DNA of 64,000 bases. It comes from an uncultured Pseudomonadota bacterium (GTDB taxonomy: Bacteria > Babelota > Babeliae > Babelales > CAIQNR01). Shown here in pieces: positions 1 through 64,000 of the stretch (within the stretch, counting starts at the first letter, position 1; each line of letters opens with the position of its first letter). The stretch spans positions 104,156 through 168,155 of the forward strand of contig CAZRXF010000001.1 in the NCBI GenBank assembly GCA_964604015.1, in the 5' to 3' direction. Both the position numbers and the translations under genes were made by a program. The notes under the pieces are model-generated. The model was not told where the DNA came from. It made no database searches and saw nothing but the letters and a program-made list of their open reading frames with translations.

Positions 1-330
1 GATCTTGCAAAAAAGATTGAAAAGTCTGCCCACGCTTCTGGTGACGCAGTGTGGCGTCTTCCGCTTATTGATGAATACAAGGTAATGGTCAAATCGGATC
101 ATGCTGATCTTTGTAATGATGGCAAAACGAAATATTACGCAGGAGCGACCAACGGTGCCTGCTTCTTGAGCAATTTTGTGGGTGATACCCCCTGGGTTCA
201 CTTGGATATCGCGCCATCCGCCTTTGATGTACCTGATAAGCCCTATTTTAGGCCTAATTCAGCAACAGGGGTAGCCGTACGTCTGCTTGTTGATTTTGTG
301 ATGAGCTGGCCCTCGAAAACTAAAGCTTAA
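1..330 (+). CDS. pepA: Leucyl aminopeptidase (M17 family), C-terminal fragment; the 5' end lies outside the window
   Basis: Frame 1 is open from base 1 (DLAKKIEKSAHASGDAVWRLPL...). The blocks WRLPL, ATNGACFL, WVHLDIA and ATGVAVRLLVDF match the C-terminal end of PepA-type aminopeptidases. The stop at 328-330 is followed by a terminator hairpin. Confidence 0.8.
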   Translation, partial: DLAKKIEKSAHASGDAVWRLPLIDEYKVMVKSDHADLCNDGKTKYYAGATNGACFLSNFVGDTPWVHLDIAPSAFDVPDKPYFRPNSATGVAVRLLVDFVMSWPSKTKA

Positions 331-356
331 AAAAGACCAAATTTTCTGAAACTAAG

Positions 357-379
357 GGGCCCGACTGGGCCCTTTTTTT
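357..379 (+). terminator. Rho-independent terminator after pepA
   Basis: GGGCCC (357-362) and GGGCCC (367-372) form a 6-bp GC stem with a 4-nt loop (GACT), followed by seven T (373-379). Confidence 0.7.
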
Positions 380-500
380 GGCGCAGGTTATTTGGTTCAA
401 AATGTTTGTGGTAAGAGCCTTTGTCTTAAATTCTCATTTGTCATATTTGATGCGCTAATATAAAATACTAAGAGCTTTTTATACTAAGGAAAAGGTTTCT

Positions 501-1193
501 ATGAAAATTATCAAAAATACTACGTGGATTGTTTTACTGGTGGTAAGCGGAGCTTGCGCAGGTGAAAGACCTACGTTGGGATGGACTGGTGGGGCTGCTG
601 AGTTTGTGAGAGAGCATCCGTATTTGGTTGCAACTTGTGGCATTGGCTTACTCGGTGGTGGAGCATACGTGTGGAGCTCGAGATTTCCAAAGGCCGAACT
701 TAAGGAAACTAAAGAGATGGCTGCCGCTGGGGTTGTTGTAAGAGAGAAAAAAAAGGAAGAGGGAGACTTGATGGGTGCAGTAGGAGGACAAGCAGCTGCT
801 TTGACAGAAAATGAGCGTCTTCTTGCTCATTTTTATAAAATGCAATTGGTGTACCAACTTATCTTTCTACCTCGGGAGGGATGGACTTTTTCACATATTG
901 ATGAGCAAAGTTGGGATGGAAAAAAGCAAGTAGTATGGTCAAAATTTGTTGCGTCGGAAAGTTTGTATGGTACGAGTCGAACAGATACACAGCGTGTTCC
1001 TTTACACATATCGCCTGAGGAGCTTAAATCTATCAGTGCTCAGATAGACGCACAACAAAGGTTGTCGAGACCATTTGCAGGACTCAAGCAAGAATTGGGG
1101 TGTCCCGAAGAGCAAGACATCGTACAGTGGTGTTTGCGCCAACTTGAGGATTTAGGTCCTAAATTGCAACGGCAAGGTTTACTAAAAAATTAG
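501..1193 (+). CDS. Hypothetical protein with an N-terminal signal/anchor and a second hydrophobic segment
   Basis: 230-aa ORF. The N-terminus MKIIKNTTWIVLLVVSGACAG is signal-like and there is a second hydrophobic stretch (YLVATCGIGLLGGGAYVW). I recognise no family. Confidence 0.55.
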   Translation: MKIIKNTTWIVLLVVSGACAGERPTLGWTGGAAEFVREHPYLVATCGIGLLGGGAYVWSSRFPKAELKETKEMAAAGVVVREKKKEEGDLMGAVGGQAAALTENERLLAHFYKMQLVYQLIFLPREGWTFSHIDEQSWDGKKQVVWSKFVASESLYGTSRTDTQRVPLHISPEELKSISAQIDAQQRLSRPFAGLKQELGCPEEQDIVQWCLRQLEDLGPKLQRQGLLKN

Positions 1194-1244
1194 GTTTTTT
1201 ATTTGAATAGTGCCGCTAGATGGTATGGCAGGGATGGTTCAGAG

Positions 1245-2351
1245 TTAGTTGCGATCAACAAAGAGCGCAATAATGCCGATCATACATAAAAAACAAACAA
1301 GTGATGAGTTTCCGTAGCTGATGAAGGGTAATCCGATGCCTTTAGTTGGCAGTAGTCCCGTCGCTACAAAAATATTAATGAGCGCTTGTAGTGACGTCAA
1401 AATCACGAATCCAAGGGTGGTCAGAAGTGCGAACTTGTTTTTAAGTTGCCAGGCCACCTTCATCCCAAAATACGTAAACAGTGCGTAGAGCAGAATAATG
1501 ATGCTGCTCCCTACAAATCCTGTTTCTTCTGCGATAATCGAAAAAATAAAGTCGGTATGTTGCATGGGCAGATAAAAAAACTTTTGTTTTGAATGTGATA
1601 TGCCACTTCCCAACCAACTTCCTGAACCGATTGCAATCAGCGATTGAATAACCTGAAATCCTGCGCCTTGTGGATCTTTCCAAGGGTCAAGAAAGGTTAA
1701 GATTCGTTTGACCCGATACGGCTGTGTGTAAATCAAAAGTCCCACGAGTGGAATGAGTGCCCCTCCGACAAGAAGAAGGTGGGTGATGGGAAAGCCTGCA
1801 ATAAAAAGCAACGCGCCTGCGGTGGTGGTCAGTGTAGTGGCAAGTCCAAAATCTGGTTGGCACAGAAGTATTCCTCCAGTAAGTCCCGTGATGAGCAGAA
1901 ACGGAAGATATGCTGATCTGAAGGTAAACGGTTTATTTTCGCGTCGAGAAAGAAAGTGTGCGATGTACATGACAAACGCTATCTTAAGAAGTTCGCTCGG
2001 TTGGAATGAAAACCCACCCAAAGAAAGCCAACGGCTTGACCCGTGAATCCGTTGTGAAAGCTGGGGAACAAGGGTAAGGGCTGTTAGGGTCCACGATCCA
2101 AGGAAAAAGAGTGGAGTGCATACGTAGACCAACTCAAAAGAAAGCTTGCGCACCACAAATAATGCGCATAATCCTAATAAGACACCAATACATTGTCGCT
2201 TTAAAAAGTAGTGAGCAGACCCATACTGCTGTGCTGCGTAGATAGAACTTGATGAGTACACAAACAGAAGTCCGATGATGGTAAGCGCAGCGACAATGCC
2301 ACACAGAATGGAAAAGTCATTTTTAAGATGTGAAGAAGTACGAAATTGCAT
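1245..2351 (-). CDS. ftsW: SEDS-family peptidoglycan polymerase (FtsW/RodA)
   Basis: Polytopic membrane protein with SEDS signature blocks: FQPSELLKIAF, QPDFGLA, GSGSWLGSGISHSKQKFFYLPMQHTDFIFSIIAEETGF and LPTKGIGLPFISYGNSS. I moved the start to the ATG at 2351 (MQFRTSSHLK...) just before the first TM segment; the track start at 2495 adds 48 non-conserved residues. The ftsW assignment (rather than rodA) rests only on proximity to murD. Confidence 0.8.
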   Translation of the reverse strand: MQFRTSSHLKNDFSILCGIVAALTIIGLLFVYSSSSIYAAQQYGSAHYFLKRQCIGVLLGLCALFVVRKLSFELVYVCTPLFFLGSWTLTALTLVPQLSQRIHGSSRWLSLGGFSFQPSELLKIAFVMYIAHFLSRRENKPFTFRSAYLPFLLITGLTGGILLCQPDFGLATTLTTTAGALLFIAGFPITHLLLVGGALIPLVGLLIYTQPYRVKRILTFLDPWKDPQGAGFQVIQSLIAIGSGSWLGSGISHSKQKFFYLPMQHTDFIFSIIAEETGFVGSSIIILLYALFTYFGMKVAWQLKNKFALLTTLGFVILTSLQALINIFVATGLLPTKGIGLPFISYGNSSLVCFLCMIGIIALFVDRN

Positions 2352-2619
2352 GTAAGGCCTTTCCAGAATTGGGTAACTTTTTGTCAGATGTACCAAAACG
2401 TGTGGAAGAAGGCCATGTCTGTGCAGGTTCCGTTCCTGTTTTTCGTCGATTTTGGTGGAGTAACCAGTCAGTAAAAAAATACAATATCGTGCCAAGTGGT
2501 GAAGGAGGGTTTCATGGGTAAAGGGATAAAGTATTGGCAGGCTAGTCTTTTTTTGTGATTTAAGTACAGTAAGGTGCTATCGCGAGTGCGATAAAAAAAT
2601 AAAAACAAATAGGGATCAA

Positions 2620-3102
2620 ATGGACAAAGGGGTAACTGAAAACATGAAAATGAAAAATATTTTTTTGGCCATGTGTCTTGTGAGTGCATCAGAGGCTGTG
2701 TCAAGTGGTGTACAAAAAAGTAAAGCAGTGTGCCAAAAAACACAGAAAGCATTGTTAGAAGTTGCTATTGCGGTACTTAAGAATGGTGATAATGTGCATA
2801 AGCTTCGCGCTTGGAATCGTGTGTGTGAAGAAGCGGGTAAATCTTTCATACTAGTACGTAGGGATCACCATACAGAGGAACAGAGATTTGAAGTGAGGGG
2901 AGTATCTCATGAAAATGCAGGTGCATTTTGCTACAATTTTAATGGAATCCTGGCTGCTTCAGGAAGAGATGGACGTAGATTTGGAGATTTCAAAAAAACT
3001 GCTGAAACGGAACTGAAAGGAATGTTTGGATTACCTCTCAAAAAAGATCTTTGCGTAGAGACTCTTCAGGAGAGGCTTGCTCTGTTGAAAAGAACTAAAT
3101 GA
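2620..3102 (+). CDS. Small secreted hypothetical protein
   Basis: 160-aa ORF with a signal-like MKMKNIFLAMCLVSASEA (alternative starts at 2644 and 2650). Its stop overlaps the next start as ATGA (3099-3102). The C-terminal block AETELKGMFGLPLKKDLCVETLQERL resembles the C-terminus of the next ORF. Confidence 0.55.
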   Translation: MDKGVTENMKMKNIFLAMCLVSASEAVSSGVQKSKAVCQKTQKALLEVAIAVLKNGDNVHKLRAWNRVCEEAGKSFILVRRDHHTEEQRFEVRGVSHENAGAFCYNFNGILAASGRDGRRFGDFKKTAETELKGMFGLPLKKDLCVETLQERLALLKRTK

Positions 3103-3590
3103 AGAAGGTGGCAGTAAAATTCGCTCTTTTTCTGTGGGGTGGTCTTGTGTATGGCATGGGGCCTTCTCTTGGTGGTGCAGTAGCTTTGCGTGAAGCACGG
3201 GGAACGGGTGCCGTTAGAAGACAGCTTGAAAATCCGGAAGTTGCCGTAGCAAAAGAGATGATTCTTATTACCGCACACTTTCTGAGTAAATGTCTTCACG
3301 AAAATGATGCTGTTACTCGTGGTGGTGCATTAAGAAGGTGTTCCATCGCTCATAATATGTGGCTGCAAGGAAAGATTGTCTTTAAAGATGGGGATACCGT
3401 ACTTGGTGAATGGATGATTGCGCATTTGTCTCAAGATTGCACTGCTGGGCTATGCAGGGTTCTTAATAAACGTTGTTATACAGGTGATGAAGCGGAGTTG
3501 AGAACAATACTTGGTATTTCGCAGGAGATGGCAGTGACACAAGAGGTGTTGCTACAGCATTTGCGAATAGTAGTTGGGCGCATTAGATAA
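3099..3590 (+). CDS. Small secreted hypothetical protein, a weak paralog of the preceding ORF
   Basis: 163-aa ORF with a signal-like MKKVAVKFALFLWGGLVYG. It is coupled to the upstream ORF by an ATGA overlap. The C-terminal block DEAELRTILGISQEMAVTQEVLLQHL aligns by eye with the upstream ORF. Confidence 0.55.
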   Translation: MKKVAVKFALFLWGGLVYGMGPSLGGAVALREARGTGAVRRQLENPEVAVAKEMILITAHFLSKCLHENDAVTRGGALRRCSIAHNMWLQGKIVFKDGDTVLGEWMIAHLSQDCTAGLCRVLNKRCYTGDEAELRTILGISQEMAVTQEVLLQHLRIVVGRIR

Positions 3591-3680
3591 TGAATAAAAA
3601 TGGGGGGGATGGTGGTTCGAGGAATTGACAGCAAAGAACAATGTACGTGATAGCTATAGTAATAAAAGGAATTATTAATT

Positions 3681-4301
3681 ATGAAAATCAGAAAAAACAT
3701 AACGTTAGTGTTGGCTCTTGGTGGTTTGAGTGTATACAGCGTGCATGGGGCTCAAAGCGAAGCGGATGAGCGGTCGACGCTCATCACAAAGGCATTCCAA
3801 AATAGTAGGATGGTGAAAATCGATTTGGCGCAACAAGAGGGTCACGAATATACACCTGACCGTCCTGCCCTTGAAAATTTCTTTCACAGATTGTTTAAGG
3901 GGCAGCTGGTGCTTTCTGAAATGTCGGGGCAACATGGAGACAGGTTTCTTAAATTCTCCGATATGGTTACGAGAAAAGTGTGGGCGATTCCTGTTTTGGA
4001 TAAAACGAATCAGTCGAGAGTAGCAACTCTTTTAAAGCAAATGAGTGGTGCGAGAGATTATTCTCGAGTGCCTGTAATGGAGTATTGGGACATTCAGGCA
4101 GAACCTGCTGTTGCGGTTTGTTTGTATGTTTTGTCGGAGCGGTTTAGGGACGCATCTGATGAACGAGTAGGACGCTATCGTGGTGGGGTTCCAGCGGGTG
4201 TTTTGCCTATGCTGGCAGGTAGTACACAAGCTGCTCTACCAGTAGTTACGCTCACTCCTCCTACTGGAGAACTGCCTGCGTTACTAGATCAATCAAATTA
4301 G
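3681..4301 (+). CDS. Secreted hypothetical protein
   Basis: 206-aa ORF with a clear signal peptide, MKIRKNITLVLALGGLSVYSVHGAQS. I recognise no family. Confidence 0.6.
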   Translation: MKIRKNITLVLALGGLSVYSVHGAQSEADERSTLITKAFQNSRMVKIDLAQQEGHEYTPDRPALENFFHRLFKGQLVLSEMSGQHGDRFLKFSDMVTRKVWAIPVLDKTNQSRVATLLKQMSGARDYSRVPVMEYWDIQAEPAVAVCLYVLSERFRDASDERVGRYRGGVPAGVLPMLAGSTQAALPVVTLTPPTGELPALLDQSN

Positions 4302-4334
4302 TAATAAGTCAGGAAAATTTTTATATTTTACAAG

Positions 4335-5615
4335 TTAGTGCATGGTCGAAAGGCTGTGCACTAACCTTTTAAAGGTGTCTCCGCGTTCTTCGTAATTCTT
4401 AAACAGATCGTAGCTTGCTCCCGCTGGAGAAAAAAGTACTGCATCACCCGTATGGGTAAGACGTGTGCAGGCGTGCCATGCATCTTCCAGCGTTGTGTAC
4501 GAACTTGCTGTAAACCCCGCTGTTTTACAGAGACTCATAATAGTATCTGCTTCTTTTCCAAAACAAAGAACGTGGGTGATGTTATGAGGTAACTGGTTAA
4601 TGGCAGGAGCTCGATCGACTCCTTTTGAAAGACCGCCCAAGAATAAAATGACCGGCTGTTGCTGCAATTGATTAACTGATTGCAGCAGTGATTCAGCGAT
4701 CGTTGCTTTTGAATCATTGTAATACGTCACCCCTTCATACGTTGCCACTTTTTCAAACCGATGATGAGGGATGTGAAGACCTGTACACTGTTTAAGAACG
4801 GTCTCAGGTTCAATGGAAAAGCGTTCTAAAATTGCGAAAATGAGACGCCAATTTTGTAAGAAGGTAACCAGTCCTAATTCTGGTGAAAGATATTCTTCGT
4901 AGGCATCATCGGAGAGCCACAACACTTTTTGGTGTGCAGTGTACGGGATAAATGCTTCAAGGAAGGCAAACGGAATAATTGCCCAGTCATTTTCTTGTTG
5001 ATGCGCAAATATTTGTCCTTTGGCATGAGCATAGTCAGCAAGATCACCATGACGATCAAGGTGATTGGGAAACAGGTTGGTGACAGCGGCAATGGAGGGG
5101 GCAAAGGAATGAGAGAGTTCCAACTGAAAACTTGAAAGCTCAAGAACAATGACATCGTACTTTTCCTGGTCTTTGACAAGGTCAAGAAGCGGTACACCAA
5201 TGTTTCCACCCGAGATGGCACGTACCCCACAGCGATTAAAAAGTTCGGTAAGCAGGGTAACGGTGGATGTTTTTCCGGCTGAACCGGTAATAGCAACAGT
5301 CTTTGTGGTGACATGGTCGGCAAAGATATCAAGCTCGCCTATCCACTTTTCTGCCCATTGAGTGTGTGGGTGAAGATCTACTCCAGGGCTGGGGATGATG
5401 ATGTCATTTGCTTCAAGAAACTGTTCAAGGCACGAGGGAGGGACAACGAGGGCATTGTGTTTTTTCAAAAGCGCTTGTTGTTCAGGTGTTAGCGGGGCAA
5501 CTTCGAAGACCATCACTCTTTCTGCGTGGGGGGCTACAAAGGTAAGGACGCTTTGTCCGGTCTTTCCAAATCCCCAGATGCCCACTTTTTTACCCGCATA
5601 GAGGTGGTGTTTCAT
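4335..5615 (-). CDS. murD: UDP-N-acetylmuramoylalanine--D-glutamate ligase
   Basis: 426 aa. It has an N-terminal Rossmann motif (GIWGFGKTGQS), the Mur-ligase P-loop (ITGSAGKTSTVTLL), and NDSKATIAES plus a C-terminal domain typical of MurD. Confidence 0.9.
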   Translation of the reverse strand: MKHHLYAGKKVGIWGFGKTGQSVLTFVAPHAERVMVFEVAPLTPEQQALLKKHNALVVPPSCLEQFLEANDIIIPSPGVDLHPHTQWAEKWIGELDIFADHVTTKTVAITGSAGKTSTVTLLTELFNRCGVRAISGGNIGVPLLDLVKDQEKYDVIVLELSSFQLELSHSFAPSIAAVTNLFPNHLDRHGDLADYAHAKGQIFAHQQENDWAIIPFAFLEAFIPYTAHQKVLWLSDDAYEEYLSPELGLVTFLQNWRLIFAILERFSIEPETVLKQCTGLHIPHHRFEKVATYEGVTYYNDSKATIAESLLQSVNQLQQQPVILFLGGLSKGVDRAPAINQLPHNITHVLCFGKEADTIMSLCKTAGFTASSYTTLEDAWHACTRLTHTGDAVLFSPAGASYDLFKNYEERGDTFKRLVHSLSTMH

Positions 5616-5834
5616 GGCAATGCCCTTTCCATCTGTGTAGATAAGTCATTTCTTAACGAAAGAAGTGTAGGGAAAAGATAGGTATGTGTCCATGCGCGTT
5701 TCTTAACTTTCTTGAATGGTTACGAAATACAGCTTGTAAAAAACAAAAAAGGGCGTAGGATGCTTGCGATTTTTTGAAAAAATCGGGAGATGTCTTTCGG
5801 ATTTTTACTGGTTTTTATTTCAGAAAGGTTTGAA

Positions 5835-6248
5835 ATGAAGAATATTGTTTTAACAGGGGCACTGTTGGTGAGTATTCCGCTGTGGCTGAGATGCTCGGGT
5901 ATGCCGGAAGAGATGCGGCCTCAGGAGGGGGAGCTTGTTACGCAAGTGAGCAGGAATTTGACATTCGATGAGGCTGCGCATTGCTGTGTTGAGTGGGCGA
6001 AGAAAAGAAACTCAGAAGCGGGATCGCGAATATTTAGGAAAAGTTTATCTATTGAGTTACAGCTCTACGGTGATCTGGTGCGAATTTGCCTGAATTGTGG
6101 ATCTCAGGGTTGCACGGTTTTTACGAATCGTCCGGTCGGTGTTGAATCAGTTGAAGGGGTTGGGCGTCTACTTTTGGATAGGCTTGCAGGTTTAACGAAT
6201 CTTTCGATTTCTACAAAATCAAGGAGAAGATTTAGCGGCGATCGTTAG
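5835..6248 (+). CDS. Small secreted hypothetical protein
   Basis: The ATG at 5835 is preceded by GAAAGG with a 6-nt spacer and gives MKNIVLTGALLVSIPLWLRCSG (signal-like). The track start at 5790 has no usable RBS spacing. No family recognised. Confidence 0.5.
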   Translation: MKNIVLTGALLVSIPLWLRCSGMPEEMRPQEGELVTQVSRNLTFDEAAHCCVEWAKKRNSEAGSRIFRKSLSIELQLYGDLVRICLNCGSQGCTVFTNRPVGVESVEGVGRLLLDRLAGLTNLSISTKSRRRFSGDR

Positions 6249-6490
6249 GATTAGAAAATGGGGTGGGGGTGGTTTTGCTGCCCCCTGCTCCAGAGCGGAT
6301 CCCATGTTGGAGGTTCTTTGGCTCGAATAAGTAGGGTGGTGGGGTGTCTCCTTTCCAGGGGGGCTTAAATAAGCTTGAAATCTGCAGAAGGAGCGGTTTT
6401 TCATATTGAGAAATTGCGCCGAAGGAGTATACTCGGATCTTCATACTCAGGAAAAAAGGTTCGTATTTTATCGTATATAAAGGGCTTTCT

Positions 6491-9379
6491 ATGGCGGAAA
6501 TAAAAGACAAGGCCACTGGAACAGTGCACTATAAGGACACACTCAACTTACAGCAGACGGATTTTCCGATTCGCCCGAATGCAGCGGTGGATGATGTTGC
6601 GCTTATTGCCCGCTGGGAAAAAGAAGAATTGTACGATAAGGCTTTTATCAAAAATAAGGGAGCGCGCAAGTTTATTTTGCACGACGGTCCGCCTTATGCT
6701 AATGCAAACATCCATTTAGGAACTGCCTACAATAAGATCCTCAAAGATATCGTGACCAAGTCGCAACGCATGATGGGCAAGCATGTACCGGTGACCCCAG
6801 GTTGGGATTGCCATGGCCTTCCTATTGAATTGCGCGTGACTGCATTGCACCCTGAAGCTCAAGGCGCTGCTCTTAAAAAAGAATGCCGCGACTATGCTCG
6901 CCATTGGATTGGGGTTCAAAAAGAGGAATTTAAACGCCTGGGCGTGGTAATGGATTGGAAACATCCTTACGAAACTATGGCTCCAGAGTATGAAGCGGCA
7001 ACTGTGAAGGCGTTTGGTACGTTTGTTGAGCAGGGATATATCTCTCGTAAAAATAAGACCGTTGCCTGGTGTGCTACGTGCCAAACGGTACTTGCTGCGG
7101 CAGAAATCGAGCGTCATGATCGAAAAGATCCTTCTATTTATGTCCAGTTTCCTCTAGCTTCTCATCCATTTAAAGGAATCGATGAGGAAGTAAGTTTATT
7201 GGTATGGACGACGACCCCATGGACGTTGCCACTTAACCGTGCGGTGTTTCTAAAAGCCCATGCAGAATACGTAGCATTGCGCATCAATGGTCAGATTATG
7301 GTGGTAGCAGCTGCGCTTGCGGATAAAATCTGCGCCATGCTCGGTGTTCCAAAAGAGGTAGTTGGGACGTGTACAGCGGAAGACCTTGCAGGAAGAAAAG
7401 CTCATCATCCATTTATTGAAAATCTTATGGTGCCCGTTTGTGCAGATGCTCAGTTTGTGGCTCTGCAGGATGGTACAGCGTGTGTGCATTGTGCGCCAGG
7501 CTGTGGTCCAGAAGACTATGAAGTGGGAATAAAAAACAACCTTGAAATTTTTTCTCCGTTAAGTCCTGATGGACGATACACAGAAGGTATTGAGCCGCAA
7601 GAGCTTGTGGGCATGTCAATTAAGGATGCTCTTGGGTGGGTAATGACTAAGTTGCAAGAGACAAAACGTCTTGTGCATAAAACATCAATCAATCACGCCT
7701 ATCCCCATTGCTGGAGATGTCGTAATGGCTTGATGTTTAGAGCAACACGTCAATGGTTCTGTGAGTTAGATCACAAAGGGTTGCAAGAAAAATCACTGCA
7801 AGAAGTTGAAAAGCTGCGCATGTTGCCTGAGGCAATGCGCAACCATTTACGTGCATCGGTAGGCGGTAGGCTTGAATGGTGTTTGTCACGTCAAAGAACG
7901 TGGGGAACACCGATTGTTGCCTTGCTGTGTACTGGATGTGACAAGGAAATGGTCGATCCACAGATGCTTGCACAGGTGGTCGCAGGGATTGCCAAGGAAG
8001 GTATTGAGTATTGGGATAAGGTTGCGCTTACCGAATTGATGCAGCCTGGTATGACGTGCTCTGATTGCGGCGGAACAAGTTTTAAAAAAGAGCAGGCCAT
8101 TCTTGATGTGTGGTTTGATTCAGGGGTGAGCCACTACGCAGTTCTTTCTCAAAACAAAGAGCTTGGATATCCAGCAGACATGTACCTTGAAGGTATCGAT
8201 CAGCATCGTGGATGGTTCCAGAGTTCACTTTTGACCAGTATGGTGCTTGAAGGTTCTGCGTGCATGAAAGAAATAGTCACTCACGGGTATACCGTTGATG
8301 ACAAGGGCCGTAAGATGTCAAAGTCGCTTGGCAACGTAACGGCTCCGCAAGAACTGATTGATCGCATGGGAACAGATGGTCTTCGGCTTTGGGTTGCCAG
8401 CATTGAAATGCAAGGGGATGTCGTGGTATCCAACGTGCTCCTGAGCAATGTTCAAGAATCATATCGAAAAATTCGTAATACGTGCCGGTTCTTGCTTCAA
8501 AATCTGTATGACTTTGACTATGCAAAAGATGCGCTTTCGTATGATGAGTTGTTGCCACTTGATCAGTATGCATTGCATGAATTGGCAACTTTTGCAGAAA
8601 AAGTTAAGAAAGCATACGAAGAAACAAACTTCACCGGTGTGTATCATGCATTTGTGGATTATAGCACCGGAGAGTTAAGTTCATTCTATCTTGATATCAT
8701 CAAAGATCGTTTGTACACGGACAAGGCGGATGGTCGTGAGCGACGTTCAGCGCAAACAGTGTGTTGGATAATCCTTGATACGATGACGCGGTTGATGGCT
8801 CCTATTCTTTCTTTTACAGCAGAGCATCTTTCGGATTACTACCAAAAAGATAAGAAAGATTCGATTCATCTCCAGGATTTTGCTCAACTGACACCTGCAT
8901 GGAGCTTTGCAGATGGGCTTGTAGATCGCGAAAAAAGGGAAGTGCAGTGGGGAATAATGCGTGACGTACGTTCTAGTGTATTAAAAGCACTTGAAATGTT
9001 GCGCCAGCGGGGAACGGTTAAACATTCTTTAGAAGCGAAAGTAACGATTATCATGAACACCAGTACAGAACCAATGGCGCTTGTAAAAGACCTTCTGTCA
9101 GATATCCAAAAAACGGGGCAGTCACAAGAGCAGTTTTTAAAGGAATTTTTCATTGTGTCAGCATGTGATGTTCTTGAAGAAGACATTCAGTATGAAGATG
9201 CGATGGATGAAGAAGAGGGCGACGAGGCGTATTTTGAAGATGAAAAGCTTGGCCTTCAGGTAAAAGCGAGTCATGCACCTGGTATAAAGTGTCCACGCTG
9301 CTGGCAATGGGAAGTAACCGATCATCAACATGGTCTATGTGCACGTTGTGAAAAAGTGGTTGCAGCGCTGAACAATTAG
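6491..9379 (+). CDS. ileS: Isoleucine--tRNA ligase (type 1, with C-terminal zinc knuckle)
   Basis: 962 aa. It carries the HIGH-region PPYANANIHLGTAYN, KMSKS (KMSKSLGN), the CP1 editing block WTTTPWTLP, and the C-terminal CPRCW...CARC motif. Confidence 0.95.
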   Translation: MAEIKDKATGTVHYKDTLNLQQTDFPIRPNAAVDDVALIARWEKEELYDKAFIKNKGARKFILHDGPPYANANIHLGTAYNKILKDIVTKSQRMMGKHVPVTPGWDCHGLPIELRVTALHPEAQGAALKKECRDYARHWIGVQKEEFKRLGVVMDWKHPYETMAPEYEAATVKAFGTFVEQGYISRKNKTVAWCATCQTVLAAAEIERHDRKDPSIYVQFPLASHPFKGIDEEVSLLVWTTTPWTLPLNRAVFLKAHAEYVALRINGQIMVVAAALADKICAMLGVPKEVVGTCTAEDLAGRKAHHPFIENLMVPVCADAQFVALQDGTACVHCAPGCGPEDYEVGIKNNLEIFSPLSPDGRYTEGIEPQELVGMSIKDALGWVMTKLQETKRLVHKTSINHAYPHCWRCRNGLMFRATRQWFCELDHKGLQEKSLQEVEKLRMLPEAMRNHLRASVGGRLEWCLSRQRTWGTPIVALLCTGCDKEMVDPQMLAQVVAGIAKEGIEYWDKVALTELMQPGMTCSDCGGTSFKKEQAILDVWFDSGVSHYAVLSQNKELGYPADMYLEGIDQHRGWFQSSLLTSMVLEGSACMKEIVTHGYTVDDKGRKMSKSLGNVTAPQELIDRMGTDGLRLWVASIEMQGDVVVSNVLLSNVQESYRKIRNTCRFLLQNLYDFDYAKDALSYDELLPLDQYALHELATFAEKVKKAYEETNFTGVYHAFVDYSTGELSSFYLDIIKDRLYTDKADGRERRSAQTVCWIILDTMTRLMAPILSFTAEHLSDYYQKDKKDSIHLQDFAQLTPAWSFADGLVDREKREVQWGIMRDVRSSVLKALEMLRQRGTVKHSLEAKVTIIMNTSTEPMALVKDLLSDIQKTGQSQEQFLKEFFIVSACDVLEEDIQYEDAMDEEEGDEAYFEDEKLGLQVKASHAPGIKCPRCWQWEVTDHQHGLCARCEKVVAALNN

Positions 9380-9407
9380 TCGCGTGCATCTATCTGAAAA
9401 TAAATTA

Positions 9408-9436
9408 GGGGACCCAGAACGGGTCCCTTTAATTTT
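9408..9436. terminator. Bidirectional terminator hairpin between convergent ileS and the 9454 ORF
   Basis: GGGACCC (9409-9415) pairs with GGGTCCC (9421-9427) as a 7-bp stem with a 5-nt loop. T-rich sequence follows on both strands. Confidence 0.65.
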
Positions 9437-9453
9437 GTGAATGGGAAGAATTT

Positions 9454-11076
9454 TTAGAAGGCGCGGGTTGAGGTCAGAAGCTCATTGATCTTTTTTGCAT
9501 GCGTATTGAAAGCATCAACATAACCTTTTGCCTCAGCAAGGGCAGCCTCTTCTGCTGGAGTTAATGGAGCGCCGGTAAATTTCAGTGTCTTATATTCCGT
9601 GAAAACATCCGTGAAAGCAGTCAGGTTTTTATAAAAATCGGCAAGGTACTGCTTATTCTTTTTGATGGCTTGCACATCCTTCTCTCTACTTTGCATTTTA
9701 TCAAGGTATGTTTCGACTTCTTTTTTAACCGGCTTGAGTGAGATAATAAGGGGTTCAAGAACATCAAGATCCGCTTTGTCAGGTGCTGTTTTTGACTTCA
9801 CTTTGTCTGCAATTCTCATGAGTGGTTCTTTGTTGCGAGCGAAGTCCTGGTTCATACCGCTTAAATCTTTTTCTATTTTTTTAAGTTGTTCATGAGGGGA
9901 AAGTTGGACATCGCCAACTTCCTGATCACGCTTTTCTTTGGTGTCTTTTCCTTTGTCGTCAGCTTTACCCGCTCCTGCAGCTCCGCCGGCCTTCGGAGCT
10001 TTTTGTCCATCTTTTTGCGCGGCTTTGAGCTTTTCATTATTTTGTTGGAACTGTTGTTGTGCTGGAGAGGCTCCTGAAGGCATGCCACCAGGGCGATATG
10101 CAGGTTGTTGCATACCACCACTACCATAGCCACCGCGAGATGCTTGCTGTGCTTGAGAGCGCATTTGTGGGTGAGTAACGGGGGATGGTTTTGCAAAATG
10201 CCCGGTGTTGGTGGTGGAGAGTTTCTTGATTTGTTCACCGGCTTTTTTCTGTTGTTCCTCTATCTGTTTTTTGATCTGCAGTGCTTCTTGATCATGTTTT
10301 TTAAACAAGTTTTCGATATCAGTAAGGAGCGTTTCACTGGTAAAGGCATTGCTCATGTAGACTTTAAATTCCTGAAGGAGTGAAGCTGCTTTCTTCAAAT
10401 CTTGGGTACGAGATGCGGCGGTCGTTTTAGCGCTTGGTGTCCGTAGGCCAAGGTGAGGTACAGTTAAATTTGCATCGAATTCTTCAAGCATGGATGACAT
10501 TTTACGCAGCTTCGTTTTCAGTGCCGCAAACTCTTTTTCGGCAAAGTGTTTGAGATGGCGATCGTAATCCAAACGATTAACGTAGGCAGCTAAAAGATCA
10601 AGTTCTTGTTGGATCGGTGCCAGGTGTGGGTGCAACGTTTCATCACTGGCTGCTTTTTGCCTGATGGAAGCAAGAGATTCACCGAGTGATTTGATCATCC
10701 GAGTTAAGGATTCACGCTCTTTCTTGGTTGGTTCATCGATAGAAGGTTTTGCCTTGTCTTGCTTTGGTGCCTCTGGTTGCTTGGTCGGTTGAGGGGCAGG
10801 TAGTGGAGCAGGAGCGGGTGCAGGAAATGTTTTGGCAATTTCATCAAGATCATAGCCACTTTGTTTGAACATCTGCTTGCCCAGTTCTTCGTAGTATTTG
10901 ATTTCTTCGGGGGACATTTTGGCAAGGTCATCCATCAATTTATCAAGCTCTTTTGGGTCCATGCTGTTAAGAAGCTCAAAGGGATCAATTTGAGGAACGT
11001 TTTGAACGGGGCCTTGGGTAAACCCAAAAAGAAGAGGCGCGAAAGTAAAAAAAATCAACGAGAGAAACTTTTTCAT
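9454..11076 (-). CDS. Secreted low-complexity/coiled-coil hypothetical protein
   Basis: 540 aa with the signal peptide MKKFLSLIFFTFAPLLFGFTQG. It contains a PAPAPAPLPAPQP tract, a Gly/Gln/Pro-rich segment (GGYGSGGMQQPAYRPGGMPSGASPAQQQFQQ) and K/E-rich helical regions. No recognised domain. Confidence 0.6.
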   Translation of the reverse strand: MKKFLSLIFFTFAPLLFGFTQGPVQNVPQIDPFELLNSMDPKELDKLMDDLAKMSPEEIKYYEELGKQMFKQSGYDLDEIAKTFPAPAPAPLPAPQPTKQPEAPKQDKAKPSIDEPTKKERESLTRMIKSLGESLASIRQKAASDETLHPHLAPIQQELDLLAAYVNRLDYDRHLKHFAEKEFAALKTKLRKMSSMLEEFDANLTVPHLGLRTPSAKTTAASRTQDLKKAASLLQEFKVYMSNAFTSETLLTDIENLFKKHDQEALQIKKQIEEQQKKAGEQIKKLSTTNTGHFAKPSPVTHPQMRSQAQQASRGGYGSGGMQQPAYRPGGMPSGASPAQQQFQQNNEKLKAAQKDGQKAPKAGGAAGAGKADDKGKDTKEKRDQEVGDVQLSPHEQLKKIEKDLSGMNQDFARNKEPLMRIADKVKSKTAPDKADLDVLEPLIISLKPVKKEVETYLDKMQSREKDVQAIKKNKQYLADFYKNLTAFTDVFTEYKTLKFTGAPLTPAEEAALAEAKGYVDAFNTHAKKINELLTSTRAF

Positions 11077-11262
11077 AACACGGCTCCTAAGAATTTTCTT
11101 TTATTAAAAAGTAAGGAATTAGTTTAAAAGACGGGTTTTTCAAAGTCAAAGTCTTTGCCCGGGCAGGGGTTGTTTTCATGTAGAATACGGAGTACAGTGA
11201 AAATTGTTGTAAAATCGAGTCAAGCTCTAGGCTCCTGGCTCATGTAACCGAGGAAACAGCAT

Positions 11263-11406
11263 ATGAAAACATTCCTTTTTGCAAATGAATGCGATTGTTC
11301 AGACGAATGCTACTGCGACGATGAAGATGACTGCGACGATTGCGATTGTGATTTTGAAGATGATGAAGACGAAGATGAGTGTGATGGGTGCGAGGACTGG
11401 GAGTAA
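11263..11406 (+). CDS. Unannotated small ORF: 47-aa highly acidic, cysteine-rich peptide
   Basis: The ATG at 11263 is preceded by AGGAAA (11251-11256). Translation is MKTFLFANECDCSDECYCDDEDDCDDCDCDFEDDEDEDECDGCEDWE, with stop TAA at 11404-11406. It has nine Cys and more than half Asp/Glu. It is absent from the ORF track because it is under 60 aa. The repetitive GAT/GAC/TGC codon content means a chance ORF cannot be excluded. Confidence 0.4.
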   Translation: MKTFLFANECDCSDECYCDDEDDCDDCDCDFEDDEDEDECDGCEDWE

Positions 11407-12662
11407 CAGCTAAAAGCTTCACATCGTACGTTCTTACTACTGTTTCGGCGGCGTTTTACGCCGCTTCTTTTTTGTCTGAAATTTGTTGGTTTTTTTGTTT
11501 TTTTTCTCTGTCCCCTCTTTTTCTTATCCGTTCTTTGTCGTGGCGCGCTGCTTTTTTTCACGGACTGTTGTGGGGATTTGTCGCCTATACCGCTGTGATC
11601 AGCGCTCTGCTTGACGTGATGTGGCGCTTGGGGAATAGCTCTGATGTTATATGGTACATGGTCGCGTTCGTCGCCTACTTTGCGGTCTTTTCTAGCGTTT
11701 GGTTTTGTATTGCACGTATGGTGGCGCTTCTAACACAGTCATGGCAAGTAGGGTGGTTGGTAAGCTCGTTTGTTTACTGGGCCTGGGTGCAGGTTGGTTT
11801 TTTTTATTTCATCACGGGACGGTTGCAGGGATACGGCCTCGCGCTGCCCTTTGTGCCGGTGATGGAATACCCTGCATTGCTTTCATTCTTACCCATGATC
11901 CGGTGGTGGGGAATGCTTGCAGTGCTGCTTGTGGTTTACCTGGCAGTTGCTCAGAAAAAATGGTGGCTGATAACGCTAGGCATTCTTTTTTTTGCAGGAA
12001 GTTACGGATATGCGATGTGGCACAAGCAGGAAGAAAAGAAGTGTGAGAATATTGCTCTTATTTCAGGAAGGTTTGTATCTGCCATTGCGTATGAACGGGC
12101 CCATGAAGTCTGTGAAAAGTTGCTTGAAGCGGAGCGACAAAATCACCAGGCACAACTGCTTGTGCTGCCAGAATCTGCGTTTCCGCATCCTTTAAATGAG
12201 CATGGGTATGCGCTTGAGATGTGGTCGAACAATGGGAAGTTGCACGAAAAATATCTGGTCGTAGGAACTCATTATGCGTGTGAGCGATGCGGGAGTTTGC
12301 ATAACAGTGCTTGTGTTATTCATGCAGGGCACGTGATCTACCGATACGATAAGCGTTGGATGCTGCCGTTTTTTGAAGAAGAGGTTTTTGCCACCGGGGA
12401 ATCTCCTTTTTTACACGACAAAAAAGAGATGCAGTCTGGGTGTAAGCAAGAATCGATCTTTGCGATTCCTGAAGTAGGACTGGTTAATTTCTGTATCTGT
12501 TCAGAACTTCTCTGGGATATGCCGAAACAAAAAACGGTGATCGCATTGGTCCATGACGGGCATTACCGTTATTCGTACTTTCCTCGCCTTTTTAAACGGT
12601 ATGCGCAGATGCGATCTTTAGAGAAGCAAAGTCAGCTGCTCTACTGTGGGTGGAGGATATAA
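11388..12662 (+). CDS. lnt: Apolipoprotein N-acyltransferase-like protein (short form)
   Basis: It has an N-terminal polytopic membrane region and a C-terminal CN-hydrolase domain with LLVLPESAFP (catalytic Glu context) and FCICSELLW (catalytic Cys context). At 424 aa it is shorter than E. coli Lnt. The GTG start at 11388 is uncertain and overlaps the small acidic ORF by 19 nt. Confidence 0.6.
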   Translation: MRGLGVTAKSFTSYVLTTVSAAFYAASFLSEICWFFCFFSLSPLFLIRSLSWRAAFFHGLLWGFVAYTAVISALLDVMWRLGNSSDVIWYMVAFVAYFAVFSSVWFCIARMVALLTQSWQVGWLVSSFVYWAWVQVGFFYFITGRLQGYGLALPFVPVMEYPALLSFLPMIRWWGMLAVLLVVYLAVAQKKWWLITLGILFFAGSYGYAMWHKQEEKKCENIALISGRFVSAIAYERAHEVCEKLLEAERQNHQAQLLVLPESAFPHPLNEHGYALEMWSNNGKLHEKYLVVGTHYACERCGSLHNSACVIHAGHVIYRYDKRWMLPFFEEEVFATGESPFLHDKKEMQSGCKQESIFAIPEVGLVNFCICSELLWDMPKQKTVIALVHDGHYRYSYFPRLFKRYAQMRSLEKQSQLLYCGWRI

Positions 12663-12663
12663 A

Positions 12664-12690
12664 AAAAGGGACCTTTAAAAGATCCCTTTT
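12664..12690. terminator. Bidirectional terminator hairpin between convergent genes
   Basis: AAAAGGGA (12664-12671) is the perfect complement of TCCCTTTT (12683-12690), with an 11-nt loop. The A/T runs are built into the stem ends. Confidence 0.55.
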
Positions 12691-12711
12691 AGTTTGTTTC
12701 ACGAAGTGAAT

Positions 12712-13800
12712 TTATTCTTCTCCACCGCCAGTTCCCATTTCTTCTGCTAGAGCTTTATCAGCGGCTTCCTGAGCAGCAGAGCGAGGTGCGCGCGGTTGTG
12801 GTCGTACCAATGGAGTAACAGCTAAAGCGGGCTCATTTCCACCCGTTTCATTTCTACTTAATGCCGCCACGAAACTATCCCTCTCCGCTTGTGTGAGATG
12901 GTCGGTCTGTAGAAGTTGTTCTATTTCAGTCGTTAATTCCTGGCGATCGCTATTGGGGAGGTATGAGTTTGCAAGGAGTTCTTGTGCCTCTTTAAAAAGG
13001 GTTGCTCGCGAGTCGATGATACAGTTGTTGAATTCAGTGTGTATTCCTCGACGAATTGCCTTAAGAGGTCGTAGTACCATTTTTTTTGCCCAAAATTCTT
13101 GGCTTTTTGTTTCTACATCAATCATCTTTCTTAATTGTGCAATTATTGCATCGATGTCGGCATCTAAAGTTACATCGGTTGCTTTTTCCAGATAATGGGG
13201 AATAGTCGCATCGTATGGCCATGTTCTAATCGATACCGGATTGAGTCGGCCGAGATGGTTCGCGTAGTTGTCAAGAAGCAACTTGAGTCGTTGACGTTCT
13301 TCGCTCGCTCTTGCTGATCCAAGAACGTTTCTTATAGCATCATCTTGTACATCAAAATAGGGGTCAGGAGAGTGAATAGATAGTACATTATTAACATAGG
13401 AGTAAGGATAGCGAATATTTCCGTCTACCATATAAAAGCGAATAAACAGGTCTTGCACCCGCATACCTCGACTTGCAAGTATCGCAAAATAATTTACGAA
13501 TGCTTGTCGTTGTAAGATATATCGGGCTTCATCAATTCCTATGTTCCCTGTCCTTGCAACATTCCTTGCTTCTTCCTCAATTTGTTCTTGATTCCAAAAA
13601 TCACGTGTACCTATATAACCTCTGTCTGTGTCTCCTCCACTGCCTATCATGTCTTCGGGATTTTCGAAAAGACTGTGTTGCGCTCTTTCTCTGGCAGATT
13701 GAAGATTCATCCCAAAAGGAAGATGAATTTCTGCGTGCATTGCGTGCAGAGATCCTGCGCTGGTTATTAAAATTGTAAGTATCAGTAACTGTTTTTTCAT
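12712..13800 (-). CDS. Secreted hypothetical protein
   Basis: 362 aa with the signal peptide MKKQLLILTILITSAGSLHA. It has a C-terminal Pro/Ala-rich acidic tail. No recognised domain. Confidence 0.6.
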   Translation of the reverse strand: MKKQLLILTILITSAGSLHAMHAEIHLPFGMNLQSARERAQHSLFENPEDMIGSGGDTDRGYIGTRDFWNQEQIEEEARNVARTGNIGIDEARYILQRQAFVNYFAILASRGMRVQDLFIRFYMVDGNIRYPYSYVNNVLSIHSPDPYFDVQDDAIRNVLGSARASEERQRLKLLLDNYANHLGRLNPVSIRTWPYDATIPHYLEKATDVTLDADIDAIIAQLRKMIDVETKSQEFWAKKMVLRPLKAIRRGIHTEFNNCIIDSRATLFKEAQELLANSYLPNSDRQELTTEIEQLLQTDHLTQAERDSFVAALSRNETGGNEPALAVTPLVRPQPRAPRSAAQEAADKALAEEMGTGGGEE

Positions 13801-13965
13801 AATAAGCTCCTAATTATTTATAGTATTTCAATTTGAATATAAATAAGTTTCTTGATTGATTGCAAGGGTTGCTTACGGAAAGGCTTGTCTTGAGCAATTC
13901 TCTAGAAAAAAACGTGAAATATTTTTATACTTGAAATAGATGGTTTCATTGTAAAGGGGATCAAC

Positions 13966-14124
13966 ATGAAAAATATGATAAACGTTTTGCTATCTTGGTT
14001 TTCAAGCTTATTTTCAAAGCGTCAGGCTCAAAAAGTGTGTGTTCTTGCATGCAAACTTGAGGAGAGTAAGCAGGAGGCTCAGAAATACGGCAATCAAAAG
14101 GAACTGTCTCGACGTTGGCGTTGA
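13966..14124 (+). CDS. Possible small ORF (52 aa) upstream of rplI
   Basis: The ATG at 13966 is preceded by AGGGGA with a 5-nt spacer. Translation is MKNMINVLLSWFSSLFSKRQAQKVCVLACKLEESKQEAQKYGNQKELSRRWR. It lies in an otherwise ORF-free 460-bp gap. No homology recognised. Confidence 0.25.
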   Translation: MKNMINVLLSWFSSLFSKRQAQKVCVLACKLEESKQEAQKYGNQKELSRRWR

Positions 14125-14260
14125 TACGTACGTATGCTTCAAAACCTTGATCAGGAAGTAAATTCTCTGAAGTAAGGCGAAATCACAATTCTCGTTTTCC
14201 AGTTTTGTTTTTTTCTTTATACTAAGGGCAGTTTTTAAACTCGTAGACGAGGGTTCTTCC

Positions 14261-14719
14261 ATGAAAGTATACATGCTCAAAGACGTTCAAAATGTTGGGT
14301 TGGCGGGGGAAATTGTCAAAGTAGCAGAAGGGTATGCGCTTAATTTTCTTATCCCACGTAAATTGGCAGTAAAGGCTACTGAGGGGCATGAAGTGCTCGC
14401 TCAAAAGCACAAACGGGACATTGTTAACCGACAAGAAGTGCTTTCTTCAAAAACTTCTATGCTTGCCGAAAAGATTAAAACATTGAGCTTAGTGCTTAAG
14501 CGCAAAGTGCATGATGACGGAAAACTGTATGGTGCGGTTAATGCAATAGAAGTTGTTGAATTGATGGCGGCAAATGGTGTGGCTGTTGCAAAGAGCCAGA
14601 TTGAGTTTGACAAGAACATCAAGGAAAAAGGCACCTTTGAAGTCACCGTAAAATTGACCAGCAAATTGAAACCGAAAGTTATGCTCAAGGTTGTGCCAGA
14701 AGCAACAGCTGCGCATTAG
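14261..14719 (+). CDS. rplI: 50S ribosomal protein L9
   Basis: The N-terminus MKVYMLKDVQNVGLAGEIVKVAEGYALNFLIPRKLA is the canonical L9 N-domain. Length is 152 aa. Confidence 0.95.
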   Translation: MKVYMLKDVQNVGLAGEIVKVAEGYALNFLIPRKLAVKATEGHEVLAQKHKRDIVNRQEVLSSKTSMLAEKIKTLSLVLKRKVHDDGKLYGAVNAIEVVELMAANGVAVAKSQIEFDKNIKEKGTFEVTVKLTSKLKPKVMLKVVPEATAAH

Positions 14720-14736
14720 GTTTGTAGTATACGTGC

Positions 14737-16110
14737 ATGATGAACACTCAAAAGGAATTTCTTCCCCGTAAAGTTGAGAACGCAGAACGAGTGCTTGGAA
14801 AAAAGCTTCCTTGTTCGCTAGAAGCGGAAAAAGCTGTCCTGGGCGCTCTTCTTTTAAATGATGAGAATGTGGCGCAGGTGGTTGAGTTACTGCAACCGCA
14901 GGATTTTTATGTTCCGTCACATCGCGTTATTTATCAGGCTATCGTTGAGATTGCTCAACGGATGGAGCGGGTTGATCTGGTAACGCTGCAAGATGTACTT
15001 GATAGAAAGGGGCAGCTTGAAACGATCGGCGGGGTGGTAGCATTACTTTCCCTGCAGGAAGATATTCCTTCGTTGGGGTTGGTTTCTCAGCACGCAAAGA
15101 TTATCAAAGAAAAAGCTGTTCTGCGTGATCTGATTAATTCAGCAAGTGTCATCATAGCGTCATGCTTTAATCAAGAAGATCGAGAAATTAATTCGGTTCT
15201 TGATGAAGCAGAAAAAACTATTTTTCAGATATCAAACAAGCGTGCTGAACAAAATTTTGTGCAGCTAAATATTTGGGTCAAAAAGACGTTCCAGCATTTG
15301 AACGACATTAAAAGTAGCAGTGGCGGATTGACTGGTATTGCTTCTGGATACAGCATTCTTGACCAGATGACTTCTGGTTTTCAAAAGGGCGATCTGGTTA
15401 TTCTTGCGGCTCGACCTTCCATGGGTAAGACGGCGCTTGCACTCAACATTGGTGCACATGTGGCTGCTAACGGGTTGCATGTTGGTGTGTTTTCGTTGGA
15501 AATGGGTGGCGAACAGTTAACACTACGTCTTCTTTCAGCTGAATCGAACATTGCGCATCACAATATCAGGAATGCGACGATTACATCAGATGAGTGGGTT
15601 GAGTTGATCAATGCAGCTTCACGTCTTTCTGAACGGAGGTTGTATATCGATGATACAGCCGGCCTTGATATCATGTCGTTGCGCGCTAAGGCGCGTAAGT
15701 TGAAGGCGCAACATGGTATTGATTTCTTGGTCGTCGACTATTTGCAAATGCTGCACAGTAGCAAGCGTCATGAAAATAGACACCAGGAAGTTTCTGAAAT
15801 TTCACGTGCATTAAAAGCGCTTGCAAAAGAACTACAGGTTCCGATACTTGCGCTGTCTCAGCTTTCTCGTGCGGTTGATAGTCGTATGGATAAGCGACCT
15901 ATGCTTTCAGATTTGCGTGAATCGGGTGCTATCGAGCAGGATGCTGACGTCATTATGTTCTTGTATCGAGACGTTGTGTATAATCCCGACACGGAAAATC
16001 CTGCGCTGGCAGAACTCATTGTGGGAAAACAACGTAACGGTCCAACAGGGACGGTACAGCTCCAGTTCTTGAGAGAGCTGACAAAGTTCGAAGATCTCGA
16101 GGGTTTTTGA
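14737..16110 (+). CDS. dnaB: Replicative DNA helicase
   Basis: 457 aa. Blocks present: LPCSLEAEKAVLGALLL, Walker A ARPSMGKTALALN, FSLEM, VVDYLQM, ALSQLSR and IVGKQRNGPTG. Confidence 0.95.
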   Translation: MMNTQKEFLPRKVENAERVLGKKLPCSLEAEKAVLGALLLNDENVAQVVELLQPQDFYVPSHRVIYQAIVEIAQRMERVDLVTLQDVLDRKGQLETIGGVVALLSLQEDIPSLGLVSQHAKIIKEKAVLRDLINSASVIIASCFNQEDREINSVLDEAEKTIFQISNKRAEQNFVQLNIWVKKTFQHLNDIKSSSGGLTGIASGYSILDQMTSGFQKGDLVILAARPSMGKTALALNIGAHVAANGLHVGVFSLEMGGEQLTLRLLSAESNIAHHNIRNATITSDEWVELINAASRLSERRLYIDDTAGLDIMSLRAKARKLKAQHGIDFLVVDYLQMLHSSKRHENRHQEVSEISRALKALAKELQVPILALSQLSRAVDSRMDKRPMLSDLRESGAIEQDADVIMFLYRDVVYNPDTENPALAELIVGKQRNGPTGTVQLQFLRELTKFEDLEGF

Positions 16111-16152
16111 TAAAACGCGCATAGCAACGGCAGATAAAAAAGGGGAGCTGCA

Positions 16153-16644
16153 ATGGTGTTACTTGGTGTCGATCCAGGGTTTCGTTACGCCGGTTTTGGG
16201 ATCATACGCAAAGAGTTACAACGTACGGTTGTTGCCGATTACGGGTATTTGCGTTTACCCCAGACCAAGACACTTATTGAGCGAACCGGCATGTTCCATG
16301 CATTCTTCGAAGAGAAAATAAAAGTATACAACGTTACTCATCTTTCGCTTGAGACACCGTTCTTGGGAAAGAACTCGCAGAGCTTTTTAAAGCTTGGGTA
16401 TTTGCGTGGCATTCTTTATTTGCTTGCGCATACGCATGCTTTAGAAGTTCATGAATTTGCTCCTCGTCAGGTTAAGCAGGCGGTAACCGGTTTTGGGGGG
16501 GCAAGCAAGGAACAAGTAGCGACCGTTATTGGGCGGCTTTTTCCTAAACTTTCTGAACAATGCAAACACGATGTTACGGACGCGTTGGCAATTACGCTGT
16601 GTGGCATGTGGGCAGTGAAACAACATCCGATGCAAGGAAGATGA
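16153..16644 (+). CDS. ruvC: Crossover junction endodeoxyribonuclease RuvC
   Basis: 163 aa. It has the N-terminal LGVDPGFRYAGFGII (catalytic Asp) and the C-terminal HDVTDALAITLC. Confidence 0.9.
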   Translation: MVLLGVDPGFRYAGFGIIRKELQRTVVADYGYLRLPQTKTLIERTGMFHAFFEEKIKVYNVTHLSLETPFLGKNSQSFLKLGYLRGILYLLAHTHALEVHEFAPRQVKQAVTGFGGASKEQVATVIGRLFPKLSEQCKHDVTDALAITLCGMWAVKQHPMQGR

Positions 16645-16648
16645 AGAG

Positions 16649-16674
16649 GTGATTGGAAAAAATCACTTTTTTTT
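16649..16674 (+). terminator. Rho-independent terminator after ruvC
   Basis: GTGATT (16649-16654) pairs with AATCAC (16661-16666) across a 6-nt loop, followed by eight T (16667-16674). Confidence 0.65.
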
Positions 16675-16882
16675 ATATGTCATATAATGTCTGATAATAC
16701 CTATTATGTTGTGACAAGAGGGGGCGAGCTTAATTCGATAATCATTAAGCTTATTTGAGTCGTATTTTTATCAATTTTTGAACTTTATGATGTGTTTAAA
16801 TAAGCGTGGCGGCGATCAGACGCTGGCTTCATTGGGCAGTTCGCGCTGGGGCGTCTTCTCTTTCCACGCTTGCGGTTTCGCG

Positions 16883-18097
16883 TTATGACATCGTCCCATC
16901 TTGCAGCATGGGAAAGGTAAAAATCTGTTCGCCAGCGTCCCCGTCTTGCATTGTTGGGCCTTCGGCCAAGGAATTTTCTTCTGTTTTTACCATTCCTCCG
17001 CAGAATCCTTGCTGATTATAAAAATAAGGAGTGAAGAAATACCGCTCAAGGGCGCCTTGTGCCAGACACGTGCTTGAAGCCTCCAACGTGTTGTACCGAT
17101 ACACGTTCAAGTACCCTTCTTGAGAGGCGCTTACGTAAAAAATGAAATTTCCTTGATAGTTGGGTAATAACCTCAAAATGGCTTCGTAAAGCCGTTGTTC
17201 CCCGTATAAAAGTGTGAGCGGTATGGAGAACGTAAATAATTTTTTTGCGACCCACTTTCTTCCCACTGTCTCTTGTGTGAAATGCCAACATTCAAAAACC
17301 ATCACCTTTTCGTACCGTTCAATAAAGGGATGATCGATATGCTTCAAAAAGTAGCCTTCTGTTTCACTTTTCATAGTGAGGAAGGTAAGCACCTGATCGG
17401 ATTGATTGCAGGTAAAAAGAACGTCAGCTTTTTTATCAGAAACACATGATCGAGGCATGTCTTGATCGGCAAAATCTATTTTTTCAGCAGCGGTAATCTC
17501 ATTATTTTGAAAATGTGCTTCACATGAAGAAATTTCACTCGTCGGATACATTGTTCTTTCTATCGAGCACTCTCCCTGATCGGTTCGTTTTATATAAAAA
17601 AGTGAGGAGCCAACTTTTTGAGGATAGGTATAGTCGCAATTAGTAGCACGCGCTATACGATATAAATTTCCTTCTGCAGTGATGTGAAAGATTCCGAAGT
17701 TATGGTGTTCCCGGGCGCTGCAATAACAATTTTCATCATCAATCCAGTACACCAATCCAAAATCATAGAGAGGATACATATCAAGCGCCTTAGGAGATTT
17801 TTTTGAGAGTGATTTTATTCGGATGCGCTCATGATCAATGAAACTAAACTGTGTTCGTGATGGTACTATCGTCAATCCTGCCGGAGCATAATGGGAAAGC
17901 CCTTTAACTGCCTGTTGCGTAAGAGGATCCCAAAGCCAGAGTTCAAGATGGGCATTTTGCTGGTACAACACAATGACTCGCTCAGAATCTTCAAAAAGAA
18001 CGGAACCAACAGGATACAGATACTCTGATCGAGAAAAAAGTGACGCGGCGTGAGCGCACATCATAAGAAGCATAAGATACCTACAAAAATCATTCAT
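16883..18097 (-). CDS. Secreted hypothetical protein (beta-rich, possibly propeller-like)
   Basis: I moved the start to the ATG at 18097, preceded by AGGAG with a 6-nt spacer. This gives MNDFCRYLMLLMMCAHAASLFS (signal peptide) and removes the overlap with the upstream protease gene. The body is rich in aromatic/beta-type segments. No confident family. Confidence 0.6.
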   Translation of the reverse strand: MNDFCRYLMLLMMCAHAASLFSRSEYLYPVGSVLFEDSERVIVLYQQNAHLELWLWDPLTQQAVKGLSHYAPAGLTIVPSRTQFSFIDHERIRIKSLSKKSPKALDMYPLYDFGLVYWIDDENCYCSAREHHNFGIFHITAEGNLYRIARATNCDYTYPQKVGSSLFYIKRTDQGECSIERTMYPTSEISSCEAHFQNNEITAAEKIDFADQDMPRSCVSDKKADVLFTCNQSDQVLTFLTMKSETEGYFLKHIDHPFIERYEKVMVFECWHFTQETVGRKWVAKKLFTFSIPLTLLYGEQRLYEAILRLLPNYQGNFIFYVSASQEGYLNVYRYNTLEASSTCLAQGALERYFFTPYFYNQQGFCGGMVKTEENSLAEGPTMQDGDAGEQIFTFPMLQDGTMS

Positions 18098-18152
18098 GCC
18101 TGACTCCTGTTTTGACTGTTCGGTTCTAACGGTATGGTTAAAAGATAGCCAT

Positions 18153-27247: not shown

Positions 27248-27819
27248 ACTTGTTTTTCCCCCAGTTTTTTAATCTTTGGATACAGGAGTACATAAAAATC
27301 AGATGGTCTTGTCGAATTTTGATCGCGGTACCCAAGAACATTTGAATAGGAACAACTACTCAAGTCGTTTGGTCCATTAAAAAATTGTTGGATTACAAGA
27401 TCAGCCAAGGGATCTTTCTGCCCTTTTACATGGGCGTGAACTACTGTGAGTGGTACCAAGTAAGATGTTCCAACGCTATCAACAAAGTTATCGACAAAAA
27501 AGAGTATGTTCTCTGGATCAAGATCAAAGGTGAAAGCGTCTCCTGTAAGCTGCAGTTTAGAGTCAACCGTACGCAGTTGCCCTTCGCGCGTTACAAAACC
27601 GATGCCTTGAAAGCCGGTGCGCATTGTTATCTGTGGTTTATCGCCGAGAGAAAGGGAGAAATTCCCTCGTAGCTGGAATAATGTATAAATCAGCCCACTG
27701 GGGAATTGAACTGTTTTTCCAGCAATTGTCGCATAGTCTGAAGGATCACCAAGGTGCATGAATGCAGAAAGTTGGACCTGGGCTAGAAAAAAAACAAACA
27801 GCAGTGATTTTTTTGGCAT
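27244..27819 (-). CDS. Small secreted protein, member D of the paralog array
   Basis: 191 aa with a signal-like MPKKSLLFVFFLAQVQLSAF. It has the motif VIQQFFNGPNDLSSCSYSNVLGYR. Confidence 0.65.
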   Translation of the reverse strand: MPKKSLLFVFFLAQVQLSAFMHLGDPSDYATIAGKTVQFPSGLIYTLFQLRGNFSLSLGDKPQITMRTGFQGIGFVTREGQLRTVDSKLQLTGDAFTFDLDPENILFFVDNFVDSVGTSYLVPLTVVHAHVKGQKDPLADLVIQQFFNGPNDLSSCSYSNVLGYRDQNSTRPSDFYVLLYPKIKKLGEKQV

Positions 27820-27834
27820 AGAGGCCCTTCAGCT

Positions 27835-28272
27835 TTATTGGCGGCCAGTAAACAAAACACACCGTGGAGAGCCATCAAAATTTTCCACGTTAAAAATCTG
27901 GAAATAATCAAAGTTGTTCCTTACGTACTCCTCGACGCTTTCGCCTGCTTGTCGTTCCTTGTTTTTGAAAAAGAGACGTTTAGCCTGATGAGACTTTTCT
28001 GTTTCCTTGTTTTGTTGTGCTGAGTGCATAAAAGCACAAAGCGTAAGAGCACTATTTTTTGAAATTTGTAGAAGAATGGCTCCAGGTGGATAGAAAAGTT
28101 CAGCGCCATTAGCCTTCGTTGCTGTTATGCCTATTTGATTATTCCAGATCTTCATTTGGCAAAGGGCAAAGGTACCATTTATACGCCAGCCAACCTCTTG
28201 TTGAACTTCTGGAGCCTGTGCGGCATAAGCACTTGCTGAAACGAGAGCGAAAAAAAACAAAAATTTTTTCAT
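27835..28272 (-). CDS. Small secreted protein, member E of the paralog array
   Basis: 145 aa with the signal peptide MKKFLFFFALVSASAYAAQA. It has the blocks IGITATKANGAELFYPPGAILLQISKNSALTL and KRLFFKNKE. Confidence 0.6.
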   Translation of the reverse strand: MKKFLFFFALVSASAYAAQAPEVQQEVGWRINGTFALCQMKIWNNQIGITATKANGAELFYPPGAILLQISKNSALTLCAFMHSAQQNKETEKSHQAKRLFFKNKERQAGESVEEYVRNNFDYFQIFNVENFDGSPRCVLFTGRQ

Positions 28273-28307
28273 GTACTAACCTTTAATTTTAAAATGGCAC
28301 AGCCGGA

Positions 28308-28796
28308 TTATTTTCGCGCTCGCCTCTTTTCTGTTTTCTTTGCGGCAAAAACAATACCTGGTTTATCTGAATTGTCTAGATCGGCTATAAAAGCAGCCCT
28401 AAAAAAGAATTCTTTACATGCACTCTCAGAAGTATTCCCATTAAAAAAGGATGTAGCAATTGTAGAGAAATGTGGATTTCGTTCTTCGTTGCGAGTCATA
28501 ACAAGATGCGTGAAATACAAAAGAGACATAACTTCACTAGATCTGGGAATTTTTAAAAAAACTATGTCGGCATCGCAGATGAGTGGATCTTTACGGGGTC
28601 GCGTAATTCTAATGAAAAAGGCATAGGGCTGGGATTTTTTGTATGTCGTTCGTTGTTCCATCGTGACAACATGGCCTTCGGGAAGTTCTTCTCGCAGCAG
28701 GACACCGCGGCGTTCCTCTTGGTGCGAATTGGCTGGATGGCAATCGACGGTGGACGACAAGAAAAGTATGAGCAATGATCGCCGCACAGTCTTCAT
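28308..28796 (-). CDS. Small secreted protein, member F of the paralog array
   Basis: I moved the start to the ATG at 28796 (MKTVRRSLLILFLSSTVDC). It has the blocks FIRITRPRKDPLICDADIVFLKIPRSSEVMSL and IATSFFNGNTSES. Confidence 0.6.
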   Translation of the reverse strand: MKTVRRSLLILFLSSTVDCHPANSHQEERRGVLLREELPEGHVVTMEQRTTYKKSQPYAFFIRITRPRKDPLICDADIVFLKIPRSSEVMSLLYFTHLVMTRNEERNPHFSTIATSFFNGNTSESACKEFFFRAAFIADLDNSDKPGIVFAAKKTEKRRARK

Positions 28797-28934
28797 TAAA
28801 AAACCTTTCCTAAAAAAGAAAACACCCTCAGTGTAAGGCGTTTTCAAGCAAACGAAAAGAACTTTTAACTACTAGAACAGCTTTTTTCCATTGGGAACGC
28901 GTGGTGCAACGGTGACCAAACACACCGCTCCTTC

Positions 28935-29210
28935 TTAATCAGGAAATCCGACGAGTAAAAATTGTGAAAGAAAGCCGGCAATATTTTTTTCACCAAGGTT
29001 GATACAGCCGACAATTGATCTCCCTAGCAATGTTTCTGGTGTGTAATGAACAGTCACTTGTGCGGATGTTTGCAGTACGCCAATTTCAGGACCAAAATCT
29101 GCCCACACTTTATAAGCGGGCTTTTTTGCACGGGGAAAATCTTCAACCTTAATAACTGTTCCTGAGCGCAGCTCGACCTGTTCAAATTCTTCGTAGGTTA
29201 TTGTTTTCAT
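28935..29210 (-). CDS. CsaA/Trbp111-like tRNA-binding (EMAP-type OB fold) domain protein
   Basis: I moved the start to the ATG at 29210 (MKTITYEEFEQVELRSGTVIKVEDFPRAKKPAYKVWADFG...GCINLGEKNIAGFLSQFLLVG). The pattern matches stand-alone tRNA-binding domain proteins. It starts 11 nt after the proS stop. Confidence 0.7.
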   Translation of the reverse strand: MKTITYEEFEQVELRSGTVIKVEDFPRAKKPAYKVWADFGPEIGVLQTSAQVTVHYTPETLLGRSIVGCINLGEKNIAGFLSQFLLVGFPD

Positions 29211-29220
29211 AAAGGTTCCT

Positions 29221-30636
29221 TCAATAGGATCGAGCGACAATACAATCTGTTTTACTTGGTTTTTGGCAGACGCCACAGACAGAACATTGTTTTTCCTGTA
29301 GCAGGCAACGAACAGAGAGCTTATGGTTTTTCAGCTCAGCTTCACAGGAGCGTTCGCCACAGAACCCAGTTTGTATGAAATTCCATTCAGAAGCGGTGAT
29401 AATTGCATCAAGGTTATGCTGTACCACTTTCATGGTTTCAAGTCGTTTTTTTGCGCGTTCAAAAAGTTCTGTTTGAAGGGTGTTGAGTTTTTCAAAAATT
29501 ATACGACCAATTCCTTGCAAAGGTGTGGGGGTTTTTATCGAACTAATGCGGTCGGTCATAATAACTTGGTCTTGTGCCAGATCGCGAGGCCCTATTTCCA
29601 GGCGAAGTGGTACCCCTTTCAATTCCCAATGATAAAATTTATTTCCCGGTGTTTTTTGGTCATCTTCGTCAATATGCACTCGTACTTTGTCGTGGAGTTC
29701 ATCTTTGATTTTTTGAGCAGCTAAAAGTACTTCTTCTCGCTCAGTTTCCGTTTTGTAAATAGGAATGATGACTACTTGGATTGGTGCGATACGGGGAGGA
29801 AGCACGAGCCCTTTGATATCACCGTGACTCATGATAAGTGCACCGACAAGACGGGTTGTGGTTCCCCAGCTGGTGAGCCATGGGTAGGCAAGATCACCCT
29901 CTTTTGTCTGGAACTTCATTTCAAACGCATGCGCAAAACTTTGTGAAAGCAAGTGAGAGGTTCCCATCTGGAGTGCCTTACCGTCCGGCATAAATCCTTC
30001 AAAGGTGTACGTGGTTACAGCACCTGGGAACTTTTCCCCTTCTGACTTTTTACCGGTAATCACGGGAATCGCGAGGTAATTTTCAGCAAGATCTTTGTAG
30101 ATACTGAGCATCATCAGGACTTCATCGAGCGCCTCTTTTTCCGTTGCGTGAGCGGTGTGCCCTTCTTGCCAAAAGAACTCAGATGTTCGTAAAAATGCGC
30201 GTGGTCTCATTTCCCAACGGACCACGTTGGCCCATTGGTTAATCAAAAGAGGCAAATCGCGGTAGGAACGTATCCATTGAGCAAACATGTGATGAATAAT
30301 CGTCTCTGATGTTGGACGTACGACCAATGGTTCGGCAAGTTGCTTTCCCCCTGCGTGGGTTACTACCGCAAGCTCAGGTGCAAAGCCTTCAACGTGCTCA
30401 GCTTCTTTTTTCAGGAATGATTCAGGAATTAAAAGCGGGAACATCGCATTTTTATGCCCCGTGTCTTTAATTTTTTTATCAAGAACTCCCTTTATCGTCT
30501 CCCAAATCTCACACCCATAGGGGCGGATTACCATGCATCCTCGTACGGGGGCATTATCAGCCAATTCTGCTTGGTGAATTACCTCTTGATACCATTCGGC
30601 AAGGTTTGTTTTTGGATCTGGGAGTCTGTTGCTCAT
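29221..30636 (-). CDS. proS: Proline--tRNA ligase, archaeal/eukaryotic-like type
   Basis: 471 aa. The N-terminus is LAEWYQEVIHQAELADNAPVRGCMVIRPYGCEIWE. It has class II motifs (RPTSETIIHHMF, FLRTSEFFWQEGHTAH), no bacterial-type INS editing insertion, and a C-terminal Cys-rich domain ending in ...ARSY. Confidence 0.9.
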   Translation of the reverse strand: MSNRLPDPKTNLAEWYQEVIHQAELADNAPVRGCMVIRPYGCEIWETIKGVLDKKIKDTGHKNAMFPLLIPESFLKKEAEHVEGFAPELAVVTHAGGKQLAEPLVVRPTSETIIHHMFAQWIRSYRDLPLLINQWANVVRWEMRPRAFLRTSEFFWQEGHTAHATEKEALDEVLMMLSIYKDLAENYLAIPVITGKKSEGEKFPGAVTTYTFEGFMPDGKALQMGTSHLLSQSFAHAFEMKFQTKEGDLAYPWLTSWGTTTRLVGALIMSHGDIKGLVLPPRIAPIQVVIIPIYKTETEREEVLLAAQKIKDELHDKVRVHIDEDDQKTPGNKFYHWELKGVPLRLEIGPRDLAQDQVIMTDRISSIKTPTPLQGIGRIIFEKLNTLQTELFERAKKRLETMKVVQHNLDAIITASEWNFIQTGFCGERSCEAELKNHKLSVRCLLQEKQCSVCGVCQKPSKTDCIVARSY

Positions 30637-30806
30637 GAGAGTCCTTATGTTAAGCGTTTAGTTTTACTGGTCTGTCAGTATACGGACCCTGCAGGTTTTT
30701 GTAAAAAAGAGCTTACGTAAAGGCCTGTAGATTGCGTATTTGCTGTACTGTGCTACGCTTTGGCGGCAAAAACGTAAGACACCATAACGAAAGTGAGAAA
30801 GTGCAC

Positions 30807-31472
30807 ATGCCTGAATCCATGGCTGATACAAAAACAACACTCTCTGATATGAAAAAGATGGTCGATGACTTTCTTATAGAACGTGACTGGTACCAGTTTC
30901 ACAACCCAAAAACTGACAGTGTTGGCTTAGTTATTGAAGCAGGAGAGCTTCTGACGCCTTTTCTTTTTGCAAAACCTGGTATGGGTGGTCGTGATATTCT
31001 TGCTTGCAAAAAAACTGAAGTGGGTGATGAGTTAAGCGATGTTTTTGTATGGCTTTTCTGTATCGCTCTCGTTAACAAATTTAGCCTTACCAGATTACTT
31101 TGTTCGGCTTTTCCTGGTTCTTCGTTTGATGAAGATAAGACAACGCTGGAAAATCTTAAAAAGATTGTTTCTCGTGAATACCGCGGATATGGAACGCCAG
31201 AAAGAGCAGTTCGTGCTATTGTTGTGGCGGCGACTGCTTATTTTGAGCTCTTTTTAAAACAGTCGCAGGATGATCTTGGGTATGATGTCATTGAGAACCA
31301 TCGTAATGCTAGTGAGCATGTGTACGTACAAGTTTTTTTGGCTGCTCTACATTTTGCAATAGAAGCAGATCTTGATCTTTCACATGTTTTTCAAACAAAA
31401 ATGGAAAAAAACAGGGAAAAATATCCTGTTGAAAAATCTAAGGGCACATCATTGAAATATAATGAATTATAA
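30807..31472 (+). CDS. MazG-like nucleoside triphosphate pyrophosphohydrolase, apparently a tandem (two-core) form
   Basis: The first core is LSDMKKMVDDFLIERDWYQFHNPKTDSVGLVIEAGELL...GDELSDVFVWLFCIA. The second, more degenerate core ends in FQTKMEKNREKYPV, the typical C-terminal KxxKNxxKYP. Start is at 30807 (or 30819); the track start at 30732 adds an unlikely extension. Confidence 0.65.
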   Translation: MPESMADTKTTLSDMKKMVDDFLIERDWYQFHNPKTDSVGLVIEAGELLTPFLFAKPGMGGRDILACKKTEVGDELSDVFVWLFCIALVNKFSLTRLLCSAFPGSSFDEDKTTLENLKKIVSREYRGYGTPERAVRAIVVAATAYFELFLKQSQDDLGYDVIENHRNASEHVYVQVFLAALHFAIEADLDLSHVFQTKMEKNREKYPVEKSKGTSLKYNEL

Positions 31473-31484
31473 AAGGAACTTGTT

Positions 31485-32411
31485 ATGAAAAAAATGAAAA
31501 AACTAAGTGCTTGTTTTGTAGCACTGTCTCTTGTGTCAACACCCCTTCGCCCTGTTGATCCTCGCGATATTTTGCGTGATATTGCTTACGGTAGCGCTGT
31601 TATCGCAATTGCTGCTGGAGTTATCTATCTTGGTATAAATGCCCCTGATTATTGTCCTGAATGTGGTTTGAAAATTGAAAAGGATGATCCGCACTATACG
31701 TTCTGCAATAAGTGGCTCCATAAACATCATCCTTACTGCTATGCCAAAGCTAATGGTCAGTGTAAAGCTTGTGAGGTTCATGCGAAATACGTTGCTGAAC
31801 ATGAAAGAAAAAAAACAGAGGCACAACAGATAGCCGATGATCACGCGCTAGCCCAAGAAATGGCTCAACAGGAAAGCAGTGGTGCTCGCGGAGGTGGTTA
31901 TGTATCTCCTGGTCAGGCAAATAAGGATCAGTGTGAAGTTCATGGCGAACGATTTGCAGGACGCGATGCAACACATGAGAGTGCCCGCGCTTATGGATCA
32001 ACCACCCCTACTCAGACAACGAATCGCCAAACCGATGCACATGGTAGTTATTATGCTCAAAAAGTTGATCAACAACAGCGGCAAACTGGTGTACAGAACA
32101 GAACAACTTCGGGCGGAAAAGGGTCTGCCGAGCACGCCTTTACGCAAGAGGAAATGCAAGAAGATTGCCAGATATGTTACACCGGTAAATTATGTGAATT
32201 AGATAATGGAACTGCTGTTAATCTTAATGATTCCCGCTACAAGAACCATGTTTCCAAGATTCCGTGCAGATGCAACAATGGCAAAGGCCGTTGGTTTCAT
32301 ACTGCTTGCTTGAAACAGTGGGCAAAAACTTGCCGAAGCAAAAACCAGAATCCTCGTTGCCCCCTTTGTAAGGATCAATTTAACGAGAAAAATGTATTCA
32401 AAAACAGCTAG
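31485..32411 (+). CDS. Membrane-anchored protein with two RING-type zinc fingers (RING-H2-like + C4HC3 RING-CH)
   Basis: It has a signal/anchor MKKMKKLSACFVALSLVS and a TM segment GSAVIAIAAGVIYLGI. Finger 1 (31653-31772) is CPEC-x13-C-x4-H-x2-H-x2-C-x7-CKAC. Finger 2 (32166-32375) is CQIC-x29-CRC-x8-H-x2-C-x19-CPLC with the WFHTACLKQW context typical of RING-CH (MARCH-type) domains. Confidence 0.7.
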   Translation: MKKMKKLSACFVALSLVSTPLRPVDPRDILRDIAYGSAVIAIAAGVIYLGINAPDYCPECGLKIEKDDPHYTFCNKWLHKHHPYCYAKANGQCKACEVHAKYVAEHERKKTEAQQIADDHALAQEMAQQESSGARGGGYVSPGQANKDQCEVHGERFAGRDATHESARAYGSTTPTQTTNRQTDAHGSYYAQKVDQQQRQTGVQNRTTSGGKGSAEHAFTQEEMQEDCQICYTGKLCELDNGTAVNLNDSRYKNHVSKIPCRCNNGKGRWFHTACLKQWAKTCRSKNQNPRCPLCKDQFNEKNVFKNS

Positions 32412-32445
32412 CGTTTGATGAGTATTCTCAGAAAAGGAGAGTAGT

Positions 32446-33045
32446 ATGTTGCAGTATCTGTATAAAAATTGGGCTCATATGTGCGGTGTCATGGCCCTCT
32501 ATCTGACCATCCTATTGGTTAGTGTCTTTCATTGTCTTGATCCATACGTTTTTCTCGTGTGGCTTCAGTTTCCGGTGTATCTGATACACGAATTTGAAGA
32601 ACATGCATGGCCCGGCGGATTTAAGCAGTTTATTAATAAAAACATCTTCGGTATTCAGGGCGTGGATCAACCACTCACTGATGCGCGTGTATTCTGGATT
32701 AATATTTTAGGCGTCTGGGTTCTTTTCCCCGTTGTGGCTCTTGCTACACAATGGATTAATCCGTTGTATGGGTTGTTGGCGCCCTGCTTTGGGCTTTTTA
32801 ATGCATCGTTACATATCGTGTGGGCAATCGGATTAAGACGGTATAATCCTGGTCTTCTTGCAAGTGTTTTCCTGAATTATCCAACAGGTATCTACACTAT
32901 CTTCGTCGCTCATAACATGGGCTATTTTTCAGTACCTGCGCTCCTTGGAGCTTCCGTTTTTGCTTTCGTTAGTCACGTCATAATTTTCTTGGCTGTCTTA
33001 CATTGGTATCGAGAGTACGCAAAAAGAGGTCAGATTTCTGACTAA
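32446..33045 (+). CDS. HXXEE-motif polytopic membrane protein
   Basis: 199 aa with about 6 hydrophobic segments. The motif is LIHEFEEHAWPGGF (H-x-x-E-E), as in the HXXEE domain family. Confidence 0.6.
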   Translation: MLQYLYKNWAHMCGVMALYLTILLVSVFHCLDPYVFLVWLQFPVYLIHEFEEHAWPGGFKQFINKNIFGIQGVDQPLTDARVFWINILGVWVLFPVVALATQWINPLYGLLAPCFGLFNASLHIVWAIGLRRYNPGLLASVFLNYPTGIYTIFVAHNMGYFSVPALLGASVFAFVSHVIIFLAVLHWYREYAKRGQISD

Positions 33046-33860
33046 TTATGTATGGGTGTTCTACCAATTTGAATGAGACCATTTTTAAAGCGAACCACCT
33101 GGTACCGAGCAGTTCTTTTTCCCTCTTTTTGATCATCGAAATAGCCGGGGTCGTCTCCTATCACATCGACAGCACTTGAAAGTGAATCACCGTTTATTGC
33201 TTTCTCCAGGCGGTCAATGATTGGTGCCAGCTCTTCAACTGAGGGAATAATGCCCATAGCCAGTCTTCCTCTCACATTTGAGAGGTAATCAGATATATGG
33301 TTGCGTCGTCTCACAAGATCTGCAAGCAGTAAATCGAATCCCTTTTTATTTCCTGCGTAAGCATTCTTCTTTGTCCTGACCGCTTCTATCATCTCTTGCA
33401 AGTATGTCGTATAGGTTCTTTCCACTGCATAGAATCTGTGAAGTGCTTGAACCGTCCTGTCATGTTGAAGGTTTGTGTGGAGTTGGAGTGCACTATCTTC
33501 GGTTGCGCGTGGGTGTTCGTTCGCCAGTGTTTTTATGGCTTTTTTAGCAGATGGAGAAAGGTCTACCTGTTTGGTAAGTGAGGTAGTAGCGGGTTCTGAA
33601 AGTACTATCGAAGGACTAATCCTGTCTGTTTGTAGAGGAACAGATTTACGTGGACTTAAAAGATCATCTGATATGCCACGAATTTCTTCAGTATCCCCAA
33701 TGATTTCGAATGGGTGATCAACATGTTTTTGCTCACGATCACGGACTACTACATCATCGTCAGCTCGAAGAACATCGATTGATTCCAGCGTGGCTTCTAC
33801 TGGTGCGTACAAAAGGGATGTAAAACAGAAACAATAAAAACCCAACCTCAAAATCTTCAT
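33042..33860 (-). CDS. Secreted hypothetical protein
   Basis: I moved the start to the ATG at 33860, preceded by GGAGGTGG. This gives MKILRLGFYCFCFTSLLYAPVEA (signal peptide). Its stop overlaps the convergent gene by 4 nt. No recognised domain. Confidence 0.6.
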   Translation of the reverse strand: MKILRLGFYCFCFTSLLYAPVEATLESIDVLRADDDVVVRDREQKHVDHPFEIIGDTEEIRGISDDLLSPRKSVPLQTDRISPSIVLSEPATTSLTKQVDLSPSAKKAIKTLANEHPRATEDSALQLHTNLQHDRTVQALHRFYAVERTYTTYLQEMIEAVRTKKNAYAGNKKGFDLLLADLVRRRNHISDYLSNVRGRLAMGIIPSVEELAPIIDRLEKAINGDSLSSAVDVIGDDPGYFDDQKEGKRTARYQVVRFKNGLIQIGRTPIHN

Positions 33861-34039
33861 AACCACCTCCATTTTTATATGGTCACTATTAGAATAGCGC
33901 CTATGGACTATGAAAATCAACAAATTAAGCGTGCAACAATCGACCTGTCGCGTTTTTTCGAAGAATTAAGCCTTAAAGTGTCCAGTAGAAAGGTAATGTC
34001 GCTGAAAAATTCTATAGAAACTAAGACAGCAAGGTACGC

Positions 34040-34420
34040 TTATCTCGCTGCCGGCATTTGTTCACGAGCTCGTTTCAAGGCAGCTTGTGCTTGTTTCAGT
34101 TGTTCCTGAACTCGGGTAAGTTCCTGTTGAGCTTTTTCCTTTTCTTCTCGTGCAGCGTGTGCCTTTTGTTCTGCTTGTTTTGCACGAGCTTCTTGCATCT
34201 TTATTTTCAGACGAGCCGCTGTCGAAGCAAGAAATTCTTTGGCAACTTCCGCTCCTTCATGCATGCTGCGCTTTACCGTTTGCGCGGTATCGGTGACGAT
34301 ATCTTTCACGGTAATCGCGACGACTTCAGCTTTTTCTGAAAATTTTTCTTGATGAGCTTCTTCTGCACGGCTTTGGGTTGTCAATGCAAGCAAAAGTGTT
34401 GCGATGATCTTTTTTTTCAT
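34040..34420 (-). CDS. Small secreted coiled-coil protein
   Basis: 126 aa with the signal peptide MKKKIIATLLLALTTQSRA. The remainder is Ala/Glu/Lys/Gln-rich helical sequence. Confidence 0.55.
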   Translation of the reverse strand: MKKKIIATLLLALTTQSRAEEAHQEKFSEKAEVVAITVKDIVTDTAQTVKRSMHEGAEVAKEFLASTAARLKIKMQEARAKQAEQKAHAAREEKEKAQQELTRVQEQLKQAQAALKRAREQMPAAR

Positions 34421-34430
34421 AGATACCCTT

Positions 34431-35336
34431 TCATTTTTGGTGTGCGATAATCTCTTCTTTCAGTTCTTCTTGGTAGAAGATGTAGAGCCCTACTCCGACT
34501 AACAGAGCAGTTACGTAGAACCAAGGACTTACTTCTTCTCGCAACCAGAACCAGCCAAAAAGTGCGGCAAAAAGTGGCGTAGTGCATCCGAAGAACGAAA
34601 GTGTGGTGGCAGAATACCGGTGAAGAAGCTTGCCGTAAAGGTTGTAGCAAATAATGTTACCGATGAGGATCAAAAGCAAGAGTGATCGCAGGAATGTGGT
34701 ACTTGCGCACAATGTGGGTACCGAGGGCCACACTTCAAAAAAATAAGAAGTGGCCAGCGAAAGAAGGCCGCCTAAGAACATTCCCACCCCATTTACAAAC
34801 ACATAGGAATGATCATGAAGGCTGATAAGGCGCTTCATAAAGATCCATCCAATGCATGATGCGGTAACGGAAAGAACCAATAGAAATTCCGCGTAGGACG
34901 AGTGAGTTGTTGATTCCGTTGCTCCCGGAGCTGTCAGTAAAACGGGGATAAATGCGAGAAAACCTATCAAAAGTCCAACCCATTTTTTTGCAGATAACAC
35001 TTCTCGGAAGAAAAAGTAGGAAAGCAGTGCAGTGATGAAGGGGGTGAGGTTGTAAAGGAGGGAAACCTTTGCACCAGTCAGGTACTGTAGACTGATGAAT
35101 TCGAGCGCGTACGAGCCATAAATATGAAAAAGAACAATTCCCACAAACCAAAAAAGATCTTTTTTATGAAACTTGAATGATTCTTTACGAAAGAGTCTAA
35201 CAAAGCCAAGCAGCAAGATACCGGCCAGCACCATTCGCACCCCAATAAAAAAGAGTGGTGGAACTGCTAGAACGGCCTCCCTTCCGATGATGAACGTGCT
35301 TGCAAAAAATGCATACAAAATGAGTAAAAGTACCAT
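34431..35336 (-). CDS. EamA/DMT-superfamily transporter (copy 3 of a tandem triplet)
   Basis: 301 aa with 10 hydrophobic segments in a 5+5 arrangement. It is closely alignable with the adjacent copy (FVGIVLFHIYGSYALEF, LHRYSATTLSFFGCTTPLFAALFGW). Confidence 0.8.
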   Translation of the reverse strand: MVLLLILYAFFASTFIIGREAVLAVPPLFFIGVRMVLAGILLLGFVRLFRKESFKFHKKDLFWFVGIVLFHIYGSYALEFISLQYLTGAKVSLLYNLTPFITALLSYFFFREVLSAKKWVGLLIGFLAFIPVLLTAPGATESTTHSSYAEFLLVLSVTASCIGWIFMKRLISLHDHSYVFVNGVGMFLGGLLSLATSYFFEVWPSVPTLCASTTFLRSLLLLILIGNIICYNLYGKLLHRYSATTLSFFGCTTPLFAALFGWFWLREEVSPWFYVTALLVGVGLYIFYQEELKEEIIAHQK

Positions 35337-35361
35337 GAAAAGATTCCTTTTTTAGGGGGTA

Positions 35362-36303
35362 TTATCGCTCTAAGTCCTTCAGTTGTTCTTGTACCACTTC
35401 AGAGGTTGTAATGGTTCCTGCAAGCTCTTCTTGGTAAAACAAATAGAGACCAAATGACGTTGCAACTACCGTGGCAATAAAGAGTGGACCAACTGCTTTG
35501 CCGAGCCAGAGCCAATCAATAAGAGCGGCAAAAAGCGGTGTGCTGCAGTTAAAAAGTGAAAGTGTGGTTGCAGAATAGCGATGAAGAAGTTTTCCCCAGA
35601 GGTTGTAGACGATTACGTTACCAATTAACACGCTGCTTAAAAGAAGCATCCAGAACAATGATCCATGAAGAATGGACGATGCGGGGCATGGTTCACTGAC
35701 ATATGAAGTTGCAAAAGACAAAAGGCCACCAAAGAACATCCCGAACCCATTAACAAAGACGTAGGAATAGCCCCACTGAGTGGTAATTTTTTTTAGGAAA
35801 ATCCATCCAATACAGGTTGCAAGTACCGAAAGCACCAGTGAAAGCTGTGCAAAGCCAATTTGTGTCGTGGTTCCTCCGATAGAAATTGAAGTGAATTTTG
35901 ACACGATCATAGGAATTGATGCCACCGATCCGATAACAAGACCAAGCCATTTTTTACGTGTCATGAGCTCTTGCAAAAAGAAGAAGGCAAAAAGTGCGGT
36001 GATAAAAGGAGAAAGGTTATACATCAGGGCAACGTAGGCGCCAGAGAGGTATTTGTAACTATAAAACTCAAGAACGTATGAGAAATAGATGTGGAAAATC
36101 ACGATACCGACAAACCACCACGCATGCTCTTTTTTAATAGTAAGCTTTTCTCGCTTAATAAATGCGACATAGCCTAGGAGCAGAAGACCGGCAAGGGTCA
36201 TACGAGCCCCTACAAAAAAGACGGGCGGCACAAGCGCCACCGCTTTTTCGCCTAAAATGAAGGTGCTTGCAAAAAGTGCATACAGCGTGAGGAGTAATAC
36301 CAT
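35362..36303 (-). CDS. EamA/DMT-superfamily transporter (copy 2)
   Basis: 313 aa. It has the same architecture and many identical blocks with copy 3 (MVLLLTLYALFASTFILG, FVGIVIFHIYFSYVLEF, LHRYSATTLSLFNCSTPLFAALIDW). Confidence 0.8.
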   Translation of the reverse strand: MVLLLTLYALFASTFILGEKAVALVPPVFFVGARMTLAGLLLLGYVAFIKREKLTIKKEHAWWFVGIVIFHIYFSYVLEFYSYKYLSGAYVALMYNLSPFITALFAFFFLQELMTRKKWLGLVIGSVASIPMIVSKFTSISIGGTTTQIGFAQLSLVLSVLATCIGWIFLKKITTQWGYSYVFVNGFGMFFGGLLSFATSYVSEPCPASSILHGSLFWMLLLSSVLIGNVIVYNLWGKLLHRYSATTLSLFNCSTPLFAALIDWLWLGKAVGPLFIATVVATSFGLYLFYQEELAGTITTSEVVQEQLKDLER

Positions 36304-36312
36304 AAAAATTCC

Positions 36313-37221
36313 TTAATGAATGAGACCTTCTCTTTTTTCTTCGTGATAAAAAAGAGCAAAAGCTACGGCAAGAGTAATAACTGAGAATAAAAACGTATAA
36401 CCAATCGGTTGATCATAGAGAAAGAACCCAAGAACAGCGGTGGTAAGAGGGGTAACTAATGTGGCAAATGATACCAGCGTTACGGGATATTTCTTAACCA
36501 AATAACCGTACAATGGTTGGGAAATAAGATTATGAGTAATAAAAAGAAAGAGAATGAGTGGAGCTACTACAGAAACGTTGGTAACAGGGAATGGATTCCA
36601 AGATTCAAAGAAGAGTGACACTAGTCCAGAAGCTACCCCCCCAAAAAAGAGAGCCGTTCCCAAGCACCAGATGACTGGATATTTTTCTTGAGTGACAAGC
36701 CGTTTGAAGAAAAAAGTGCCGATGACCACAGAAAGAACGCACACAAACATTGCGGCATACCCACCTGCAAGTTGCATGCTACTTGCGCCGTTGTTTGAAA
36801 CACGTGTGGCAAGAATGTTCTGGATGATCAGAGGAAGTACCCCGACAAAGCCGAGACATAAAGCGCCCAGCTTTTTGAGGGTAAAGGATTCTTTAAAAAC
36901 AAGATTTGAAAGCAGTGCAGTAACAAAGGGAGTAAGCGCACTCAGTAACGCCGCGTGCGAAGCTGGGATTTGTGTGAGCCCTACAAAACGAAAGGCGTCC
37001 ATAAGAAAGTAAAAGAAGGCGACTCCGGCAAAAAGTGGAACAGCCTTTGCGCGAAATGTAATGTTTTTACGATGTAAGACAAAAGATAAGCTCATGAAGA
37101 TAAGACCAGCGGGAACAAGGCGTACAGCGGTAAGAAAGAATGGTGCAGTGTGCATGAGTGCTCTTTTTCCAATAGTGAACACACTTGCTAAGAGGACATA
37201 CATACAAATGAGATCTATCAC
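36313..37221 (-). CDS. EamA/DMT-superfamily transporter (copy 1, more divergent)
   Basis: 302 aa with 10 hydrophobic segments. It shows EamA-type repeats (LLSALTPFVTALLSNLVFKE..., YPVTLVSFATLVTPLTTAVLGFFLY). Confidence 0.75.
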   Translation of the reverse strand: MIDLICMYVLLASVFTIGKRALMHTAPFFLTAVRLVPAGLIFMSLSFVLHRKNITFRAKAVPLFAGVAFFYFLMDAFRFVGLTQIPASHAALLSALTPFVTALLSNLVFKESFTLKKLGALCLGFVGVLPLIIQNILATRVSNNGASSMQLAGGYAAMFVCVLSVVIGTFFFKRLVTQEKYPVIWCLGTALFFGGVASGLVSLFFESWNPFPVTNVSVVAPLILFLFITHNLISQPLYGYLVKKYPVTLVSFATLVTPLTTAVLGFFLYDQPIGYTFLFSVITLAVAFALFYHEEKREGLIH

Positions 37222-37289
37222 TTTTTAACCTTTCATTACACACAGGGAAAGCGAATTCTCTTAGTATATGAAACCTCTAGAGCATGTGT

Positions 37290-38096
37290 CTACAGCGGAT
37301 CATTATCAACAACGTACACCGGTTCGATGGATAACGCTTTTCCTGTGGCTGTGTCAGCGGTGATAACTGCTCCACTCAAGACATAGGGAGCGTCAGTTGC
37401 ACCCTGATATCGTGTTGGCATCTGGGTAAGAAAGCGATTCAAGAATCCTTCTTTTGTTGCGCCAATCATAGAATTGAGAGATCCTGCCATCCCAAGGTCG
37501 CTGATATAGGCAGTTCCGTTAGGAAGTATTCGTGCATCGGCTGTTTGTACATGTGTGTGGGTTCCTACGACCGCCGTTACTTTCCCATCAAGGTACGCTG
37601 CTAAAGCAACTTTTTCGGCATTCGTTTCTGCATGAAAATCAACAAACATGAGCGGAGTAACTTTTTTTGCTTCTTCAAGAAGATCGAGTGCTTTTTGAAA
37701 GGGACAGTTAATCTGTACGGGCATAAAAAGGCGTCCCATCAGGTTCATGACCCCGACAGTAACTCCTTTGCAGGAAAAAAATGTCATGCCTTTTCCGGGG
37801 CATGCATCAGGGTAGTTTGCCGGTCTGAGGATAGTTTCTGATTGATTGAGATACTCAAAAATATCTTTCTTATCAAAGATGTGATTGCCCGAGGTGATGA
37901 CTGTAACACCGTGATTGTGCAAAAATTGTGCGATTGCAGGAGTGATTCCTTTTCCATCAGCGCAGTTTTCTCCATTGATGATGATTGCATCAAGTTGGTA
38001 TTCAGAGCGTAGGTGTTCGACATGACGTGCAAAAAGATCTCTTCCTGGTCTGCCTACCAGATCTCCTAGCAGCAAAACACGTATGACACTGCTCAT
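37290..38096 (-). CDS. ymdB: YmdB-like metallophosphoesterase (2',3'-cyclic-nucleotide phosphodiesterase family), copy 2
   Basis: 268 aa. Blocks present: VLLLGDLVGRPGR, IINGENCADGKGIT, VITSGNH, VDFHAETNAEK and GTHTHVQTADARILPNGTAYISDLGMAG. Its start overlaps the upstream stop as ATGA (38093-38096). Confidence 0.8.
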   Translation of the reverse strand: MSSVIRVLLLGDLVGRPGRDLFARHVEHLRSEYQLDAIIINGENCADGKGITPAIAQFLHNHGVTVITSGNHIFDKKDIFEYLNQSETILRPANYPDACPGKGMTFFSCKGVTVGVMNLMGRLFMPVQINCPFQKALDLLEEAKKVTPLMFVDFHAETNAEKVALAAYLDGKVTAVVGTHTHVQTADARILPNGTAYISDLGMAGSLNSMIGATKEGFLNRFLTQMPTRYQGATDAPYVLSGAVITADTATGKALSIEPVYVVDNDPL

Positions 38097-38914
38097 GAGA
38101 GGTCCCCCAATTGTTCTGCATCTGTTTTTATAAAAGGTTCGATGGCAAGTGCCTTACCGGTTACTGGATCGACCGTGATGATTGCTCCTGTCATGTGGTA
38201 AGGTGCTGTGACTACTACTTCGCCGTGATGTGGCATTCGCGTGACAAATCCTTGGACAAACGGTTCTAGTTCAAAACCAATAAGAGAGTGAGTTGAGCCT
38301 GACATACCAAGGTCAGTGATATATGCTGTTCCACCAGGTAAAATTCGCGCATCACTGGTAAGCGTATGGGTGTGCGTTCCAACAACAGCGGTTACTTTCC
38401 CTTCTAAAAAGTACGCGAGACCCAATTTTTCTGAAGTAGCTTCTGCATGAAAGTCGACAAACATGATGGGGGTAATGGCAGCGCTTTCTTTGAGCAGCTT
38501 TTCTGCTTCGTAAAAAGGACAATCAAGGACAGGATCCATGAAGACGCGACCCATGAGATTCATGACTCCGATGGTGTATCCCTTACAGGAAAAAAAGGTC
38601 ATCCCCTTACCAGGACAAGAAGCGGGAAAATTTGCAGGGCGAATAACGTCTGTATGTGCATCAAGGTACGGAAAAATGCTTTTTTCATCCCAGCTGTGGT
38701 TACCACCAGTGACGATATCTGCTCCGTTCTTTCTTAAAAACAAGGCGTCTTCGGGGGTGATGCCGCATCCTGAATCGGTGCTGTTTTCTCCGTTTACTAT
38801 GATTGCATCAACAGCATGATCGGCTCTGATTGCGGTACTGTGACGGGCAAAAAGAGCTCTACCCGTCCTACCAATCAGATCACCAAGCATCAGTACGCGT
38901 AGCACCTGACTCAT
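38093..38914 (-). CDS. ymdB: YmdB-like metallophosphoesterase, copy 1
   Basis: 273 aa with the same motif set (VLMLGDLIGRTGR, IVNGEN, VTGGNH, VDFHAEATSEK, GTHTHTLTSDARILPGGTAYITDLGMSG). It starts 12 nt downstream of the rny stop. Confidence 0.8.
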   Translation of the reverse strand: MSQVLRVLMLGDLIGRTGRALFARHSTAIRADHAVDAIIVNGENSTDSGCGITPEDALFLRKNGADIVTGGNHSWDEKSIFPYLDAHTDVIRPANFPASCPGKGMTFFSCKGYTIGVMNLMGRVFMDPVLDCPFYEAEKLLKESAAITPIMFVDFHAEATSEKLGLAYFLEGKVTAVVGTHTHTLTSDARILPGGTAYITDLGMSGSTHSLIGFELEPFVQGFVTRMPHHGEVVVTAPYHMTGAIITVDPVTGKALAIEPFIKTDAEQLGDLS

Positions 38915-38926
38915 AAGCTCTCCTTT

Positions 38927-40486
38927 TTATCGAGCGTATTCAATCGAACGTTTTTCTCGGATAACGTTAACTTTAATTTGTCCGGGGAAAGACATTTCGT
39001 CTTCAATGCGTTTTGCAATGTCACGCGCCAAGATTCCTGCTTTTTCATCGTCAAGAAGGTCCTCCTCAACAATGACGCGGACTTCCCTACCTGCTTGCAA
39101 CGCATAGGCTTTTTTAACTCCGCCAAAGCTATTTGCAATGTCTTCGAGTTTTTCAAGCCGTTTGATGTATGCAGTGAGTGTTTCTCTACGTGCACCAGGA
39201 CGTGATGCTGAGATGGTATCGGCAATCACTACAATCGGGGCATAAATAGAAAGGAAGGGAACTTCTTCATGGTGAGCCGCAATTGCGTTTACCACAAGAG
39301 GGCTTTCTCCACAGCGTTTTGCAATATCGCCACCGATGATAGCATGCGGTCCTTCAACCTCTGCAGTTACGGCTTTTCCAATATCATGTAAAAGACCAGC
39401 GCGCATTGCTATTTCACCGTTTAGACCGAGTTCTTCTGCAATCATACGGGCAAACATACCGACTTCTTTACTGTGATCGAGGACATTTTGAGAGAATGAT
39501 GTTCTAAAATAGAGCTTACCCAGCAAGGTTACGATTTCAGGGTGAATGCCTTGGATATTGCATTCAAGGATTGCCTGCTTTCCGTATTCTTCAATTGCTT
39601 CTTCGATTTCTTTTTCGTAGTAAGCAACCGTTTCTTCAATACGTGTTGGATTGATACGACCATCAAGAATCAATTTTTCAAGGGTACGGCGCGCTATTTC
39701 TCGTCGTATCGGGTTAAAGCCAGAAATGGTAATTACTTCCGGTGTTTCACCAATAACAAATTCCATCCCCGTTGCCATTTCAAGCGACTTGATGTTGCGC
39801 CCTTCTTTTCCAATGATGCGCCCTTTCATTTCTTCCTTTGGAAGGTGCACTACACTGGATGCGTTCGGCGTTACTTGATCGATGGTGTAGCGCTGCATGG
39901 CGCTTACGACGATTTGTATAGATTTTTCTTTTGCCGTTTGACGTGTTTCTTCTTCAACCTTTTGGATCCATTTTTGATTAGAAAGATTCACTTCAGCGTA
40001 TAAGATATCGGCAAGTTCTTTCTTTGCTTGGTCTTTGCTCAAGCCACCGATATTTTCCAGCTTGGTGATCAGCTCTGTGTAGAGTGATTTGAGCTTTTCC
40101 TCATTTGAGTGCATAAGCTCGCTCATTCGATTGAGCTTGCGCTCTTTCTCCTGGAGTTCTCGCTTGAGATCATCAAGTTGCTCTTCTTTTTTATCGAGCG
40201 TGTCTTCTTTGGATTGGATCTTTGATTGTTGGCGATCGAGTTCAATGCGATCACGCTTAATCTCAGCTTCAAACTCAGTGCGTCGTTTATAAATCTCGTC
40301 TTTGACTTTTAAAAGCGCTTCTTTTCGTTCCGTTTCTATTTCTCGTTTTGCACTTCTGTGCTTTTCTTCGACGGAAGCCAGCAACGCATTCGCATCCGCC
40401 AATTTTTTCTTGGCGTACATGAGCATTACCAGGGCTAGTGCAATCCCCACAAGCCCAAGAAGAACTTCACCTATTCCTAATAACAT
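38927..40486 (-). CDS. rny: Ribonuclease Y
   Basis: 519 aa. It has an N-terminal TM anchor (LLGLVGIALALVMLMY), a long coiled coil, a KH domain (GRIIGKEGRNIKSLE) and an HD domain (GLLHDIGKA). Confidence 0.92.
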   Translation of the reverse strand: MLLGIGEVLLGLVGIALALVMLMYAKKKLADANALLASVEEKHRSAKREIETERKEALLKVKDEIYKRRTEFEAEIKRDRIELDRQQSKIQSKEDTLDKKEEQLDDLKRELQEKERKLNRMSELMHSNEEKLKSLYTELITKLENIGGLSKDQAKKELADILYAEVNLSNQKWIQKVEEETRQTAKEKSIQIVVSAMQRYTIDQVTPNASSVVHLPKEEMKGRIIGKEGRNIKSLEMATGMEFVIGETPEVITISGFNPIRREIARRTLEKLILDGRINPTRIEETVAYYEKEIEEAIEEYGKQAILECNIQGIHPEIVTLLGKLYFRTSFSQNVLDHSKEVGMFARMIAEELGLNGEIAMRAGLLHDIGKAVTAEVEGPHAIIGGDIAKRCGESPLVVNAIAAHHEEVPFLSIYAPIVVIADTISASRPGARRETLTAYIKRLEKLEDIANSFGGVKKAYALQAGREVRVIVEEDLLDDEKAGILARDIAKRIEDEMSFPGQIKVNVIREKRSIEYAR

Positions 40487-40609
40487 TGGTCTTTCCTATT
40501 TCTATGCGCTGCGATCTTCAACCTACTTAGTTTTATGCGCAACGTTACATCTGTGCGTTTTCCTGGCACGCACTGAGGAAAATAACCGTAAAAATGATAG
40601 GTCAAAAAG

Positions 40610-40888
40610 TCAAACAAGGAGCCTCATTTCCCGCTCCACCTTTTCCAAAAGACGTTGAATTTCTTCCTGCTGCATTCCCTCAGATGCTTCATCTTTCAAC
40701 ATCTTGCTTGCCAGTTGAAGGGCTACTAGAACAGCAACCCTCTCTCGCTCTGCAACTCCCGCATCAAGGATGGCGCGCATTGCAGAATCAACGTAAGCAG
40801 CAGCACGAAAAACATGAGAATCATCCTCGTCCCCTACCAGTGTGTAAGGAACATCACAGATAGAGACCTTTACCCTGTTCTTAGCCAT
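40610..40888 (-). CDS. zapA: Cell division protein ZapA
   Basis: Start is at the ATG at 40888. The sequence MAKNRVKVSICDVPYTLVGDEDDSHVFRAAAYVDSAMRAI...VAVLVALQLAS shows the ZapA pattern. Its position upstream of rny is a common arrangement. Confidence 0.75.
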   Translation of the reverse strand: MAKNRVKVSICDVPYTLVGDEDDSHVFRAAAYVDSAMRAILDAGVAERERVAVLVALQLASKMLKDEASEGMQQEEIQRLLEKVEREMRLLV

Positions 40889-40895
40889 CGTGAAC

Positions 40896-41156
40896 TCATC
40901 TTTCACTTTCAATGAGTTCGTCGATGCTTTTGAGTAACTCACTGACTGCTTTCTCGGTAACCGTTAGTTTTTGTTCAAATTGCTTGTTTTCATTCAGCAA
41001 CGAACGTTCAAGACGGACGATCTGCTCCTCTAACTGCTTTGCCTTTGATTCTAACTGCACGTTTTGATTCTCGAGTGTGGCGTTTTCTTCCTTCAACGTG
41101 CGCAACAATTCAATGAGGCTTTCGATCTTCTTCTCGAGTATGGCTATCATTTCCAC
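40896..41156 (-). CDS. ZapB-like short coiled-coil protein
   Basis: About 84-86 aa of pure heptad-type sequence (ILEKKIESLIELLRTLKEENATLENQN...) immediately upstream of zapA. Start is the GTG at 41156 or the ATG at 41150. Confidence 0.5.
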   Translation of the reverse strand: MEMIAILEKKIESLIELLRTLKEENATLENQNVQLESKAKQLEEQIVRLERSLLNENKQFEQKLTVTEKAVSELLKSIDELIESER

Positions 41157-41222
41157 GCTTCTCTCCCTCTTTTTGTTATCTACGTGCTGAGTTGAGATTC
41201 TACTGAGAAGCCAGTTTTAATG

Positions 41223-41579
41223 TCAAGAACGAGCCTGTCTTGCAAGATCGACGATCTTTGAAAAGCCTTGTGGTTCAAAAATAGCAAGCTGGCTGAGCAT
41301 CTTTCTGTTAAGAACAACATTTGCTTTTTTAAGACCGTAGGTGAACACAGAGTACGAAAGCCCAAGTGGCTTAACTGCCGCATTGATACGGGTGATGAAA
41401 AGCGCACGAGTAGAACGTTTTTTCAGTTTTCTACCAACGAATGCGAATGCCATTGCACGAAGCAACGTCTCCTTAGCGCGTCTAAAAATATTGCCGCGCT
41501 GACCCCAGTAACCCTTAGTTTGCTTGAGTAACTTTTTGTGTCTTTTTTTTGTCGCTATACCGCGTTTAACTCTTGTCAT
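41223..41579 (-). CDS. rplT: 50S ribosomal protein L20
   Basis: MTRVKRGIATKKRHKKLLKQTKGYWGQR... is the canonical L20 N-terminus. Length is 118 aa and it sits in infC-rpmI-rplT order. Confidence 0.95.
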   Translation of the reverse strand: MTRVKRGIATKKRHKKLLKQTKGYWGQRGNIFRRAKETLLRAMAFAFVGRKLKKRSTRALFITRINAAVKPLGLSYSVFTYGLKKANVVLNRKMLSQLAIFEPQGFSKIVDLARQARS

Positions 41580-41590
41580 GTTTTATCCAT

Positions 41591-41788
41591 TTACCAGTAA
41601 GGAAGTAAGAGACTGATTTCTTTTACGTTCACGTCAGCAATATAACCACCCTGACGTAGCTGTCGCTTTTTCTTGCGCGTTTTCTTTGTCAAAATGTGAC
41701 GTCGCAATGCGCAAGCACGCTTAATCTTGTTTTTACCAACGCGTTTAAAGCGTTTTTTTGCAGCAGAATTTGTTTTTACTTTTGGCAT
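41591..41788 (-). CDS. rpmI: 50S ribosomal protein L35
   Basis: MPKVKTNSAAKKRFKRVGKNKIKR..., 65 aa, located between infC and rplT. Confidence 0.95.
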   Translation of the reverse strand: MPKVKTNSAAKKRFKRVGKNKIKRACALRRHILTKKTRKKKRQLRQGGYIADVNVKEISLLLPYW

Positions 41789-41801
41789 TGTGTTCCACCT
41801 A

Positions 41802-42380
41802 TCACTTCTTCAAAAAAAACATTTTAGACCACGTTTTCCCGGCATTTGCTTCTTTTTCTTCTCCGAGCTTGTCGGACAAGCCATGCGCTTGAAAACTGCG
41901 GTTTATTTTATCAAATAACTGGCCGCCTTGCTCTGCTTTGAAGGCAACCTCACGTCCATGAAATTGAACTGTGATCTTAAGCCGATTTCCTTCTTTCAAG
42001 AATTCGATTGCTTGACTGATCTTCCGCTCATAATCATGCTCGCCAATTTTTGGACGAATTTTTATTTCTTTTACAAGAATAACTTTTTGATTTTTCTTAG
42101 CTTCAGTTTGCTTTTTCTTGGTTTTATACAGTTCTTTTCCGTGATCCAAAATTTTGACCACCGGAACGCCAAGAGCTCCACTTTCTGCAAGCATTACCAG
42201 GTCAAGACCCGCGCTCCTTGCTTGTGTAAGCGCTTCCATCCTCGAAACTACTCCAATATTCGTCCCGTCAGCTGTGATAAGCTGAACCTGCGGAGCACGA
42301 ATACCTTCGTTGATGAGTTGTTGAGTAGCCTTGTTTGTTGTAGGGCTCTCTTTTGACGGATCATTTCCTCTAAAAACCAT
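41802..42380 (-). CDS. infC: Translation initiation factor IF-3
   Basis: It carries INEGIRAPQVQLITADGTNIGVVSRMEALTQARSAGLDLVMLAE and C-domain blocks (KEIKIRPKIGEHDYERK). The start is not certain, because infC often uses an atypical start codon. Confidence 0.9.
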   Translation of the reverse strand: MVFRGNDPSKESPTTNKATQQLINEGIRAPQVQLITADGTNIGVVSRMEALTQARSAGLDLVMLAESGALGVPVVKILDHGKELYKTKKKQTEAKKNQKVILVKEIKIRPKIGEHDYERKISQAIEFLKEGNRLKITVQFHGREVAFKAEQGGQLFDKINRSFQAHGLSDKLGEEKEANAGKTWSKMFFLKK

Positions 42381-42416
42381 AGATCTCTTCTGCTTTTTGA
42401 TTTTTCATGACGATAC

Positions 42417-43481
42417 CTATACTGCCCCAGCAATTGCCGATTGAACCTTTGTTCTAATCGACCCGGCAACATCTTTCTCTTGTTTAAGATAGTGAAGGAC
42501 TTGCTCTCTACCTTGAGCCATCTTATTCCCCTCATAAGCAAACCATGAACCGGACTGGGTTACCACTCCGTAAAAAAGTGCCGCATCAAGAAGGTCAAGC
42601 TCTCGACTGATCCCCTCATTGAAAAGAAGGTCAACTTCAATGCGCTTGAAAGGAGCTGCAACCTTGTTCTTTGCAACTTTGATTGCGACTCTGTTTCCTA
42701 TGTGGACTTCGTCTTTTTTCAAACTTGCAATTCTTCGAACATCAAGCCGAACGGAAGCGTAAAATTTAAGCGCATTTCCACCGGTGGTTGTTTCTTTATT
42801 TGCAAACGCCATACCGCCAATGGTGTGGCGAATCTGGTTGATAAAGATCAAGATAGCCTTCGATTTGTGAACGATAGGGGTTAATTTTCGTAAAGCCTGC
42901 GACATCAGTCGAGCCTGAAGCCCAACGTGCGTATCACCCATTTCCCCTTCAAGTTCAGCCTTTGGAACAAGTGCGGCAACAGAATCAACAACGATGATGT
43001 CTATTGCCCCTGATCGAACAAGCATCTCAACAATATCGAGCGCCTGCTCACCATAATCAGGTTGTGAAATAATGAGTTCGTTTACGTTGATACCCAACTT
43101 GGCTGCGTGCTCAGGGTCAAGTGCGTGTTCCGCATCAATGAACGCGCAAATGCCGCCATTTCTTTGAGACTGGGCAATTGCCTGAAGTGCCAGTGTTGTT
43201 TTACCAGAAGCTTCAGGTCCATAAATTTCTATGATTCTTCCTATAGGATAGCCACCAACTCCCAACGCTTGGTCAAGAAGAATGGACCCCGAGGAAACAA
43301 CCTCAACCGTGCTACCCGCAGATTGACCGAGGAGCATAACCGCCCCTTTGCCGTACTGCTTATCTATCTGAGCGAACGTAACTTCAAGAGCTTTTTGTTT
43401 GGCTGAAACATCACGGTTTTCAGCACCCTCCTTCTGCCTTACCGCCGAATCAGAAGTCTGTTGCGTTGTCTTTGGTTTCAT
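42417..43481 (-). CDS. recA: Recombinase RecA
   Basis: 354 aa. Blocks present: Walker [47 protein letters not shown] and FINQIR. Its start overlaps the upstream stop as ATGA (43478-43481). Confidence 0.95.
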
Positions 43482-45451
43482 ACTAGGTCTTTCACACGGG
43501 ATATTGAATCATCGACTTTTATTGTAGCAGTTCTGAATAAAGACGCAATAAAGGCATGGGAGAAAATGGAGTTGCTGCGCTCAAAAATCGCTTTTAGGAG
43601 CTCCGGGCGTTTCTCAGTGAAATCGCTTTCTTTGACTTCTTCAATGTCATCAAGCCTTACCACAACCCCGCTTTTTGCGGAAAATGAGGCAAGAACTGCA
43701 CCCTTCCAGTCAAGTCCCATACTTTCTTGAGGGAATCCAACATCAAAGAGTGCTTTCATGCCGTTTTCATCATCCATAGTAATAAACTGTGTTGAGCTTA
43801 TTTTTCCTCCATCAACCGGAGTAAAGGTGCCCGTCTTAAGAACGCTAGACTTTGCCTGTTTTACCGCAGCTTCAAGAGCTTTTGTTGCCTGGTCTTCATA
43901 AAAATCATTTGCGACTTTTGCCTTAACCGATTCAAAGGGAGCCTGTTCTGTTTTGGTTTTTCCATCAAGTTGGAGAATAATGCCTTTTCCATTTGCTATG
44001 AATGCTGTGAAGTCGCCTTCATTTCTTAGGGCAAAAAGACGTTGTTCAAGCGGATCTTCTGTTTCACGCTTAACTTGGCGCATGGTAGTTTTTGTACCAT
44101 TGTGGGTTGCTACAAAAGTGTCACGTGCTTCGTGTGGTGTTTCCTGACGAGAAAGCTGTGTTGCAAGTTTGGTAAATTCGGTTTTGAACTTTTGCTCAAA
44201 CAAGATCTTTTTGATCTCTTCTTTTGCGCTTTCAAATGATTGAAACGATGCATCCTTGCGCGCTACACGTTGCAGAATAATGAACCCTTTTTCGACAGGA
44301 ACAACGGGAGAGACTTCTCCATCCTGTTTCAATTTGAAGGCTGCTTTTTCATATTCTTTTTCGTGTGTTCCGCGTTTGAAAAAGTCACCAAGCCCACCAC
44401 GTGATGCAGTTTTTTTGTTCATGGAATGTTCTTTAGCAAGTTTTTCAAATTGCGTTGGATCTTGTGCAAGTTGTGCATAAATTTCTGTCGCTTCTTGAGC
44501 AAGTGCCTTTAATCCCTTGTTTTCAACATCATTCAGGATTATTTCTCGTACCTGAACCTGCACTGGTTCTTTTATGAAACGAGTTGATTTGTTCTTATTG
44601 TAGAAAGCTTCTAATTCTGATTCTTCAAGAGTGATACCATAGTCAGCTGGGGTGAACGTCCAGATAGAAGCATCACGTTTTTCGGGAGTCCAGTAGCGAC
44701 GGGCAAGTTTATTTTGTTCGTCAAAGAATGCTTTCAGTTGCTTATCTGTGGCACCCTTTGTTTTTTCAGCTGCGAAAAACAGATCAAAAGAGAACGTTTG
44801 ATAGGAGAATTTTTTTGCCAACTTACGCTCAATGTACATTTGTCGAATATCATAAGATGGCACAAAGAACCCGGATTGAAGCATCAAGATGGCAAACTGT
44901 TTTGTGAGCTTTTCTTTCATCATTTTTTCAAGGAGTGGCATTTGCCCTGTTCCTTTAAGAAATTCAAGTGCTGCAAAGGTGTCGAGTGTTCCTTGCTTTG
45001 TAAAAACTTCTTGAGGGAGTAGCTCTCCTGCTTCTTCAAGCAAGAAGCGAGGGTCGGCAAGCCGTGCTTCAAGGTAACCATGCGCAACATGAACACTCAA
45101 AGAATCAGCAAATTGTTCCATAAGTTCGGCATGCACCAATGTGTTGAGCGCACCAAGTTGCGGGTCGGAACTCACACCCATCATTTTCATATAGAGATCC
45201 GCATTCTTTCCATAGTGTTGACGAATTTGAGAAAGCTTACGGTCTTCTTGTGCAACAGCCTTTTGAAAGAGCTGTCGGGAGATTTCTACTCCATTTACTT
45301 CAGCAATGCCATCGATAGACCCACCTTTAAGATATTTGAGAAGCACGCGTGAAAGACCAAGCCCACCAAACATGGCAAGGAACAGAAACCCCATAAAAAT
45401 TCTGCCCGCCGTCCCTTTTATAGCTTTTCGTAATGATATAATGATCGCCAT
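43478..45451 (-). CDS. PpiD/SurA-like periplasmic chaperone with a parvulin-type PPIase domain
   Basis: 657 aa with an N-terminal anchor ([16 protein letters not shown]) and a SurA-N-like region. A parvulin-like segment follows (VQVREIILN...[47 protein letters not shown]). Confidence 0.7.
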
Positions 45452-45457
45452 GTTACT

Positions 45458-46171
45458 TTAACCCTTTCTTTTTTCGATAATGTCTATCGTTTTGATGTGC
45501 TCTCTTTGTTGGATTGTACTCGTAATTTTTTGTAAATCTTGCTTGCTTTCAAATTCCCCAGTGGTTACTTGGTACCAGGTTACCGCTCGGCCACGCTTTG
45601 TCTTACTTTCCCGCTTTTGTACAGCAACTTGTGGGTCGAAAATTTTCACTCGCTGTGCAAACTGAGTAGCAGCAAGCAGTGTACCAAACCCTGCAAGGGG
45701 AGCAACAAATACCGTGGTCGGTTGGGCCGATGTCACTTCTGTTTTTACCTGTTCTTTTTGTTTGGAAGATTCTAGTGCATCCTCAGGGACTTGTTTTTCA
45801 GTGTTGCTTGCTTCATCTTCTCCATTTTCTTCTTGTTCTTCGCCCCCGTTGATATCTTCTGTTGCCGTTGATTCTGAAGTGTCGGACGTATCTTCTTGTT
45901 CGAACTCGCTCATATCGCGGTCGTTCATAGTATAGAGAGCATAGTTTATGCGGTCAGCAAATGACTCTTCTTCAATTTTGGCGACAAATCGCTGTATGGC
46001 ACGCCTGTGTCCCCAGAAATACCCTAAGATAAAGCAGACAAAGCCTAGTATAAGAAGGAGAGAAAAAAGCCAACTTGCTTGACGATGGGGAATAAACAGA
46101 CCCACCTGATCGTCTTTATGTTTGAGTACAATGCCTAGGGAATGTTGTATTTTTGTGAGCCAGGATTTCAT
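45458..46171 (-). CDS. Membrane-anchored SPOR-domain-like protein
   Basis: 237 aa with one TM segment (WLFSLLLILGFVCFILGYFW) and an acidic linker. The C-terminal ~75 aa show a SPOR-like pattern (VFVAPLAGFGTLLAATQFAQRV...VTWYQVTTGEFESKQDLQKI). Confidence 0.5.
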   Translation of the reverse strand: MKSWLTKIQHSLGIVLKHKDDQVGLFIPHRQASWLFSLLLILGFVCFILGYFWGHRRAIQRFVAKIEEESFADRINYALYTMNDRDMSEFEQEDTSDTSESTATEDINGGEEQEENGEDEASNTEKQVPEDALESSKQKEQVKTEVTSAQPTTVFVAPLAGFGTLLAATQFAQRVKIFDPQVAVQKRESKTKRGRAVTWYQVTTGEFESKQDLQKITSTIQQREHIKTIDIIEKRKG

Positions 46172-47136
46172 AGGGAACCTCTTTCCCGAAGTGATGTAAG
46201 AAACTTCATAACTACCTCTTTTACTTTATTGAATGATGCTTCTGTATCATCATCAAGTAGGATTTCGTGAAGGGCATCTGGAGTTTTGCAGTGCGGCTCA
46301 AGTGCTTTTTTAAGCATACGCCAAAAAGTCATTTGTCGTTTTGCATAGTGTCTTGTTTTTTGTGCTATCACAGGTATCAACACTTCCGGATCTTCACACT
46401 GTTGTTCAAGAGCCTTTACGATAACGTCATAGCCTATTAATTTTTTTCGTTTTAAGAAAGCTCCCCACGGTTCTTCAAGTCGTTCAACCTCCTTGATCCA
46501 TCCGCCTTCGATCATTTTTTTTGTTCTATCATTAATACGTCGATAGAGATTTTCTCTTGTACGGGTAAGGCAAAAAATCAGGTAGGAAAAGTCAGGTTCT
46601 TCGTACTCCAAAATAGATAAGGCTGAGGGTCTATGTAATGCAGTCATGGTAAGCGCTCGTTCAATTCGATACCGATCATGGGGATGAATAGCCTTGGCTC
46701 GCTCAGGGTTGGCTACAAGAAGCCGTTCCCATAATGACCCTGTTTTTTCATGGGCGTAGTCTGCCGATGGTTCAGCTGATGTTACACATTCTTCGTGCGG
46801 GGGAAAGAAAAGTGATTTGAGATAAAAACCTGATCCACCAACAACAACCGGGATCTTTCCTCTTTTCCAAATATCATGACAGGTGGTAAGGAGTGCTTTT
46901 TTATACTCAACTACGGTGTAATCGCATGCCTCATTCAGAATATCAAAAAGATGGTGGGGTACTGGCTCCTGTTTCCAGTCTGGTTTTGCTGTGCCAATAG
47001 AAAGAGGAGTATAAAATTGGCCCACGTCGCAATTAACGATTTCAATAGGAAGCGATTGTGCAAGAGCAACAGCATAGTCAGACTTTCCGACTCCTGTTGG
47101 TCCATAGATAAAAATAAGAGATGGTTTGTGCGACAT
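46168..47136 (-). CDS. miaA: tRNA dimethylallyltransferase
   Basis: 322 aa. It has the P-loop IYGPTGVGKSDYAVALA, EIVNCDVGQFY and VVVGGSGFYLKSL. Confidence 0.9.
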   Translation of the reverse strand: MSHKPSLIFIYGPTGVGKSDYAVALAQSLPIEIVNCDVGQFYTPLSIGTAKPDWKQEPVPHHLFDILNEACDYTVVEYKKALLTTCHDIWKRGKIPVVVGGSGFYLKSLFFPPHEECVTSAEPSADYAHEKTGSLWERLLVANPERAKAIHPHDRYRIERALTMTALHRPSALSILEYEEPDFSYLIFCLTRTRENLYRRINDRTKKMIEGGWIKEVERLEEPWGAFLKRKKLIGYDVIVKALEQQCEDPEVLIPVIAQKTRHYAKRQMTFWRMLKKALEPHCKTPDALHEILLDDDTEASFNKVKEVVMKFLTSLRERGSL

Positions 47137-47218
47137 CCTAGTTTCCGGCTTTGATTTTTGCTTGATTATGTATTACCAGTGTACCTAGATGTCGCTGTTC
47201 CTTCAAACGAGCTTTATT

Positions 47219-48781
47219 TTACAAAAATCCTACTCCACCATAAGAGGAGGTAAAGGTAGTCGGGGTGAAAGGATTGATATAACGAAGAGTGAGAAAGTCT
47301 CCTGCTGTAGGAGCTCCTCCAAATCCGGCGTCTATGTTAGTTTGTCCTACAACTACAATGTCCCCGCTTGGTGTGAGTGCGACTGCATGTCCAGCATCGC
47401 TCAGAGGTGGTCTTGAGATGTGAGTGATAGTGTATCCAGTTCCATTTGGTCCATATGAGGAATCAAGTCTTCCTTCTGATGTGTAGCGCAAAATAAGGAT
47501 AGAACTTCCCACTCCACCAACACCCCAGATATTTGTAGAGCCGGCTACTACAATGGAATTATCAAGTTGGAGCGTTACGCTGTAGGCACCATCAACGTAC
47601 CCTATTCCGGATATATTCGTTGTTACAATGCCATTTTGTCCAAATGCATGATCAATGGTGCCGTCTGAATTGTAACGTACCAAGCCAACATAACCAATAA
47701 CGGGTCCTCCCCCCTGATCAATATTGACTACCCCTGCTGCTATGATTTTTCCATCAGGTTGTAATACTCCAGCAAAAGCTTCATCTATGTAACCAACAAC
47801 ATTGGGTGAAATGTGTGTTGTAACGATTCCTGTTTGACTTGGTCCAAAAGTCTTATCAAGATGGCCGTCTTGAGAAAAGCGCATAATCAGAAACGAACCA
47901 ATAGCTATTCCTCTTGCTGTTACATTAGTTCCACCGATAGCAATAATTTTACCATCAGGTTGGAGAAGAAGTGCTTGAATGGAGTCAACTTGTCCTACCC
48001 CTGAGATATTTATGGAAAAAGTGCCATCCCCATTGGGACCAAAATTGTTGTCTGGTGTACCATCTGAATTATATCGAATTAAGGTAGCATCGCCTGTTCC
48101 CAAACCTCCCTGATAGATGTTTGTGAAACCACCAACTAAAATCTTCCCATCAGGCTGAATAACGACACTTGTTGCTCCGTCAATGCGTCCAGAAAAATTT
48201 TTGGTGACTATTCCATTTTTGCTTGGTCCAAATGAAGTATCAAAAGAACCATCAGAGTTGTAACGTACTACACCAAAATATCCAATGTTAGGAGCGGCAT
48301 CGTAAATGTTGGTTGATCCTACAACCACGATTTTCCCATTGGACTGTATTGCTACACCATTGGCACCATCAATGTAACCGGCGCCACTAAGGCTTGTTGT
48401 AACATAGCCAAGGTTATTACCAAAAGAATGATCAAGAGTGCCGTCAGTGTTGTATCGCAGTGTAGCAAAAAGTCCGGTAGGTGGAGGGCCACCAGCACCG
48501 TTAATATTCAGTTCTCCTACTGTTACAATTTTCCCATCTGATTGTAGTGCTAATGCATAGCAACCATCCGCCTTGCCAGAGATATTGAGTGTTGCATACC
48601 CAATGCCATTAAATGTGTGGTCAAGAAGACCTGCAAGGTTAATCGCTTGTACATAACTTGCAAAAACCGCAGGCGGAGTCTCTGGGGTGATTCTAACCAT
48701 AGCACTGAGGCGTAAGAAGCTTATTGTTAACAGAATGACCAATGAAAAAATGGAAGTTAGTGTGTTTTTTTTCTTTTTCAC
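47219..48781 (-). CDS. Secreted delta-60-type repeat (beta-propeller) protein, copy 2
   Basis: The GTG start at 48781 is preceded by GAGGA with a 6-nt spacer. The signal/anchor is KKKKNTLTSIFSLVILLTISFL. At least six ~55-60-aa repeats carry the core (L/V)RYN(S/T)DG(S/T)xDxxFG...DGKI(V/I)(V/A)(V/G)G. Confidence 0.75.
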   Translation of the reverse strand: MKKKKNTLTSIFSLVILLTISFLRLSAMVRITPETPPAVFASYVQAINLAGLLDHTFNGIGYATLNISGKADGCYALALQSDGKIVTVGELNINGAGGPPPTGLFATLRYNTDGTLDHSFGNNLGYVTTSLSGAGYIDGANGVAIQSNGKIVVVGSTNIYDAAPNIGYFGVVRYNSDGSFDTSFGPSKNGIVTKNFSGRIDGATSVVIQPDGKILVGGFTNIYQGGLGTGDATLIRYNSDGTPDNNFGPNGDGTFSINISGVGQVDSIQALLLQPDGKIIAIGGTNVTARGIAIGSFLIMRFSQDGHLDKTFGPSQTGIVTTHISPNVVGYIDEAFAGVLQPDGKIIAAGVVNIDQGGGPVIGYVGLVRYNSDGTIDHAFGQNGIVTTNISGIGYVDGAYSVTLQLDNSIVVAGSTNIWGVGGVGSSILILRYTSEGRLDSSYGPNGTGYTITHISRPPLSDAGHAVALTPSGDIVVVGQTNIDAGFGGAPTAGDFLTLRYINPFTPTTFTSSYGGVGFL

Positions 48782-48794
48782 GAGGAATCCTCTT

Positions 48795-50354
48795 TTATAA
48801 GAACCCTACTCCACCATAAGAGGAGGTAAAGGTAGCCGGGGTGAAAGGATTGATGTAACGAAGCGTGGTAAAGTCCCCTTCTGCAGGAGCGCCCCCTGCT
48901 CCTGCTCCTACGTTCGTTTGCCCAGCAACTAGAATGCTGCCATTTGCGGCAAGAGTAACACCATAACCGGCATCATAAAGAGGGGGATTTGAAATTTGCG
49001 TGGTAACATACCCAATTCCTTGTGGGCCAAATGAAGGATCAAGAGTCCCCTCTGGGGTATAGCGCAAAACAAGAATTGATCCAGGAGCTCCAGCAGTTCC
49101 TCTTTCATTTGTGGCACCTGCGACGACGATAAAGGCATCTAATTGAAGAACTGCTGCATTTGCATAATCAAGGTAACCGTTACCAGAAATATTTGTCGTT
49201 ACAATTCCACCCTGCCCAAACGAGGCGTCGAGAGTGCCATTCGAAGTATAGCGCACCAAACATACATCTCCGATTGGTATTCCTGTGCCTTGGGTGTTGG
49301 TTGATCCTACTGCCACAATTTTTCCATCGGGTTGGAGGACCCCTGAAGCTGCGCCATCAGCATATCCAACGGTGTTTGATGAGATGTGTGTCTGTACAAT
49401 GCCTGTTTTGTCTGGTCCGAATGTTGAGTCAAGAATGCCTTCTTGAGTAAGCCTCATGACAAGAAAGGAACCAGTTCCTCCTGCCCCTGATATATTAGTT
49501 GCTCCGATGGCAATAATTTTTCTGTCAGGTTGTAAGAGAACGCTGTTTGCAATATCGGTCTTATTGTTACCCGAAATGCTTACAGAGAAAGCTCCATTAC
49601 CGTCAGGTCCAAAACTATCATCTTCCGAGCCATCTGCATTGTATCGAAGAAGTGCAGCCTTTCCTTGTCCGCCTACTAGTGCAAAGGCAAGAATGTTTGT
49701 AAATCCTCCAAGTAAAATTTTACCGTCAGGTTGAATGACAACACTGGTCGCTCCATCTACATTACCTGAGAGGTTCCTTGTGACCGTTCCGTTCTGAGCA
49801 GGTCCAAAGGTGGCGTCAGGGGATCCGTCGGGATTATACCGTACGATGGCAAATGATCCTACGGGGGGAAAACCGTTAAGTCCACGATTTGTTTGTCCTG
49901 CGACAACAAGTTTGCCATCTGATTGGATAGCAATAGCAGTGGCAAAATCGGCAGTACCAGGTCCACTAAAACTTGTTGTAACGTATCCAAGTCCATTTCC
50001 AAATGAGGGATCTAGAGAACCATCAGTGTTGTAGCGGGCGGTGAGGAAGACGCCTGTTCTTCCTCCTCCAATATTGAGATTTGTTCCTCCAACAACGACT
50101 ACTTTGCCATCAGATTGAACTGCGATCCCGTGTGCCCTATCAGCAAATCTATCAATGTTCAGGGTTGCATACCCAATACCATGAAAGGTGTGGTCAAGAA
50201 GGCCTGTAAGATTGATTGCTTGGACGTAACTTGCAAAGACTGCAGGTTGAGTTTCTGGGGTTATCCTAACCATAGCGTTGAGGTGTGAGAACTTTATTGT
50301 TAGCACAATGGCTAGGGAAAAAATAAGGACAAATACATGCTTTTTCTTGTTCAC
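48795..50354 (-). CDS. Secreted delta-60-type repeat (beta-propeller) protein, copy 1
   Basis: I moved the start to the GTG at 50354, preceded by AAAGGAGA with a 7-nt spacer. This gives NKKKHVFVLIFSLAIVLTIKF, parallel to the paralog. The repeat core is the same. The N-terminal ~45 aa after the signal and the last 20 aa are nearly identical to copy 2. Confidence 0.75.
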   Translation of the reverse strand: MNKKKHVFVLIFSLAIVLTIKFSHLNAMVRITPETQPAVFASYVQAINLTGLLDHTFHGIGYATLNIDRFADRAHGIAVQSDGKVVVVGGTNLNIGGGRTGVFLTARYNTDGSLDPSFGNGLGYVTTSFSGPGTADFATAIAIQSDGKLVVAGQTNRGLNGFPPVGSFAIVRYNPDGSPDATFGPAQNGTVTRNLSGNVDGATSVVIQPDGKILLGGFTNILAFALVGGQGKAALLRYNADGSEDDSFGPDGNGAFSVSISGNNKTDIANSVLLQPDRKIIAIGATNISGAGGTGSFLVMRLTQEGILDSTFGPDKTGIVQTHISSNTVGYADGAASGVLQPDGKIVAVGSTNTQGTGIPIGDVCLVRYTSNGTLDASFGQGGIVTTNISGNGYLDYANAAVLQLDAFIVVAGATNERGTAGAPGSILVLRYTPEGTLDPSFGPQGIGYVTTQISNPPLYDAGYGVTLAANGSILVAGQTNVGAGAGGAPAEGDFTTLRYINPFTPATFTSSYGGVGFL

Positions 50355-50418
50355 TAGAAGGTCTCCTTTTAAAGACAAACAGTTTCAACCGTAGTAAAAA
50401 GAGCTGGTATTTTTCAAT

Positions 50419-50466
50419 AAATAATTGAGAGTTGATCGGGCAATCGCGATCAACTCTCAATTATTT
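50419..50466 (-). terminator. Long perfect inverted repeat, a probable terminator after carD
   Basis: Left arm 50419-50438 (AAATAATTGAGAGTTGATCG) is the exact reverse complement of right arm 50447-50466, a 20-bp stem with an 8-nt loop. It lies 10 nt downstream of the carD stop. Confidence 0.55.
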
Positions 50467-50475
50467 TAAAAGAAG

Positions 50476-51009
50476 CTAGATGACTGAGGAGCTTGAAGAC
50501 GTTATAGCCAAGGAAGGAACGAGGTAAGAACGAAGGCGCTCCATTGCCTTATCTTCATCGAGGCGCTCTGCCGCTGATATTTCCTCAACAAGAAGAGCTT
50601 CTGTTTTAATAAGAAGGCTCTTTTCACCAAACGAAAGTTCCTTGTAACGGGAAATGTGTTTAAGATCGCGGTAAATATCGGAAATATCTTTGAGTGACCC
50701 AGTACGCAACTTTGATTGATAATCTTTGTTTCTCTTGTTCCAGTTACTTGCGCCTGATTCAGCAGATTTAATGTGACGGGCCGGCTGTCCCAGGGTTTCA
50801 AGCATGGTGCTGATTGAAGAACTCGAGCTGAGTGGTCGAACGCCAACCTCTTCAACTTTGTCCCTTGGTATCATGATGGTCATATCTTTGTTTGAAAATT
50901 TGAGTTCATAAAAAACCATCGCCTGATTGCCCACGTTTCGTTCAAAGACGCGACAAATCGACGCAACTCCGTGTCCCGGATAGACCACTTTATCGTTGAG
51001 CGAGAACAT
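50476..51009 (-). CDS. carD: CarD/CdnL-family transcriptional regulator
   Basis: 177 aa. The N-terminal FSLNDKVVYPGHGVASICRVFERNVGNQAMVFYELKF... matches the RNAP-interacting CarD_CdnL_TRCF domain pattern. The C-terminal domain is helical. Confidence 0.8.
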   Translation of the reverse strand: MFSLNDKVVYPGHGVASICRVFERNVGNQAMVFYELKFSNKDMTIMIPRDKVEEVGVRPLSSSSSISTMLETLGQPARHIKSAESGASNWNKRNKDYQSKLRTGSLKDISDIYRDLKHISRYKELSFGEKSLLIKTEALLVEEISAAERLDEDKAMERLRSYLVPSLAITSSSSSVI

Positions 51010-51238
51010 AGTGATTCCCTTTCTCAGTGACCCCTACAAGACTTGTTGAGTAACGCTCATGCATTGTAGGAGTATAGCATATACTACATTATTTACATCA
51101 GACTCATTTGGTCAGAGCAGCACAAGGAAGAAGGATTGGAAGATAGGCATAGAGATGTGTGATGAGGTAAGAGTTGTTGGAAGGTGTGTTATACTCGTCT
51201 TTCATAGTGTCTCTCCTTTTTAAAAACAAGGACCAATA

Positions 51239-52603
51239 ATGCAAAAAGATGTCCGTAGCCTAGCAAATAGCGCTGAGCCGGGTAAACAGACTGAAGAATA
51301 TTTTTTTAAAAATTATAAGGAAAAGTTCTTTCGGGCGGTGAAATGGAACGTCGTTGAATCGATTGGCTATCAAGTAATTTTTATGCTTCATCAGTGTGGA
51401 CTTTTTTGGTATTGCGATCGAAGTTTGTATGGGAAAATAGGAGCACTTCTTGCTGCCTGTTACTTGGGGGTAACCGTTCTTGTGGCAGGATTTGATGGAG
51501 GACTTCTTCCTTTTTTTGAACGGTTTACTGCAACAAAACAGGATTTTAAAAAATTTATTTTTGGCAAACTTGTGCCACACCTGTGCCTTATGGTCGGGAC
51601 CGTTGGTCTGATCGGCATCATTTTTTTTATAAGCGGTCGAACTTTTTTTTCTTTTTCAGGATGGTCACTCTTTCTTGTGGGGCTGTTTGTTCTGGTTGAA
51701 GCAACCAAGAAAATTTTGAAGCAATTGTTGTATCTTGGTTTTCATAATAAACAGACTGCCCTTTTTGAGGTCCTTCAGATCGGACTCTACTCAGGAACCG
51801 TATGGGGTTGTTACATGGCGGGCATTCCGTTTTCGATACCACTTTTTATGATTCCATTTATTGTGTGGTCAACCGTGTTTTGTTTTTTATGTGTGTGTAT
51901 CTTAAAAGTTTATTATCGGACACTTCCTTTTGCGCATACGACCTCTCTTCCTCTTATCTCTTTGTCATTTATATTTCTTAGAGGCGCTGTCCTTATTAAT
52001 CAGTTAAGTCGGGCATTTTTTTCCAGCAATTTCCTAGTTCCCCTTTTTGCAATTCATGGTGGGTTTAGAGAAGCAGGTGTTTTAACCTTCGCAAATTATC
52101 TGACACATGCTTGCACCTTTTTCATTCAAAAGATAACTCTTCCTCCTGCAGAGGCATTATTTAGCAGAATAAAAAAACTTTCACTTGTTGCTCATCATAA
52201 AGCTTTTTCATTAGTCCTTACCCTTTTTTCATCACTTACACTTGTGTTCGGATTTTTATTTTTTTTCAAGGGACGCTCATTAGCAACTTCGTTCGGATAT
52301 AGCGTACTGGACCATGTTACCTGGAAGCTTCTTATTTTCTTTTTCTTTATTCACCTGCTTGAAAGTATCTTCATGTTGTATGAAAAATTCTTTCTTTTGC
52401 AAGAGCAGATCATGTTTCTTGCTCTTGGTAACGTAATCACATGCGTCATTTGCTATCTTCTTTTCCTCCTGAAGTTACCATTTTTTGTTCTTGTTTTTAC
52501 CTGCATTTTTATGAGATTTTCCTTCTTTATCTTCCTCTCGCTCCGCATCTACTCTTCAAAATTGGCATCTGGAGCCTCTTTTCAAGGGCGGTTGCAACGA
52601 TAG
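51239..52603 (+). CDS. Polytopic membrane protein, MOP-flippase-like (Wzx/MurJ-type), copy 1
   Basis: 454 aa with about 12-14 hydrophobic segments. It aligns by eye with the ORF at 53329 (e.g. SRAFFSSNFLVPLFAIHGG...LPPAEALFSRI against SLSERNFLFPFITSIQGQ...TIGIADTALLSYV). The family call is tentative. Confidence 0.45.
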   Translation: MQKDVRSLANSAEPGKQTEEYFFKNYKEKFFRAVKWNVVESIGYQVIFMLHQCGLFWYCDRSLYGKIGALLAACYLGVTVLVAGFDGGLLPFFERFTATKQDFKKFIFGKLVPHLCLMVGTVGLIGIIFFISGRTFFSFSGWSLFLVGLFVLVEATKKILKQLLYLGFHNKQTALFEVLQIGLYSGTVWGCYMAGIPFSIPLFMIPFIVWSTVFCFLCVCILKVYYRTLPFAHTTSLPLISLSFIFLRGAVLINQLSRAFFSSNFLVPLFAIHGGFREAGVLTFANYLTHACTFFIQKITLPPAEALFSRIKKLSLVAHHKAFSLVLTLFSSLTLVFGFLFFFKGRSLATSFGYSVLDHVTWKLLIFFFFIHLLESIFMLYEKFFLLQEQIMFLALGNVITCVICYLLFLLKLPFFVLVFTCIFMRFSFFIFLSLRIYSSKLASGASFQGRLQR

Positions 52604-52917
52604 CAAATAAACAGCTTTCTTGATACAGGTAACCCATTTAATTGTCGCGGCAAAAAACTTTTGTCATTTTTGATTTTTTCAAAATACGCCCACTAGGAGC
52701 TTGTTTTGGACGATATAAAAAACAGGTATCGACTTCTTTTTCTAATAGGGTTTTTTTGTAAAACTACAACATGAAATTCTGCTGGTTGCTGGAAAATGTT
52801 TGGAATGATGCAGGAAATTAGTTATCGGACGCTTGCTTTCTTGATGTGTAAGGTTTACAAGATGTGCACTGACCGTTATGATGGTTTCCTTGGTTTGGTT
52901 TAAAATAAAGGAGCAGT

Positions 52918-53295
52918 ATGAAAAAATGTCAGGGATTATTATTCGTTATAACTTTGTTACCTTCTTCTTTGTGTGCTTCAAATACTTCTCCATCATCTCC
53001 TTCTTCAAAATCTGTTAATGCTGCACCCGCTGCATTTCCCGTCTGTACGCAGGCTTTCAGGAAAATCTATGACGGAACGTTATCAGTTACTGACGTACAA
53101 CAACAATCATGGTTTACCTCGTATGATCTTCTTTACAAAGAATATAACGGTGTTCAAACATCAGACTCCAACGTGCTTTCGCTACTTTCACAATTAAAGA
53201 AGGAAGCCATTACACCAGAAGCTGCAACTACATCATTTACAGCTCTCCAACAAACATTGATCAATCAAACGAACACACTACTTTCTAAGCAATAA
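52918..53295 (+). CDS. Small secreted hypothetical protein
   Basis: 125 aa with the signal peptide MKKCQGLLFVITLLPSSLCA, followed by a Ser/Pro-rich linker. An RBS (AAGGAG) lies upstream. Confidence 0.55.
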   Translation: MKKCQGLLFVITLLPSSLCASNTSPSSPSSKSVNAAPAAFPVCTQAFRKIYDGTLSVTDVQQQSWFTSYDLLYKEYNGVQTSDSNVLSLLSQLKKEAITPEAATTSFTALQQTLINQTNTLLSKQ

Positions 53296-53328
53296 CGTGA
53301 TTCACAGAGGGTTTTCAAGGGGGCTGTC

Positions 53329-54693
53329 ATGGTAACGCACACGACGGACAACACGAATCGTTTTTTCAAAGCATTTACCACAGCCATCAACTGGAATGCC
53401 CTCTTTTATATTCTTTATAAAGTTTGCTTTGTCGCTCTCACGTTTGTCCTATACCGTATTTTGCCAAGTGTTTACTTCTCGCAATGGGCAACCGCAAATA
53501 GCGTCATTTTCATCTTCCTTCTTTGGATCAACTGTGGATTTAAAAAATCTATCCCCCGTTTTGCGCCTGTTTTTAGTAAGGACTACTCCTTTCACCGCGC
53601 CTTTATCATCGTTCTTTTATTGTTCAAATCTTCCATACTGTTGCTTGGGATCCCTCTTCTTATAAAAGTACTTTCGTGGGTTTCTCCCGATCTTCCCTTT
53701 CTGCCGCTTATCCTGGGTATTTTTGCAACAGAAGGCTTGTGTTCTCTTTTCCTTCTTATTTATCACGCACATTTCTGGCAGAAACAGTTCAATCTCATAC
53801 AAGCACTCTTCTTGCTCATAGAAATGATCATCTCGTTCTCATATCTTGCTTTTTCATCAGGGCGCCCTGATGCGGTTGTTTCCTTCCTTTTCTTTGCAAA
53901 ACTTTTAAGCAATTGTGGCATCATCATCTCTTCTCTTATCTTGCTCCCTTCTTTGTATCGTGCCACGCTCATCCCCCCTACACAGCACCTTGAGAAACGC
54001 CTTTCAGTCAGAGCCTTCATCAAACATTCTCTTGTCATGTGGGTCATCGCCATCTTTCAATCCCTCTCAGAACGCAATTTCCTCTTTCCTTTCATTACTT
54101 CGATACAAGGGCAAGCCATCGGCAACATCTTTAAGGTCACGAATGATGCTGCTATTTTCTTCCAGCGCATCGCCCTTCAAACCATCGGTATTGCTGATAC
54201 GGCGCTTCTTTCCTACGTGGAAGTAACGGATAAGCGTATTTCACAGATTAGACTGGCTTTCAAGATGATCTTCAAGACGGTCTTTGTCTTGTGCATGCCG
54301 CTTCTTTGTGTAGGGATAGTTCTCTTTTTTAAGAACTACACCGATGTTCCAGCCACCTCAGCATTCCTCTTTCTTTTTATTGCGACAGGGACAACCCTTG
54401 AGATCATTCTATCGCCTTATGCACGCGTTCTTGAGGTGAAGTTGTGTTACAAAGAGCTCTTCTTTTCCTATTTCCCTTACGTCTTGGCATACGGAGCCCT
54501 AGCGCTGTTGTATGCGTACTCTTTTGTATCCCTAGTCTTCTTTGTATCTGCTGCTCATGTGGCGCGTATTATGTGCGCTCTCATTATGGTGTATTATGCA
54601 AAAAAAGATTTTCGCGTGCAGCTTCCTTCCTTCTTTACGACCCTTGTTTTGCTCTCTTGCCTTGCCGCACTCTTTGCAGCTCTCTTTGTCTAA
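53329..54693 (+). CDS. Polytopic membrane protein, MOP-flippase-like, copy 2
   Basis: 454 aa, the same length and topology as the ORF at 51239. The family call is tentative. Confidence 0.45.
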   Translation: MVTHTTDNTNRFFKAFTTAINWNALFYILYKVCFVALTFVLYRILPSVYFSQWATANSVIFIFLLWINCGFKKSIPRFAPVFSKDYSFHRAFIIVLLLFKSSILLLGIPLLIKVLSWVSPDLPFLPLILGIFATEGLCSLFLLIYHAHFWQKQFNLIQALFLLIEMIISFSYLAFSSGRPDAVVSFLFFAKLLSNCGIIISSLILLPSLYRATLIPPTQHLEKRLSVRAFIKHSLVMWVIAIFQSLSERNFLFPFITSIQGQAIGNIFKVTNDAAIFFQRIALQTIGIADTALLSYVEVTDKRISQIRLAFKMIFKTVFVLCMPLLCVGIVLFFKNYTDVPATSAFLFLFIATGTTLEIILSPYARVLEVKLCYKELFFSYFPYVLAYGALALLYAYSFVSLVFFVSAAHVARIMCALIMVYYAKKDFRVQLPSFFTTLVLLSCLAALFAALFV

Positions 54694-55474
54694 AAGCACG
54701 TCAGCTTTCTGCTTAAAAAAATGTCCCTGAAAACTACGCGGGCCCCCTTTTACCTTTTTGTGTTTTAACTTTTCTTACTTAATAAGAGAAGAAAGAGAAT
54801 CAGTTTTATTCTTTCTCTACCGCGTACCTACGTAAGAGTACTTTCTCTGTTTCTGTATACGTGCAATTGGTACGGTTTAGATCCTTACGTTTACGTGTTC
54901 TTTCTGTGTCTCTGTCCCTTTATGTCTTCTTACTGTTCTAACCTCTCTTGTCTTAGCTCTCTTCTGCATACCTATCTGTTTACCTAGTATCTATCTTCTC
55001 ACTTATCTTCCCTCGTCGTCATTCCACTCTGTCTACGTGTCTGTCTACATATGAATGATACCGATTAGTATAGAGAGGTATGGAGGGTGACTCGGGAAAA
55101 TAGGGTTAAAATAGTCCTTTTGAAAAGACGTAAGCAAGCCCCTCGACCCCGGCAGGGATACTTCGTCAGCCAATAAGGGGAGAAGGGGTGCAGATGGAGT
55201 CTGAAAATTCGCGCGCCGTGTCGATACCAAGGGCTAGACCGAAAAAAAGAAAGGAATAAAAAGCTCCCGTTAATAACCAAAAACAGGCTTTAACCTTTCT
55301 AAAATACACTCAAGGCAAAATCGTCTCCTATTACAAAATAAGATCTCCAGATGAGCAAAATTCATAAAAAAACCTCTAAACTTTCTCATTCTGTAAGTTA
55401 TACGACCCATGCTTTAATTTTACCGTTCCACGCGGCGAAATGCTCAGATATTTTATATATTATAAAAAATGAGC

Positions 55475-55501
55475 TTTACATTGACACATAAGACGTATAA
55501 A
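55475..55501 (+). promoter_or_regulatory. Possible sigma70-type promoter upstream of dnaK
   Basis: TTTACA (55475-55480), then a 15-nt spacer, then TATAAA (55496-55501), about 60 nt upstream of the dnaK ATG. The spacer is short, so confidence is low. Confidence 0.2.

Positions 55502-64000: not shown

Follow-up and report, generated by a model that had tools for sequence, protein, structure and literature searches.

Metallothioneins are proteins of less than 10 kDa with a high content of cysteines in CxC and CxxC arrangements, normally non-acidic and poor in aromatic residues; nine cysteines is the ligand count of an M3Cys9 cluster. Hpn and Hpn-like of Helicobacter pylori are tiny proteins of the cytoplasm, extreme in composition, with a presumed role in metal buffering. 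Internal partial terminators set expression ratios within operons, examples being the rplKAJL-rpoBC attenuator and the T1 terminator of rpsU-dnaG-rpoD. Lnt works via a cysteine thioester and on cysteine-bearing N-termini (compare the title of PDB entry 6nwr). Phytochelatins are non-ribosomal peptides of the form (gamma-Glu-Cys)n-Gly; Cd, Zn and Cu are chelated by thiol peptides of this polyanionic type (PMC9917255, PMC4292183). Acidic runs within about the first 30 residues of an ORF destabilise ribosomes and abort translation in E. coli, an effect that bulky N-terminal residues are reported to counteract (bioRxiv 10.1101/2021.02.02.429294). To which of these systems, if any, is an acidic nine-cysteine peptide encoded directly upstream of an Lnt homologue best compared?

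The window that we analysed is a stretch of 64,000 nucleotides from an uncultured bacterium. The locus comprises the following elements:

11170 to 11198, plus strand: predicted sigma-70-type promoter, with -35 TTGTTT (11170-11175), a 17-nt spacer and -10 TACAGT (11193-11198); from the alignment of relatives.
11250 to 11254, plus strand: Shine-Dalgarno-like GAGGA, 8 nt before the ATG; read directly from the sequence.
11263 to 11406 including the stop codon, plus strand: gene for an acidic nine-cysteine protein of 47 aa; from the ORF list and conservation in about 15 lineages.
11388 to 12662, plus strand: divergent Lnt homologue, 424 aa from the GTG at 11388; from TIGR00546, AF2/Foldseek and invariant residues.
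11447 to 11475, plus strand: intrinsic-terminator-like element at about codons 21-30 of the Lnt-like gene; from a terminator scan and conservation.
12664 to 12690, no strand assigned: 12-bp palindromic hairpin with flanking runs of A and T; from the terminator scan.

The small ORF runs from its ATG at 11263 to a TAA at 11404-11406, and its translation, taken from the sequence and the ORF list, is MKTFLFANECDCSDECYCDDEDDCDDCDCDFEDDEDEDECDGCEDWE. The 5.5-kDa product has nine cysteines (19%) and 25 acidic residues (16 Asp and 9 Glu, 53%), a calculated charge of about -24.5 at pH 7, and 3 Phe, 1 Tyr and 1 Trp as its aromatics. The cysteines stand in CxC, CxxxC and CxxC spacings, in the layout C-x-C-x3-C-x-C ... 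C-x2-C-x-C ... C-x2-C. The first of them is residue 10, preceded by just 3-4 hydrophobic residues, and six-residue windows with at least four Asp, Glu or Pro begin at residue 17. In a six-frame scan of the window this was the sole stretch to combine 5 or more Cys with 12 or more Asp/Glu in 40 residues. These data bear out the initial annotation, which had reported a highly acidic ORF of 47 codons with nine cysteines, a well-spaced AGGAAA before the ATG and a 19-nt overlap with the GTG start of an lnt-like gene.

Is this a gene, or merely an open frame of unusual composition? We regard it as more than chance because it is conserved in relatives, and not on composition alone. In about 15 distinct lineages the corresponding Lnt-like gene is immediately preceded by this small ORF. 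Nucleotide differences among relatives fall mostly on third codon positions (4/2/28 in one example), dN/dS is 0.05-0.2, and every indel that accounts for differences in length is in frame; the test of frame conservation proposed in the initial annotation thus came out in favour of the gene. Where identity between the Lnt-like partners has fallen to 42-46%, that between the peptides is still 64-78%, so that a tiny peptide is better conserved than the enzyme gene to which it is attached. A frame on the antisense strand, in which wobble positions coincide, displays 77% identity in the codon-position test, slightly above the sense frame. This is a consequence of the genetic code, since GAN read backwards gives Ser TCN. 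The antisense frames have stops at variable places, and which of them is open differs between relatives. TGN codons in the family are only TGY, or TGG in 6 cases, and never TGA, while all four bases are used in GAN. Stop positions together with TGN and GAN usage settle the question of strand. Comparative sequence evidence thus identifies 11263-11406 as a bona fide protein-coding gene under purifying selection. The claim that the ORF is unannotated and would be missed by standard annotation was mistaken, as it is called in most ENA, Logan and JGI contigs. In one JGI contig a spurious antisense call of 106 aa crosses the acidic region, and annotation pipelines disagree by up to 90 codons on where the Lnt-like gene starts. 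With its discordant starts and this antisense call, the locus is a hazard for annotation.

On the available alignments, the peptides form a family of previously undescribed small proteins, 45-54 aa in length, that is confined to one clade of uncultured bacteria. MKT, four cysteines and one Asp are invariant throughout, and the N-terminus is bulky and hydrophobic (MKT-F/W-L/I-F/L). All nine cysteines are invariant in the main clade, where the acidic linkers vary in length and Asp and Glu interchange freely; as judged from this alignment, the pattern of CxC, CxxxC and CxxC is what selection preserves. Members of the L015/L050/L055 clade keep the acidity with only 5-6 cysteines; Tyr, Trp, His or Asp stands in place of the 3-4 lost ones. 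Over the family as a whole, the thiols vary more than the acidity does.

Every member of this Lnt-like subfamily that we examined has the small ORF upstream; it is absent at L069, an outlier whose Lnt-like protein is 25% identical. The initial annotation had asked whether lnt orthologs elsewhere carry the ORF and had suggested that the two genes are coupled; within the subfamily they do carry it, and the two are physically linked in every relative examined. Outside Lnt-like loci the peptide was not found among 5.8 billion protein clusters, 1.84 billion representatives and scans of metagenome and viral DNA. The single-sequence search of the 5.8 billion clusters gave no match and is uninformative, as the exact peptide is absent from that collection. 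Phmmer against the 1.84 billion representatives returned one true member, P0035; a second match, P0034, is a eukaryote-like repeat protein that shares only CDDEEDC and was rejected as chance. A profile of 13 members returned four proteins (P0035, P0036, P0037 and P0038), all of the family. The contigs of P0035 and P0036 agree in size with those of Lnt-like loci, and P0038, which stems from an NCBI source, is the peptide of L071. Of 18 matches in a DNA-pattern scan of metagenomes, five are true and all five adjoin an Lnt-like gene; the other 13 are chance, ten of them the signal peptide of one 533-aa protein. The same kind of scan of viral contigs gave 0 matches. Nothing was found for the peptide in Pfam or NCBIfam (E <= 0.01 / 0.1) or by sequence search of the PDB (E <= 10), and Rfam gave no hit at the gathering threshold or at E <= 1. 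AF2 produced no usable fold (pLDDT 48), and our literature search found no description of such a peptide or of a small ORF linked to Lnt. The catalogue of small proteins thereby gains a well-supported new family of 45-54 residues, about 50% Asp/Glu, with up to nine fixed cysteines. The source samples are freshwater and groundwater, and genomes of the family carry eukaryote-like ankyrin/RING genes.

The downstream protein matches TIGR00546 (lnt) at E 7.5e-17 and 61.6 bits, below the cutoff of 132.9. E. coli Lnt has about 510 aa, as compared with 424 aa here. An AF2 model (pLDDT 82.8) has E. coli Lnt structures as its top Foldseek matches (TM about 0.7, 15% identity), and it matches the E. coli and P. 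aeruginosa proteins over about 450 columns with TM 0.64-0.73. The model thus gives the protein the Lnt fold, with a polytopic membrane domain and a nitrilase-like domain. A profile of the protein against the PDB returned no Lnt at E <= 0.01. E262 (LPESAF), K322 (YDK) and C371 (CSE) are invariant in 17 homologues; we take these, by motif resemblance only, to be the equivalents of the E. coli Lnt triad E267/K335/C387. The GTG start straddles the last cysteine codon of the small gene (GGG TGC read as GTG), and in all loci the Lnt-like start overlaps or abuts the peptide stop, in one relative frame. The neighbours of the small gene are ileS, a gene for a secreted protein of 540 aa, the Lnt-like gene, rplI and dnaB, and the arrangement ileS ... 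rplI-dnaB is generally conserved among relatives. No metal-related gene was found among the neighbours scanned against Pfam or NCBIfam. The genome also encodes RNase Y, a ProRS with a ProRS-C_1 C-terminal domain, and an ankyrin-RING gene, a set that may speak against the label Pseudomonadota.

How might the pair be expressed? Across 10 aligned upstream regions the -35 TTG and the -10 TAnAnT are invariant and their spacing is constant, while the surroundings are only 37% identical. We infer that 11170-11198 acts as a promoter, with a predicted 5' UTR of about 57 nt. AGGA, GGGGA or AAGGA lies 6-9 nt ahead of the ATG in all relatives. Further downstream, the hairpin GGCGGCG-UUU-UACGCCGCU at 11447-11465 is followed by UCUUUUUUGU; its energy is -13.4 kcal/mol (z -4.7), and it falls in codons for the first transmembrane helix of the Lnt-like protein. 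Across relatives, hairpin and U tract lie within the Lnt-like coding region, 36-53 nt past the peptide stop. A stretch of 26 nt is identical in 8/8 aligned loci, and a ninth, L071, has the same hairpin and T tract. Invariant codons make up 8/10 of the hairpin segment versus 8/72 elsewhere in the gene (p = 1.3e-5), and the pairing survives A->V and F->L changes in L068 and L070. The L050/L055 clade has a hairpin of different, non-homologous sequence at the equivalent place, so that a terminator-like hairpin stands downstream of the small ORF in all four clades. The alignments indicate that it is conserved at the nucleotide level, beyond coding constraint. Hairpins with T tracts of the same kind are found at gene ends in this genome, and transcription would be terminated at 11447-11475. 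The hairpin at 12664-12690, which separates the convergent Lnt-like gene and a gene of 362 aa, is likely the end of the two-gene unit. The initial annotation had overlooked both promoter and downstream hairpin, which probably change the way in which the gene pair is expressed.

Our preferred reading, to which we give an even chance of being correct, is that the peptide is a metal binder like metallothionein or phytochelatin and is made in excess over the Lnt homologue. Chelation of metal is plausible from the sequence. The product would reside in the cytoplasm as an intrinsically disordered polyanion, with conserved thiolates that fold around soft metal ions; its nine cysteines would suit a cluster of the M(II)3Cys9 type or a number of Cu(I) ions. 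Set in a matrix of Asp and Glu, it would thus be an analogue, made by ribosomes, of metallothionein or phytochelatin, and its bulky N-terminus may help the ribosome to pass the acidic run. As judged from gene order in the relatives, the small gene is always the first in a two-gene unit with a divergent Lnt homologue. It would be transcribed from the conserved promoter and translated from its own Shine-Dalgarno sequence. Most transcripts would stop at the hairpin and U tract, and for this reason the peptide would be made in excess. Transcripts that read through would yield the Lnt-like protein at a low level, from a GTG, ATG or TTG start that lacks a Shine-Dalgarno sequence, lies on or next to the last codons of the peptide and may be served by terminating ribosomes (translational coupling). 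The invariance of nine cysteines in the main clade, where linker length and Asp/Glu drift, supports this reading, as does the lack of a predicted fold, which is also seen with apo-metallothioneins; its expression part agrees with the conservation of promoter, Shine-Dalgarno sequence, stop/start overlap and hairpin. Several observations argue the other way. The Phe, Tyr and Trp residues and the acidity are at odds with what is normal for metallothioneins, and the L015/L050/L055 clade is acidic with its reduced set of cysteines. A terminator within the downstream ORF would produce non-stop messages if ribosomes reinitiate on terminated transcripts. A general role in metal buffering leaves the strict linkage to the Lnt-like gene unexplained, and the scanned neighbours are not metal-related. 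The obligate pairing with a very divergent Lnt homologue and the embedded hairpin nevertheless amount to an uncommon arrangement for expression, open to direct test.

Could the peptide instead act chiefly in cis? The main rival explanation, which we consider unlikely, is a leader peptide that controls read-through into the Lnt-like gene by attenuation. The acidic, Cys-rich run would stall or abort translation, through Mg2+-sensitive destabilisation of the ribosome or limiting Cys- or Asp-tRNA, and formation of the downstream hairpin, with termination of transcription, would depend on whether a ribosome completes the ORF and reinitiates at the Lnt-like gene. The arrangement fits: a short ORF, conserved with its promoter and Shine-Dalgarno sequence on the same predicted transcript, a stop/start overlap, and a terminator-like hairpin 36-53 nt downstream in all four clades. 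Acidic windows begin at residue 17, inside the first 30 or so; no feature of the family is more universal than acidity, and MgtL-type leaders offer precedents (PMC8092293). However, folds of 11380-11480 and 11200-11480 contain no antiterminator or other competing pairing, the minimum-energy structure of the entire leader retains the hairpin, and the sequence between peptide stop and hairpin is not conserved. A ribosome at the peptide stop would remain more than 25 nt short of the hairpin. A sensor based on acidity needs neither nine exact cysteine positions nor MKT, and the conserved bulky N-terminus should suppress abortion and not promote it. Finally, the codons of the ORF do not match the function of the regulated gene, as an Lnt homologue is unconnected with Cys, Asp, Glu or Mg2+.

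Peptide and divergent Lnt might also constitute one undescribed system, a proposal that we rate as improbable. Either translation of the thiol-rich ORF, with its destabilising effect on ribosomes, would sense a cation or metal state and thereby gate read-through of the embedded terminator into lnt, or the peptide would be a dedicated partner or acyl acceptor of the enzyme. If either form were true, the modification of lipoproteins (of the envelope) would be tied to metal or redox state in an uncultured, host-associated lineage. Taken separately, a dedicated partner of the Lnt-like enzyme, be it a subunit or regulator at the cytoplasmic face or an acceptor acylated at a cysteine or the N-terminus to give a new lipopeptide, is quite doubtful. 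It would account for the obligate co-occurrence and coupling at every subfamily locus and the lack of occurrences elsewhere in the databases searched; the unusual divergence of the Lnt homologue is in keeping with it, and Lnt chemistry fits a peptide that bears cysteines. Yet the peptide has no signal peptide or lipobox: residues -3 to -1 of the first cysteine are A-N-E, E-Q-S or N-K-D, as compared with the lipobox [LVI][ASTVI][GAS]C. By homology the catalytic domain of Lnt is periplasmic, whereas the peptide should be cytoplasmic, and a terminator between the genes predicts unequal amounts, unlike a 1:1 subunit. Adjacency is in itself weak evidence, as regional gene order is generally conserved.

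A RiPP precursor with cysteines modified by a maturase is very improbable. The peptide is small and Cys-rich, and RiPP-lipoprotein hybrids that use the lipoprotein pathway have recently been described (bioRxiv 10.1101/2025.10.31.685832), but the conserved neighbourhood has no gene for a radical-SAM, DUF692, cyclodehydratase or protease/exporter protein, no Pfam or NCBIfam precursor family matched (neither SCIFF/ranthipeptide-like nor DAG-RiPP), and the peptide displays no leader/core organisation; the earlier suggestion of a maturation substrate thus finds no support in maturase genes, lipobox or RiPP families. The last alternative, that no gene exists and the region is a low-complexity GAY/TGY stretch in the lnt leader, open by chance, or encodes an opposite-strand product, can point to the low-complexity composition, the largely open antisense frames with their 106-aa call and the antisense identity, and is already refuted in practice by the conserved start codon, Shine-Dalgarno sequence, promoter and stop position, the in-frame indels, the restriction of cysteine codons to TGY, the inconstant antisense frames with their code-derived identity, and the absence of any tandem DNA repeat from the ORF.

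How, then, does the locus compare with described systems? It would share with rplKAJL-rpoBC and rpsU-dnaG-rpoD a strongly expressed small first gene, a hairpin with U tract and a downstream gene needed in small amounts; unlike in those operons, the element lies within the downstream coding sequence and is combined with a stop/start overlap. Like MgtL-type attenuator leaders, it has a short Asp/Glu-rich ORF before the gene of a membrane protein and a terminator-like hairpin downstream (bioRxiv 10.1101/2021.02.02.429294). Here, however, the ORF is much longer and more conserved, with fixed cysteine positions and no antiterminator found, and the hairpin is inside the downstream ORF and not in the leader. 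Hpn resembles the peptide in its very small size and extreme composition, but it is His-rich, binds Ni, has no sequence similarity to the peptide and stands in another genomic context.

The resemblance to metallothioneins (SmtA/BmtA, MymT and the 9-Cys beta-domain of animals) lies in a mass of 5-6 kDa, about 19% Cys in CxC, CxxC and CxxxC (nine in 47 aa), cysteine positions that are conserved while the rest drifts, and no predicted fold without metal. The peptide differs from them in having no sequence relationship (no match in Pfam or NCBIfam), 53% Asp/Glu instead of Lys/Ser/Gly, more aromatics (Phe, Tyr and Trp), a conserved hydrophobic N-terminus and an obligate link to an Lnt homologue; its metal binding, moreover, is one that we infer. 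With phytochelatins and synthetic (Glu-Cys)n peptides it shares the alternation of acidic residues and cysteines. Phytochelatins carry gamma-Glu linkages and are made by an enzyme, and the EC peptides are engineered synthetic products, whereas this is a natural ribosomal alpha-peptide with an irregular but conserved cysteine pattern, encoded by an ORF with a Shine-Dalgarno sequence, a start codon and selection at the codon level. If it does bind metal, it would be a natural, ribosomally encoded equivalent of phytochelatin-like peptides known until now only from engineering.

Is a reading frame this short and this skewed in composition a gene? As the initial annotation described, sequence and ORF list give an ATG-initiated ORF at 11263-11406 on the forward strand that encodes MKTFLFANECDCSDECYCDDEDDCDDCDCDFEDDEDEDECDGCEDWE. 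The peptide has a mass of 5.5 kDa, its net charge is calculated at about -24.5, and its residues include 9 Cys, 16 Asp and 9 Glu. The ORF also overlaps the following, Lnt-like ORF by 19 nt, the latter starting at GTG 11388. GAGGA, a Shine-Dalgarno (SD)-like sequence, is located 8 nt 5' of the ATG. A scan of every frame found no comparable density of Cys and Asp/Glu elsewhere in the window, and no DNA tandem repeat was found across the small-ORF region. Exact look-up of the downstream protein returned 7 metagenome contigs, with the 47-aa ORF called wherever the contig extends that far.

Homologues of the Lnt-like protein were gathered and their surrounding DNA was then retrieved. A small ORF lies at the equivalent place in every checkable locus of this Lnt-like subfamily. 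The loci are listed with the identity of their Lnt-like partner to that of the window.

L007: partner 79% identical; small ORF MKTFFFANECDCSDECYCDD...
L008: partner 70% identical; small ORF present
L011: partner 46% identical; small ORF MKTFLFEQMCDCSDDCHCDEDDDDCEDCDCDLDDEDEDECDGCEDWE
L009: partner 45% identical; small ORF MKTFLFEQSCECSDECLCDDEEDDDCDDCDCGLDDDEDEEDDDDCDGCDE
L068, L070: partner 42-44% identical; small ORF with 9 Cys, arranged differently towards the C-terminus
L012, L013: partner 42% identical; small ORF present
L014, L071: partner 31-37% identical; small ORF with 8 Cys
L015 / L050 / L059 and L055: partner 35% identical; small ORF of 52-54 aa with 5-6 Cys

At the loci of proteins P0004 and P0007, gene calls alone place ORFs of 69 aa and 46 aa there, respectively. 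The outlier L069, with a 25% identical Lnt-like protein, carries neither the small ORF nor the hairpin described below; a zf-MYND protein is encoded close by. At L011 an antisense 106-aa ORF had been called over the acidic region in place of the peptide.

Substitutions fall where a coding sequence tolerates them. Differences at codon positions 1/2/3 number 4/2/28 between window and L011 and 3/4/24 between window and L009, and the third position dominates among relatives generally; dN/dS is 0.05-0.21 for those pairs with unsaturated synonymous sites. The initial annotation had singled out frame-breaking indels as the sign of a non-coding repeat; the frame is kept, and length differences among relatives are whole codons in all cases. 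Peptide identity is 64-78% in relatives whose Lnt-like partners are 42-46% identical. Identity is higher still in the antisense frame that shares its wobble positions with the sense frame, as follows from the genetic code (GAN reversed reads as Ser TCN); this frame and the other antisense frames contain stops, placed differently from relative to relative. Sense Cys codons are TGC (49) and TGT (42), never TGA, and Asp/Glu codons occur with every base at the third position. We are nearly certain that the small ORF is a real gene; the opposite reading is effectively excluded.

Across 13 distinct members M1, K2, T3, C10, C16, C27, C29 and D33 are invariant, and residues 4-6 are bulky throughout (F/W/M, L/F/I, F/L). 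The main clade has nine fixed cysteines, C-x-C-x3-C-x-C-(acidic 5-7)-C-x2-C-x-C-(acidic 10-13)-C-x2-C, joined by acidic linkers that vary in length and interchange Asp and Glu; in one clade several of the Cys have given way to Tyr, Trp, His or Asp, with acidity still above 60%. The peptide matched nothing in Pfam, NCBIfam or the PDB sequences. A first single-peptide database search was empty and is uninformative, the exact peptide being absent from that collection. Exhaustive phmmer against 1.84 billion representatives yielded one true relative; searched with a profile, 5.8 billion clusters yielded four family members, three tied to Lnt-like loci (the fourth is protein P0037). In a degenerate DNA-pattern scan of metagenomes true matches adjoined the Lnt-like gene only, and the same scan of viral contigs gave no small-ORF match. 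These outcomes indicate a small peptide family confined to one clade, with no other context seen.

Freshwater-lake and groundwater metagenomes supplied the contigs, and the organism is uncultured. Other genes of the window are as follows.

9454-11076, reverse strand: 540-aa protein, divergent from the pair; no Pfam or NCBIfam match
12712-13800, reverse strand: 362-aa ORF flanked by the Lnt-like gene on one side and the 52-aa ORF on the other; no family match
13966-14124, forward strand: second conserved small ORF, 51-52 aa, called, just 5' of rplI (also L007:3827-3985, L068:4385-4540, L070:4386-4541)
20310-21425, reverse strand: ankyrin-repeat protein with C-terminal RING finger, a eukaryote-like domain combination
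29221-30636, reverse strand: ProRS with ProRS-C_1 C-terminal domain
38927-40486, reverse strand: RNase Y
47219-50378 (reverse), 51239-54693 (forward) and 57525-63998 (reverse): group with two adjacent DUF5122 beta-propeller ORFs, two equal-length ORFs (454 aa each, no Pfam match) and a giant ORF (>2157 aa) running off the window end

The 540-aa protein, with a hydrophobic N-terminal stretch resembling a signal peptide and a Pro/Ala/Gln-rich low-complexity middle, is encoded beside the pair in all loci reaching that far upstream. The 362-aa ORF occurs in the window and near-identical contigs and is missing from L007, so that it looks like a lineage-specific insertion. The ORF by rplI is hydrophobic in its N-terminal half and ends in a conserved basic C-terminus (...GNQKELSRRWR / ...GNKQEIKRYWR). 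About 990 C-terminal residues of the giant ORF (57525-60500) were scanned without a Pfam match. Pairing of ankyrin repeats with RING is typical of host-associated bacteria and thus suggests such a lifestyle; RNase Y and the ProRS-C_1 ProRS are, in our judgement, a poor fit to the 'uncultured Pseudomonadota' label of related MAGs.

The downstream gene is a divergent, shortened Lnt homologue. At 61.6 bits its product falls short of the curated lnt threshold of 132.9 bits, and its profile found no Lnt among PDB sequences. The confident AF2 model (pLDDT 82.8) superimposes full-length on E. coli and P. aeruginosa Lnt (TM ~0.7, identity 15%), and Glu262, Lys322 and Cys371 are invariant in homologues. 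Public start calls disagree: 334 aa for the NCBI copy, 366 aa for a relative from JGI, and 424 aa otherwise. With the short calls up to ~90 N-terminal residues are lost, among them the conserved SAAFYAASFL segment. Protein conservation of the first helix, also in the clade without the GC hairpin, supports the long form.

How is the pair expressed? Upstream regions of 10 loci have a mean identity of 37%, yet TTG and TAnAnT are kept with a fixed 17-nt spacing.

11170-11175 and 11193-11198, forward strand: predicted small-gene promoter, -35 TTGTTT and -10 TACAGT, from the alignment of 10 loci
11149-11121, reverse strand: promoter-like site of the divergent 540-aa gene, a second conserved block back to back with the peptide promoter
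11447-11475, forward strand: terminator-like hairpin GGCGGCG-UUU-UACGCCGCU then UCUUUUUUGU, from the terminator scan

The Lnt-like start lies on or beside the small-ORF end in all loci, in constant relative frame. It is ATG, GTG or TTG drawn from the last Cys codon (GGA TGC, GGG TGC, GAT TGC); in L011 it is TTG within GAT TGG, the Cys codon being TGT. Stop and start form TAATG in the L015 clade, and 16-17 nt separate them in L068 and L070. With a predicted promoter and SD of its own, the small gene is conserved, translated-looking and coupled to a divergent lnt.

A conserved hairpin with a U tract separates the small gene from the main part of lnt; in the window it lies ~41 nt 3' of the peptide stop, in the codons for SAAFYAASFL. 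A stretch of 26 nt is identical across eight aligned loci, and L071 has the same hairpin and T tract. Where an invariant amino acid has degenerate codons, the codon itself is invariant in 8/10 cases within the hairpin segment, four Ala included, and in 8/72 over the remainder of the gene (Fisher p = 1.3e-5). Changes of A to V and F to L in L068 and L070 (hairpin around 3027-3053) retain pairing via G.U. In the L050/L055 clade the hairpin that lies 53 nt past the stop is unrelated in sequence, reading AUGGCCAAC...GUUGGCCAU and followed by a U-rich tail (L050:719-751). Energies across loci are -10.7 to -14.2 kcal/mol (z -3 to -4.8). As judged from these alignments, the hairpin is maintained by nucleotide-level (synonymous-site) selection within the Lnt-like 5' coding region; position and shape are kept and sequence is not, a pattern that points to a function of the RNA and speaks against a DNA site bound by protein. 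Hairpins of like type stand at real gene ends of the same genome (9407-9429 and 12664-12690), and the region has no Rfam match.

With about even confidence, and from sequence, we favour a composite reading in which a disordered thiolate metal ligand is combined with a partial terminator, giving abundant peptide and scarce membrane enzyme. The peptide (AF2 pLDDT 48) would be a disordered, polyanionic ligand for soft metals, with selection acting on Cys pattern and charge, not fold. Nine Cys in CxC/CxxC spacing are the ligand set of the M3Cys9 metallothionein cluster. Transcripts reading through the hairpin would feed the SD-less lnt start with terminating ribosomes. Asp/Glu-rich runs in the first ~30 residues are reported to destabilise ribosomes, an effect offset by bulky preceding residues (bioRxiv 10.1101/2021.02.02.429294); the bulky conserved N-terminus may serve this offsetting, which would mean that the cell requires the complete peptide.

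A cis-acting leader peptide or attenuator, which the ORF-terminator layout and early acidic run would suit, is unlikely: an antiterminator was sought and none found, a ribosome at the peptide stop codon would not reach the hairpin, and the fixed Cys positions are left unexplained. It is distinctly improbable that the peptide serves the Lnt homologue as dedicated partner or substrate, since it has neither signal peptide nor lipobox and unequal stoichiometry is predicted, although strict linkage to the Lnt-like gene would be accounted for. A RiPP precursor is highly improbable in a neighbourhood without a maturase.

What is new is the combination of an Asp/Glu-matrix Cys9 protein family without described relatives, its obligate tie to a very divergent Lnt, and a terminator-like hairpin under synonymous-site selection in lnt's first transmembrane-helix codons. 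Taken singly, each belongs to a known kind: Cys-rich mini-proteins that bind metal, pairs of coupled genes, and terminators internal to a transcription unit. In its alternation of acidic residues and Cys the peptide is reminiscent of phytochelatins and of synthetic (Glu-Cys)n chelators (PMC9917255, PMC4292183).

Follow-up and report, generated by a model that had tools for sequence, protein, structure and literature searches.

A candidate membrane-tethered RING-type ubiquitin ligase with two Cys/His fingers in a Dependentiae-like bacterium

This study examined a gene for a membrane-anchored protein with two Cys/His fingers in a 64-kb stretch of bacterial DNA (64,000 nucleotides; hereafter, the window). 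The reading that we favor, at roughly even probability, is that its product is a membrane-tethered ubiquitin E3 ligase of the RING type, lineage-specific and evolving rapidly, which belongs to a Dependentiae-like bacterium and most likely acts on a eukaryotic host. Judged from its sequence, the protein is likely to be a ligase of unusual architecture that manipulates the host, and not a MARCH protein of bacterial origin. From the N to the C terminus, the protein comprises a leader, a transmembrane (TM) helix, finger 1, a conserved helical linker, a Gln/Thr-rich insert, and a C-terminal RING. The features of the gene and its neighbors are as follows.

20310..21425, minus strand: ANK-RING gene, encoding a Sec-type leader, ankyrin repeats (Ank_2, 56.9 bits), and a C-terminal RING-H2 (zf-RING_2)
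29221..30636, minus strand: prolyl-tRNA synthetase (ProRS) gene, divergent; the synteny anchor of the family
30732..31472, plus strand: MazG-like gene, co-directional, upstream with a 12-nt gap, internally duplicated (Pfam MazG-like, 29.6 bits)
31485..32411, plus strand: double-finger gene, a complete ORF of 308 amino acids in the ORF list, identical to database protein P0001
31485..31547, plus strand: Sec-type leader, residues 1-21 (MKKMKK, a hydrophobic core of about 12 residues, then STP..RP.D), a pattern conserved in 10 members
31581..31640, plus strand: single Gly/Ala-rich TM helix, residues 33-52, marginally hydrophobic (hydropathy, dGapp, and model)
31653..31772, plus strand: finger 1, residues 57-96, a membrane-proximal RING-H2-like C3H2C3 cluster with a short second loop (regex match)
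31836..31988, plus strand: conserved linker core, residues 118-168, in which the motif A-x3-A-x-(E/Q)-E-S occurs twice, flanking GGYVSPxQAxxDQ
31992..32129, plus strand: Gln/Thr-rich low-complexity insert, residues 170-215, present only in P0001-P0003 in the family alignment
32166..32369, plus strand: finger 2, residues 228-295, identified as a true RING with a long first loop (x29) by profiles, model, Foldseek, and dN/dS
32446..33045, plus strand: gene for an HXXEE membrane protein, co-directional, downstream with a 34-nt gap (Pfam HXXEE, 59 bits)

A Shine-Dalgarno-like AAAGGA lies upstream of the double-finger ORF. The ligands of finger 1 are C57-x2-C60-x13-C74-x4-H79-x2-H82-x2-C85-x7-C93-x2-C96, and those of finger 2 are C228-x2-C231-x29-C261-x-C263-x8-H272-x2-C275-x16-C292-x2-C295. 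All 16 ligands are invariant between the window protein and its sister P0002 (61% identity), and the family alignment of 11 orthologues likewise shows conserved ligand columns. When the protein's own residues were shuffled 20,000 times, one RING-like match arose in 0.24% of the shuffles and two arose in none. Because of this invariance, this conservation, and the absence of double matches in the shuffles, the two eight-ligand clusters are not due to chance. The ORF, ligands, and shuffles all agree with the preliminary description of a membrane-anchored protein with two Cys/His clusters at 31485-32411. Its pattern and span for finger 1 (31653-31772) were reproduced exactly by the regex match. 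For finger 2, its ligand order was upheld but the last spacer was corrected from x19 to x16, which moves the end of the finger from 32375 to 32369. The linker had been described as Gln/Thr-rich; this is true of approximately residues 170-215, an insertion in three members only, whereas residues 97-168 are helical, charged, and conserved.

Hydropathy supported the proposed signal or anchor followed by one TM helix, revealing a basic start, a hydrophobic core of about 12 residues, and a Gly/Ala-rich TM segment of about 19 residues. The insertion energy of the leader was +6 to +12 kcal/mol for the 19-mer and about 0 for the 12-mer core; because of the former value, the leader was not regarded as a TM helix. 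The approximate dGapp of the TM helix was +0.8 kcal/mol in the window protein and -0.3 to +1.8 kcal/mol across the family, and the AF2 model placed a helix at residues 26-52. We considered and rejected a lipoprotein; residues 7-10 (LSAC) look like a lipobox, but they lie ahead of the hydrophobic core, and P0002 lacks the Cys. In the linker, A123, A127, S131, G136, Q144, Q149, and A158 are invariant, and Pfam and PDB profile searches returned no match for the linker core. The Gln/Thr-rich insert was modeled at a pLDDT of approximately 47-56.

A cleaved leader followed by a stop-transfer helix, the default bacterial topology, would leave both fingers in the bacterial cytoplasm, where a ubiquitin system is absent. 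This placement counts against a host-directed ligase, as does the awkward periplasmic passage of a protein with 17 Cys residues. The marginal hydrophobicity of the TM helix is compatible with escape from stop-transfer in the bacterial membrane. The same topology favors an alternative in which the protein is a resident of the bacterial inner membrane whose cytoplasmic fingers serve scaffolding or zinc or redox sensing, with host ubiquitin being irrelevant: the positive-inside rule, applied to the leader and the TM helix, predicts that the last 255 residues lie in the bacterial cytoplasm, which is where Cys-rich zinc domains are normally found.

The C-terminal finger was assigned by profile and structure comparisons. 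Its ligand order is C4HC3, with C-x-C at ligands 3 and 4 and a single His at ligand 5; this order had been reported earlier, and its ligands proved invariant relative to P0002. The preliminary description had further attributed the finger to the RING variant of MARCH/K3-type ligases, implying a bacterial homologue of these RING-CH ligases acquired from a eukaryote or a virus. In the Pfam scan, RINGv (PF12906) matched the window protein at 21.6 bits, exactly its gathering cutoff of 21.6, but the match was partial, covering profile positions 15-47 of 47 and leaving the first CxxC outside. Sister P0002 matched RINGv at 7e-5, and these two were the only members of the 11 to do so. By contrast, zf-RING_2 (PF13639) and zf-rbx1 (PF12678) matched nine of the 11 members (best E 1.1e-8), also in the precomputed Pfam annotation, although the window protein alone scored 16.0 bits against zf-RING_2, below the cutoff of 27.3. 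Nine of the 11 orthologues are C3H2C3 or C3DHC3, with Asp in two of the nine. The window protein carries Arg/Gly at the site of its relatives' ligand-4 His and so is not C3H2C3; Cys263 substitutes.

The family profile matched 51 PDB structures, all of them RING-H2/HC and none a RING-CH chain. Hrd1 (5e-8) and gp78/AMFR (1e-7) ranked at the top, and the RING-H2 structures of synoviolin, Arkadia, and RNF38 were also matched (E 5e-8 to 1e-5 overall). When the window protein was searched alone, its best PDB match was MARCH8/c-MIR (2d8s), at an E of 0.45. AF2 run on a two-sequence alignment yielded a pLDDT of 43, too poor to use; the AF2 model of finger 2 had a pLDDT of 84-94 and a beta-beta-alpha topology. 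The top Foldseek matches were RING fingers, with whole-chain E-values of 0.015 and 0.005 that are not significant because the long helices dilute the score, and the viral MARCH-like LAP ranked 28th with a poor fit. A PHD finger has the spacing C-x(2-4)-C-x(4-5)-H; finger 2 had no Pfam PHD match and is spaced C-x1-C-x8-H.

These profile and alignment data identify the C-terminal domain as a genuine RING that descends from RING-H2. Judged from the alignment, Cys263 is ligand 4 and replaces the His (H-x2-H to C-x-C) in the window protein and its sister only, and the C4HC3 state is a derived His-to-Cys ligand relocation within a RING-H2 family. Replacement of the ligand-4 His by a new Cys yields both the C4HC3 order and the partial RINGv match. 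Homology to MARCH/K3 ligases was thus not upheld, and we consider it very improbable. The resemblance of the window protein to MARCH and viral K3-K5-MIR proteins consists of C4HC3, C-x-C, H-x2-C-L-x2-W, and membrane anchoring, to which are added RINGv at its cutoff, the RINGv match of P0002, and the MARCH8 match. The RINGv match is limited to part of the profile, however, and the E-value of the MARCH8 match is weak; nine of the 11 orthologues match RING-H2 models, no RING-CH was found among the 51 structures, and LAP fits poorly. MARCH/K3 proteins have a first loop of about x10-12, a spacing of x7 between ligands 4 and 5, and a cytosolic RING-CH at the N terminus, ahead of at least two TM helices, whereas the window protein has a first loop of x29, a spacing of x8, and one TM helix that precedes the RING, the reverse domain order. 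Moreover, the tandem paralogues of the family show further ligand reshuffling, so C4HC3 is one of several derived states.

The eukaryotic membrane RING-H2 ligases Hrd1/synoviolin and gp78/AMFR were the best profile matches of finger 2 (E 5e-8 to 8e-7). Yeast Hrd1 also has a long first loop, and in the alignment the Ile, Pro, and Arg of the family fall on the E2-contact positions of Hrd1. In finger 2 the E2-contact positions are occupied by I230 after Cys1, W279 in the central helix, P293 after Cys7, and K296 after Cys8. In Hrd1 and gp78, as in the window protein, the RING lies C-terminal to the membrane segments, and it faces the cytosol. The similarity is confined to the RING: Hrd1 and gp78 are polytopic ER proteins, whereas the window protein has one TM helix and a leader, Cys rather than His at ligand 4, a linker unrelated to theirs, and a further RING-like finger toward the N terminus.

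The evidence for finger 1 is different. C57, C60, H79, H82, C93, and C96 are invariant in 11-12 sequences, and hhalign aligned finger 1 with finger 2 at a probability of 56% (E 1e-4). The weak PDB matches were RNF4, EL5, and Arkadia (E 0.02-0.1), with the Pygo PHD also weak; in Pfam, PHD was matched in one member only, at an E of 2.5. Pfam matches to finger 1 were found in eight of 10 relatives, all below threshold, and the finger 1 of the window protein matched no RING family in Pfam, only zinc-ribbon knuckles. The AF2 model of this region had a pLDDT of 70-75 and a beta-beta-alpha topology. The E2-contact residues are missing, with no hydrophobic residue in CPxC and no Pro in the last dyad. 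These findings suggest that finger 1 is a degenerate RING-like cross-brace module, unlikely to be catalytic and probably not E2-binding. The earlier claim of two RING-type fingers consequently applies to finger 2, whereas finger 1 resembles a RING in the order of its ligands and in its predicted topology but falls below every Pfam threshold.

The top sub-threshold Pfam match for the finger 1 of the relatives was Prok-RING_1 (PF14446), a prokaryotic RING family whose bacterial members are described as carrying TM helices, and this weak resemblance favors a resident bacterial protein. P0006 scored 24.6 bits over profile positions 4-53 of 54 and P0010 scored 20.8 bits, all matches being below the cutoff of 29.1 bits and none coming from the window protein. 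The window gene also differs from this family in having no ubiquitin-like, E2, or JAB neighbors.

We then considered whether the protein is host-directed but inert, namely, a RING-like adaptor that would sequester E2, bind ubiquitin, or dimerize with a host RING at the membrane. The lack of E2-contact residues in finger 1 is consistent with this explanation, as are the variable linchpin after Cys8 (K, N, R, or G, depending on the member) and the use of His, Asp, or Cys as ligand 4. The linker motif, which we take to resemble ubiquitin-interacting motifs (UIMs) loosely, would also fit; however, a UIM gained no Pfam or PDB profile match at E up to 10, and in linker motif 1 the position at -3 from Ala, hydrophobic in UIMs, is Gln. 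In addition, constraint within the protein is strongest in finger 2, which keeps the equivalents of I230, W279, and P293 aligned to Hrd1. We therefore regard an inert adaptor as quite unlikely.

To place the gene in its lineage, we examined its family and synteny. An exhaustive profile search revealed a family of 11 proteins plus tandem paralogues, with six representatives among 1.84 billion sequences. The family is syntenic, lying next to ProRS in Dependentiae-like genomes. Relative to the orthologue in L001, dN/dS was 0.167 overall and 0.086 in finger 2, values that indicate purifying selection on the gene. Identity of the protein falls to 29% where the syntenic ProRS and EamA still share 87-88% and 78-80%, respectively. 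Such fast evolution is effector-like, as are the very small size of the family and the tandem paralogues carried by L035 and L037, in which ligands have changed. An insertion confined to the window lineage was first supposed because the gene is absent from the closest GTDB genome, L002. This idea was rejected because L035, L036, and L037, whose ProRS is equally close, carry syntenic orthologues; L002 has thus lost the gene.

These data also bear on a resident inner-membrane protein. The gene has housekeeping neighbors and may share a transcript with the MazG-like and HXXEE genes, which would suit such a role. The operon partners, however, are not conserved across the family: the MazG-like neighbor occurs in most relatives (synteny in L001, L035, and L036), whereas the HXXEE neighbor is found only in the window lineage and L001, its position being taken by the tandem RING paralogue in L035 and L037. 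The divergence relative to ProRS, the tandem duplication, and the ligand turnover are atypical of a housekeeping membrane protein, the gene was lost from L002, and finger 2 is of the eukaryote-type RING-H2 and retains E2-contact residues. Furthermore, no E1, E2, or Ubl genes were found near the target gene, and PADLOC matched neither it nor its neighbors to a defense system. On balance, a bacterial resident appears unlikely, although less so than an inert adaptor.

The nearest labeled relatives of the window ProRS are Dependentiae, Babeliales, or TM6, and the EamA-array synteny is common to them; this placement is based on one marker gene (ProRS) and synteny, and several close MAGs are labeled Pseudomonadota. 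Dependentiae are a widespread, almost uncultured phylum of protist parasites. The presence in the window of an ANK-RING gene with a Sec leader also points to a host-dependent organism. The source bacterium is therefore, as judged from ProRS and synteny, of an obligately host-associated type, probably amoeba- or protist-dependent, and for this reason the effector reading of the membrane-tethered protein that had been put forward is reasonable. To our knowledge, bacterially encoded zinc-binding RING ligases are few, and no T3SS or T4SS, the exporters of known TM effectors, has been reported for Dependentiae, which weighs against a host-directed ligase. Only T2SS and T4P components have been reported for TM6/Dependentiae (PMC4776705). 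Dependentiae have Sec and T2SS components, and Chromulinavorax destructans has signal peptides on 44% of its CDS and on 78% of its ankyrin proteins, with putative outer-membrane vesicles seen (PMC6561590, PMC4776705). A literature search for E3 ligases of Babeliales or Dependentiae found nothing relevant.

Ligases and membrane effectors of other intracellular bacteria offer partial parallels. SneRING of Simkania negevensis (SNE_A12920) shows that intracellular bacteria can encode a zinc-binding RING E3 with activity (PMC12591485). Similar to the other bacterial RING/U-box effectors AvrPtoB, NleG, and LubX, it is a eukaryote-like RING-fold E3 of bacterial origin; in parallel with the proposed window effector, such proteins form small families that evolve quickly, bind zinc through unusual ligands, and associate with membranes of the host (PMC12591485). 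No sequence relationship with the window protein was detected. SneRING has an N-terminal RING and an alpha/beta domain, lacks a leader, TM helix, and second finger, and belongs to another phylum, the Chlamydiae, which possess a T3SS. Chlamydial Inc proteins and Salmonella SteD likewise carry two hydrophobic segments at the N terminus and a functional domain that faces the cytosol, but they are exported by T3SS, and SteD itself lacks a ligase domain. The window protein does not contain an Inc-type bilobed domain, its first hydrophobic segment being a short Sec-type h-region (core of about 12 residues; 19-mer dGapp +6 to +12). SteD recruits host MARCH8, an instance of membrane-localized ubiquitination of host proteins (PMC5104694).

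If the protein is a host-directed ligase, its Sec-type leader, of the same kind as that on the ANK-RING protein of the window and as that reported for most ankyrin proteins of Dependentiae, would export it from the bacterial cytoplasm. The Gly/Ala-rich helix, which is moderately hydrophobic, would then anchor it in a host-facing membrane with both fingers cytosolic, the C-terminal RING would recruit host E2~ubiquitin, and finger 1 and the conserved linker may serve substrate binding or oligomerization. Besides the topological and secretion arguments given above, the sub-cutoff zf-RING_2 score, the partial RINGv match, the non-significant whole-chain Foldseek E-values, the sequence-based assignment of Cys263, and the placement of the organism by one marker gene and synteny speak against this reading. 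A broader version, which we hold to be less likely than not, is a private arms-race family of Sec-exported, single-pass ligases with two RING-like fingers that, independently of T3SS or T4SS, would enter the membranes of host organelles or vacuoles, and in which RING-H2 was converted into a RING-CH-like C4HC3 by relocation of one ligand.

If true, the family would be a natural experiment indicating that the distinction between RING-H2 and RING-CH can be crossed within a set of orthologues. It would add a membrane-tethered, two-finger RING architecture and a candidate example of effectors delivered through a Sec-type leader where the phylum has no known T3SS or T4SS. The zinc-ligand turnover among syntenic orthologues (His, Asp, or Cys at ligand 4) cautions against RING subtyping from Cys/His order alone. 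Residues 215-308 offer a short construct with which the host E2s used by such parasites could be identified.

No tRNA or Rfam features were found within the 64-kb window. The second RING-type gene that had been noted in the window was confirmed as the ANK-RING gene (20310-21425, minus strand), which scored 38.4 bits against zf-RING_2 (cutoff 27.3). A recent paralogue of the target gene was rejected for it, the match between the two spanning only 28 residues (E 0.003). Both halves of the MazG-like neighbor align to single-domain homologues.

The gene under study, which has a Shine-Dalgarno-like AAAGGA 5' of its ATG, encodes a 308-aa protein with two Cys/His clusters:

31485-32411, + strand, RING protein ORF, 308 aa
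31653-31772, + strand, finger 1 (membrane-proximal), C57-x2-C60-x13-C74-x4-H79-x2-H82-x2-C85-x7-C93-x2-C96
ending at 32369, + strand, finger 2 (C-terminal), C228-x2-C231-x29-C261-x-C263-x8-H272-x2-C275-x16-C292-x2-C295

The Cys/His pattern reported in the preliminary description was confirmed apart from one small error in spacing and coordinates. Pattern matching returned exactly 31653-31772 for finger 1, and the finger 2 cluster is real, but its final spacer is x16 instead of x19, so that it ends at 32369 and not at 32375. Not one of the 16 candidate ligands differs in the sole close relative (61-63% identity), the ligand columns are kept across an alignment of 11 family members, and 20,000 shuffles of the residues of this Cys/His-rich protein produced one RING-like match in 0.24% of cases and never two. 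On the basis of these results, the two-cluster pattern is more than chance. Purifying selection acts on the gene (dN/dS 0.167 overall, 0.086 in finger 2, and 0.30 in the leader and TM region).

A search among 5.8 billion clusters returned only the protein itself and one relative, searching 1.84 billion representatives exhaustively with an HMM yielded six proteins, and a profile search of 90% clusters enlarged the family to 11, the next match being a plant RING-H2 protein (E 7e-5). All members share an N-terminus comprising a basic start, a hydrophobic core of ~12 residues, and an STP..RP.D segment; a Gly/Ala-rich TM helix, with finger 1 beginning 2-5 residues past its end; and a charged helical linker between the two fingers. 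The module of TM helix and finger 1 is present twice in the member P0003. Comparison of the conserved linker core, (E)EAQR(V/I)AQEES+xARGGY(V/T)xPxQAKxDQ..HG...A...A.EE(S/T), with Pfam and PDB revealed no resemblance. In the window, this core lies at 31836-31988 (aa 118-168), where an invariant arrangement places A-x3-A-x-(E/Q)-E-S twice, ~35 residues apart, around GGYVSPxQAxxDQ. A reading of the linker motif as a UIM was unsupported.

Finger 2 had been described as a C4HC3 RING-CH domain of the MARCH/K3 type. In the HMM comparison, the window protein did match RINGv (PF12906), at exactly the gathering score (21.6 bits) and with only profile positions 15-47 aligned, and alone it fell below the cutoff for zf-RING_2 (16.0 bits, cutoff 27.3). 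Among the 11 members, RINGv was matched only by this protein and its sister; nine matched zf-RING_2 and zf-rbx1. The family profile matched 51 solved RING domains in the PDB at E values up to 0.01, led by Hrd1 (5e-8), gp78/AMFR (1e-7), synoviolin, RNF126, Arkadia, and RNF38, and no RING-CH chain was among them. The Hrd1 alignment takes in the long first loop of Hrd1, and the family Ile after Cys1, Pro after Cys7, and Arg after Cys8 fall on Hrd1's own residues. The single-sequence comparison of the window protein with MARCH8 (2d8s) gave an E value of 0.45. MARCH/K3 homology was thus not borne out, and a true MARCH/K3 homologue is highly improbable. Finger 2 reads C-x(1-6)-H-x2-H-x2-C in the relatives, two of which carry Asp in place of the first His. 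At this His position the window protein and its sister show Gly/Arg, and both have gained a Cys two residues past ligand 3. Because the alignment shows the His of the relatives lost and a new Cys gained, the C4HC3 layout appears to be a derived relocation of ligand 4 within a RING-H2 family, and is therefore no evidence for MARCH/K3 descent.

The AF2 model built from the 11-sequence alignment gave finger 2 the expected beta-beta-alpha topology at pLDDT 84-94. The best Foldseek matches were RING fingers in the PDB (a TRIM RING, Rad5, Slx1, and Cbl-b) and giant-virus and poxvirus RINGs in BFVD, with high probabilities and whole-chain E-values that were not significant. Finger 2 very probably has a RING fold.

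Finger 1 is RING-like but unproven as a RING. Its ligand order fits C3H2C3, and its predicted topology is again beta-beta-alpha (AF2, pLDDT 70-75). The relatives have a canonical C-x-H-x2-H-x2-[C/H] in this finger; ligand 3 of the window protein is displaced. Aligning the two fingers with hhalign gave a modest match (probability 56%, E 1e-4, 26 columns), and finger 1 matched PDB profiles of RNF4, EL5, Arkadia, and the Pygopus PHD at E 0.02-0.1. Stronger C2H2 matches in the PDB were spurious, being due to the repeated PYxCPxCG knuckle. In Pfam, finger 1 gave sub-threshold RING matches in 8 of 10 relatives, the best being Prok-RING_1 over a near-full profile (24.6 bits, cutoff 29.1), and only zinc-ribbon knuckle matches in the window protein itself. 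Finger 1 has no hydrophobic residue between its first two Cys ligands and no Pro in the last dyad, and a second loop of x6-7 leaves too little room for the central helix with the E2-contact Trp; from this we infer that it is not the catalytic RING. The earlier claim of two RING-type fingers is borne out for finger 2, and finger 1 lies below every Pfam cutoff; what stands is a RING protein, anchored in the membrane, from a host-dependent bacterium, not a MARCH homologue, with only one finger demonstrably RING.

The family members are positional orthologues. In three related loci (L035, GCA_040384165.1; L036; and L037), the RING gene again adjoins a divergently transcribed ProRS gene, with EamA transporters farther along; the gene is lost in L002, the closest GTDB genome.

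Identity of window proteins to their counterparts in L035 and L037
ProRS, 87-88% (L035/L037)
EamA, 78-80% (L035/L037)
MazG-like, 45% (L035 only)
RING protein, 29% (L035/L037)

Directly downstream of the orthologue, two of these loci carry tandem paralogues that the database profile searches had missed:

L035 9085-9864, + strand, tandem RING paralogue
L037 9056-9826, + strand, tandem RING paralogue

Their leader, TM helix, finger 1, and linker are as in the orthologue. Their finger 2 has yet another ligand layout, C-x2-C...C-x3-H-x-C-H-x2-C...C-x4-C, with an H-x-C-H cluster and an unusual closing dyad, C-x4-C (CPIPSC). No second copy of the family was found in the window.

An ordinary stretch of bacterial chromosome, the window carries many orphan ORFs among housekeeping genes (FtsW, MurD, tRNA-synt_1 (class I aminoacyl-tRNA synthetase), L9, DnaB, RuvC, DnaN, RecF-like, XerD-like, ProRS, RNase Y, IF3, RecA, MiaA, CarD, and DnaK). 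The taxon-labelled relatives of ProRS (59-68% identity) belong to Dependentiae, Babeliales, or TM6, and closer MAGs (up to 88%) carry uninformative labels or "Pseudomonadota"; the ProRS/EamA-array synteny is common to several of these genomes. RNase Y and CarD also speak against alpha-, beta-, and gamma-proteobacteria. Given these labels, the synteny, and the latter two genes, we consider the organism, with moderate confidence, a Dependentiae-like bacterium that is obligately associated with eukaryotes. Neither the RING gene nor its neighbours gave defence-system matches, and no E1, E2, or Ubl genes were found near it.

The window also holds a second RING gene, as first described:

20310-21425, - strand, ANK-RING gene: Sec-type leader (MCKFVGAWKVMKILSLFSLCVCVSFGIQA), ankyrin repeats, and C-terminal RING-H2 (CAVC...CNHTFHGSSC...CPMC)

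Its product matches zf-RING_2 at 38.4 bits (cutoff 27.3). The gene is flanked by a subtilase gene and recF, and is absent from the syntenic subtilase/recF junction of L037.

In the RING protein, the first hydrophobic segment, with a 12-residue core, is a signal-peptide-type h-region (19-mer insertion energy +6 to +12 kcal/mol), and the second is marginal as a TM helix (-0.3 to +1.8 kcal/mol); both energies are approximate. The main argument for a resident bacterial membrane protein is that, by default in a bacterium, a leader and a stop-transfer helix (or a hairpin) would keep the last 255 residues inside the bacterial cytoplasm. Residence is nevertheless rather unlikely. Against this default count the merely moderate hydrophobicity of the TM helix, a turnover of the gene like that of effectors, and the Sec-type leader that the ANK-RING protein likewise has. 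Also against it, signal peptides occur on 44% of CDS and 78% of ankyrin proteins in Chromulinavorax destructans, a Dependentiae isolate in which putative outer-membrane vesicles were seen, and TM6 genomes encode T2SS components, with gspD in two copies (PMC6561590, PMC4776705). The best explanation, held with middling confidence, is a candidate host-directed membrane E3 ligase; a host-directed protein that acts as an inert adaptor is quite improbable.

An active zinc RING ligase of Simkania was characterized in 2025, in a report calling knowledge of bacterial RING ligases limited (PMC12591485). No description of RING ligases in Dependentiae or of bacterial RING-CH was found in the literature searched. 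The protein is distinguished by its Sec-type leader with a single TM anchor and by two predicted cross-brace fingers, and its family by a private conserved linker, by being small, syntenic, and fast-evolving, and by a documented ligand switch.

Other loci merit mention. The MazG-like gene adjoining the RING gene (30732-31472, +) appears internally tandem-duplicated, its residues ~29-112 and ~129-245 aligning to the same single-domain homologues, which lie upstream of ProRS elsewhere. Near ProRS in L035 (GCA_040384165.1), two adjoining small genes (3088-3998, -) match eukaryote-type C2H2 zinc fingers (zf-C2H2 and zf-H2C2_2) and add a further eukaryote-like domain family to this clade of bacteria. 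Two leader-bearing orphans (33042-33923, -; 34040-34420, -) separate the HXXEE gene from the EamA array, one of 293 aa without a Pfam match and the other a 126-aa coiled-coil protein kept in L001, L002, and L031. The interval varies between genomes, and other small orphan genes fill it in L035 and L037. Tandem EamA/DMT transporter paralogues number three in the window (34431-37221, -) and up to four in relatives; such arrays fit a host-dependent lifestyle. Also in tandem are two YmdB-like phosphoesterase paralogues (37290-38914, -) and two DUF5122 beta-propeller repeat proteins (520 and 527 aa; 47219-50378, -). Two polytopic membrane proteins of 454 aa each (51239-52603, +; 53329-54693, +), both without a Pfam match, occupy the part of the window with the lowest GC (0.39-0.41). 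A giant ORF of at least 2157 aa (57525-63998, -) reaches the window edge; it gave no Pfam domain and only a weak dynein coiled-coil match, and may encode a large surface or effector protein. The dnaN and recF genes lie at 21.8-24 kb. The GC skew, positive over the first ~38 kb, is negative beyond, and its cumulative peak lies at ~38 kb (~38000-40000); this could reflect a terminus or origin-type switch in replication, or the edge of a rearrangement.

Follow-up and report, generated by a model that had tools for sequence, protein, structure and literature searches.

Constant ends and variable blades in a tandem pair of predicted exported delta-60 propeller proteins from a Dependentiae-like bacterium

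What keeps the ends of two neighbouring proteins nearly identical while the repeats between them diverge? An earlier note on this DNA had placed a tandem pair of genes for proteins of about 520 amino acids at 47219-50354 of the window (the whole analysed stretch of 64,000 nucleotides), and had offered gene conversion or selection on terminal modules as explanations. The reading frames bear out the pair: gene B (48795..50354, minus strand; GTG at 50354, stop codon 48795-48797) encodes 519 amino acids and gene A (47219..48781, minus strand; GTG at 48781, stop codon 47219-47221) encodes 520. Both are intact, and a pairwise protein alignment gives 63% identity overall. The GTG starts with strong ribosome-binding sites, also claimed in that note, can be read from the sequence, with AAGGAGA seven nucleotides before the start of B (50362..50368, minus strand), and AAGAGGA six nucleotides before the start of A (48788..48794, minus strand), directly after the stop codon of B. 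A longer start of B at TTG 50378, from an ORF caller, lacks a ribosome-binding site and was rejected.

As the gap from the B stop to the A start is 13 nucleotides, A and B are probably co-transcribed. A strong hairpin (50412..50471, minus strand; RNA folding energy -27.8 kcal/mol, z = -7.9, matched in stability by none of 200 shuffles) lies just after the stop codon of a CarD-like gene and is probably the terminator of its transcript, in which case B-A would form a transcription unit of its own. A scan for promoter and terminator consensus sequences returned counts not above those of shuffles; the simple terminator scan overlooked the hairpin because its T-run is imperfect. Identical A and B sequences occur on three independent metagenome contigs, and a 520-residue version of A is present in a public protein collection (P0121).

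The 27 residues preceding 'MVRITPET' are predicted to be signal peptides, in A (MKKKKNTLTSIFSLVILLTISFLRLSA; 48701..48781, minus strand) as in B (MNKKKHVFVLIFSLAIVLTIKFSHLNA; 50274..50354, minus strand). They combine a K-rich n-region with a hydrophobic core (Kyte-Doolittle mean over 12 residues of 2.7 in A and 3.3 in B) and with LSA or LNA before the proposed cleavage site. They align with the signal peptides of relatives, and every N-terminally complete family member has a signal peptide at the same position, together with the N-terminal cap described below. These Sec-type features predict that A and B are exported by the Sec route, in line with the earlier description of the proteins as secreted. 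The start codons of public gene calls, which cut off the signal peptide, are corrected here.

Both proteins belong to the delta-60 repeat / DUF5122 family, as had been proposed. Profile scans give 242 bits (A) and 269.4 bits (B) for TIGR02608, against a curated cut-off of 76.5, and 129.5 and 163.2 bits for PF17164, against a cut-off of 27; each protein has six matching stretches. AlphaFold2 predicts a seven-bladed propeller with seven four-stranded blades (pLDDT 86-88, pTM 0.86), and all Foldseek matches of the model are propellers. In A, the predicted propeller spans residues ~55-503, with blades from 62-110 to 450-501, each made of four consecutive strands, and pLDDT exceeds 90 in every blade of the models. 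The repeat period is ~63-68 residues in A and B (D strands at residues 105, 169, 232, 297, 363, 428 and 496), longer than the 55-60 residues estimated earlier. A Velcro closure, in which the tail would help to build a blade from strands of both chain ends, was rejected, since the models show no strand exchange. A sequence search of the PDB matched no solved structure, and a literature search for delta-60, DUF5122 or TIGR02608 found no experimental paper, only one on repeat modelling.

Conservation is concentrated at the two ends. The N-terminal cap modules of A (MVRITPETPPAVFASYVQAINLAGLLDHTFNGIGYATLNI; 48581..48700, minus strand) and B (MVRITPETQPAVFASYVQAINLTGLLDHTFHGIGYATLNI; 50154..50273, minus strand), located by tblastn, are 90-95% identical, the last 19-30 residues 87-95%, and the core ~61%, so the alignment shows no uniform divergence. 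The terminal peptides quoted in the earlier note are exact, and its picture of near-identical termini around diverged cores is accurate. After the signal peptide, both proteins carry VRITPET.PAVFASYVQAINL.GLLDHTF; the DYNGNP prefix of most family members is missing from A and B. Both end in RYINPFTP(T/A)TFTSSYGGVGFL, as part of the C-terminal tails LRYINPFTPTTFTSSYGGVGFL-COOH of A (47222..47287, minus strand) and LRYINPFTPATFTSSYGGVGFL-COOH of B (48798..48863, minus strand), which were delimited by tblastn and the A/B alignment. The window holds no copies of cap or tail other than those of A and B. In the AlphaFold2 model of A, residues 31-50 of the N-cap have a pLDDT of ~63, with a short helix at 37-43; from about residue 50 the chain is part of the propeller and pLDDT exceeds 90. 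The second half of the cap weakly matches positions 35-54 of TIGR02608. The tail (residues 507-520) stays below 50 in both models. A second run, with an alignment that included 30 tail-bearing sequences, raised the N-cap to about 63, and the tail still remained below 50.

The earlier note had suggested looking for further proteins with the same tail, and they exist. An exhaustive HMMER profile search of 1.84 billion representatives with the tail returned 41 representatives at E<=1e-3, of which ~35 are true; all of these are delta-60 propellers, of 196-951 amino acids. The matches P0256, P0277, P0279, P0280, P0282 and P0283 are false positives, low-complexity or generic repeat proteins. The consensus RYINPFTLASFTASYGxVGLL-COOH forms the exact C-terminus in ~35 protein clusters with differing blade numbers. 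We define the sub-family by a tail RY.NPFT...F...YG.VG(L/M/F)(L/V/I) at the exact C-terminus, and by a signal peptide followed by (I/V)T(I/L)TP.T...(L/I)ASYTQ.IN..GLLD.TFG. The cap motif ITITPQTSS..LASYTQ.IN..GLLD.TFG is found in every complete member and aligns in all 30. It is an undescribed sub-family of the known delta-60 repeat proteins: no Pfam or NCBIfam model covered its N-cap or its tail in our scans. Two other searches were unproductive. A word-indexed protein search with a 40-residue tail profile gave 12 candidates, none of them significant by E-value in a database of 5.8 billion, and a metagenome scan with a degenerate DNA pattern for ITITPQTSS gave 102 matches, all 102 by chance and without ASYTQ context, so that the family was not recovered from that metagenome collection by that pattern.

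Conservation was measured in 45 tail-bearing sequences, which form ~35 clusters at 50% identity. Averaged over pairs, identity is 0.76 in the tail and 0.59 in the N-module against 0.41 in the core. The end point of the tail is in register in all 45 sequences, the stricter tail pattern fits 43 of them, and Y-19, N-17, P-16, Y-6 and G-2 are invariant. The last residue is always L, V or I (45/45). Variation falls mainly in the A-B and C-D loops (family conservation 0.29 and 0.25, versus 0.82 for B-C and 0.58 for D-A), and in standard beta-propeller topology these two loops lie on one face. The caps covary more strongly with one another than with the core: in a partial Mantel test of N-cap against tail with the core controlled, r is 0.33 (p=0.012), a signal that could simply reflect homogenisation within genomes. 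One related genome has four paralogues with N-cap identities of 73-80%, versus 47-63% between genomes, and cores at 41-55%. The gene neighbourhoods of family members differ, with no conserved dedicated neighbour gene and no linked processing enzyme.

As judged from a single marker, RecA, the source lineage appears to be Dependentiae (TM6)-like: the best taxon-named relatives are MAGs of Dependentiae/Babeliales at 73-79% identity, two named matches are labelled otherwise, and the closest matches reach 84-91%. The capped delta-60 family seems to be confined to Dependentiae-like bacteria. Dependentiae are found widely as obligate parasites of protists, and to our knowledge their host-interaction proteins are almost entirely uncharacterised. 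Cells of this lineage have two membranes and depend on Sec, and their secreted proteins are numerous (PMC6561590).

The nucleotide comparison of A with B shows that both explanations offered by the earlier note contribute, in different measure. A tract of 50 nucleotides in A (47229..47278, minus strand) has one mismatch to its partner in B (48805..48854, minus strand), and a codon-column permutation gives p=0.0002. Identical residues have identical codons at 20 of 26 sites in the tail versus 102 of 255 in the core (Fisher p=3e-4), and synonymous identity is 0.77 in the tail and 0.73 in the signal-peptide region, against 0.40 in the core. The only segment detected by blastn between the two genes is the last 144 nucleotides, at 82.6%. 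The ends and the core also differ in their relationships: the cores of A, B and their orthologue, a single copy in a related genome, are equidistant (61% identity between A and B, 60% between A and the orthologue), whereas the ends are 87-90% identical between A and B and 49-57% between A and the orthologue. The statistics thus support an exchange of ~50-60 nucleotides at the 3' end of A and B by gene conversion. The claim that the similarity extends to the nucleotide level therefore stands for the tail, but not for the N-module, where nucleotide identity is 81% and identical codons (19 of 35) are not significantly enriched over the core (p=0.14). Since tail and cap are conserved family-wide, purifying selection explains most of the terminal conservation; and because the N-module is conserved as protein in ~35 clusters while its synonymous sites are unremarkable, conversion acts in addition to selection, not in its place.

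Two alternatives would give recombination a larger part. Terminal similarity might stem solely from gene conversion or recent partial duplication of tandem copies, the termini having no special function. The 50-nucleotide tract, the raised synonymous identity at the ends, and A/B cores that differ as much as A and another genome's orthologue do all fit this, as do adjacent pairs in another genome with synonymous identities of 0.67-0.68 in the N-module. It is nevertheless very improbable, given that the modules are conserved as protein in ~35 clusters from many genomes, that the synonymous sites of non-adjacent paralogues are at a saturated baseline (0.16-0.47), and that the N-module of A and B combines 90% protein identity with synonymous sites not significantly above the core. 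That the other members are recent transfers of one gene is excluded by their core identity of 40%. Alternatively, the constant ends might be anchors for recombination that swaps variable cores, creating surface variation like that of msp2/p44 or vls. Conserved ends around diverged cores, the tandem and multi-copy arrangement, and recombination that does occur at the ends are what one would expect. But the N-module has a nucleotide identity of only 81% and long identical stretches are limited to ~50 nucleotides at one end, the copies seen are all complete genes with their own starts rather than truncated donor cassettes, the three contigs carry exactly the same A and B, and the ends are conserved as protein even where synonymous sites are saturated, so we give this idea hardly any credence.

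If selection holds the ends constant, what for? The reading that we tentatively prefer, while granting it somewhat less than even confidence, is that A and B represent a multigene family in which a signal peptide and a constant N-cap precede variable blades, a constant C-tail of 21 residues follows them, and the ends serve as a shared module for attachment or partner binding. In a closed propeller, the chain ends would come to lie side by side at the seam of blade 1 and blade 7, and we therefore propose that N-cap and C-tail make up one composite constant module. Such a module would tether every paralogue to one common partner or to one common site in the envelope or at the cell surface, or else the paralogues to each other, while the hypervariable face would bind differing ligands, plausibly host-derived, because Dependentiae are obligate parasites of protists. 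Selection on the shared interaction would keep the caps constant, and occasional conversion between adjacent copies would homogenise them further. The poorly placed tail (pLDDT <50) fits a peptide that may require a partner, with the proviso that low AlphaFold2 confidence is no proof of disorder. It is conceivable, if rather doubtful, that with this tail a lineage-specific anchoring signal of Dependentiae has been recognised for the first time.

Speaking against a composite module, both caps resemble degenerate parts of the repeat: the N-cap could be read as a pseudo strand D plus linker and the C-tail as a linker with pseudo strand A, which makes a purely structural role just as natural. The caps would then be degenerate repeat fragments that clasp or seal the propeller seam, perhaps by plugging it at blade 1 or by adding an outer strand to blade 7, and they would be conserved only because folding depends critically on ring closure. 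The profile match of the second half of the N-module, the parallel (in our reading of the sequence) between RYINPF...F...YG.VG and the RYNxDG..D..FG..G.V of the repeat, the presence of caps with any blade number, as in LRR caps, and the adjacent chain ends of a closed propeller all agree with this. However, AlphaFold2 makes all seven blades from contiguous strands, it leaves the tail below pLDDT 50 while all blades exceed 90, the tail has a major-residue frequency of 0.84, higher than any structural strand (0.44-0.60), and its end point is invariant (45/45), which a clasp does not obviously need. Purely structural caps are thus a serious but rather unlikely alternative. Another possibility raised earlier, that the ...YGGVGFL end is a sorting or outer-membrane-insertion signal, has the usual logic of such tags in its favour (many paralogues per genome, a signal peptide, a conserved extreme C-terminus), as well as the tail's lack of fold in AlphaFold2. 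Moreover, many delta-60 homologues in other phyla bear the T9SS sorting domain PF18962 at their C-terminus, so that elsewhere this position does serve localisation, an analogy that also speaks for a module of attachment. Yet it is unlikely here that the tail is a general signal recognised by its own machinery, in the manner of the T9SS CTD, the tags of exosortase and rhombosortase, or the BAM beta-signal. The exhaustive search found the tail on delta-60 propellers only; PF18962 and TIGR04183, which describe T9SS CTDs of 70-100 residues, matched neither the full proteins nor the isolated tails even at E<=10, and no other Pfam or NCBIfam sorting domain matched. The tail has no helix-length hydrophobic run or transmembrane segment and no basic cluster, with no basic residue after the R of RY, unlike exosortase, rhombosortase or sortase tags; the protein is a predicted soluble propeller rather than a beta-barrel, its last residue is never aromatic (0/45), and the gene neighbourhoods examined contain no linked processing enzyme. 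A family-specific role of the tail in anchoring or partner binding is possible. Finally, the tail might be a cluster of eukaryote-like short linear motifs with which an intracellular parasite recruits host machinery for endocytosis or trafficking, either to the bacterial surface or to a secreted propeller. NPF is an EH-domain ligand, YxxV is a YxxPhi adaptor motif, and a terminal di-leucine is also in the tail. Among the 45 sequences, N, P and Y are present in 45, F in 41 and V in 42; we regard this reading as quite improbable.

A multi-copy family of predicted exported propellers that combines a hypervariable face with two constant modules suggests a design in which binding specificities are many and the attachment is shared. 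The 21-residue tail offers an easy target for experiments and, as a new HMM for instance, for annotation. The repeat family itself is already catalogued, and no established idea is overturned.

Among known systems, the nearest are generic delta-60 proteins of Bdellovibrio, Pyrinomonadaceae and Bacteroidota; among the matches listed in a genome-collection scan, such relatives come from many phyla, at 33-40% identity to A and B over most of their length. They share the repeat, the predicted blades and the RYNxDGxLDxxFG and QxDGKI motifs, but are double propellers of ~850 residues without the N-cap and C-tail, whereas A and B, at ~520 residues, each make up one propeller of seven blades. T9SS cargo with PF18962, including delta-60 homologues of Bacteroidota and Ignavibacteriota, resembles A and B in having a Sec signal peptide, a propeller passenger and a C-terminal element common to many paralogues. 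However, the T9SS CTD is a folded domain of ~80 residues on many kinds of passengers, while the element of A and B has 21 residues, matches no HMM and occurs on delta-60 propellers only, in an organism that apparently lies outside Bacteroidota. The best structural match of the model is the Friedel-Crafts alkylase CylK (PDB 7ROO, 7FH6; Foldseek E=5e-18), also a seven-bladed propeller, with a query-normalised TM-score of only 0.59, 15% identity and an extra N-terminal calcium-binding domain; there is no indication of shared chemistry. Tandem paralogues that evolve in concert by short conversion tracts likewise show raised synonymous identity and differing phylogenies of ends and core, but conversion in A and B is limited to some tens of nucleotides at the ends of the genes, on top of strong selection at the protein level. 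In LRR proteins with LRRNT and LRRCT, as in the A/B family, constant caps flank a variable number of diversifying repeats. The LRR array is an open solenoid without sequence relationship to A and B, and its caps shield an exposed hydrophobic core that a closed propeller does not have.

Genes A (47219..48781, minus strand, an ORF of 520 aa) and B (48795..50354, minus strand, an ORF of 519 aa) encode delta-60 repeat propellers that are 63% identical overall. In a three-way alignment, the proteins share 90% of residues (81% of nucleotides) over the 48 columns of the N-module or N-cap, the constant module after the signal peptide, and 87% (88%) over the last 30 columns, versus 61% (62%) in the core of blades between the two ends. 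The orthologous locus of related genomes keeps the order carD, delta-60 gene(s), miaA, a hypothetical gene, ppiD, recA and infC. A relative with 91% identical RecA has one delta-60 gene there, to which the core of A is 60% identical versus 61% to B, the N-module 49% versus 90%, and the tail (the 21-residue C-terminal module) 57% versus 87%. The ends of A and B, unlike their cores, therefore share a later common history or constraint. Since the propellers are 50-57% identical between the two genomes and the housekeeping neighbours ~90%, the propeller proteins evolve fast.

An earlier note on this DNA had suggested either gene conversion or selection on terminal modules as the cause of the conserved ends. 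Both causes are real, but unequal: selection is the main one, and gene conversion contributes only locally, near the 3' end. The share of identical residues with identical codons in A and B, counted over spans that differ slightly from those of the regional identities, is 0.40 in the core (102/255), 0.77 in the tail (20/26; Fisher p=3e-4 versus core), 0.73 in the signal-peptide region (11/15; p=0.015) and 0.54 in the N-module (19/35; p=0.14). Synonymous identity of the core is saturated, as the same value of ~0.40 is found when A or B is compared with the orthologue of another genome. The longest near-identical run of A (47229..47278) and B (48805..48854) has 50 nt with one mismatch (p=0.0002, codon-column permutation), and blastn of A against B aligns nothing but their last 144 nt. 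Conversion alone is an unlikely cause of the conserved ends, and so is cassette-type variation.

The terminal modules are not confined to the pair. With a tail profile of 40 positions, an exhaustive HMMER search over 1.84 billion representatives returned 41 proteins at E<=1e-3 and placed the tail on many other delta-60 proteins; six of the matches, low-complexity or generic repeat proteins, were discarded as false positives. True matches have the tail at the extreme C-terminus of proteins of 196-951 aa with varying repeat lengths and blade numbers, and every member with a complete N-terminus has a signal peptide and N-cap. Signal peptide, N-cap and tail are also all present in two more genes beside the orthologous locus of a related genome. 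Seven relatives of ~500-560 aa (47-57% identity) likewise all have a signal peptide, the module ITITPQTSS..LASYTQ.IN..GLLD.TFG and the end RYINPFT..SFTASYG.VGLL. The tail consensus (n=45) is R-Y-I-N-P-F-T-L-A-S-F-T-A-S-Y-G-x-V-G-L-L, with Y-19, N-17, P-16, Y-6 and G-2 invariant and the same end point in all chains. Pfam and NCBIfam gave no match to either module up to E<=10, and the window holds no copies of N-cap or tail besides those of A and B.

Capped delta-60 genes often stand in adjacent pairs, and the related genome GCA_040384165.1 has four within 12 kb; loci of related genomes with such genes include L087 (402-3325 and 8001-11293), L089 and L093. Other capped members lie in unrelated housekeeping contexts, for example beside gltX near bamA. 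Two short proteins, P0250 (196 aa) and P0247 (221 aa), seem complete, with signal peptide, N-cap and tail around only two or three blades, and could therefore not close a propeller on their own; perhaps they oligomerise, or perhaps metagenome assembly has collapsed their repeats.

Among 30 complete members, pairwise identity averages 0.76 in the tail, 0.59 in the N-cap and 0.41 in the core. Distances of N-cap and tail correlate with each other given the core (partial r=0.33, Mantel p=0.012) and weakly with core distances (0.15 and 0.10, respectively). In a related genome with four paralogues, N-cap identity is 73-80% within the genome and 47-63% between genomes; synonymous sites are at baseline in non-adjacent pairs, and synonymous identity is raised (0.67-0.68) in the two adjacent pairs. 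Both caps thus evolve under strong selection at the protein level, together with a degree of genome-specific co-variation and, now and then, a short conversion event between neighbouring copies. Within the propeller, it is mainly the A-B loops (family conservation 0.29) and C-D loops (0.25) that vary, and the B-C loop (QxDGK, 0.82) and D-A linker (0.58) are conserved, which makes one face of the propeller hypervariable.

Both proteins score far over the TIGR02608 (delta-60 repeat) cut-off of 76.5 (A 242 bits, B 269 bits), as the earlier note had anticipated, and PF17164 (DUF5122; cut-off 27) matches six stretches in each (129.5 and 163 bits). AlphaFold2, run with two different alignments and with like outcome, predicts a closed seven-bladed propeller for residues ~55-503 (mean pLDDT 86.5 and 88.0, pTM 0.86). 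The repeat had been put at 55-60 aa; the blade period is slightly longer, at 63-68 residues. In the models, four consecutive strands would make up each blade, and 'velcro' strand exchange is not predicted. A PDB sequence search gave no match to A or B, and a literature search found no experimental work on the delta-60 repeat family. The family is catalogued, and the capped sub-family with its 21-residue tail is undescribed in the libraries and literature searched.

The proposed GTG starts and secretion of both proteins find support. Public calls of the pair (P0001, 493 aa, and P0002, 492 aa) start at an internal ATG (MVRITPET) and lose the signal peptide: the 27 codons upstream (48701-48781 and 50274-50354, minus strand) specify an n-region rich in K, then a hydrophobic core and LSA/LNA. 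Ribosome-binding sites occur only at the GTGs in both genes, the signal peptide read from the sequence has a counterpart at the equivalent place in every relative, and an ENA call (P0121, 520 aa) already uses the GTG start; together these support GTG initiation and export. The GTG of B at 50354 is preceded by AAGGAGA-N7, and a longer alternative (TTG at 50378) is without a ribosome-binding site. In a relative, the call P0007 begins 28 residues too far upstream.

A and B lie head to tail, and the 13-nt gap between them holds the ribosome-binding site of A. Directly 3' of the CarD-like stop and upstream of B is a near-perfect hairpin of ~20 bp (50412-50471, minus strand; -27.8 kcal/mol, z = -7.9), which a simple terminator scan did not pick up; because of its stability and position, B and A probably form their own two-gene transcription unit. 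The pair is followed 3' by miaA, a 237-aa protein, a PpiD-like isomerase, recA and infC, and independent metagenome contigs carry the same 7.4 kb at 100% identity. The gene of the 237-aa protein (45458-46171, minus strand) shares 4 nt with the end of miaA; the protein combines a single transmembrane-like segment with an acidic middle of low complexity, and its weak match to the SPOR domain stays below cut-off (E=0.008). A divergent block (51239-54693, plus strand) encodes a 125-aa protein with signal-like N-terminus between two 454-aa polytopic membrane proteins; Pfam and NCBIfam give no significant match for any of the three, only DUF1554 at E=0.15 for the 125-aa protein. Synteny of the block extends over three genomes, and in one of them two further capped delta-60 genes lie on its far side. 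Of all genes in this neighbourhood, the one for the 125-aa protein evolves fastest (45% identity). A very large ORF (57525-63998, minus strand, at least 2157 aa), whose counterpart of 2047 aa occupies the equivalent place in a related genome, has no Pfam match at E<=1e-5. GC skew flips from positive to negative at ~38000-40000, with the cumulative maximum near 38 kb, possibly marking a region where replication ends or starts.

The window, with a G+C content of 43.6%, carries ordinary housekeeping genes. Among named relatives of its RecA, the best (73-79% identity) come from MAGs of Candidatus Dependentiae / Babeliales, and by this one marker we provisionally assign the organism to Dependentiae. 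Dependentiae are bacteria with two membranes that depend on Sec, and secreted proteins take up a large part of their gene content (PMC6561590).

For the role of the caps we lean, tentatively, towards a model in which N-cap and tail leave the propeller next to each other, at the seam of blades 1 and 7, and together form one constant module. This module would tie every paralogue to a common partner or location, and the hypervariable face would bind diverse ligands. It is somewhat less likely that the caps are instead a purely structural clasp, a natural idea given that both look like degenerate repeat pieces; however, a clasp explains less well why the tail is conserved above any strand, why its end point does not vary, and why AlphaFold2 does not place it. 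The earlier note had considered that the tail could be a sorting or outer-membrane-insertion signal. A general signal of this kind is improbable, because the tail is found only on delta-60 propellers, is without features of known tags and has no linked processing gene in the neighbourhoods examined.

The capped sub-family alone reveals no new mechanism, but it offers a well-defined, testable way to approach the surface or secreted proteins of this enigmatic phylum of parasites. Among solved structures, the closest neighbour of the predicted fold is the CylK propeller (TM-score 0.59, 15% identity). In the tail, NPF (-17..-15), YxxV (-6..-3) and the terminal hydrophobic pair (-1..0) resemble eukaryotic endocytic sorting motifs, which may be coincidence.
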